Position numbers and translations under genes: made by a program
From: Candidatus Micrarchaeota archaeon
Lineage (GTDB): Archaea; Micrarchaeota; Micrarchaeia; Anstonellales; JAHKLY01
Assembly: GCA_020854825.1 (NCBI GenBank)
Contig: JAHKLY010000004.1
Location: 1 to 30,598 of the forward strand
Length of the DNA: 30,598 nt
Reading direction: 5' to 3'
Part shown: piece by piece, positions 1-30,598 of the stretch
Position numbering within the stretch: position 1 is the stretch's first letter
How the letters are laid out: each line of letters begins with the position of its first letter
Notes under the pieces: model-generated
Told to the model about the DNA's origin: nothing
Databases searched by the model: none
What the model saw: only the letters and a program-made list of their open reading frames with translations

Positions 1-3000
1 GTATTTGGAGAATCAGGATATAAGATAACCCAAAAATATTCTGAAACATTAATATTTTTACTTCCAATAGTCCCATCAGCATTAGTTCCCAATGCAACCA
101 AGTGATGAGTAGAATTAACTGTATGTGTGTGGTGAAAAGCAATATTTCTATCTAATGTTGCAACTAATTCTGTGTTGTCTTTCGAACGCCAATCTTCAGT
201 AAAATAATCTAATCCTATTTGGTCTGAACCATTACCAATTATATAAACAGATAAATCAACTGAATTACCTGCAGCTGCAATTGAATTAAATTCGATCCAA
301 AAACTCATGTTATTTTCCATATCAAAAGAATTTGTAAAATTAAATAAATGATAATTTCCCCTCCACATTCTATTCTCATCTGGTTCATTATACCAGGTGA
401 TATCTGATTCAGAGAAATAAATTTCTGGATAAATATGATCTAGATAAATATTCTCTTTTAACCAAATTCCTTCTCCTTGATCCACCATTGGGGAAGATAG
501 TTCTTCACTTCCGCAAGTTCCATTGATATAATAATCCCAGCATGCAATACCTTCTCCATTAATTGCAGAAACATTAACAGTAACTGAGGACAATTCGGTT
601 GTGTTGGTGATGTTTGCGGTTATATTATAAGGTAAAAATCTGGAAATATCTAAATCTGGAATTAAGGAAACTTCATTAATTGTTGATCCTCCATCTCCTC
701 CCCCGTAACCACTGAATTCAGTCACTGTGAACCAGAAGTGTGTTTCATTTTCTCCAAATGAAGGATAATATGAAACTGGGTTTGAATCCCATGTACCACT
801 GCAATTGCCTGTTGCAAACGACCAATCTGAACATTTGAAAATGTAATTAATATTCAAATCTTGTTTTTCAAATATTAAAGTTGCATTTTCAAAAGAAATA
901 TTAGTTCCATTTAAAGCAATAATTGAAGATACATTATCAACATTAGATGGAAGATCACCAGTATAATTTTCAACAAATTGTGGAATTATTTGTATCTCTG
1001 AATTTGATATATTAATATTTCTTAAAATTATTGTTTCTGAATCTGGGATTTGTACACTTAACGAATAATTACTATTTTCTCCCACTCCTCTTGACAATCC
1101 CCCAGTTAGAGATCTATTTTCAAGAGCATATCCAGCTGCATCATATAATTGAAAACTATAATTAGTTAAATTTGATCCAGTCCCATCAATTGAATTAACA
1201 ATTAAAGTTGCAGTAGTAGGTTCAACTTCTCTATCTGCATGGCTTGCAGATGATGCTGGTTGCCTAACACCAGAAATTTCATCATTGACTTTAACAACCC
1301 ATTTAACATCATTTGATGGGTTAAAATCTAATGGAATAACATTGACTGAACGATAAATCCCTTCACTTACTCTAAAAAGATTTCTGCTTGGGTAAGCAAC
1401 TGTTGAAACTGGATTTATATCATCATTGCTTGCATATAAACTAACCTCAATTTCAGTAACATCCTCTTGACTGCCATCTTTTGTAATATCAATTTTAAGA
1501 ACTGCTGCATCCCCCACTAGATAATACGGGCCTGGAGTTCTATAATTTTCTGGAGTAAGGGTTGTTATATATTTTATTAATGTCGTATTAATTATTGATT
1601 CATTATCTGACCCTTGAGTAGTATATGAATTTGTAAAATTTTCAGCAGTGACTTTTAATTCAAATTTACCAGCATCAAACACAGTTTTATCAAATATATA
1701 TACACAATATCCACTCTCGTTTGTTGAATTATCTCCTTGATATGCATCATTTACATAAAAACTGCAATTTGCTAACACAGGTTTAGAGATATTATTAACA
1801 TCAAAAACTTTTGCAATTATTGTTTGTGTATTAGAAACATAACTTTTTGAGTCTTCACCTGCATCATTTTTTCCCCGCACTATTTCATCTCCGTCTAATG
1901 GAGAAATAATATTTATTTTTGCATATCCCACAACCAAAACTTCAGATGTATTTTCTTTTGATGAATTTAAATATCCATCAGAACACCAAACTTCTGCAGA
2001 CCAGTTTTCTCCAGAAGATGTTTCTGAATTATCTAAGGCATAAACTAATGTGTTTTCTCCGCTTATTACTGCTAAACTACGAATACTTCCGAAAACTGTA
2101 TTATCTACATACATTTGAACATAAGCAGTCAAAGTGCCACCGATATCAACATCTGAACAAGTAACATTAATCAAAAGGTCATCTTCAGTAGAAGGTAAAA
2201 CTGGAGTAATATTATAATAATCTAAAGTTGGAGGAGTATTATCTATTGTTCTAGAAGTAGTGTTTTGTTTTTGTGTTGTGTAATTCCCATTTGAACACCA
2301 AACTTCTGCAAGCCATGATTCTCCTGGAGTGGTATTTCCAGAATTTAAAGTATAAACAATTGTATTTTCCCCACTAACTACTTCTTGTGATTGATTCTCT
2401 CCATACAACACACCATTTTTATACATCTGAACAAAGACAGTAAGTGTAGATGCTGGAATTGTGCTATGGCAGGTTGCGTTTACGATTAAATCTTCGTCTG
2501 TTGTTGGTTCTAAAGGAGTTAAATTAATATCTCCTAAATATGGCTTTATATGGATTAATAATTCATCTATCTCTGAATAATATGAAGCTGTTATCCATGC
2601 ATTAGAACGTGCAACATTAGAAATCCGTATTTCATCAACAGAACCAGAAAAACGTTTTCCATTATCTCTGTCTTGACCTATATAAATATTATCTGTACTA
2701 CTAACACTACCCACTACTTCATCTCCAGGACTATAATCCGTTAAATTAACACGTAAATATGCTCTATTTTCAATTCTTCTACCTACAAAATATTGCCATT
2801 CATTAGTAATATTTTCTCCAAAAGAAATACTTTGAGCATTGTTTTCAAGGTATCTAAACGACAACATTGGAGCAATTCTAACTTGAACTCCATCTCTAGT
2901 TGCAGGATCATATTGAAAAAATAATCTCTTATCACTATTTTCTGAAGGGTCCCCTTTAATAAACATCTCCAATGTAAAATCTGAGGAATATGTAATGGTT

Positions 3001-3563
3001 TTAGTGGATTTCAAATAATCATTTACTCCATCAAAAATATTACCTCCATCAATAACACTTGGTGTTCCAGTAGTGCCTCCATATCTAGTTAAATCATTGC
3101 TTGTTGAAGTTGAATCCTCTCTAGTGGAACTACCTGTTTCTGACAAGTGCCAAACTGCTAAATACTCATTACTCCAAACATTAGTAGCATTCTGTGTATC
3201 TTCTGCTTCTGAATTTCCATAATACATATAAAACGATGTATTAGTAGTGTTTGAAACTTCAGGTATTTTAACCCAAATAAAACTATCTCCACTTGAATTC
3301 CATAATTCTATTTCATGTGAAAAAGTAAGATTATCATATTCATTAACAAATCTTATATCCTCACCATTAGGTTTAACTAGGGGATAATCTACTCTATTTG
3401 TATCTAATTTAACAAGGATTGGAAAATCAGTTAGTTCTTCATCAATCAAGGATGAATTAACAATTAAGGTTATTCTATCACTCCAAGATACATTCCACCA
3501 GGCAAAGCTGATTGAAATTAATAGCAAGAGAATTAAAATAATTTTTCCCGTATTTGTTTTAAT
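1..3563 (-). CDS. Large secreted/surface protein: DUF2341 + LamG/ConA-like domain + two Ig-like repeats + further extracellular domains (partial, runs off the left edge)
   Basis: Not in the ORF track. The same minus-strand frame reads as protein at 3500 and at position 32; I did not check every codon in between. Signal peptide KTNTGKIILILLLLISISFA precedes WWNVSWSDRITL..LTDFPILVKLD (DUF2341-like N-terminus). FSGSVDEIRISNVARS is a LamG motif. The start is uncertain: no in-frame ATG, candidates are ATT 3563, ATA 3569, TTG 3626 and GTG 3629. Confidence 0.8.
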   Translation of the reverse strand, partial: MKTNTGKIILILLLLISISFAWWNVSWSDRITLIVNSSLIDEELTDFPILVKLDTNRVDYPLVKPNGEDIRFVNEYDNLTFSHEIELWNSSGDSFIWVKIPEVSNTTNTSFYMYYGNSEAEDTQNATNVWSNEYLAVWHLSETGSSTREDSTSTSNDLTRYGGTTGTPSVIDGGNIFDGVNDYLKSTKTITYSSDFTLEMFIKGDPSENSDKRLFFQYDPATRDGVQVRIAPMLSFRYLENNAQSISFGENITNEWQYFVGRRIENRAYLRVNLTDYSPGDEVVGSVSSTDNIYIGQDRDNGKRFSGSVDEIRISNVARSNAWITASYYSEIDELLIHIKPYLGDINLTPLEPTTDEDLIVNATCHSTIPASTLTVFVQMYKNGVLYGENQSQEVVSGENTIVYTLNSGNTTPGESWLAEVWCSNGNYTTQKQNTTSRTIDNTPPTLDYYNITPVLPSTEDDLLINVTCSDVDIGGTLTAYVQMYVDNTVFGSIRSLAVISGENTLVYALDNSETSSGENWSAEVWCSDGYLNSSKENTSEVLVVGYAKINIISPLDGDEIVRGKNDAGEDSKSYVSNTQTIIAKVFDVNNISKPVLANCSFYVNDAYQGDNSTNESGYCVYIFDKTVFDAGKFELKVTAENFTNSYTTQGSDNESIINTTLIKYITTLTPENYRTPGPYYLVGDAAVLKIDITKDGSQEDVTEIEVSLYASNDDINPVSTVAYPSRNLFRVSEGIYRSVNVIPLDFNPSNDVKWVVKVNDEISGVRQPASSASHADREVEPTTATLIVNSIDGTGSNLTNYSFQLYDAAGYALENRSLTGGLSRGVGENSNYSLSVQIPDSETIILRNINISNSEIQIIPQFVENYTGDLPSNVDNVSSIIALNGTNISFENATLIFEKQDLNINYIFKCSDWSFATGNCSGTWDSNPVSYYPSFGENETHFWFTVTEFSGYGGGDGGSTINEVSLIPDLDISRFLPYNITANITNTTELSSVTVNVSAINGEGIACWDYYINGTCGSEELSSPMVDQGEGIWLKENIYLDHIYPEIYFSESDITWYNEPDENRMWRGNYHLFNFTNSFDMENNMSFWIEFNSIAAAGNSVDLSVYIIGNGSDQIGLDYFTEDWRSKDNTELVATLDRNIAFHHTHTVNSTHHLVALGTNADGTIGSKNINVSEYFWVILYPDSPN
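1975..2540 (-). repeat. Two tandem ~104-aa Ig-like modules inside the DUF2341 gene
   Basis: The 18-mer gaacaccaaacttctgca occurs at 1981-1998 and 2293-2310, 312 bp apart. Both copies read TP..P.T..DL..N.TC...W.AEVWCS.G. Confidence 0.7.
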
Positions 3564-3985
3564 GATTATCCTACTCCATTTTTTAAATACATTAAAAACA
3601 AAGAGAATATTTATAACCCTTAGCAACACATTTAAATTTATTGAAATATAAACTTTTTGAGTGTTCTAAATATTTAAACAATTTATAATTTTCAAGAATA
3701 AGATTTTAAAAAATTAAAATTAAAAAAACCAAAAAACATAAATAAAAAACAAAATAGAATAACTTTTAACGTCGGAAGAGCGCAGAAAATTACTTTTTTA
3801 TTAGTGTAAACTAAATTTAATTTTATTAAATATTTGTGTAAAATATTTAGTGGTCGACTTTAACCAAGCATATGTTTTTAAATATTCAACATACTTTTGA
3901 AATTAATTAAATGGGCATATAAATGAATTACAACATATTTAAACACTCAAAAACATTTTTAAATATGAGAACTTATAAGTAACTA

Positions 3986-5089
3986 ATGAAACATGAACAA
4001 AAACAAACAGATAAACCTAAAAAAAATAGAAAAAATAGGTTCCTTTCAATTGCTGTCCTAACTTCAACTTTAATTCTAGGGTCTATTGGATATGAATCTA
4101 AGCCTAAGATAAATCCAGAATATGAACGACAATTAAATACTATATTTTTGCATTATGCACATACTGAGTTTGAAACACAGAAAACATTAATTAGTTCATT
4201 ACCTGAATATTCAAAAATAATATTTTTAGTTGATACTAGACTTAAAGAAAGATTAGAACTCCGTTTTGAAAGGGAAATTAAATCAAAACAAATATCTATA
4301 ATCGACTATGAAATAGAAACCCCTCTTGGATTATTTATTCAAGACCAAATGGAATTAATAAAACAAAAAGAAAAACCAATATTACTCTTACCAAAACATT
4401 ACTATGGGAGACCGAATAAAAATTTAGAAAAAGCATTAGTAAAAAATGGGTTTGAAGTAAGAAGAGCAGAAGTTGCTTTCACAGGCGGAAATATTACATA
4501 TGATAGATTTAATAAAAAAAATATATTATTTGTAGGTGAAAATGACATTGAATTAAATTTGATATATGATCCAGACTATAAAAGAGAAGAGATTATATCA
4601 GTATTTAAAAAAGAATTTAATGTAGATACTGTTTTAATTGTTGGTCCGCAAGATAAAACAAAAATGTATCATCTAGACTTATTATTTACTATTATAGGAC
4701 CAGGAGAAGTTGTATTAAATGAACCAATAATCCCTCTAATTTATGAAAAAGCAGTACCAAATGAAGTATCAGAATTAATTAAAAACACCCGGCATATGTT
4801 TGAAAGTTTAGGATATATTATTCATTCATTTCCCATGCAAATTGATGATTTAATAAAATGTAAATATTATTTATGTGCAATTCCATTTATAGATAAAAAT
4901 TCAAAAGATAGGCGAATACTTATTCCTTTATTTCCAGAAAGAGGAGTTAAATATCCAATTGCATCTGATAAAAATAGAGAAGTTAGAAACTTTTTTATAG
5001 ATAAAAATATATATCCTACTTCAGTTAATGACTATTTATTTTATACAAATAGTGGTGGATTACATTGCATAAGTTTTGTTTATGATTAA
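3986..5089 (+). CDS. Pentein-superfamily (agmatine/peptidylarginine deiminase-like) enzyme with N-terminal membrane anchor
   Basis: Motifs LFIQD, FTGGNI, YHLD and C-terminal GGLHC match the amidinotransferase/deiminase catalytic layout. A basic N-terminus is followed by the hydrophobic stretch FLSIAVLTSTLILG. Confidence 0.7.
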   Translation: MKHEQKQTDKPKKNRKNRFLSIAVLTSTLILGSIGYESKPKINPEYERQLNTIFLHYAHTEFETQKTLISSLPEYSKIIFLVDTRLKERLELRFEREIKSKQISIIDYEIETPLGLFIQDQMELIKQKEKPILLLPKHYYGRPNKNLEKALVKNGFEVRRAEVAFTGGNITYDRFNKKNILFVGENDIELNLIYDPDYKREEIISVFKKEFNVDTVLIVGPQDKTKMYHLDLLFTIIGPGEVVLNEPIIPLIYEKAVPNEVSELIKNTRHMFESLGYIIHSFPMQIDDLIKCKYYLCAIPFIDKNSKDRRILIPLFPERGVKYPIASDKNREVRNFFIDKNIYPTSVNDYLFYTNSGGLHCISFVYD

Positions 5090-5594
5090 TAAAATGAATT
5101 ATATAATTTTGCCTCATACCCAGTAATGCCCCTAATTAATTGAAAACCATTTCTTCTAAATAATCCTTGTGAAAATAAATTATCTAATCTGATAGTAGTT
5201 GAGATTTCAGTTAAATTATATCTTTCTGCAATTTCAACACATTTTTGTAAAAGTGCATCGCTAACTCCTTTTTCTTCAGTTTCAGAATCAATTGCAATTG
5301 TTAAATATTTCATTTTATCTTCATCTATAACATACGTTATCCACCCAATAACTATTTCTTGTTTTTTTGCGACAATCACTTTATTAGGTAAACTAAAATC
5401 TTCATTTTGTAATGAGGATAAAAATTGTTTAACTCCTTTTGAGTTCGCAATTCTTAAAACTTCATCAAGGTCTGTTGCTCTATCAAAGTTAACAAGTTCT
5501 ACTTTTGGATTAATTTGTTTAAACTTATATTTATTTGGGAGTATAGGCCTCCAAAATTAGTTGATTGCTCGTTTTCCTTTAATTCATTTTTCAT
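5086..5594 (-). pseudogene. GNAT (RimI-like) acetyltransferase with frameshifted or non-canonical start
   Basis: The 97-aa ORF has GNAT motifs (LTIAID..EEKGVSDALL; N..SQGLFRRNGF). Its frame stays open upstream to 5556 and encodes the GNAT-like N-terminus VELVNFDRATDLDEVLRIANS. A candidate upstream ATG (5594) is in another frame. Confidence 0.6.
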
Positions 5595-5633
5595 GTTATT
5601 TTTAGTACTCTTTTGTGTTTAAAAATGTTTGTT

Positions 5634-6179
5634 TTAATATTTTAGAATCACACAACTTGATCTGCTATTTGGTTGTCCTTTGTATTTATCTAATTTATGT
5701 TCAGTTTCAATAATGGAAGTTGCTAAAACTTTTCCTTTAAAGAGTTTAACTAACTCTTTGGGAACAGGTCTCCACCCATTATCAATAGGAAATGCATGAT
5801 ATGGATAATTATTAGGTACTGAAACTATAAGAATTCCATTTTTATTTATTAATTTTTCAATATTTTTAACTGTTTTTCCCAATTCTAAAATTGGAATGTG
5901 TTCTAATAAATGAGTTGCTAATACAATATCAAATTTATCTTTAATTTTAATAGGTTTGATAATATTATGTAAGTAATCTGGTTTTGTTGATTTTTTTATA
6001 TCCATTGTTTTAATTTGAATATTTTTAGAATTTAAATAATCATAAAAAGTTTGATTCCATGGTTGTTTTTTTGTTCTGTATTCTAAACTTTCTGAACCTA
6101 TATCTAAACCTGTTTTGAAATTTTGATTTAAAATTTTGTCTATTTTTTTCGTTACCCATTCAATTTCTTCTGTCCACAT
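5634..6179 (-). CDS. Class I SAM-dependent methyltransferase
   Basis: Motif I LDIGS, then FDIVLATHLLEH and LINKNGILIVSVP, typical of Methyltransf_11/23-like proteins. Confidence 0.8.
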   Translation of the reverse strand: MWTEEIEWVTKKIDKILNQNFKTGLDIGSESLEYRTKKQPWNQTFYDYLNSKNIQIKTMDIKKSTKPDYLHNIIKPIKIKDKFDIVLATHLLEHIPILELGKTVKNIEKLINKNGILIVSVPNNYPYHAFPIDNGWRPVPKELVKLFKGKVLATSIIETEHKLDKYKGQPNSRSSCVILKY

Positions 6180-6358
6180 GTTTTAAATTTAATAAGATAA
6201 GTTTTTAAAAAGAAGTTTAAAAAAATACCTATCTAATATTTTCTTTTCTAGATAAAAATACTAATAGATATATCAGATAATCAAATAGTTATCTTATCCT
6301 ATATAGATACTTATCTCTTTTTTGATAAAACTTTTAGTTTTCTTTTTGACACGCCTGA

Positions 6359-6478
6359 CTTTTTCTTTTTCTAAAAGAAAAAGTATGGCATTCAGCGCTC
6401 CAGGTTATCATCACTCTTTACCTATTTTCTTTTTTCCCGCAACGTGCGGCTTTTTTCTTTTTTAAAAGAAAAAAGGGG
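6359..6478. repeat. Two copies of an A/T palindromic hairpin element (TTTTCTTTT..AAAAGAAAA)
   Basis: Copies at ~6359-6384 (downstream of the sRNA) and ~6448-6478 (inside it). Related copies at 16309-16343 and 16422-16458. Confidence 0.75.
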
Positions 6479-6504
6479 CCGTCAGTAAACCTGCGTCTCT
6501 TCAT
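6392..6504 (-). ncRNA. Box C/D 2'-O-methylation guide sRNA for pre-tRNA-Trp (predicted Cm34 and Cm39)
   Basis: Minus strand: box C ATGAAGA (6504-6498), 12-nt guide GACGCAGGTTTA, D' CTGA (6485-6482), 67-nt spacer, C' GTGATGA (6414-6408), 12-nt guide TAACCTGGAGCG, D CTGA (6395-6392). The guides form 9 and 10 bp with the pre-tRNA-Trp in this window. The N+5 rule lands on C39 and C34. Confidence 0.9.
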
Positions 6505-6594
6505 ATAAACATAATTAAGTTAAAACACATTAAAAATATATTGATTAAAAAAGATCAAAATAATAAAAAAAGAAAAAGTTGTGTGATTTAAAAT

Positions 6595-6927
6595 TTAACA
6601 CTTATTTAATTTCATCATTGAATAAACAAATGTTATTATAAACAATACAAAACATACAAATCCCACTGAAGTTATTAATTCTATATACATCTCATTTGGC
6701 ATAAATATGTTATATCCAAATGCTGCTAATGTTAAAACAAAGAATATTATTGGTGCTACTATTGTTAATGTATTTACCTCTTGTTTTTTAGATAATGTAT
6801 TATCTGAAAATGGTTTCTCTTTTAATATTTCTTTTTTATCTAATCTTTTTGGTTTAGTTTTTCTTTTTGATTTTGGTCTACTTTTTGTTGATTTTTTTTG
6901 TGTTTTTTTATTTTTTAAAGTTGGCAT
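6595..6927 (-). CDS. Small membrane protein: Lys-rich N-terminus and two C-terminal TM helices
   Basis: 110-aa ORF with a GGTGA Shine-Dalgarno upstream and two hydrophobic helices. Confidence 0.7.
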   Translation of the reverse strand: MPTLKNKKTQKKSTKSRPKSKRKTKPKRLDKKEILKEKPFSDNTLSKKQEVNTLTIVAPIIFFVLTLAAFGYNIFMPNEMYIELITSVGFVCFVLFIITFVYSMMKLNKC

Positions 6928-6985
6928 ATCATCACCTTTCTAAATAAAAACAAATAACCTTTTTAATACTTCCTTTAGGAAGAGA

Positions 6986-9900
6986 TTATACTAACCTCTT
7001 ACCTTTTAAAGGATTTTTTTTAATTTGTCTTTTTCTATATGCAATAAATAAAATAAATACAATTATCACAAATAGAACAATCCCTATTATTAAGGAAGAA
7101 ATAACTGGTTTTTCTTCTGGTGTTTCTTCAATTGTTGGAGGTACATATGGTTTAGTTGTATCTATTGGTTTTTCATCTGGTATTTCTTCACTTGGTTTTT
7201 CTGGTACTATTATTTCTTCTTCTAATTCTTCTTCATCTATTTGTAATTCTTCTTCTTCAGTTGTTATTGGACTCTGTCCTACTGGTCTTGCACCACCACC
7301 AGTATAACTGCTTCCTCCAGGTGAGCCTCCATCTTCTTCAGTTTCTTCACCAAATAATGCATAAGTACTGAAATGAGTTACATTACCCCAAACATGTCTT
7401 GGGTTAACCTTGATTATACCTTGCTGAATAACTAATTCCCATTCATCAGATGTTTCATTGAAATAATACATTCTTAGTGAATCCTCATCAATATTCAAGT
7501 CATTAAGTTCAGTTGGATTGTAATATACTCTTATGATTGCCCATGAAAGATATGCAGTATCTTTTACTTCAATAGTTATACCTTTGAAAGGAACTTTGCC
7601 TATAGGTAAATCGGGATTTGTATCATTGACTTCTGTTGAATTTAATAATCTAACAGAAATAGAGAAATTATATGTTTCGTTTGCTGTTAAGTCTATTTCT
7701 AAATCTGAATTTGGTAATTCAAAAGTTTCTGTTTCATTTTCTTCAACTTCTATTCCTAATATAATATCTGTATAATTTCCATCTATGTCCCATTCACTAG
7801 TTATATTTGTTTCTGGATTTTCAATTGATAAAGTGCAATTATCAAGCTCCAAATAACCACCGTCAAACACAAGTTCACCCCTAAACGAAATTGCATTATT
7901 TCTACACAATGCATATTCATCTATTGTCCATATTGTTAATGATTCTTCTCCATCGTAGTTTATCCCATAATCTCCATTATTAATAAATTGACTGTTCCAT
8001 AAATCGAGATTTGAGAAAGAATTCATAATTCCGGTATCATCATCGCATACTCCATCATTATTCTCTAAAATTGTATCAACCACTGTAAGATCTAAATAGA
8101 TGCCCACATCCGGTGAATAGAAATATATGCCATCACAGGAATTGTTGTGAATATAAGAATCTGATATGAATGTGTTGTTTGCATCATCCGCATATATTCC
8201 ATAAACAAAATTTTCTATTTCACAGTTTATTATTTCAGTATTATTGAAACCTCTGATATTGATACCTATACCTGCATTATCTCCTGTGATTGAATACCCT
8301 TGACAATCAATTGTAATATTATCTGCAATAACATTTAAACCTGAATCTGCAAAACAAGAAAGATTTGCATCTAAACTAATATCAGAATCAACTTCATATC
8401 CACAATAAACCCCTGAGGGTTCAACATCTGTCCAAGGATGCCAATCAGTACCATTTCCAATCCAATAATCTCCAAGTGTTTCATGACGGAAAGGATAATC
8501 ACGTCCTACATCTGCCCAATTATCATCATTGAGATCAAATATTTCAAATAATTCCCATGAGCCTGTGCCGTTGGCAAAGTAATACCTGTTTCCGGAGGTT
8601 GAATCATTGTAATCGCTTGTGTCAGAATAGTCTTCAACCCACAAAGCACCAGTGATATTGTTGTGTAAAAACGATGAATTAATACCTAGATTATAAATGA
8701 CTGCCCACTCATCAAAACTAGTTAAACTTGAATTAATAAGTCTATTATTTGCACCCTCAATAACTACAGTCTCATACATTTCGGTAGATAGCGTCATGTT
8801 TGAAATATTATTATATGAAGAATTCTCATCAACAAATATGGAAACATACCACGCTAATGAATCGCTGTTATTAATGTTTGAATAACTTGTATTGAACAGC
8901 CAGATTCCACTATTGTTAATATAAGAATCTGTTAAATTTGAATAATCTGCATTGCAAAGGATTATTGCAGAAGCTTCAATACTATCTAAATTCTGTGCAC
9001 CATTGTAAAATAAGATAGGTCTGTCATCTGTTCCATTTACATTTGTAAAATTATTTGAACATACTTCTCCTCCCATTACAATATCTCCTCTACCTATAAA
9101 AACAGAATCAGTGAAGTTATTGCCAGTTGACTCTTCTAGGACTAAACCTACAAAATCACTTTCACCAGTTACATTAATAAACGTAGAATTAAAACTACCT
9201 AACAATGAAAATGCGCCTGCTGTAAAATCAAATAATGCATCAGTTTCAGTTATTGAAATAATATTTTCAAACGTGTTGTTTAAACCAAAATATACTAAAA
9301 CTCCAATCCCAGAAGCCGAATATGAGGAGATGTTAGTAAAAGTATTATCTGTTGAAATATATGAAAATAAAGGCACACTTTGATTTGAAAGATAATTTAA
9401 ATTAATTTCTGAAAATACTGTGGCGCTTGTATTGTAATTCAAAATTCCTGCAATAATAAATTCAGATTCATCTATTTCCCCATATGAAATTGATACATTA
9501 TGAATATTTGATTCATCAACAAAATATGCTAAAACTCCCATAGCATAATTTTCTATAGTACAATTTTCTAACCTAAAGTTTGAAACATTATATGGATACA
9601 CTCCAATACCAGTTCCATTACCGAGTAATGTTGAACCATTACAGTCAATGTAAACATCTGACACATTCACAACTAAAGGCATATCAACATATTCATCAAA
9701 ACAAAGAGATACACTTTCGTTTATGACATAATATATACTATACAGTTCTCCTTCATCTAATAGAAACATGTCGAGCTCATCAGGGCCAACAGTGTAAACC
9801 CTGCTACCCCAAGTTGAATTGTCTGAAAGGTTAACGCAGGTGGACGGGACGTAAGAGCAGTCGTGATTACAGGTAAGCAAGGTGTTACTGTCGTCATCAA

Positions 9901-12900
9901 ACAGGATGTTACAGATGTTGTCGCCTTCATTATTATTGGAGTTAGAAGATAGGTAAATGTCCCTATCTGAGTTTTCACATGCGGTATTGTTGGTAAGGGT
10001 ATTGCTGTTGGAGTTAGAATCTAGAAAGATGCCTGCCCAGTTGTTGGGTGCAGTATTATTGGTGAGGGTGTTATTGGAACTGAGTTCGAGGAAGATACCT
10101 TCTGTATTTTCGGAAGCGTTGTTGCTGGTGAGAGTGTTGTTGGAACTGGAGTAGAGGTAGATGCCGAAATCGTTAGAACTGGCTGTGTTGCTGGTGAGAG
10201 TGTTGTTGGAGCTGGAGGAAAGGTAGATGCCGACATTGTTGTTGGAGGCTGTGTTGTTGGAGAGGGTATTGTTAGAGCTGGACCATAGGTAGATGCCGTC
10301 CCAGATGTTAAAGGTGACGGTGTTGTTGGTGAGGGTATTGTTAGAGCTGGAGTCGAGGAGGATGCCGTAGCCGTTGTTGGAGGAGGCTGTGTTGTTGGTA
10401 AGTGTGTTGGAGCTGGAGGTGAGGTAGATTCCTGTGTCTTCATTGGAGCTGGCGGTGTTGTTAGTGAGGGTGTTGTTGGAGCTGGAGACGAGGGAAATAC
10501 CAGTCGCGTAATCAACCACTTGGCAATTGGAGATGTTGACAAACTCCTTGCTGTTGATAGTGATACCATCCCCGTCATCATCTGTTCCATTAATGATAGA
10601 ACCATTACACTCCAGGTAGCAGTGGGTGCAATTGAAGAAAAGCGCAGCTTGGCCGGAACCAGCATTAAGTTCATAGGTGTCAGTACATAAGGTAACATTG
10701 CCGTTAACGTACAAGATCCCGTCCGGCCCACTGACATTTGCCACTAACCCCTGGTAAGTGCTCTCGTTCAGCAAGTCGACGCAGCCGGAATAGGGCGTGG
10801 GCGCAGTGTAATTGATGGTGAAGGTCCAGTTCGTTTCGTCACCCCAGGCATTGTTTGAGGCGTTTGCTGCGCCAATGCAATAGACATTCCAGATATAAAC
10901 ACCATTAGCTAATGGCTCGACAGTGCACGAATCGCCGGTTGTTTCATTCGTAGCGCAGTCGCCTGTCCAGCTGCCGGAAATGTTATGGTAAACAGTGCAG
11001 TTGCTTTCGATGTTTACGGTGTAATTTAGCGTGGTCGCGTTTGTGTCCAGTGTTTCAGAATCTGTTGGATAAACTAAGGTTACGTTTACTGGTTCTTCTG
11101 GACCTGTCACATTAACCGTGAATGTCCAGTTTGTTTCACCCCAGGCATTGTTTGATGCATTTGAAGAGTCAACACAATAAACATTCCATTCATAAACCCC
11201 GTTTTCCAATACATCAATTTCACAAGATGCGCCTTCTGTATTATTTGTTGCACAGTCAGCGCCCCAGCCTGTTTTGTTATGGTAAACAGTGCAGTTTGCT
11301 TCAATGTTAACAGTATAATTTAGGGTTGTTGAGTTTGTTTCAATTATTGCTTCATTATCAGGGTATGTTAGAGTGACGTTGATTGGTAAAGAAGGTTCAG
11401 GTTCTTCTTCACATACGTCCGTACATTCATCATTGGAATAACAGCTATCGCCACCTAATGTGTAGCCGGTTACCTGCTCTGAACCAAATTGATGATTCAA
11501 GTATGGCGGGTCTGCATAGTTTGGGCCGACAATTATTCCAAATGTATCATTGAAAATATCGTTTACTGCGAAATTATTTCCATCGCCATTCCCTTCAAAA
11601 ACAGGCACTGGATGTTCTACATAACACGCTAATCCCATTCCTTCTAATGCATCACAAGTAAGTTCTGTTGATTCTGCAATATAAAATGTAGCATTATCTG
11701 AGCCGCCCAGGAGGGTAAAATTTATACAGAACACAAAATAATTTTCAGATGTGTTAAAATTAGCATATTCAATTAATTGTCCATCAATTAAAATCTGCTC
11801 CAGATTTCCATCACCCACCATTGCATGAAGCATATATACTGAATTATTGCAATTTCTTTCACCTATAAATATTGGTGAATGCGAAACTGAATATTCGGAA
11901 ATTTGTATCTCACCGCAAACATCATCACAAGAAGGCTCAAGCAGGCATACGCCGCAAGTTGCAAACCTGTCAAAATATGTTGAATTGTCTGGGGTGGAAG
12001 TTGTATAATTAGTATTTGACCAATTATTCTCAGGGTAATCCTCATCCTCTATATCTTTGCCTAAATTGCCGCAGGCAGTATTATCAATTAAAGTATTTCC
12101 ATTACTGTTCAATGATAATAAAAATCCTTTATTGGTATTATAACTTGCTGTGTTGTTTATAAATTCACAATCAGTGCTTCCAACTATGTGGAAACCATAA
12201 TTATTCACTATTGCAGTATTATTTTCAAATGTTGTTGATGAAACAGAAGACAAATGAAAACCGTAATTGTTTCCGATTGCAGTATTATTTGCAAAAAGAC
12301 CGCCCGAATTGCTGCATGTATGCATACCATAGGCCGTGTTGTTCATTGCTGTATTGTTTATCATATCATTTCCGAATCCACCTTCAATTTCAAGGCCGTC
12401 ACCAGTATTGAATGAAGCATTATTATTCATTAAAGAAATGAAACTGCTGTCGCGCACATAAACTCCTCTGCCGCCGTTTGACAAAAGAGAATTATCAAAA
12501 ACAGTATAATTGATACCAATACGTATTGTGATGCCGTCATTTGTATTGTCTTTAATTATATTATTCTGTATTAAACCATAATCTGAATTTCCAGTGACAT
12601 TAATTCCTGTTGAAAATGATTCTATTGTGCAATTCTTTATTGTTATATTATTGCGCCCGTCTATAAGAATTCCATTGTCATTGTTCTGCCCTGATATTTT
12701 CTCGCCGGCACAGTCAAGTGTAATGTTGTCCGCGCCGATTATTAATCCTGTTCCTTCGCATGAAACCAAGTTTTCGGTTAATGTCAAATCTTCGGTTATT
12801 GTGTCACCGCAAGAAACTTCTTCTCCTCCACAAGTCCCAGTCTGATTAAAATATGTTGAATTAGCAGGATCGGATGTCTGGTAATTTGTTGAAAGCCAAT

Positions 12901-14650
12901 TATTGTTAGGATATAACAAATCAGATATGTCGTATACTCCCTCTTCTTCTGCCACGTTATTAAAACAAACACTATTGTCTTCAAATTCATTATCATCCGA
13001 CCCTTCATCAATATAAATGCCTTCATAAAGATTATAATTGAAAGTGCATGAAGTTACGGTGTTATTTGGACTGCCATACATGTATAATCCATAACCATTC
13101 TCTTCTCCATCACTATTATTATTTGCAATTGATTGGGTTATATTATTACCATTAGATTCATACAACTGTATACCTGAATAAAAGTTATAATTGAAAGTTG
13201 AATTGTAAATTGTATTATTATGGCTTGTTTCAAATGAGATGCCATTAACATTATTTGAACTGTTGCAGTTTGTTATTGTGGCATTGTCAGTCCATAATAG
13301 GTATATGGCGCTAATATAATACCCATTAATAAGAGAGCCAATGACTGTTACATTATTAATAAATGAATCATCTGCATTGCATAAGAATAATTCTGAGATT
13401 GTTTGGTCTTCAAGGATTATTGTTTCGTTGGAAAAAATAATAGGCAAGCCGCCTTCGCCAGTGTTGTTTGCAATGATATTATTGCATTGGTATTCGCCAT
13501 TTTCAGCAGCCAAATAAACAGGCGCTCCCGTTAAGTTTGAAAATGTGTTATTTATTACTGTGTTTCCAAAAGCGCGGTAAAACATTATGCCGCCTGTACC
13601 GCTAACAAAATCATTATATGCGACAAATGTTCCGGATATATTGTCCCTAATCTCAATATTAGTATAATATTCTGGCGCTCCAAAAGTGTTATTTAAAACA
13701 TCTGTGTTATTTGAGTATAAGGAAAGCGGAAACAGATTATTTGTGAATGTATTGTTTACCAAAGAAGAATTATCTGACCCTGCTTTCAGTTGTGCACCAT
13801 AATAATAATCAATAATATTACAATTACTAACAGTCATGCCAGTATATCCATTATTATAAATCCCTTTATAACAGCAATCACCAGTACTGCTGCTGATTAT
13901 TGAGTTATTACAGTCAATAACCACATCATTTGCGCCGATGGTTAATGCGTTTACATTTCCAAATTCGTAGGTATCCTCACAAAGCGTGATTGAGTCAAGC
14001 ACTGTGAATCCAGCAGTCATGTTTCCTGTTATTTTCCCAGCATAAGTGTCTGAATCAGTTAAATTGACACATGACTCTTCAGGAACATAACAATAACTCA
14101 TCTCATCATCAAAATCGCAAGTTCCTTCTTCTTCTACCAAAATCCAGGTACAAGTAGCATAAAGATTTCCATAAGCCCCAATTCCGATAAATTGAAAATA
14201 GGATGAATCACACAACCCTTCACTTAGAGAACCACAATTCTCAATATATTCTCCTTCACATGTTGGACATACACTACAATCTTCAGGACAAGAATCACAA
14301 GATTCAGCACACATAGTATCACAAGACGCATCTCCGCAGAATAATTCTTCACAAGGGTCTGGTTCTGGTGGTTCTTCACAAGAATTGCACCAGTCATCAG
14401 CATAACAGCCTCCACCATCAGTAAAATCACAGCCTGATTCGGGACATAATGATCCCTCCTCATCCCACCAGCATGGTGGTGGGGGGAAAGGATCACACCA
14501 TATCCCACAGGCATCGTCTTCGTAACAATCAGCACCATCAGTATATGGACACATACCTCCGCAGGTTCCATCATCCTCAAAACAATCGGCAAAACTCAAT
14601 CCTCCTAAAAATAAACATACTATTAATGATACTAAAAAAATCTTATTCAT
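6986..14650 (-). CDS. Giant surface glycoprotein: Cys/acidic-rich N-terminus, multiple NosD/CASH right-handed beta-helix domains, duplicated Ig-like module, PGF-pre-PGF-like C-terminal domain, TM anchor
   Basis: Signal peptide; many GIxL..S.NN....N repeats and N-x-S/T sequons; LRMYYFNE...W...VWGNVTHFSTYAL; acidic/Pro linker; C-terminal TM helix with basic tail. Confidence 0.85.
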   Translation of the reverse strand: MNKIFLVSLIVCLFLGGLSFADCFEDDGTCGGMCPYTDGADCYEDDACGIWCDPFPPPPCWWDEEGSLCPESGCDFTDGGGCYADDWCNSCEEPPEPDPCEELFCGDASCDTMCAESCDSCPEDCSVCPTCEGEYIENCGSLSEGLCDSSYFQFIGIGAYGNLYATCTWILVEEEGTCDFDDEMSYCYVPEESCVNLTDSDTYAGKITGNMTAGFTVLDSITLCEDTYEFGNVNALTIGANDVVIDCNNSIISSSTGDCCYKGIYNNGYTGMTVSNCNIIDYYYGAQLKAGSDNSSLVNNTFTNNLFPLSLYSNNTDVLNNTFGAPEYYTNIEIRDNISGTFVAYNDFVSGTGGIMFYRAFGNTVINNTFSNLTGAPVYLAAENGEYQCNNIIANNTGEGGLPIIFSNETIILEDQTISELFLCNADDSFINNVTVIGSLINGYYISAIYLLWTDNATITNCNSSNNVNGISFETSHNNTIYNSTFNYNFYSGIQLYESNGNNITQSIANNNSDGEENGYGLYMYGSPNNTVTSCTFNYNLYEGIYIDEGSDDNEFEDNSVCFNNVAEEEGVYDISDLLYPNNNWLSTNYQTSDPANSTYFNQTGTCGGEEVSCGDTITEDLTLTENLVSCEGTGLIIGADNITLDCAGEKISGQNNDNGILIDGRNNITIKNCTIESFSTGINVTGNSDYGLIQNNIIKDNTNDGITIRIGINYTVFDNSLLSNGGRGVYVRDSSFISLMNNNASFNTGDGLEIEGGFGNDMINNTAMNNTAYGMHTCSNSGGLFANNTAIGNNYGFHLSSVSSTTFENNTAIVNNYGFHIVGSTDCEFINNTASYNTNKGFLLSLNSNGNTLIDNTACGNLGKDIEDEDYPENNWSNTNYTTSTPDNSTYFDRFATCGVCLLEPSCDDVCGEIQISEYSVSHSPIFIGERNCNNSVYMLHAMVGDGNLEQILIDGQLIEYANFNTSENYFVFCINFTLLGGSDNATFYIAESTELTCDALEGMGLACYVEHPVPVFEGNGDGNNFAVNDIFNDTFGIIVGPNYADPPYLNHQFGSEQVTGYTLGGDSCYSNDECTDVCEEEPEPSLPINVTLTYPDNEAIIETNSTTLNYTVNIEANCTVYHNKTGWGADCATNNTEGASCEIDVLENGVYEWNVYCVDSSNASNNAWGETNWTFTVNVTGPEEPVNVTLVYPTDSETLDTNATTLNYTVNIESNCTVYHNISGSWTGDCATNETTGDSCTVEPLANGVYIWNVYCIGAANASNNAWGDETNWTFTINYTAPTPYSGCVDLLNESTYQGLVANVSGPDGILYVNGNVTLCTDTYELNAGSGQAALFFNCTHCYLECNGSIINGTDDDGDGITINSKEFVNISNCQVVDYATGISLVSSSNNTLTNNTASSNEDTGIYLTSSSNTLTNNTASSNNGYGILLDSSSNNTLTNNTVTFNIWDGIYLWSSSNNTLSNNTASNNNVGIYLSSSSNNTLTSNTASSNDFGIYLYSSSNNTLTSNNASENTEGIFLELSSNNTLTNNTAPNNWAGIFLDSNSNSNTLTNNTACENSDRDIYLSSNSNNNEGDNICNILFDDDSNTLLTCNHDCSYVPSTCVNLSDNSTWGSRVYTVGPDELDMFLLDEGELYSIYYVINESVSLCFDEYVDMPLVVNVSDVYIDCNGSTLLGNGTGIGVYPYNVSNFRLENCTIENYAMGVLAYFVDESNIHNVSISYGEIDESEFIIAGILNYNTSATVFSEINLNYLSNQSVPLFSYISTDNTFTNISSYSASGIGVLVYFGLNNTFENIISITETDALFDFTAGAFSLLGSFNSTFINVTGESDFVGLVLEESTGNNFTDSVFIGRGDIVMGGEVCSNNFTNVNGTDDRPILFYNGAQNLDSIEASAIILCNADYSNLTDSYINNSGIWLFNTSYSNINNSDSLAWYVSIFVDENSSYNNISNMTLSTEMYETVVIEGANNRLINSSLTSFDEWAVIYNLGINSSFLHNNITGALWVEDYSDTSDYNDSTSGNRYYFANGTGSWELFEIFDLNDDNWADVGRDYPFRHETLGDYWIGNGTDWHPWTDVEPSGVYCGYEVDSDISLDANLSCFADSGLNVIADNITIDCQGYSITGDNAGIGINIRGFNNTEIINCEIENFVYGIYADDANNTFISDSYIHNNSCDGIYFYSPDVGIYLDLTVVDTILENNDGVCDDDTGIMNSFSNLDLWNSQFINNGDYGINYDGEESLTIWTIDEYALCRNNAISFRGELVFDGGYLELDNCTLSIENPETNITSEWDIDGNYTDIILGIEVEENETETFELPNSDLEIDLTANETYNFSISVRLLNSTEVNDTNPDLPIGKVPFKGITIEVKDTAYLSWAIIRVYYNPTELNDLNIDEDSLRMYYFNETSDEWELVIQQGIIKVNPRHVWGNVTHFSTYALFGEETEEDGGSPGGSSYTGGGARPVGQSPITTEEEELQIDEEELEEEIIVPEKPSEEIPDEKPIDTTKPYVPPTIEETPEEKPVISSLIIGIVLFVIIVFILFIAYRKRQIKKNPLKGKRLV
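10020..10505 (-). repeat. Tandem 22-23-aa beta-helix repeats (GIYLxSSSNNTLTNNTAxxN), about 7 units, similar at DNA level
   Basis: gtgttgttgg..ag.gt.ttgtt.gagctgga recurs every ~66-69 bp. Confidence 0.85.
10805..11390 (-). repeat. Direct duplication of a ~93-aa Cys/Trp module
   Basis: PINVTLTYP..TTLNYTVNIEANCTVYHN..NNAWGETNWTFT is followed by PVNVTLVYP..TTLNYTVNIESNCTVYHN..NNAWGDETNWTFT. Confidence 0.85.
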
Positions 14651-14753
14651 ATTAACATACCCCCCAAAAATATGCTTAAATCAAACAAATAACCTTTTTA
14701 AATATTCCTAAACTTGCAGAATGATTTAAATATATTTCATTTAAAAGAAAAGT

Positions 14754-16253
14754 ATGGCAAATTCAAAACATTTAACAGAATTAATATCATTTTTACAAGA
14801 TAAAGGATATGTTTGGGGACCAGAACCAGAGATATATAATGGGTTATCTGGATTTTATACTTACGCACCATTAGGCAAATTATTGAAAAATAATATTGAG
14901 AATAAAATAAGAGAATTTTTTATTAAAAATGAATTTTGGGAAGTCGAGTGTCCAATTATAATGCCAAAAATAGTTTGGGAGGCATCAGGGCATTTAGATG
15001 GGTTTACAGATTCAATTATTTTTTGTTCAAAATGCAACGCAAGTTATAGAGCTGATAAACTTTTAGAAGAACAATTACCTAACCAAGGACATACTATTAA
15101 TGATATACTTCCTTTAATAAAAGAAGGAAAATTAAAATGTTCATCATGTAAAGGAAATTTTAAAATGGAAATATTATCTCATGAACTAATGATGAAAACT
15201 ACGGTTGGTTTAGATTTAGAAGCATATAATAGACCTGAAACAGCTACAACAACTTATTTGCCATTTAATAGATATGTAACATTTTTTAGAAATAAAATTC
15301 CATTTGGTGTTTTTCAAATTGGAAAAGCATTTAGAAATGAAATTTCTCCACGACAACATATTTTAAGAATGAGAGAATTTACACAAGCAGAAGCACAATT
15401 AATTATTTTTGACAAAAATGAATTTGAAAAATTTGATAAAATAAAAAATAATAATATCTTTTTATGGTCTGCTGAAAATCAATTAAATAAAAAAGATCCT
15501 TTTGAAATCAAAATGTCAGACGCAATAACAAAAAAAATGTTTAAAAACAAAGCATATGCTTGGACAGTTTATTCGGCTTATGAATTATTTTTATCTTTTG
15601 GAATTCCTAAAGAAAATATCAGAGTAAGACAACATAGAAATGATGAAAAAGCATTTTATGCTGATGATGCATGGGATATTGAAATAAACCTTAAATCATT
15701 TAATTGGGAAGAAGTTTGCGGAATTCATGATAGAACAAATTATGATTTAAAACAACATATGCAAAAATCTGGAAAATCTTTTGAAATATTAAATGAGAAA
15801 ACAGGAAAAAAAGAAATTCCCCACATTTTAGAAATTGCATTTGGAACTGATAGGCCTGTTTTTGCATTATTAGATTTATTTTATTCAAAAGAAGATAAAG
15901 AAAATGGAAAAACTATGTTTAAAATCCCATATTTAATGGCACCTATAAAAACTGCGATTTATCCATTAGTTAAAAAAGAAGGATTACCTGAATTAGCACA
16001 AAACATTTATGAAAAATTATCAAAACATTTTGTATGTGTTTATGATGAATCTGGAAGTATAGGTAGAAGATATCTACGTGCTGCAGAACAAGGAATACCC
16101 TTTTGTATTACAGTTGATTTTGATACTTTAAAGGATAATACAGTAACTATAAGAGATAGAAATACTGAAGAACAAAAACGTATAAAAATAGATAAATTAA
16201 TTGAGATAATTGATGATTTAATCTCAGAAGAAACTAGTTTTAAAAAAGTATAA
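14754..16253 (+). CDS. glyS: Glycine--tRNA ligase (archaeal/eukaryotic homodimeric type)
   Basis: EIYNGLSGFYTYAPLG, ASGHLDGFTD, RPETA, QIGKAFRNEISPRQHILRMREFTQAE, and the anticodon-binding domain SGSIGRRY..GIPFCITVDFDT. Confidence 0.97.
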   Translation: MANSKHLTELISFLQDKGYVWGPEPEIYNGLSGFYTYAPLGKLLKNNIENKIREFFIKNEFWEVECPIIMPKIVWEASGHLDGFTDSIIFCSKCNASYRADKLLEEQLPNQGHTINDILPLIKEGKLKCSSCKGNFKMEILSHELMMKTTVGLDLEAYNRPETATTTYLPFNRYVTFFRNKIPFGVFQIGKAFRNEISPRQHILRMREFTQAEAQLIIFDKNEFEKFDKIKNNNIFLWSAENQLNKKDPFEIKMSDAITKKMFKNKAYAWTVYSAYELFLSFGIPKENIRVRQHRNDEKAFYADDAWDIEINLKSFNWEEVCGIHDRTNYDLKQHMQKSGKSFEILNEKTGKKEIPHILEIAFGTDRPVFALLDLFYSKEDKENGKTMFKIPYLMAPIKTAIYPLVKKEGLPELAQNIYEKLSKHFVCVYDESGSIGRRYLRAAEQGIPFCITVDFDTLKDNTVTIRDRNTEEQKRIKIDKLIEIIDDLISEETSFKKV

Positions 16254-16308
16254 TTTTTTCTTTTGATTAAACTTTTTCTTATTTTTTGATTACGTTTTTC
16301 TTTTTACA

Positions 16309-16343
16309 AGGTTTTTCTTTTCTTTTTAAAGAAAGAAAAAGGT
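16309..16343. repeat. Palindromic element just downstream of tRNA-Trp; near-identical to 16422-16458 inside the T-loop intron; may also act as terminator for the convergent glyS and tRNA
   Basis: aggtttttcttttctttttaaagaaagaaaaaggt versus aggtttttctttcttttcttaaaagaaagaaaaaggt. Confidence 0.8.
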
Positions 16344-16348
16344 TAAAA

Positions 16349-16565
16349 TGGGGCCACGGGGATTTATTCACTCCTCTTTCTTATTCAAGAGAAAGATACC
16401 TATTTTCTTCCTTTTTCGTTGAGGTTTTTCTTTCTTTTCTTAAAAGAAAGAAAAAGGTCATTGAACCCCGACCCGCAGGTTTCTTACGTAGCTCACTCTT
16501 AACAAACTATAGATAGTTTGATAAAACCTGGAGCCTGCTACGCTACCAAGTTACGCTATAGCCCC
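16349..16565 (-). tRNA. trnW: tRNA-Trp(CCA) with two introns (37/38: 16527-16481, 47 nt; 58/59: 16460-16364, 97 nt)
   Basis: Exons 16565-16528, 16480-16461 and 16363-16349 join into a 73-nt cloverleaf. Acceptor GGGGCTA/TGGCCCC, anticodon stem GCAGG/CCTGC with loop CTCCAGA, T-stem CGGGG/CCCCG with loop TTCAAAT. The 3' CCA is not encoded. A TTTATA element lies ~20-25 nt upstream. Confidence 0.93.
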
Positions 16566-16685
16566 ATTTAAAGATATTTTAAATGTATAAATGTTTATAA
16601 AATAGACGCAATTTTTTACAAACACAAAACCCCATTTTATAAAAAGAACAAAGTATTATATACTTTTAGATACATAATATATATG

Positions 16686-16790
16686 TCGTGAGATGAAGAT
16701 TTCGCCAGATTGCTTTGACTATCTGTAAGGAAGTGGCTGAACGTGCAGATAGGTTTTAGTTGCAATCTAGAGTCATAGGATTTTGGCTTT
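16686..16790. ncRNA. Candidate structured ncRNA
   Basis: GC-richer intergenic patch with nested stems: gccaga/tttggc, tgact/agtca and ctatctgta/tgcagatag. It also has ATGAAGA (16693-16699) and CTGA (16737-16740), and a TATA-like element at ~16655 on the + strand. Confidence 0.4.
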
Positions 16791-16818
16791 GGCTTTAAAT
16801 TCTCACAACAACATTTTT

Positions 16819-17886
16819 TCAACTCAATTTTAAAATTTCATTGACTATTATTTTAGCACTATTTGACTGTATCTTCATTGCAGAAGCACCTGGATGTCCC
16901 CCCCCACTTAAAATTAAATCAGACAGATTTTCCTTTATTTTTTTTACAATAATGTCAGAACCAAAACCAATCTCCTGTGCTTGTAAATTTGATCTAATTG
17001 TAATTAATTTTTGACCATATCCGATTAAAACAAAGGGAGTGTCTTCATTGTATTTATCAAAAACAGCTCCTGTAGCTTTTGATTTAGATGGAAAACTAAA
17101 TGTTTTAACAATCTTATCTAATTGTAAGATTACAATTTTAATTTCTCTATTTGAAAAATTTATTTTTTTAATACTTGAAAATTTATCAGCAACTCTTGCT
17201 ATTTCTTCTAATTTTTCCATTGCTTGTGAAGAAATAGAAGTAAATAATATTCTATCATTTAAAACAGATTCATAAAATTCCAATGTATTTGGAAATTTAG
17301 AATAAATCCCAATATAATCTAAAACAATTGATTTTTCTTTATCCTTTTCTTCTGGATCATAATGTATACTTTTATCTCCTGTTAATGCTATTTTACTTAA
17401 TTCTTCTGCTTTTTCAGTGTTTAATCCTAATAATTTTGCTATCTCACAACACATCCAACCAGCAGTATAAAATGAGTCTCCTCCTATTTCCCAGGGAGAT
17501 AAATAAATATCAGCTTCTTTTTTAATCTGTTCTTCTATTGGATGATGGTCTATTATAATTAAAGGAATTCCTGATTTTTTGATTAATTGTCTTGCTTCTC
17601 TACTTTCAGAATTAGTTGAAAAATCAGTTAAAATAATTAAAGGTGCTTCTTCATATTGTAAATTTCGTATATCACTTAATGCATCACTAGGTTCATATGT
17701 TACTCCTCTATTTTGATAATTTAAAATCCGTTTAGGTTTTAATGCTAAATAAATAGCTAGTGCTCCTGTAATGCCATCTGCATCATTATGATATCTAATA
17801 ATAATTTTTGAGGATTTTTTAATCTCATCAGCAATTTGAGCCATTATTGGCTTCATTTTTTCAGTTATTGGATCTTGAATAAACAT
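16819..17886 (-). CDS. RecJ-like DHH/DHHA1 phosphoesterase (exonuclease)
   Basis: Motifs HNDADG, TDF, IDHH and GGGH. Confidence 0.88.
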   Translation of the reverse strand: MFIQDPITEKMKPIMAQIADEIKKSSKIIIRYHNDADGITGALAIYLALKPKRILNYQNRGVTYEPSDALSDIRNLQYEEAPLIILTDFSTNSESREARQLIKKSGIPLIIIDHHPIEEQIKKEADIYLSPWEIGGDSFYTAGWMCCEIAKLLGLNTEKAEELSKIALTGDKSIHYDPEEKDKEKSIVLDYIGIYSKFPNTLEFYESVLNDRILFTSISSQAMEKLEEIARVADKFSSIKKINFSNREIKIVILQLDKIVKTFSFPSKSKATGAVFDKYNEDTPFVLIGYGQKLITIRSNLQAQEIGFGSDIIVKKIKENLSDLILSGGGHPGASAMKIQSNSAKIIVNEILKLS

Positions 17887-17948
17887 ATAAATACCTTTTT
17901 AATATAAACGCTTTTAAATAAGTAATACTCTTTTTAGGAGGGATACTT

Positions 17949-18209
17949 ATGAAAGGAAAAATAATAAATTACAGAAGAGGAAGAAAAACAGAATATACAG
18001 ATCAATTTGTAATTGAAATAGATGGAATTGAATCAAAGGAAAAAGCTTCCACTTTGACTGGTAAAAGAGTAGTTTGGAAAACTAGCACTGGAAAAGAAAT
18101 AATTGGAAAAGTAACAAAAGCACATGGAAATAAAGGTGCAGTTTTAGCTAAATTTAACAAAGGATTACCAGGACAAGCAGTAGGCACAAATGTAGATGTT
18201 CAGGCATAA
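17949..18209 (+). CDS. rpl35ae: 50S ribosomal protein L35Ae (eL33)
   Basis: MKGKIINYRRG...GKVTKAHGNKGAVLAKFNKGLPGQAVG; GGAGG Shine-Dalgarno. Confidence 0.96.
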   Translation: MKGKIINYRRGRKTEYTDQFVIEIDGIESKEKASTLTGKRVVWKTSTGKEIIGKVTKAHGNKGAVLAKFNKGLPGQAVGTNVDVQA

Positions 18210-18211
18210 AT

Positions 18212-18610
18212 ATGGAAAAATACGAATTTTTAGAACATACTGCAGATATTTTATTTAAGGCCTATGGCTCTTCTTTTGAAGAAGCATTATCAAACGCAGC
18301 TTTAGCATTATTTGAAACTGTTGGATTTTCTAAAACACATACTCATAAAATAGAAATAGAAGTTCAGGCAAAAAATAGAGAAGAATTAGTTGTACGATTT
18401 TTATCTGAAATTCTTACTGAAATGGATATTAATGAAATGACATTCAAAAAAATAAAAATATTAGAATTAGATGAAAACATTGTTAAAGCCAATATTTATG
18501 GGGATTCTACAAGACCAAAAACTTCAGTTAAAGCTGTTACATACCATTTATTAGAAGTTAAAAATCCTAAATTTGATAAATGGGCCATACAGGTTCTTCT
18601 TGATGTTTAA
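18212..18610 (+). CDS. Archease (RtcB tRNA-ligase cofactor)
   Basis: YEFLEHTAD, VKAVTYH and C-terminal LLDV are archease signatures. Confidence 0.95.
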   Translation: MEKYEFLEHTADILFKAYGSSFEEALSNAALALFETVGFSKTHTHKIEIEVQAKNREELVVRFLSEILTEMDINEMTFKKIKILELDENIVKANIYGDSTRPKTSVKAVTYHLLEVKNPKFDKWAIQVLLDV

Positions 18611-18642
18611 TAACAATATTTTTAAAGTTCTCTTTATTTAAT

Positions 18643-21600
18643 ATGTATATGAAGAAAATAATATTTATTGCGTTTTGTCTATTTATACTTTTAGGATGTA
18701 TAGAAACTGGTGAAATACCCAAATTACAAGAGTCTTTGACTTATGAACATATTGATTTAGTTGGAATGGTTGTTGGTGAAGAAAGCCAGGATTCTGTTTT
18801 CATATCTAATGATAAAAAAATAGCTAAAATTGAATTAACTCCAGATTTAGAAGAAACTAAAGGATTTCTTGGGATGTCATTAGATATAAAATCGACTAGA
18901 CCACTAAAACTAAATTCAATATATTCTAATGAAACACATAATAATATTGACTTAAATTCAGTAACAATAAACTCTTTTTTTGAAAAAAGAACTTCTAATA
19001 TTCTTACTATAAGTAATACACCCACATTTGAAAGTAAAAAAGTTAAACAAACAATAATTGTTGAAAATAAAGAAAACATCGAAAAAAATATTACTTTGTC
19101 CTTGACCTTTGACATTAATACAACTAACATAAATAGTTTAAATAAAGAAATATCTATTACTGCAGATAAACCAGTTGTTTTTAAAACAGACAATTATGAA
19201 TTGAATTTTGACTATTTAGAAGTTTCATCTCCTTCATTTTCATTTTCTTATTTCTCAGATAATGAGATGTATCATTTTGACTGGACAGATATGAAAGATA
19301 CAGAACACGCAGTTATTATAAAAACAGATGATGAACTTACATCACATATTGAAATTCAATCTATTATACATTTAAATCCTTTAGAAACAGTTGTTTTTGA
19401 TCCTTCATATTCAGAAAGAGATTTAGCATCTATGATAAGTATAACTTCCTTTTATGGGGTTTCAGATTTAACAGATATAAAAATTGGAGATATAAACGGA
19501 GATTATGTTGTAATGTCTAAAAATGCAATTTATTATATTAAGAATGACGGAAGTTTTGTCCAAAGCAGGAATGATATTAATAAAAAATATGCTGCTAAAT
19601 TTATTTTTCCTTCTGGAACAACATATGAATTTACAAGTATTGACATTGGTGATTACGATGGAGATGGAAAAGAAGATATTTTAACAACTATACATCCAAT
19701 TGGCGCATTTTTAATAAAAGGCAATAATATAGTTTCAGGTTTGAAATCTATAACTATTGATCCTTATAATCCTGGACCTCATTATTCTTTTGTTGCTCCT
19801 CTAGGAAGTTATTATATTTTTAATAACGCACATATTATAGATGGAAAAATTTGTTTTGGAGTTGGGAATTATCCACAAGGTGGAACTATCTACTCACATA
19901 ATGTTTTTTGTTATAATTCTCCATTTTCCAGCTCTGGAAGTTTTGATGATCTGAATGCATTAAAATTTAATGCAGATTATGATTTTTGGTATAGACAAAC
20001 ATATTCTGGAGGACCGGGGTGTCCTGGAGTTCCTTATTATTTTAATAGTAAATTGTATATTGGTGCACCATGTGTAAATGGAATTTCAATAATAGATTCT
20101 CCTTCAGGGACTTTAACTTATACTGAACCTACAAATATTGGTCCTTCGGGATTTGGATCAAAATTCACACATTTTGATAATTCTATATTTGTCTTAGCAA
20201 ATAATAGAATTTTAAAAACACAAGTTGGTGGTGCACAAGTTGATTTTATAAACAGACCTGGATTGATTAGTTTAGATTCTAATGGAAAATACGTATATGC
20301 AGGCGCATTAGGAGAAGTTTATATCGTAGATCCAGATACAGGAGAAATTATTTTAGAAATAAATGGAGACATTTCTGGACCTATTGCTGCAGGTTCATTA
20401 GGTATATTAACAGACGAAGGATTTGTAATTGTTGAAATAACAGAAGAAGATTTAGAAGAATGTTCTGTTCCTCCCATTTCTGGACCTTGGTTAATAGACA
20501 GAGATACAGTTATTTGTTCAGGAAATTGGAATGGAAGAGACACTGGTTCTGGATATATTCAAGTAACTGATGATTATATTACCATAACATGCGAAGATGA
20601 TACTATAATTAATGGAAATGGATATTATGGCACTGCTATTAAAATAAATGATAAGATTGGAATAACATTAGAAAATTGTAAATTTGAGGAATATGATAAT
20701 GGAGTAATTATTGAAAAAGGAACGGAAAATAGTATATTAAATAATCATTTTGATAAAATGCAGAATACTGCAATATATCTAAAAGAAGGAAAAACACATA
20801 ATATCATAGGTAATAAAATATCTGAAGGGGGAACTGGTATTAGGATACAAAATTCAAATAATAATATTCTATCTGACAATATTATTTATGAGAATACACA
20901 AACAGGCATAATTATAGGTGACGATGAGATGGCACCCGGAGGCTATGGAAACTCATTTTCAAATAATAAAATAATTAATAATCAAAATGGTTTGGTTTTA
21001 CATATTTGTAATAATCCAGGGGGTGTACCAAATACTTTTAATTCAGATATAATTTGCGATAATTCTTATGAAAATGTAATTATAGAAGATACGGGGTGTT
21101 GGAGTACATTAACAAATTCTGAAGTTACATGTGATTCATCAATAATTGGTTTTTGTGATATTCCTTGTAATGATGAATACACAGGATGTGTTAATTTAAA
21201 TGACCCTTCAACTTATGCTGGAAGAATAGAATTTAATTCAGACGCAAACAGATTTGATATTTTAGAAAGTATTACACTTTGTGAAAATGAATACATATTG
21301 AGTTCTAGATTATATTTTACTGCAAATAGCATTACGCTAGACTGTAATTCTTCATTATTAATAAGTGACATTCCTAAACAAGGAACAGGAATTTTTATTA
21401 ATGGCTATGATAATTCAATAATAAAAAATTGCCATATTAAAAATTTTGATACTGGAATAGGAACAAGTGGAACTGGAGGGGGGACGCTACTTAATTTACA
21501 AGTTTTAGATAATCAATTAGAATCAAATAATAGAGGGATAGATACACAAATTACTCGTAATATACTTATAAAAAATAATAAATTCTCAAATAATCAACTT

Positions 21601-24045
21601 ACTGGTTTAAGAGTATTAAATTCAGGTAGTGGGATAGGCGAATCTGAAATTAAAAATAATTTCATAACTGATTCAAATAATGGGATGGAATTAATTTGGC
21701 CTGGAAGTGCAATAGTAAAAGTTCATAACAATACAATTACTAATAATATAAATGGAATACACTTATCTTCAGCAGCTAATTATGATATTTATGATAATAC
21801 AATTGAAAGAAATACAAATGGTATATATTTATTATTTTTAATATCTGGTCAAAATAGTATTTATAAAAATACTATTATAAATAACCAATTTGGTATTTAC
21901 ACATCTAATATTATGCCTATTGTAAATCAATATATATACGACAATGACCTATGCTCAAATACTGGTGATTATGATATTTATCTAAGTTTAAATCCTATTG
22001 GTAGTATAGTAACAGACAATTACTGCGGAACTGGTAGAAAATATATTTCAGGTTCAATATCGGATTGTAGTAATTCATGCTTATTATTTGCTTCGGGTTG
22101 TGTAAACTTAAATGATCCAGGCACATTTAACCTAGATGGAGATTCAATACAAAATATTGAAATCTCTGGTGAAAATTATTTTGTAAATCAAGATGTAACC
22201 TTATGTAGAAGTACTTATGATATTTCGAGGGATATTGGATTAAGAATAAACGCCCCAAATATTATTCTAGATTGTAATGGGAGTATTTTAAATGGAGTAG
22301 GTGCATTAACTGCTATTTATAATGATGTTTTAAGTGGAACAAATGTAACTGTAAAAAATTGTATAATTCAAAACTTTGAAACTGTAGGTATAGATTTCGT
22401 TAATGGTGCGGATGAAGGAAAAATACTAAATAATACTTTAATAGACAATTCCGGAATAGGTATTGAAATAGCAGATTCTCAAAATTGTTTAGTTGAAGAT
22501 AATATTTTAATTAATAATTATGGAGGAATATGGTTAGATTATAACATTGATGGAACTCAAATAAATAATAATTATATGTGTGATAATACAGACTATGATA
22601 TTGTTTCTGCTGAACTTACAAGCGCAGGAGTAGATAATACATGTACTCTTATGCCTTCAGGGAGTGTTTGGAATGATACAGGCGCAACAGGATGTACCAA
22701 CAAATGCCCAAGCACTAGCGCAAATGTCTGCGCACATGTTGAAAGTTTATCAACACCTTTAGCACACGGCGCTACTTTTGATTTTAATGGAGAAACATAC
22801 ACAGCAATTGGAAACTGTACTACTTCTACATTACCATTTACTTGGATAGACGGAACAACAGGTGCGCCTAAAAAATATGTTATAACTGCCAACTTGTCAA
22901 GCGCAGAAACATGCTTGGAAATAGGCGCGAATAATATTGAGATTGAAGGGTGCAATTATAGAGTAAATGGGGAGGACAATTATGAAACTTGGCCAGCAGA
23001 ACTTGGATATGCATTAAGTATAAACAATAAACAAAATATATTAATTAAAAATATTGATCTGATTAATAAAAGTATATTCAAAGGTGAAACAAATGAAATT
23101 GGAATTAAAACTTCTAAAACAAGAGAATTTGAAGTTAATTGTTCAGGAAAAGTAATTTTTGAAGATTGTTTTATTGCTCCAGATGAACGTATTTATATTC
23201 TAAGAAATTCAAAAGTAGAATTTAGAAATAGTATAATTAATCCTGAAACAACAAGAGAATTAACTATTAGAGATAATTCACAAACAACATTTAACAATAC
23301 AAATATAGAAAATATACAAATTATTTATATACCAAAAAATACTATTCCAAATGTTTATGTTAATAACATAGACACAGAAGCAGACAGGGTAGAAAGTGCA
23401 AATATAACTTCAAATGATGATTCATATCAAGTTATTTTTAAAAATGTAGAACAAACAGGAATAAGACAGATATTTGAATCTTATTTAAGCAGAGATTCAC
23501 TTGATTCAGATGAAGAATATAACTTAAAAATATTAAATTCAAAATTATATTCACTTAGGCTCAGTAATAACACAAAAACAAAAATAGAAAATAGTTATTT
23601 GGGTTTTGAAGAATCAGATATCAGTTATCCCCCATTAGAGATAAGAACATCTGCTAGTAATTCAAAAACAATATTTGATAATTCGAATATAAGTTATTTT
23701 GTTGGTAGAACTATATCCCCCGAAGATCAATTCCATATTGGAGGAAATTTAACAATTCTAAATGAAGTAGATTGTTCTGTTGAAGAAGGAGATAGTAAGA
23801 TATTTATAAGACAGTATCCAGTTTTAATAACTGGTGCAGACGCAGGCAAATGCTTAAAAATAACTGCAAAATCAAAAAATCTTGGTGAATCAGATTTTAT
23901 TGATTATGAAATAATACGTACATCAAGTGAAGATAGTTTAGTAAACCTAATTTGTAAATATGTTAATGCTGATGGAACTGTTGAACCTTGTGATATTAAA
24001 ATAACAACAATTGATGATATTTATTGTGTTACTCCAACTAGCTAA
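18643..24045 (+). CDS. Large surface (lipo)protein with FG-GAP/beta-propeller-like region and several beta-helix (NosD/CASH) domains
   Basis: Lipobox-like LLGC after a hydrophobic signal; DIGDYDGDGKEDIL (FG-GAP-like); repeated ITLDCN / GI.I..S.NN.I..N motifs. Confidence 0.8.
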   Translation: MYMKKIIFIAFCLFILLGCIETGEIPKLQESLTYEHIDLVGMVVGEESQDSVFISNDKKIAKIELTPDLEETKGFLGMSLDIKSTRPLKLNSIYSNETHNNIDLNSVTINSFFEKRTSNILTISNTPTFESKKVKQTIIVENKENIEKNITLSLTFDINTTNINSLNKEISITADKPVVFKTDNYELNFDYLEVSSPSFSFSYFSDNEMYHFDWTDMKDTEHAVIIKTDDELTSHIEIQSIIHLNPLETVVFDPSYSERDLASMISITSFYGVSDLTDIKIGDINGDYVVMSKNAIYYIKNDGSFVQSRNDINKKYAAKFIFPSGTTYEFTSIDIGDYDGDGKEDILTTIHPIGAFLIKGNNIVSGLKSITIDPYNPGPHYSFVAPLGSYYIFNNAHIIDGKICFGVGNYPQGGTIYSHNVFCYNSPFSSSGSFDDLNALKFNADYDFWYRQTYSGGPGCPGVPYYFNSKLYIGAPCVNGISIIDSPSGTLTYTEPTNIGPSGFGSKFTHFDNSIFVLANNRILKTQVGGAQVDFINRPGLISLDSNGKYVYAGALGEVYIVDPDTGEIILEINGDISGPIAAGSLGILTDEGFVIVEITEEDLEECSVPPISGPWLIDRDTVICSGNWNGRDTGSGYIQVTDDYITITCEDDTIINGNGYYGTAIKINDKIGITLENCKFEEYDNGVIIEKGTENSILNNHFDKMQNTAIYLKEGKTHNIIGNKISEGGTGIRIQNSNNNILSDNIIYENTQTGIIIGDDEMAPGGYGNSFSNNKIINNQNGLVLHICNNPGGVPNTFNSDIICDNSYENVIIEDTGCWSTLTNSEVTCDSSIIGFCDIPCNDEYTGCVNLNDPSTYAGRIEFNSDANRFDILESITLCENEYILSSRLYFTANSITLDCNSSLLISDIPKQGTGIFINGYDNSIIKNCHIKNFDTGIGTSGTGGGTLLNLQVLDNQLESNNRGIDTQITRNILIKNNKFSNNQLTGLRVLNSGSGIGESEIKNNFITDSNNGMELIWPGSAIVKVHNNTITNNINGIHLSSAANYDIYDNTIERNTNGIYLLFLISGQNSIYKNTIINNQFGIYTSNIMPIVNQYIYDNDLCSNTGDYDIYLSLNPIGSIVTDNYCGTGRKYISGSISDCSNSCLLFASGCVNLNDPGTFNLDGDSIQNIEISGENYFVNQDVTLCRSTYDISRDIGLRINAPNIILDCNGSILNGVGALTAIYNDVLSGTNVTVKNCIIQNFETVGIDFVNGADEGKILNNTLIDNSGIGIEIADSQNCLVEDNILINNYGGIWLDYNIDGTQINNNYMCDNTDYDIVSAELTSAGVDNTCTLMPSGSVWNDTGATGCTNKCPSTSANVCAHVESLSTPLAHGATFDFNGETYTAIGNCTTSTLPFTWIDGTTGAPKKYVITANLSSAETCLEIGANNIEIEGCNYRVNGEDNYETWPAELGYALSINNKQNILIKNIDLINKSIFKGETNEIGIKTSKTREFEVNCSGKVIFEDCFIAPDERIYILRNSKVEFRNSIINPETTRELTIRDNSQTTFNNTNIENIQIIYIPKNTIPNVYVNNIDTEADRVESANITSNDDSYQVIFKNVEQTGIRQIFESYLSRDSLDSDEEYNLKILNSKLYSLRLSNNTKTKIENSYLGFEESDISYPPLEIRTSASNSKTIFDNSNISYFVGRTISPEDQFHIGGNLTILNEVDCSVEEGDSKIFIRQYPVLITGADAGKCLKITAKSKNLGESDFIDYEIIRTSSEDSLVNLICKYVNADGTVEPCDIKITTIDDIYCVTPTS

Positions 24046-24075
24046 TAAATAAAATAAAATTTAAAAAATAAAAAA

Positions 24076-25287
24076 TTATTTCATATAAGTTACTTTTGTT
24101 TTTCCAATTAATTCATCGGTATTTGAATCAAAAACAGAAATTAAATATATCCCTGTTGGATTTACATATTCTCTTAAATCTATACTTTGTCCTTGTGAAA
24201 ATCCATTTATTTCTTTTATTAATCTCCCATTATTATCATAAATTTTAACATCTGCATTTTCATATTTATTATCTAAAGCTAATGAAAAACTATTATTTGT
24301 TGGATTTGGATAAGGCCTTAAAGCGCCTTTAATTTCTTCTTTGTTTTGGTTTTCTGATATTCCTACAGAACTTACTAAGTCCCTGGTATAATTTAAGTTA
24401 ACATAAAATCTAAATCTAGACCCTGTAGGATTAACTCCTCCCCATGCAAAAGGAACATCTAAAATCAAAAAGTCATCATCAAAAGTCCTTGAAGGATTTT
24501 CTGGTGTGATATCAACCCAATAATACTCTGGAGGTCCTCTGCACCTAGGAAAAAATAATTCTCCTGTAATGGTGTCTTGATCATCCCATTTTACATTTGT
24601 TACTCTTAACCATTCAATAGAAGTTGAATCATTTATTGTGATTTCCATTGTTACGCCTCCTCCATGAGAAGTATTGATTGAATCCATTTCTGTTTCTATT
24701 TCAGATAAATTTTTATGTCGATATCTAAATAATATCTCATAAAATCCAGGGGTTCCTACTGGATTTACTGATGCAATTGTGTCTGCAAAAAATGAAGGGT
24801 AAGAACCTGTTGTATCTTCAAAAGCATATTGATCTATTAAAGTTCCTGAAGAATCTTGATAAGCAAAAGGAATATCTTCATAATAAGTAGTTTCTGGTGG
24901 TTCTTCCATTGAATAATAAATAAGTTTTACATTTGTTAATGAACATTCATAAGTATCTGCTTCTGCTGTTGCTGTTTCAAAAGGTCTTTCTCTTGATTTT
25001 GAATTTTCATCTTCCACAAGAGAGGGAATTTCATCCCTTGGTAATTCAGCTGCTTGCGCAGTTGGGATTGAAAATGCGATAATAATTGCTGTTGATACAT
25101 AAACAACTGCTTGTTTAAGATTAGTTGAAAATCTACAAAATATGCCTTTAGATTCTTCTATTTTCTTTGGTTCTGTTTTAGAAGGAATAGCGCCTAAATC
25201 TATTTCTGGTTTAGAAGCCTCTAAATTAAATGATCTTGTATCAGTAAGACTTTGGTATTTTGGTTCTGGCATAAATCCTTTTTGCAT
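24076..25287 (-). CDS. Secreted protein with C-terminal T9SS type-A sorting (Por secretion tail)-like domain
   Basis: C-terminus YPNPTNNSFSL...VKIYDNNGRLIK...IDL...GIYLISV...KVTYMK. A hydrophobic segment ending AQA lies after a ~60-aa polar leader. Confidence 0.8.
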   Translation of the reverse strand: MQKGFMPEPKYQSLTDTRSFNLEASKPEIDLGAIPSKTEPKKIEESKGIFCRFSTNLKQAVVYVSTAIIIAFSIPTAQAAELPRDEIPSLVEDENSKSRERPFETATAEADTYECSLTNVKLIYYSMEEPPETTYYEDIPFAYQDSSGTLIDQYAFEDTTGSYPSFFADTIASVNPVGTPGFYEILFRYRHKNLSEIETEMDSINTSHGGGVTMEITINDSTSIEWLRVTNVKWDDQDTITGELFFPRCRGPPEYYWVDITPENPSRTFDDDFLILDVPFAWGGVNPTGSRFRFYVNLNYTRDLVSSVGISENQNKEEIKGALRPYPNPTNNSFSLALDNKYENADVKIYDNNGRLIKEINGFSQGQSIDLREYVNPTGIYLISVFDSNTDELIGKTKVTYMK

Positions 25288-25308
25288 ATAATATTTATAA
25301 ACTTCTGG

Positions 25309-25327
25309 GTATTAAAATTTTTCGGTT
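25309..25327 (-). promoter_or_regulatory. BRE/TATA promoter AACCGAAAAATTTTAATAC (likely leaderless transcript)
   Basis: The TATA element is ~23 nt upstream of ATG 25287. An identical copy is at 26474-26492 and a near copy at 25921-25937. Confidence 0.7.
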
Positions 25328-25379
25328 AGTCAGTATTGTCAAAGTTCCGGTATTATTTGAAAGTTCTTAATTCTTTAGT

Positions 25380-25735
25380 TTATAAATTAAATATTATTTT
25401 TAATTTATTTTTAACTTCTTCTAGTTTTTCATCTTTTATTTTATCTATTTTTTTATTTATTAAGATACTATCTAAAGTTAAAATAAAATCAGTTTGAACA
25501 TAACTATCTTTAAGTAAAGATCTATTCTCAGTATCATCAATACATACAGGCACAAATAAGTTTTTTTCAGTATTCTTATAATGAGATGTAATTTTTAATA
25601 AAATAACATCTCTTGAACTTAAATTTTGGGAGTTTATAATAAGTGCAGGTCTTAATTTTGATCCGGAAATAGATGGAAAAGAAAGTTCAACAATAACTAT
25701 ATCTCCTGTTTAAAGTTTGAATAACTCTTCTGCAT
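25380..25735 (-). pseudogene. mazF: PemK/MazF-family toxin, frameshifted near its N-terminus
   Basis: 25709-25380 reads TGDIVIVELSFPSISGSKLRPALIINSQ..DVILLKITS...SYVQTDFILTLD...KIIFNL* with no start codon at its 5' end. ATG 25735 gives MQKSYSNFKQ in the adjacent frame. One added base gives MQKSYSNFKQGDIVIV. Confidence 0.8.
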
Positions 25736-25895
25736 TATCCCAGCCTTCCTTTTCTGCTTTTCTTAATGAAAGTAATTGTAATCCTTTAGAATTTACAATT
25801 TCTTCTAAAATATCTTCAATATCTAATTTATATTCTTGTACTTTTTTATAAATATTTGAATCAATACTTATTGACACAGTAGTCATAACTATCAC
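25710..25895 (-). CDS. Putative antitoxin (RHH-like); probable start ATG 25886
   Basis: MTTVSISIDSNIYKKV beta-alpha N-terminus and acidic Trp-containing tail (KEGWDNAEE), directly upstream of the MazF homolog. GGTGA Shine-Dalgarno before ATG 25886. Confidence 0.65.
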   Translation of the reverse strand: MIVMTTVSISIDSNIYKKVQEYKLDIEDILEEIVNSKGLQLLSLRKAEKEGWDNAEELFKL

Positions 25896-25920
25896 CTTAA
25901 CTTTATTTAACTATACAACC

Positions 25921-25937
25921 ATTAAAAGTTTTCGGTT
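25921..25937 (-). promoter_or_regulatory. BRE/TATA promoter of the TA operon
   Basis: AACCGAAAACTTTTAAT on the minus strand. Confidence 0.65.
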
Positions 25938-25994
25938 GTTTTAAAACTTAAATTTTCAATATTCTAGCTACAATTTAAAAAAGAAAAATAGGTT

Positions 25995-26444
25995 TTAATC
26001 TATTTTTAGTTCTACTTTTTTACATGCTCTTTCTAATGTGTCTCTTAATGATGAAGCTAATTCCTTTTGAGCTGTTTTTTCTAAATGTTCCAGTATGAGC
26101 CAAAATATCACTATTCCAAATAAACCAGAGATTATTGAAATATAATACCTTACAAACAAACAATACACCATACTCAAACAGATAAGACCAAAAACAACAT
26201 TTACTAACTCACTCCGTTTACTTTTGATAGATATATGTGCTTCTAAATCCTTATCTTCTTTTGAGAATGTATATCTCCCTTTTATTTTATGTAACGCTTC
26301 ATTACTATGTATCCTAATTTCATCATCAAATTTCTTTATTTCCTTGTCGAATGAATCTTTGTTTAATTCTTTGCCAATAACTTCAACTAATTTATCTATT
26401 TTTAATGCTCCATTTTTTATAAGATAAGTTTTTCTTATTTCCAT
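25995..26444 (-). CDS. Hypothetical membrane protein (two TM helices)
   Basis: 149-aa ORF with GGTGA Shine-Dalgarno, a promoter at 26474-26492 and two hydrophobic segments. Confidence 0.7.
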   Translation of the reverse strand: MEIRKTYLIKNGALKIDKLVEVIGKELNKDSFDKEIKKFDDEIRIHSNEALHKIKGRYTFSKEDKDLEAHISIKSKRSELVNVVFGLICLSMVYCLFVRYYISIISGLFGIVIFWLILEHLEKTAQKELASSLRDTLERACKKVELKID

Positions 26445-26473
26445 AATATCACCATATATATAATACTCTTCAA

Positions 26474-26492
26474 GTATTAAAATTTTTCGGTT
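26474..26492 (-). promoter_or_regulatory. BRE/TATA promoter identical to 25309-25327
   Basis: gtattaaaatttttcggtt. Confidence 0.7.
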
Positions 26493-26899
26493 ATTTTAAA
26501 AATAAAAAAATATCAAAATATACTAAAATACATACAAATATTGTAATTATAGATACTATATTCGTTCACTAGTCTATTGCCAGTACAACCAGCAACATTT
26601 ACTCTTTTATTGTGTATTATATTAGCACAAACAAATGTTATATTCTTAAAAAAGTGCATAAAAATCGTATAATAAAACATACGTTCATATACTATAGTAT
26701 ACGTTTTTACATCTAAAAAACCTCTTAAAAAAGCTTTTCGTCTGACATTAGTGTGATGAAAAGGTATATAAACATACCTTATTCATATATCAAAGTATAA
26801 TGCCCATTATACTTACAGGAATTATAGTCTTATTTAACCAATTTTCTTAAATATATAGAATAGAAAACCTTTTAAACCAAGAAAACACTAAAATATAAC

Positions 26900-27412
26900 A
26901 TGAAACACAAAGAAAATATTAAATATGGTTTCATTAGTTCTATTCAAAGATCTAAAACATTTAGAAATACAATCTTTTTCTTAACATTAGGAATATCTCC
27001 ATTACTTTCTAAATCTCTCCAATCACAATTATATAAAAGAGAAGATGTAACATATGAACCAGTAGAATACCAAAATGAATTATACTCTGCATATGAATTA
27101 AAAATACAAGGATTATTAGCAGTAGATTTTGAAAAAGCAGATTATGAAAAAACATTTGAAATTATAAAATTATTAATAAATACAGAATTAGGATTCGATC
27201 TATTAGAATTTTTATTTGAAAATAAAATACATGAAACAGATTCCCCACTAGTTCCAGAAATTTACTTACTTTTTGCACAAGAATGTGAAAAAAGAGAAAT
27301 TTATGAAAGTGCAGCAAGAGCTTATAAAATATTAACAACAACTTTTAAATTAGATTATGAAGAAAAATATAATGAATGTATGAATAAAGCAATAGAAAAA
27401 TTCATGAATTGA
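26900..27412 (+). CDS. Hypothetical protein with N-terminal anchor and helical (TPR-like) C-terminus
   Basis: 170-aa ORF; TTTTAAA ~24 nt upstream; helical acidic C-terminal half. Confidence 0.65.
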   Translation: MKHKENIKYGFISSIQRSKTFRNTIFFLTLGISPLLSKSLQSQLYKREDVTYEPVEYQNELYSAYELKIQGLLAVDFEKADYEKTFEIIKLLINTELGFDLLEFLFENKIHETDSPLVPEIYLLFAQECEKREIYESAARAYKILTTTFKLDYEEKYNECMNKAIEKFMN

Positions 27413-27422
27413 GGTTAAATAT

Positions 27423-28193
27423 ATGCCAAGACTAAACGAGGTAAATTTAGAAGCAGAAAGAAGAAGAACAGAAGGAGTAATCAATGCAGGAAGTATTACA
27501 GAAACAATTACAAATTTAAATAACATATTAAAAAAACTAAAAGATCCAAAAAATTTAGACATAGCAATAACATTATATACCTCAGAATTAGAAAAAATAG
27601 AAAAAAATAAAGAATATCTTGAAGAAACAAAAGAAGAACATAAAAACCTACTTAACAAAGAATTTGCAAAATATATAGATGAAATTATGAAAATAACTCA
27701 AACAACAAATGATACTACTTTTATTAAATTAGCTTGTGAATACGTAATGGAAGCATATATAGGAGGAGCTTTAACAAATAAAGAAAAAACTCTTGATTTA
27801 ATTGATACGTTAGAATCTAGATATAAAAAGAGATTTAATCCAAAAACATCAGATGAATATGATGAAAAAGGAGATACTTTAACAAACATAATTATATTCA
27901 AAGAAGAACAGCTTAATCAAACTTTTGAATATCAATTCGGATATATTGATTATGTATCAACAACTTATAAAATGGGAGCAAATATGAGTGAGGATTATGC
28001 TAATACCTTTCTTATGGATGCAAAAGCAATGTTTGTTCACTCTGCATGGGGAGGTTTTGTAGTTGCTGATGAATATGCAAAACCTTATGCAGACAAACAA
28101 AAAAGAGAATTATGGACTTATATTATAAATAGATTAGACTCTATGAATAAAACAGATAAAGTAAAAGAAGCAAAAAAAAGAATAAGTGCATAA
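27423..28193 (+). CDS. Hypothetical alpha-helical protein
   Basis: 256-aa ORF with GAGGT Shine-Dalgarno, 10 bp after the previous gene. Confidence 0.7.
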   Translation: MPRLNEVNLEAERRRTEGVINAGSITETITNLNNILKKLKDPKNLDIAITLYTSELEKIEKNKEYLEETKEEHKNLLNKEFAKYIDEIMKITQTTNDTTFIKLACEYVMEAYIGGALTNKEKTLDLIDTLESRYKKRFNPKTSDEYDEKGDTLTNIIIFKEEQLNQTFEYQFGYIDYVSTTYKMGANMSEDYANTFLMDAKAMFVHSAWGGFVVADEYAKPYADKQKRELWTYIINRLDSMNKTDKVKEAKKRISA

Positions 28194-28323
28194 ATACCCA
28201 ATCAACTTTTTTGAATTTATTATTTTCCAATACTTTTCTGAATATTATTTTTTCAAAAATAAATAATGTTACTATTGTTTTAATACAAATAAGTTTTTTA
28301 AAGACATAAAGAGAATATAAATT

Positions 28324-28458
28324 ATGGAAAAGAAAGAAAAAAGCATTTGGGTATTTAAAGATAGAGCTGAAATGGAAAAAAAATTAAATGAAATTCTTCA
28401 TTTAATTGAAACTAATCCTGAGTGGAAACGCAGATATGAGATTCTTGGCAATCTATAA
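28324..28458 (+). CDS. Small 44-aa protein (below the ORF-track cutoff)
   Basis: MEKKEKSIWVFKDRAEMEKKLNEILHLIETNPEWKRRYEILGNL*; TTTTTAAA ~22 nt upstream; ends 2 bp before the convergent ATPase stop. Confidence 0.5.
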   Translation: MEKKEKSIWVFKDRAEMEKKLNEILHLIETNPEWKRRYEILGNL

Positions 28459-28460
28459 TA

Positions 28461-29714
28461 TTAATTACTTTTTCCTTCTTGTATGTTTATTTTTAATAAA
28501 TCCTTTATTTCAAAAATCTTTAAAACATCTGATTTTAATCCTTTTTTATTTTTGACAATAAGTAATTTTTCAGCATTAAATTTACTAAATTTCTCTTCTA
28601 TCTTCTTGATATCCTCCATAGTTACTTTTTTCCATTTAACTTCTCCAACTACTTTTATTTTTTTAAAAGAAACTAAAGCGATATCAATTTCTGGTTCTTC
28701 TATTTTAACTGGTTTCATACCATAAATTTTAGAGAGAAGTAACTTTACAAAATATTCTATATGAAAGGGTATTTTTTTATCAATAACATCTGAAATAAAC
28801 TTTTCTGAAACTTGTGTTTCTAATAATCCATATTTTTCATCAACATAAAAAAACAAGTCTATAAATGGAGAAACATGAGAGTATACAAATTTTTTTTTAT
28901 TAAAAACACTTTCTTTTTGTAAAATACCCATAGAAACTAAATTATTAAGATATCCTTGAATTAATCCTGGATTGTCTTTTTTGATTAACCCACGCGAAAA
29001 TAGATATGATGAAATTTCAGAACTTATTCCTTTTCCAGAAGCAACAGCACGCATAATCCCATCATAAACTTTTGAAAGATGTTTATCTTCCTCTCTAAAT
29101 ATCTCCCCAATTAATCCTTGTATACTCATTTTATTGTCTATTAAATATTTTGTAAGAAATTTTCTTATTGGTGGATTATAATGTTGAATTAAAATAGGTT
29201 CTCTTAAATACACTGCTGTTTCAATAAATTCAATCTTATCTTTTATTTTAAGATTAATAAGAATATCTCTCTCATCAATTATTGTAAATGGAACATCATA
29301 AAAAAGCCCAATTAGAGGATATTTCAATTTAAGTAATTTTTGAGATAACCATAAAGTAGAAGAAATTAAAATTAATTTTCCGGTTGTTCCTATCGAATGA
29401 AGATAATCTAAAAAAATAGGGGGTAGTCTATGGAATTCATCCACAACTATTGTTTTGTCATTAATTAAAGATTTAAATATTATAAAAAATTCAGAAAAAG
29501 TAATGTTTTCATTTTTATATATAATTGAACTATCTTTTGCAACAAAAAAATATTCATCCCATTTCATAAACTTTTTAACATAAAATGTTTTGCCTGTTTT
29601 TCTTCTCCCATATATGAATAACCAATTTCCTGCATTATTGATTTTTTCATCTTCTGTTCTTCTTTTTATTATATCTTCCACTACTATGTTTACAAACATA
29701 ATGTTTATAAACAT
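28461..29714 (-). CDS. Archaeal ATPase (ATPase_2/DUF234 type) with wHTH and C-terminal PD-(D/E)xK-like domain; true start may be GTG 29681
   Basis: Walker A YGRRKTGKT, Walker B VVDEFH, HTH-like SSEISSYL...YLNNLVSMGIL, and EIDIAL...VGEVKW. Confidence 0.88.
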   Translation of the reverse strand: MFINIMFVNIVVEDIIKRRTEDEKINNAGNWLFIYGRRKTGKTFYVKKFMKWDEYFFVAKDSSIIYKNENITFSEFFIIFKSLINDKTIVVDEFHRLPPIFLDYLHSIGTTGKLILISSTLWLSQKLLKLKYPLIGLFYDVPFTIIDERDILINLKIKDKIEFIETAVYLREPILIQHYNPPIRKFLTKYLIDNKMSIQGLIGEIFREEDKHLSKVYDGIMRAVASGKGISSEISSYLFSRGLIKKDNPGLIQGYLNNLVSMGILQKESVFNKKKFVYSHVSPFIDLFFYVDEKYGLLETQVSEKFISDVIDKKIPFHIEYFVKLLLSKIYGMKPVKIEEPEIDIALVSFKKIKVVGEVKWKKVTMEDIKKIEEKFSKFNAEKLLIVKNKKGLKSDVLKIFEIKDLLKINIQEGKSN

Positions 29715-29730
29715 AATGTTTACAAAAATA
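29686..29730. promoter_or_regulatory. Three tandem 15-bp palindromic repeats ATGTTTAYAAAMATA (putative operator array)
   Basis: atgtttacaaacata / atgtttataaacata / atgtttacaaaaata; units 1 and 2 are ATGTTT-NN-AAACAT and unit 3 has one mismatch. Confidence 0.75.
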
Positions 29731-29813
29731 ATAGATTACATTTACTCTTAGATATCAATTTCTTTGATAAAATAAAAAGTAGCCTTTTTAAATATTCCAT
29801 ATAAATAACTTAA

Positions 29814-30287
29814 GTGATAATAATGAAGAGATCAGATAAAAAGAGTAAAATTACTAAGATAAATCCTATATATTCACTAATGGCACAATTAGATTTTAAA
29901 CTAGTTTTTGCAAGTATGTTTATTTTTATTTCATTATGGGGATTAGTATTTGCAGCTGATGAATTAGAATGTATTTTATTAGCTTTATGTAATCAAATAA
30001 TGGGTATAATCCCTTCATTAGCTTTCTTATTAGTAACAGTAGCAGCAGTTGCTTATGCAGGTGGGCAATTATTTGATGCGCAAACACGAGCAAGAGCGCA
30101 ACAATGGGCTATTTCCTGTATAATCGGCGCAATAATCGGCGCTGTTATCTTAATTATAGTACCAGCTTTCTTAGGCGCTTTGATAAAAATGAGTGCAGGA
30201 CCTGGGCTTTCGATTAGTTGTTCAGAAACAGGAATGTGTACTGAAGCATTGATAGATGCAGAAATAAGCGTAGGAAGCTCCCCTTAA
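29814..30287 (+). CDS. VirB2/TrbC-like pilin-family membrane protein
   Basis: Signal-like segment ending VFA, then TM-YAGGQ..AQTRARAQQWA-TM; paralogous to the next gene. Confidence 0.6.
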   Translation: MIIMKRSDKKSKITKINPIYSLMAQLDFKLVFASMFIFISLWGLVFAADELECILLALCNQIMGIIPSLAFLLVTVAAVAYAGGQLFDAQTRARAQQWAISCIIGAIIGAVILIIVPAFLGALIKMSAGPGLSISCSETGMCTEALIDAEISVGSSP

Positions 30288-30343
30288 TCATCTTTATATT
30301 CATTTTTATATTAATAACTCCATAAATATTGAGGGGTAATAAA

Positions 30344-30598
30344 ATGAAAAAAATTTTTATATTAGCAGGACTTGGCGTATTTTTATCGATAGGTTTAGTA
30401 TTTTCAGCTCCTCCTACAACAGGTTTAACTAATTTATCAAATATATTCTTTGGTTTGGCTTGTGATATTAAAACTTTATTAATCCCAATTGGATTTTTAT
30501 TAGTAGTTGCAGCTGCAGTTATTTATGCAGGTGGACAAGTAGGAAATGCTGAGATGAGAGGAAAATCTCAAGGATGGGCAGTATGGGCATTAGTAGGA
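30344..30598 (+). CDS. Second VirB2/TrbC-like pilin (partial, runs off the right edge)
   Basis: MKKIFILAGLGVFLSIGLVFSAPP...VIYAGGQVGNAEMRGKSQGWAVWALVG; GAGGGG Shine-Dalgarno. Confidence 0.6.
   Translation, partial: MKKIFILAGLGVFLSIGLVFSAPPTTGLTNLSNIFFGLACDIKTLLIPIGFLLVVAAAVIYAGGQVGNAEMRGKSQGWAVWALVG

Follow-up and report, generated by a model that had tools for sequence, protein, structure and literature searches.

Archaeal tRNA-Trp genes almost universally retain an intron, and the usual explanation for this retention is that the intron itself encodes a guide RNA. The locus described here raises the question of whether such a guide can reside in a gene of its own and still read the unspliced tRNA. 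It lies in the genome of a Candidatus Micrarchaeota archaeon (GenBank assembly GCA_020854825.1, order Anstonellales; 828 kb, 28% G+C, 7 contigs, 97.6% complete), referred to below as the source genome, and the window that we analysed is the entire contig C7 (JAHKLY010000004.1), 30,598 nt in length. An initial annotation of this window proposed that a free-standing sRNA with two guides pairs with both ends of the intron in pre-tRNA-Trp, that this guide has left the intron, and that the methylation it directs precedes splicing.

A candidate box C/D sRNA gene

Archaeal box C/D sRNAs are bounded by a C box (RUGAUGA) at one end and a D box (CUGA) at the other, and have a D'–C' loop of a few nucleotides that forms a K-loop; a long D'–C' spacer is unusual among archaeal C/D RNAs in general. 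In a 415-nt gap separating two minus-strand open reading frames we find the candidate gene exactly where the initial annotation had placed it, with all four boxes on the minus strand and two guides of exactly 12 nt, as expected for this class of RNA (about 12 nt; Table 1). The D box conforms to the consensus and both internal boxes are present (D' CTGA and C' GTGATGA). Two features had gone unmentioned: the C box, ATGAAGA, is one base off the RUGAUGA consensus, and the D'–C' loop is not short but 67 nt long.

Table 1. Features of the candidate sRNA gene, the tRNA-Trp gene and related introns in the source genome (window positions unless a contig is named)
Feature	Position	Strand	Remarks
Candidate box C/D sRNA, C box to D box	6392..6504	-	113 nt; sole four-box match in the genome
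C box ATGAAGA	6498..6504	-	Variant; 11/34 homologous units likewise have TGAAGA as C box
D' guide	6486..6497	-	12 nt; positions 2-10 pair with last two intron-1 bases and A38-G44; position 5 faces C39
D' box CTGA	6482..6485	-	Sequence pattern
D'–C' spacer	6415..6481	-	67 nt; GC clamp, T/A-rich hairpin (~6451-6474), GC hairpin (~6436-6450), A-rich tail
C' box GTGATGA	6408..6414	-	Sequence pattern
D guide	6396..6407	-	12 nt; positions 2-11 pair with G31-G37 and intron-1 +1 to +3; position 5 faces C34
D box CTGA	6392..6395	-	Sequence pattern
T/A-rich hairpin with T-run, 9 nt past the D box	6359..6382	-	Possible transcription stop
A/T-rich TATA-like block, ending 24 nt ahead of the C box	6529..6540	-	Putative promoter element
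tRNA-Trp exon 1, positions 1-37	16528..16565	-	C34 = 16531
tRNA-Trp intron 1	16481..16527	-	47 nt; canonical 37/38; no C/D boxes; guides pair with bases +1 to +3 and with the final two
tRNA-Trp exon 2, positions 38-58	16461..16480	-	C39 = 16479
tRNA-Trp intron 2	16364..16460	-	97 nt; T-loop 58/59; T/A hairpin element inside; bulge-helix-bulge central helix 4 of 4
tRNA-Trp exon 3, positions 59-73	16349..16363	-	Parsed gene structure
T-loop intron family, examples	C2:75332-75392, C6:5949-6004, C3:60262-60319, C3:128162-128216, C2:61545-61598, C2:112828-112853, window 16364-16460		

A strict four-box pattern (RTGAWGA, 11–13 nt, CTGA, 3–110 nt, NTGAWGA, 11–13 nt, CTGA) matches this locus alone on both strands of the 828 kb, and the reversed-sequence control gives no match. 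The covariance-model check that had been suggested for the region was less rewarding, as Rfam finds no family at its gathering threshold anywhere in the window, and with permissive E-values the sRNA and tRNA-Trp loci give chance-level matches only. The best C/D scores at the sRNA are far under threshold (SNORD41, 14.3 of 41 bits; snoPyro_CD, 12.8 of 45 bits). The TATA-like block and the bases that follow it are common to a homologue from another genome of the order (G021).

Directly downstream of the sRNA there is a gene for a SAM-dependent methyltransferase of 180 aa (window 5634–6179, minus strand), and between the sRNA and tRNA-Trp genes one for a beta-helix/NosD-repeat protein of 2553 aa (6986–14650, minus strand). 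A partial second copy, with the C34 guide and D box followed by a conserved hairpin, is present at C1:~250–300 (minus strand) of the source genome and at C2:11830–11851 (L103) of a genome from the same genus (G001); G001 has a proper GTGATGA box there and the source genome has none, and there is no D' unit in either.

Of the sequencing runs listed for the locus, 6 are DNA runs from sludge metagenomes and none is an RNA run. Four of the 6 were examined; they yielded only short contigs of the source organism, in one run, together with a relative's version of the sRNA that resembles that of G021, and in these data, which are of DNA only, no joints were seen. Over window 6471–6542, runs X1, X3, X5 and X6 hold the 5' half of the sRNA of a related organism, with 9 of 72 bases different, which runs on into a spacer of the G021 type.

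Pairing of both guides with pre-tRNA-Trp

The tRNA-Trp(CCA) gene is located on the same strand about 10 kb upstream of the sRNA and is the only tRNA-Trp gene, as judged by the single 5' half in the genome. Its cloverleaf, read by hand, is regular once both introns are removed. Because of these two introns the gene is overlooked by ARAGORN, which calls no tRNA in the window, and by the Rfam tRNA model, which scores 13.2 of 29 bits at the locus. A class II aminoacyl-tRNA synthetase gene (14754–16253, plus strand) adjoins it. Neither TGATGA, TGANGA nor CTGA occurs in intron 1 or intron 2, which bears out the earlier description of an intron lacking intact C/D boxes and extends it to the second intron; the guide is indeed a separate gene.

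Pairing of the D guide across the exon 1/intron 1 junction amounts to 10 bp, and that of the D' guide across the intron 1/exon 2 junction to 9 bp, with C34 and C39 respectively at +5. Both the base pairs and the coordinates agree with the initial annotation, and both guides show at least 9 bp of complementarity with the target nucleotide at +5 from the D or D' box. A single guide match of 9–10 bp is by itself not significant, being common in the source genome: there are 11 places where the D guide, and 16 where the D' guide, can form 9 or more Watson-Crick pairs around position 5, and shuffled guides give means of 3.3 and 5.9. When both guides are required on one strand within 100 nt, tRNA-Trp is the only place in the genome, with 0.021 pairs expected.

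The proteins of the RNP are encoded in the source genome, with fibrillarin, Nop5 and the L7Ae family all represented, the last by two matches of which one lies beside Nop5. In named genomes (Aenigmatarchaeota, Hadarchaeales, Iainarchaeum and other MAGs) no relative of the fibrillarin exceeds 52% identity.

Dependence of pairing on the intron

All 54 of the tRNA-Trp genes that we could parse in the order have the 37/38 intron, which ranges from 11 to 114 nt and mostly ends in AGAA. In the 46 rows that combine an sRNA with a tRNA, the helix that the D guide forms through position 5 measures 7–12 bp on the pre-tRNA versus 7–9 bp on the spliced tRNA; the corresponding figures in the source genome are 10 bp and 7 bp. 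If the guide reads the precursor, its positions 9–11 would be expected to follow the first three bases of the intron, and the covariation that had been proposed as a check is found: 49 of 66 such positions in 22 genus representatives are Watson-Crick pairs. Shuffling introns among genera gives a mean of 35.5 of 66 and none of 20000 shuffles attains 49, a signal that is overstated by the non-independence of related genomes.

Individual positions show the same behaviour. Guide position 9 and intron +1 are C-G in 13 genera, T-A in 6 and mismatched in 3. There are double changes, with intron GG and guide CC in G068 and intron AA and guide TT in G071 and G049, and at the other end of the intron a T at -1 in G002 is matched by an A in the D' guide. 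In some lineages pairing with the intron is poor or missing: none of guide positions 9–11 matches in genus g18, and in genera g8, g16 and g30 intron +1 faces the guide in a C.A mismatch. Where position 9 is T, it would also pair with A38 of the spliced tRNA, so that precursor and product are not told apart in those 6 genera; where it is C, it pairs with the intron +1 G and not with A38.

The D' helix behaves differently, being equally long on the precursor and the spliced tRNA (median 9 and 9), because in the latter A36 and G37 stand in for the two final bases of the intron (A-U and G.U). As the D' guide pairs just as well with the spliced tRNA, dependence on the intron would rest on the D guide and C34 only. 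The statement in the initial annotation that the guide still matches the intron ends is correct for both guides in the source genome as far as pairing goes, although only the D guide would need the intron; likewise the proposal that methylation precedes splicing is favoured for C34, but not for C39.

An alternative explanation is that the guide acts on the mature, spliced tRNA-Trp and that its extra pairing with the intron is a coincidence or a relic. The behaviour of the D' guide would be expected from such an arrangement, as would that of genus g18, whose D guide gains no pairing from the intron, and Pyrobaculum sR26 is predicted against mature tRNA-Trp in the portion of that study covered here (PMC6009581). 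However, the three base pairs that the D guide of the source genome would lose on the spliced tRNA, the tracking of the intron start by positions 9–11 across 22 genera, and the C at position 9 in 13 of them, which has a partner only in the intron, make this explanation an unlikely one.

Distribution and variation of the sRNA family

A pattern consisting of C' box, D guide and D box is matched in 64 of 176 genomes of the order, as against 1 of 176 for the reversed-pattern control. About 62 of the 64 look genuine, and the matches in G119 and G121 resemble coding sequence. A wider sample, drawn from the phylum but containing only genomes of the same class, has the unit in 54 of 136 genomes of the order versus 4 of 265 from other orders; G195 and G306, which are flagged as unpublished and have no match, are counted in this sample. 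Viewed in context, the matches are free-standing genes with four boxes.

The other half of the gene, a C box, guide and D' box matching the position-39 region, is recognisable in 34 of the 46 rows. Its C box is TGATGA in 19 of the 34 units and TGAAGA in 11, and its D' box is CTGA in 28; the C' box is TGATGA in 38 of 46 rows and the D box CTGA in 45. The genome of the same genus, G001, retains the same layout as the source genome. The D' guide is unmatched to tRNA-Trp in 11 rows (G027, G040, G071, G087, six genomes of genus g18 and the second copy in G001), and in a twelfth, G013, a D' unit exists in which one mismatch kept it from being recognised by our script. In genus g3, position 7 of the D' guide is mismatched. 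It is thus the C34 guide that stays constant across the family.

Some homologues have the C34 guide together with another D' guide, of the type GCTCG(G)TTTT, which has no match to tRNA-Trp: L008 (G027), L072 (G026), L071 (G126) and L076 (G130). G026 and G128 have three copies each. At L015 (G015), positions 1430–1565, there are two tandem C34-guide units about 116 nt apart, with identical guides and a T/A hairpin element between them.

The D'–C' spacer is very variable. In the 34 homologous units it ranges from 3 to 109 nt, with 3 nt in 6 units and 59–109 nt in 15, so that this family tolerates long structured spacers.

The D'–C' spacer and a tRNA intron repeat

Over 53 nt the spacer of the source genome is 87% identical to the canonical intron of tRNA-Glu(CTC) at C2:220569–220621. 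Its hairpin module recurs in the T-loop introns of many tRNA genes, including intron 2 of tRNA-Trp, and in tRNA 3' trailers. The T-loop (58/59) introns form a family with a T/A-rich hairpin and a CTCAACGAAAAAG-type tail that interrupts many tRNA genes (Table 1) and looks mobile; with introns allowed, ARAGORN calls only 11 tRNAs in this 97.6% complete genome. The splicing endonuclease of the source genome is a single frame of 417 aa with two endonuclease-domain matches (C3:146727–147230; L126), and this two-domain form may relate to the many non-canonical introns.

It is conceivable that the spacer is a true intron, and that the tRNA splicing endonuclease excises it to leave a compact sRNA with a D'–C' loop of 3–4 nt. 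The resemblance to the tRNA-Glu intron, which has a perfect bulge-helix-bulge, would fit with this, as would the many non-canonical tRNA introns and the two-domain endonuclease, and splicing registers can be drawn by hand that link CTGA to GTGATGA through 3–4 nt as in the compact homologues. Excision, if it occurs, would make this the first C/D sRNA gene with an intron. However, when the spacer is shuffled, a bulge-helix-bulge as good as the best one at its ends turns up in 18% of cases in the source genome and in 30–86% in 14 other long-spacer homologues, so that the score is no better than shuffled in 15 of 15. Moreover, the two ends of the spacer pair into a simple stem beside D' and C' in G021, G005, G007 and G001, as would suit a structured insert that is retained. 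We consider excision improbable and read the insert as tolerated and retained, at least as judged from these comparisons.

A second possibility is that the gene is impaired in the source genome, and that the 67-nt insert with its T-runs leaves a short half-mer of C box, guide and D' box or nothing functional at all. The run T6CT4 begins 7 nt past the D' box, and a similar run after the D box would act as a stop; the C box is off consensus; and the closing stem at the spacer ends is absent in the source genome. In addition, no TATA-like block is read at the proper distance before C'. On the other hand, the four boxes and both guides are intact, G001 keeps the layout, and neither the variant C box nor a long spacer is exceptional among the homologous units. 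The spacer T-run could stop some transcripts but cannot be an efficient stop, because transcription has to pass hairpins of the same type in intron 2 of the single tRNA-Trp gene, as in many other tRNA introns. Impairment thus seems to us a poor explanation of the locus. The related possibility of two independent half-mers was set aside, as there is no promoter-like block before C' and the hairpin is read through in tRNA genes.

Genomic linkage and direction of change

Among 46 genomes having both genes, 13 (from 10 genera) carry the sRNA and tRNA-Trp on one contig within 45 kb. The distance is within 14 kb in 12 of these pairs and within 150 nt in 3, and 12 of the 13 have both genes on the same strand. 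This linkage is far above chance for genomes of about 1 Mb and is evidence independent of base pairing. In three genomes of genus g6 (L065 in G006, L064 in G072 and L066 in G052) the sRNA follows tRNA-Trp on the same strand, starting about 50 nt past its 3' end, and the two may form a dicistronic unit.

Other orders of the class have BLAST matches to the tRNA-Trp halves about 60–90 nt apart, and 13 of 21 loci could be parsed to give introns of 59–81 nt, most of them with a TGATGA box. The box is followed by a stretch complementary to U33–G37 and the first two intron bases, which places C34 at +5 from TTGA. The layout of these introns (L151–L173) is a TGAGC motif, a short stem, GATGATGA, the C34 guide-like stretch and an end in ATGAAGTA. 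No standard CTGA D box was seen in them, and their boxes might be completed across the junction of the circularised intron.

As an intron-borne guide is the outgroup state, the free-standing gene of the order looks derived, by parsimony, with the guide having moved out of the intron. The suggestion that the guide left the intron is in keeping with the box-bearing outgroup introns, although the direction of the change is something that we infer. No box vestige is found in intron 1 of the source genome, which in alignment resembles the box-bearing introns of the sister orders only at its ends.

Finally, chance resemblance in an A/T-rich intergenic region, for which the frequency of single 9–10 bp guide matches and the lack of a significant Rfam match might be cited, is contradicted by the comparative data (the order-wide unit against one control match, the covariation and the linkage) as well as by the unique four-box pattern and the convergence of two guides on two known positions of one RNA, and is very improbable indeed.

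A model for methylation of pre-tRNA-Trp

The prediction that this sRNA stands alone and guides both position 34 and position 39 of tRNA-Trp finds support in its conservation, in covariation with the intron, in linkage and in the presence of the RNP proteins. The most likely interpretation overall, and one in which we have reasonable confidence, is that of a trans-acting dual-guide sRNA on pre-tRNA-Trp that was relocated from the intron, with the boxless intron serving partly as its landing site and the spacer being a retained repeat insert.

To what is observed (boxes, complementarity, conservation, covariation, linkage and proteins) the model adds steps that we infer: transcription of the sRNA, assembly of the RNP, methylation, whether it comes before or after splicing, and what becomes of the spacer. 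The sRNA would assemble with L7Ae, Nop5 and fibrillarin, and its D guide would bridge the exon 1/intron 1 junction of the unspliced pre-tRNA-Trp, placing the wobble base C34 at +5 for 2'-O-methylation. The D' guide would present C39 at +5 by pairing along the 3' side of the anticodon stem, and here either form of the tRNA would be usable. Cm34 would most likely be made before splicing, because the D guide has 10 bp on the precursor against 7 bp on the spliced tRNA. The sRNA would then be the functional counterpart of the intron-borne tRNA-Trp guide of other archaea, relocated to its own gene, and the boxless intron 1 would be kept, at least in part, as a landing site for the guide. The 67-nt spacer would be an insertion of the repeat family that also forms tRNA introns, and would most likely be carried in the mature RNA.

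The separation of guide and intron makes a second explanation for intron retention testable, namely that the intron is needed as part of the substrate for wobble methylation; a separate guide that still reads the unspliced tRNA suggests one reason for keeping the intron. A far-reaching version of this idea, which we put forward tentatively and think rather doubtful as a whole, is that throughout the order the tRNA-Trp intron lost its built-in guide, shrinking to as little as 11 nt, and was never itself lost; the separate guide would have co-evolved with the first intron bases, the intron would survive purely as a docking site that forces methylation before splicing, and the guide gene of the source genome would have been colonised exactly at its D'–C' loop by a mobile tRNA-intron hairpin. 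The family is also of interest as a conserved group of C/D sRNAs in small uncultivated archaea, in which only this locus fits the strict four-box pattern. Its D'–C' spacers of 3–109 nt bear on how the C'/D' motif is built, and one repeat family is linked to both tRNA introns and an sRNA gene.

Comparison with known systems

The sR-tMet RNA is reported to read an exon-intron junction. In Haloferax volcanii, sR-tMet (Joardar et al. 2011) is listed as a trans-acting C/D guide for Cm34 of elongator pre-tRNA-Met (PMC4033218, table). Like it, as far as that table goes, the guide of the source genome is free-standing and would act in trans on an unspliced pre-tRNA; unlike it, the guide targets tRNA-Trp and two sites in place of one.

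A functional parallel is the C/D guide encoded in the intron of pre-tRNA-Trp in Haloferax volcanii and, as sR50, in Pyrococcus, which directs modification of positions 34 and 39 (PMC7994747, PMC4090602, PMC11408192 and PMC4033218); this intron-borne layout is described in Euryarchaeota in the portions of the papers covered here (PMC7994747, PMC4090602). The two systems share a dual 34/39 guide that works in trans on an intron-bearing precursor with fibrillarin, Nop5 and L7Ae, and in the source genome too 34 and 39 are addressed across exon-intron junctions. In contrast to what these accounts describe, the guide of the source genome lies outside the tRNA-Trp intron, in a separate gene 10 kb from the tRNA, the intron is boxless, position 39 is C and not U, and the D'–C' spacer is 67 nt long.

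Pyrobaculum sR26 is likewise a free-standing C/D sRNA with a guide to C34 of tRNA-Trp, predicted on the mature tRNA, and the portion of that study covered here describes no junction pairing of the kind that we find (PMC6009581). According to the same study, dual guides to one tRNA are rare, sR46, sR61, sR123 and sR126 being named (PMC6009581). The tRNA-Trp intron of Sulfolobus solfataricus resembles that of the source genome in having no consensus C/D boxes, and positions 34 and 39 are still thought to be guided there (PMC3326292); the complementarity that this source describes, two 7-nt stretches, is, unlike ours, within the 65-nt intron itself. The box-bearing introns of the sister orders share with our candidate a C34 guide that pairs into the first intron bases, but there the element is inside an intron of 59–81 nt, its D-like box is degenerate, and no position-39 guide was seen in the 13 of 21 loci parsed. 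None of the papers within reach of our literature search describes a separate gene whose RNA guides two positions of pre-tRNA-Trp.

Within the portions of the literature covered here, the guiding of positions 34 and 39 of tRNA-Trp, a free-standing guide to C34 (Pyrobaculum) and a trans-acting guide on a pre-tRNA (Haloferax) are thus known already. What is new is their combination in a separate, order-wide dual 34/39 guide that pairs and covaries with a boxless intron and has very variable D'–C' spacers, among them one made up of a tRNA-intron repeat.

Follow-up and report, generated by a model that had tools for sequence, protein, structure and literature searches.

How a guide RNA and its predicted target came to carry similar insertions is the question raised by the locus presented here. 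The window, i.e., the whole stretch of DNA analysed (30,598 nucleotides), contains a predicted box C/D sRNA gene with a long insert between its D' and C' boxes, and this insert resembles an intron in the T loop of tRNA-Trp, the tRNA that the sRNA is predicted to modify. An earlier note on this DNA had proposed that either one mobile module entered both guide and target or the T-loop intron arose from guide sequence, and that the shared hairpins could let the two RNAs dock. The source genome (labelled G000) measures 828 kb with 28% G+C and is 97.6% complete. Six sequencing runs are listed as carrying this genome, all of them DNA from sludge metagenomes. Contigs of four runs, placed on 6000-17000, include none that spans the sRNA insert or the Trp intron and hardly cover 6000-6733, so they do not bear on empty alleles. 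Despite the completeness, ARAGORN with its own intron option calls just 10 tRNAs, since hairpin modules of the kind described below fill most tRNA introns and put the other genes beyond the reach of standard tools. Default ARAGORN calls no tRNA in the window and Rfam gives no match there at gathering scores. Raising the Rfam threshold to E values up to 10 yields five weak matches, none of which overlaps the sRNA; the one over 16336-16442 belongs to a human lncRNA model and was rejected as spurious.

The sRNA is the single match of a strict double-guide C/D pattern in the whole genome. It has the C/D and D'/C' boxes, the two 12-nt guides and the fifth-pair targets of an archaeal double-guide sRNA, but lacks the short K-loop between D' and C' (Table 1). 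Counted from the D' box, the fifth pair of the D' guide falls on the C at 16479, which is C39 of tRNA-Trp, and the fifth pair of the D guide falls on the C at 16531, which is C34. Each of the two guide duplexes runs on into the anticodon intron for 2-3 bp. The genome encodes fibrillarin (E 1.6e-85) and Nop5 (E 8.8e-49), and together with these proteins and L7Ae the sRNA would direct 2'-O-methylation of C34 and C39 in pre-tRNA-Trp. Orthologues with the same guides are present in 12 other genomes. The variant C box is common to the sRNAs of this genome, of G001 (same genus) and of G021; the other orthologues have AUGAUGA or GUGAUGA.

In other archaea, according to passages of PMC4090602 and PMC7994747, a guide housed in the tRNA-Trp intron methylates C34 and U39. 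This intron-encoded guide (Haloferax, Pyrococcus sR50 type) is described there with targets at positions 34 (wobble) and 39, the same two as for the sRNA here, and passages of PMC4090602, PMC7994747 and PMC7714728 also give it the same double-guide layout and the same pairing with the intron-containing precursor. Unlike the sR50 type, the present guide is a separate gene at 10 kb from tRNA-Trp, the 47-nt anticodon intron of tRNA-Trp itself contains no C/D boxes, and 67 nt lie between D' and C' where published passages describe a short terminal loop in archaeal sRNAs. Judged from its guides, the sRNA should be the trans-encoded counterpart of the intron-housed guide.

Table 1. Features of the sRNA and tRNA-Trp loci in the window (all on the minus strand)
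Feature	Position	Strand	Basis or remark
Box C/D sRNA gene, trans-encoded predicted guide for Cm34 and Cm39 of tRNA-Trp	6392..6504	-	boxes, guides, complementarity
C box AUGAAGA (variant of RUGAUGA)	6498..6504	-	change at position 5
D' guide, 12 nt	6486..6497	-	9 Watson-Crick pairs with pre-tRNA-Trp 16482-16474
D' box CUGA	6482..6485	-	
D'-C' insert, 67 nt, one hairpin module of the intron family	6415..6481	-	sequence matches
Insert hairpin	6450..6475	-	pyrimidine arm 6475-6464, loop 6463-6462, purine arm 6461-6450
Linker mini-hairpin CCGCA-CGU-UGCGG of insert	6437..6449	-	fold
Second purine tract GAAAAAAGAAAA of insert	6425..6436	-	exact mirror of purine arm
Shared 13-mer tacctattttctt (plus-strand letters)	6419..6431	-	last 7 nt of mirror tract and UAGGUA of closing stem
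C' box GUGAUGA	6408..6414	-	
D guide, 12 nt	6396..6407	-	10 Watson-Crick pairs with pre-tRNA-Trp 16534-16525, spanning exon-intron junction
D box CUGA	6392..6395	-	
Second module, in 3' trailer of sRNA	6338..6384	-	hairpin 6358-6384, 8-nt linker, mirror tract (11/12)
tRNA-Trp(CCA) gene, two introns	16349..16565	-	ARAGORN after deleting 16364-16460 and the 47-nt canonical intron
Canonical 37/38 intron, 47 nt, without C/D boxes	16481..16527	-	ARAGORN i(38,47)
T-loop intron, 97 nt, between positions 58 and 59	16364..16460	-	one module
Imperfect hairpin of module kind in 3' trailer of tRNA-Trp	16309..16343	-	86% over 37 nt to Trp intron query

The hairpin of the insert is a perfect 12-bp stem that is retained in the minimum-free-energy fold, and the second purine tract matches the mirror of the purine arm at 12/12 positions against 11/12 for a direct copy. 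A closing stem of 3 bp is predicted, with 2 and 5 unpaired nucleotides outside it; here the GGU of the shared 13-mer pairs with GCC at 6479-6477. Such a module runs from a short closing stem through a perfect pyrimidine/purine hairpin, a small linker and a mirror purine tract back to the closing stem. The best BLAST relatives of the insert are tRNA introns. A T-loop intron of G004, which belongs to another family, matches at 97% over 57 nt (E 1.4e-20), and the anticodon intron of tRNA-Glu(CUC) in the insert's own genome at 83% over 72 nt (E 5.2e-14). The Trp intron follows at 75% and E 0.047. Two GC-rich motifs, CGGCCCCTTTT and GCCGYACGTTG, occur in the genome only at the sRNA insert and the tRNA-Glu intron, and the mini-hairpin of the linker recurs in the latter with a C to U change that keeps the pair as G-U. 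The tRNA-Glu intron has a textbook splice motif with an outer helix of 5 bp, a central helix of 4 bp and an inner helix of 4 bp. An intron of the tRNA-Glu type is the most likely source of the sRNA copy.

A census of the genome found 50 loci with a perfect T-rich/A-rich hairpin, about 39 of which lie inside tRNA genes as introns. For 24 of these, removing one stretch around the hairpin is enough for ARAGORN to call a tRNA that spans the junction, although some of the identities so obtained are doubtful (e.g., 'Pyl' calls). The remaining 15 were assigned by eye from their position between tRNA-like exons; they rest on a reading of the flanks because the deletions enumerated were single ones, suited to tRNAs with one non-canonical intron. 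The intron positions occupied include the T loop, the anticodon loop, the D arm and others, and the module also sits just 3' of some genes, right after the stop codon. When searched with Rfam, seven hairpin loci outside tRNA genes gave just a partial tRNA and chance matches to miRNA and lncRNA models. Within the phylum, 23 of the 201 sampled genomes contain the module; they represent several families, all of the same order or class. The two ends of a module base-pair to form its short closing stem, which is CGGCC/GGCCG in G004.

The second purine tract follows a strict rule. At 40 of the 50 loci the mirror of the locus's own purine arm, with at most one mismatch, is found within 45 nt 3' of the hairpin, and at 22 it is perfect. 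The mean mismatch to mirrors swapped between loci is 2.49; for the locus's own mirror it is 0.98, which none of 5000 permutations reaches. When mirror and direct copy are compared for the 24 distinct asymmetric arms, the mirror is the better fit in 17 and the worse in three, with four ties; both counts overstate significance because related copies are not independent. The order of hairpin and then mirror is on the sense strand of the host in 23 of the 24 verified tRNAs and also in the sRNA. Near-identical copies occupy different positions in non-orthologous tRNAs and occur in the genome of another family. Judging by these copies, a hairpin-module family is spreading among small RNA genes, and we infer that copies move or convert between such genes. 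The sRNA insert is quite probably one more copy, and its likeness to the Trp intron a trait of family architecture rather than a tie between guide and target, because the same module fills most tRNA introns of this genome.

How an sRNA accommodates such a copy can be read from its orthologues. The D'-C' spacers of 14 orthologous sRNA genes from 13 genomes measure 3, 3, 3, 14, 21, 23, 25, 35, 35, 67, 82, 82, 83 and 84 nt, and at least five of the orthologous sRNAs carry a module. Among the spacers of 14 nt or more, 8 of 11 fold as a stem that closes within one nucleotide of both ends, and the closing pairs vary by genome (AGUCC/GGACU, GGCCC/GGGCU, GAGCUCC/GGAGUUC or a pure GC hairpin). The helix abuts D' and leaves about three unpaired nucleotides before the GA of C'. 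The apex of the C'/D' loop is apparently tolerant of inserts. Long D'-C' intervals are also a feature of eukaryotic snoRNAs. The helix-at-D' arrangement of the orthologues matches the layout of the terminal C/D K-turn, whereas the internal C'/D' motif of archaeal sRNAs is described with a K-loop. The sRNA of this genome differs from its orthologues in that its closing stem is set back from the boxes and its predicted fold contains no standard K-turn stem. For the biology of C/D RNPs, this case is a natural test of the load of extra RNA that the C'/D' apex can bear.

The insert is probably retained in the mature sRNA as a stem extension. The apex of the C'/D' K-loop would be the one place where an extra helix points off the protein core, both guide spacings of 12 nt are intact with the insert in place, and the orthologues have unrelated stem-loops at the same position; apex position and intact spacings are the grounds for this judgement, and with the stem-loops of the orthologues they suggest that the sRNA may work with the insert in place. 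Rather doubtful, though with arguments on its side, is the alternative that the insert is a true sRNA intron: the splicing endonuclease would cut at a relaxed bulge-helix motif, once directly behind the D' box and once a few nucleotides short of the C' box, and ligation would leave a normal short K-loop. The homologues of the insert, namely the anticodon intron of tRNA-Glu and the T-loop intron of G004, are introns whose splicing is obligatory, and one relaxed candidate motif brackets the insert while preserving the boxes. The central helix of this candidate is UACU/GGUA, its bulges read GAC and AAG, and its three outer pairs are weak. The 5' cut of this candidate falls exactly after CUGA, which is the module position of the tRNA-Glu 5' splice site, and its product CUGA-GA-GUGAUGA resembles the orthologues with a 3-nt spacer, though one nucleotide shorter. 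Against this, the sRNA would lose its C' box if it were cut at the counterpart of the 3' splice site of tRNA-Glu, and the candidate is one of 72 box-preserving pairs of cut sites, which is about the level of chance (0 to 4 in the orthologues); its inner helix has 0 bp and its three outer pairs are all G-U or A-U.

A strict bulge-helix-bulge motif that brackets the insert and keeps the boxes was not found, whereas the tRNA-Glu intron, included as positive control, came out as the top candidate. Only box-preserving candidates were counted because the strict scan gives many spurious matches in the low-complexity arms. The missing strict motif counts for little, since just 2 of the 24 verified tRNA introns have one at ARAGORN-compatible boundaries and 12 of 24 have a relaxed one; most verified introns of this genome thus share the lack. 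In addition, the splicing endonuclease here (encoded on C3 at about 146.7-147.9 kb) is a fused protein of 414 aa, with an N domain and two catalytic-type domains, and a passage of PMC5829648 ties unusual DPANN endonucleases to relaxed specificity. The substrates of the endonuclease given in passages of PMC7714728 are tRNA, rRNA and two mRNAs, with no C/D sRNA among them. The orthologues also speak for retention: in G001, G021, G005 and G007 an unbroken helix of 5-7 bp abuts the boxes with a bulge of 3-4 nt, a K-turn geometry without a splice motif, and G002 and G004 have plain GC hairpins at the place of the insert. Splice candidates of the type (4,0,4,6,0) in G005, G007 and G021 were rejected as they consist of the unbroken closing helix without bulges.

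The tRNA-Trp gene, missed by default ARAGORN and Rfam, was recovered in 42 compatible deletion variants, and the assignment of 16364-16460 to a T-loop intron holds, as its deletion along with that of the canonical intron gives an ARAGORN call of tRNA-Trp(CCA). The single module of this intron has its hairpin at 16425-16455, its linker at 16417-16424 and its mirror tract at 16403-16416, and the splice motif is a relaxed one with a central helix of 4 bp, a T-stem helix of 3 bp and an inner helix of 1 bp. The strings listed by the earlier note are indeed present at both loci. The plus strand shows tcactc, then the 13-mer (at 6419-6431 in the sRNA and at 16397-16409 in tRNA-Trp), cgt..gg, the T/A hairpin and finally gtca; on the sense (minus) strand each locus has TGAC toward its 5' side and GAGTGA close to its 3' side. 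The 13-mer occurs exactly twice in the genome on both strands, at these two loci. A local alignment of 6411-6485 with 16364-16460 scores 42 against a mean of 21.8 (sd 3.3) for shuffles of one partner. None of 2000 dinucleotide shuffles of one partner attains the observed score, and neither does any of 2000 in which both were shuffled. A common substring of at least 13 appears in 25 of 2000 shuffled pairs. The resemblance thus exceeds what composition gives, since the dinucleotide shuffles fall short of it. The end strings differ in cause: those of the sRNA are its boxes, TGA(C) for D' and GUGA for C', whereas in tRNA-Trp UUCA/UGAA or GUUC/GAAU form the central helix of the splice motif.

These observations do not make the tie specific. 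That guide and target have one particular element in common, either by descent of the T-loop intron from guide sequence or through docking of their hairpins, is very improbable even though the 13-mer is restricted to them, their alignment beats every shuffle and their genes lie 10 kb apart here and about 5.7 kb apart on one contig in G001. Each has much closer relatives elsewhere. When the 50 hairpin loci are ranked on both strands against the insert, the Trp intron takes row 10 of 100. Ahead of it stand the two rows of the insert itself, the tRNA-Glu intron with a score of 85, and four further tRNA loci. The best paralogs of the Trp intron are in turn the T-loop introns at C6:5946-6014 and C2:75334-75402, with 93% over 68 nt, and an origin from the guide finds no support. 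The 13-mer combines the end of the mirror tract with the AGGUA of the closing stem, and a string of this type recurs in another T-loop intron, e.g., CAGGTAG after the module at C3:60283; the Trp intron of G001 has AAGAAACAGGTAC at this place, and the sRNA insert of that genome belongs to a different subtype. The predicted cofold gain of -3.5 kcal/mol with the Trp intron falls within the 0 to -7.9 obtained with five other introns, so the proposed docking shows no specificity. Of the suggestion that one mobile or MITE-like module entered both genes, membership in the same hairpin family stands, but the two copies are not each other's closest relatives. The earlier note had named great abundance of the element as ground for giving up its claim, and such abundance is what was found: a module present at about 39 of 50 loci in tRNA genes and in at least five orthologous sRNAs is so common in small RNA genes that its joint occurrence in a guide and its target is expected. 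Least probable of all is chance similarity of low-complexity A/T-rich sequences without homology, for which the low G+C content, the hairpin arms of T or A runs with one or two C or G, and the frequency of sub-strings of the 13-mer (AAGAAAAT occurs 327 times) could be argued, against the outcome of the shuffles, the same order of parts at both loci, the GC-rich motifs confined to the insert and the tRNA-Glu intron, and a mirror rule that is locus-specific.

The wider question is how the family of modules spreads. Y1 transposase, RVT_1 reverse transcriptase and TnpB-type domains were not found in this 97.6% complete genome, and for these three classes the module lacks the matching enzyme expected of a MITE or IS element. 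A bolder reading, which we regard as unlikely, is that the hairpin-plus-mirror modules are a self-propagating class of archaeal introns that spreads at the RNA level, with one copy having invaded a C/D guide. Modules would reverse-splice into loops that lie exposed, or one transcript would convert another, and the feature recognised would be the three-tract fold, possibly a triple helix; if this reading is true, the nearly uniform sense orientation follows from spread at the RNA level. As an intron of the endonuclease type, or as an expansion segment derived from one, the sRNA insert would then be the first known from a guide RNA. In a still bolder variant of this reading, copies right after stop codons might serve as 3'-end elements, and some of the 'interrupted' tRNA genes might be transcribed as separate halves. 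The literature searched, at the level of abstracts and passages, yielded no account of a C/D sRNA that carries an intron or a module resembling one, and none of mirror-repeat modules within the tRNA introns of archaea.

On how archaeal tRNA introns reach new sites, the abstract of a preprint from 2026 that deals with the tRNA introns of Asgard archaea reports no general route. This genome is an unusually clear case owing to the strict internal rule, the sense orientation, the recurrence across families and the entry into a C/D guide gene. A comparison of filled and empty sites should therefore be feasible, the D'-C' spacer alone varying between 3 and 84 nt among orthologues. Transposed tRNA introns have been described in Thermoproteales (Fujishima et al., 2010, as cited in passages of PMC4090602). 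In comparison with that description, the present copies belong to another lineage with a small AT-rich genome, of DPANN type to judge from its size, have a defined hairpin-plus-mirror module in common, and are also found 3' of genes and inside a C/D sRNA.

The hairpin with a second purine tract mirroring its purine arm is the layout of an intrastrand triplex: three tracts on one strand with short loops, at 12/12 in the sRNA insert. A triple helix may possibly form from the module. In the sense RNA, the three tracts would combine into an A-rich triplex of the purine motif. The mirror tract of many copies doubles as the loop of a small stem, and this stem would be a competitor of the triplex. 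A-rich purine-motif triplexes are poor formers in RNA. Passages of Holder et al. (2015, PMC4666352) describe intrastrand triplex motifs in the genomes of prokaryotes with three homopurine/homopyrimidine tracts and two short loops, one Watson-Crick pair of tracts and a mirror-symmetric third, as here. Those motifs are DNA repeats in bacteria, and tRNA is unmentioned in these passages, whereas the modules here lie, from their sequence context, inside transcribed RNA genes and in sense orientation.

The insert between boxes D' and C' of the box C/D sRNA is very probably a member of a family of intron modules, in which a pyrimidine/purine hairpin is followed by a linker and a second purine tract. 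The earlier note had missed an extra regularity: the second tract mirrors the purine arm of the hairpin, reversed and not complemented. The arm A4GA6G of the sRNA insert has GA6GA4 as its second tract, and the arm A3GA3GA4G of the tRNA-Glu intron has GA4GA3GA3. The linker joining arm and mirror tract usually measures 8 nt and is often palindromic as DNA, perfectly or nearly so (e.g., CGTTAACG, CCCTAGGG, CCCCAGGG, CCTGTACT), with a 13-nt mini-hairpin instead in the sRNA and tRNA-Glu copies. A scan of the genome for perfect stems of at least 9 bp with one pyrimidine and one purine arm yielded 50 loci; 40 have their own mirror with at most one mismatch (22 perfectly), and among the 39 with asymmetric arms the mirror beats a direct copy in 29, loses in 3 and ties in 7, although these counts overstate independence since the copies are related. 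Reduced to 24 distinct asymmetric arms, the mirror is favoured in 17, disfavoured in 3 and tied in 4. The mean mismatch is 2.49 when mirrors are swapped among loci versus 0.98 for own mirrors, and the latter value is reached by none of 5000 permutations. Hairpin and mirror tract also co-vary between orthologous inserts of relatives: G001 and G021 have C-U5-C-U3-C, G-A3-G-A5-G and A5-G-A3-G, and G005 and G007 one U or A fewer per corresponding run. The layout equals that of an intrastrand triplex motif described in PMC4666352; a putative triplex of these tracts would be of the purine-motif type on the sense strand and of the pyrimidine-motif type on the antisense strand. In the portions of the literature covered by our search, we found no archaeal tRNA introns described as having mirror-repeat modules.

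The hosts of the module are mainly tRNA genes. At 24 of the 50 loci, removing one interval around the hairpin gives an ARAGORN tRNA call across the junction, and another 15 lie between tRNA-like exons as judged by eye, mostly in genes with two such inserts. The remainder comprises the sRNA insert, the sRNA trailer, two loci between RNA genes on contig 1, six loci 1-57 nt past an ORF stop in the same sense, and one coding locus outside the pattern. With the ARAGORN intron option 10 tRNAs are detected and seven Rfam tRNA matches exceed the cut-off; nearly all tRNA genes appear interrupted, and many contain at least two non-canonical introns, placed in the D arm, anticodon loop, variable region or T-loop. 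Besides forming intron bodies, the module may be a 3'-end element. It is also located, in sense, directly 3' of both the sRNA and tRNA-Trp. Hairpin and mirror follow each other on the host sense strand in 23 of the 24 verified tRNAs, the exception being an ambiguous ARAGORN call whose flanks resemble a minus-strand tRNA. Such uniformity suggests that copies pass from one RNA gene to another, that there is an RNA-level step, or that selection acts on the transcript; searches of the genome for Y1 transposase, reverse transcriptase and TnpB-type domains gave no match. Of 201 genomes sampled from the phylum, 23 contain similar modules, and all 23 belong to the same order or class.

The likeness between the sRNA insert and the T-loop intron of tRNA-Trp, from which the earlier note had set out, is real and above the level of composition: all strings it listed are found at both loci, aligned locally, 6411-6485 and 16364-16460 score 42, and dinucleotide shuffles average 21.8 (sd 3.3) with 0 of 2000 reaching 42. 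The 13-mer common to both (6419-6431 and 16397-16409) occurs only there in the genome, a common substring of at least 13 arising in 25 of 2000 shuffled pairs. Its first seven bases on the sense strand are the last ones of the mirror tract, and the other six, UAGGUA, belong to the closing stem; in congener G001 both Trp intron and sRNA insert lack the 13-mer. The proposed special tie between guide and target was not borne out, as each has closer relatives and their likeness is a family trait. By BLAST against 41 genomes, the sRNA matches a T-loop intron of a G004 tRNA (other family, same order) at 97% over 57 nt, the tRNA-Glu(CUC) anticodon intron at 83% over 72 nt and the Trp intron at 75% over 56 nt (E 0.047). 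GC-rich strings are common to the sRNA insert and the tRNA-Glu intron and found nowhere else in the genome. The Trp intron shares 93% identity over 68 nt with two other T-loop introns, and its matches up to E 0.001 do not include the sRNA insert.

The sRNA is the sole genome match to a strict double-guide pattern. Ten Watson-Crick pairs join its D guide to pre-tRNA-Trp, C34 being in the fifth, and nine join its D' guide, with C39 in the fifth; since both duplexes include 2-3 bp of the anticodon intron, the substrate is the precursor. Elsewhere the same job is done by a box C/D RNA nested within the tRNA-Trp intron, according to PMC4090602, PMC7994747 and PMC7714728. The tRNA-Trp(CCA) gene is undetected by default ARAGORN and by Rfam. 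The splice motif of its T-loop intron is relaxed (central helix GUUC/GAAU, bulges AAU and AAA, T stem of 3 bp, one inner pair). In G001 sRNA and tRNA-Trp lie ~5.7 kb apart on one contig (L004 and L036, G001:C30), indicating a conserved guide-target neighbourhood.

Taking family membership as given, the sequences make it rather likely that the insert stays in the mature RNA and extends the C'/D' motif at its apex. Boxes and both guides are kept in 14 orthologous genes from 13 genomes, with D'-C' spacers of 3, 3, 3, 14, 21, 23, 25, 35, 35, 67, 82, 82, 83 and 84 nt. The 82-84 nt inserts (G001, G021, G005, G007) are modules of another subtype, and plain GC hairpins are found in G002 and G004. Of the 11 spacers of at least 14 nt, eight fold into stems that close no more than one nucleotide from either end, with closing pairs varying by genome; in these predicted folds, a helix that abuts D', with ~3 nt between it and the GA of C', has the geometry of a K-turn. 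The closing stem of the insert studied here is weaker (3 bp, set back from the boxes) and its subtype is unlike that of G001, an indication that a Glu-type copy recently replaced or converted it. In contigs of four DNA runs, which barely cover 6000-6733, no join across the insert was seen.

Splicing of the insert out of the sRNA, again given membership, is a doubtful alternative. The top match of a strict splice-motif scan is the tRNA-Glu intron, whose motif is perfect, and the scan gave no strict motif bracketing the sRNA insert with boxes kept; this negative carries limited weight, since only two of the 24 verified tRNA introns have strict motifs (12 relaxed). Of the 72 pairs of cut sites that preserve the boxes, one gives a relaxed motif (UACU/GGUA with three weak outer pairs and no inner helix) and would leave CUGA-GA-GUGAUGA, but with 0-4 such pairs in orthologues this is chance level. 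The idea that guide and target dock through their hairpins is not supported. The literature portions searched yielded no description of an intron-like module within a C/D sRNA.

Coordinates of the sRNA, its target, module copies and neighbouring features
Feature	Location	Strand	Remarks
sRNA	6392-6504	-	AUGAAGA, 12-nt guide, CUGA, 67 nt, GUGAUGA, 12-nt guide, CUGA
tRNA-Trp(CCA)	16349-16565	-	ARAGORN call, with 47-nt canonical intron, after deletion of 16364-16460
Module 3' of sRNA	6338-6384	-	
Module 3' of tRNA-Trp	16309-16343	-	
tRNA-Glu(CUC) anticodon intron	C2:220541-220620		
T-loop introns close to Trp intron	C6:5946-6014, C2:75334-75402		
Multi-intron tRNA regions	C2:220440-220670, C4:81050-81260, C6:5800-6100		examples
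Loci past ORF stops	C3:237015, C2:61052, C2:194770, C1:12109, C5:38507, C3:138846		
Coding locus	C3:165797		
Half loci	L017 (G001:C2:11828-11851), L020 (G005:C24), L030 (G001:C2:12694)		
Half loci	L011 (G015:C26), L027 (G004:C136), L018 (G004:C93)		L011: two copies 119 nt apart; L018: second partial copy
tRNA-splicing endonuclease	C3:146727-147230	-	ORF L014:1192-2436
Long ORF	6986-14650	-	2554 aa
Long ORF	18643-24045	+	1800 aa

Relatives also have extra loci with only the C'-guide-D half (..UGAUGA-UAACCUGGAGC.-CUGA), without upstream C box or D' guide; they may be half-mers with a single guide, or duplicates of the tRNA-Trp guide that have decayed.

The genome (828,311 bases, 7 contigs, G+C 27.5-31.2%, estimated completeness 97.6%; the window is contig 7) codes for fibrillarin, Nop5 and tRNA-splicing endonuclease, which marks it as archaeal, and by size and composition it may be of DPANN type. 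The endonuclease is a single 414-aa protein with an N-terminal and two catalytic-type domains, and this fused form may be associated with the many relaxed splice motifs. Two eukaryotic C/D snoRNA model matches at 22542-22617 (+) and 5132-5195 (+), with E 2 and 3.7, are far below gathering scores, lie inside ORFs and are probably due to chance. Both sRNA and tRNA-Trp lie in intergenic gaps (6180-6594 and 16254-16818), and the window contains two very long ORFs; G+C-rich islands at 10641-11272 fall inside the first of these and are thus not RNA genes.
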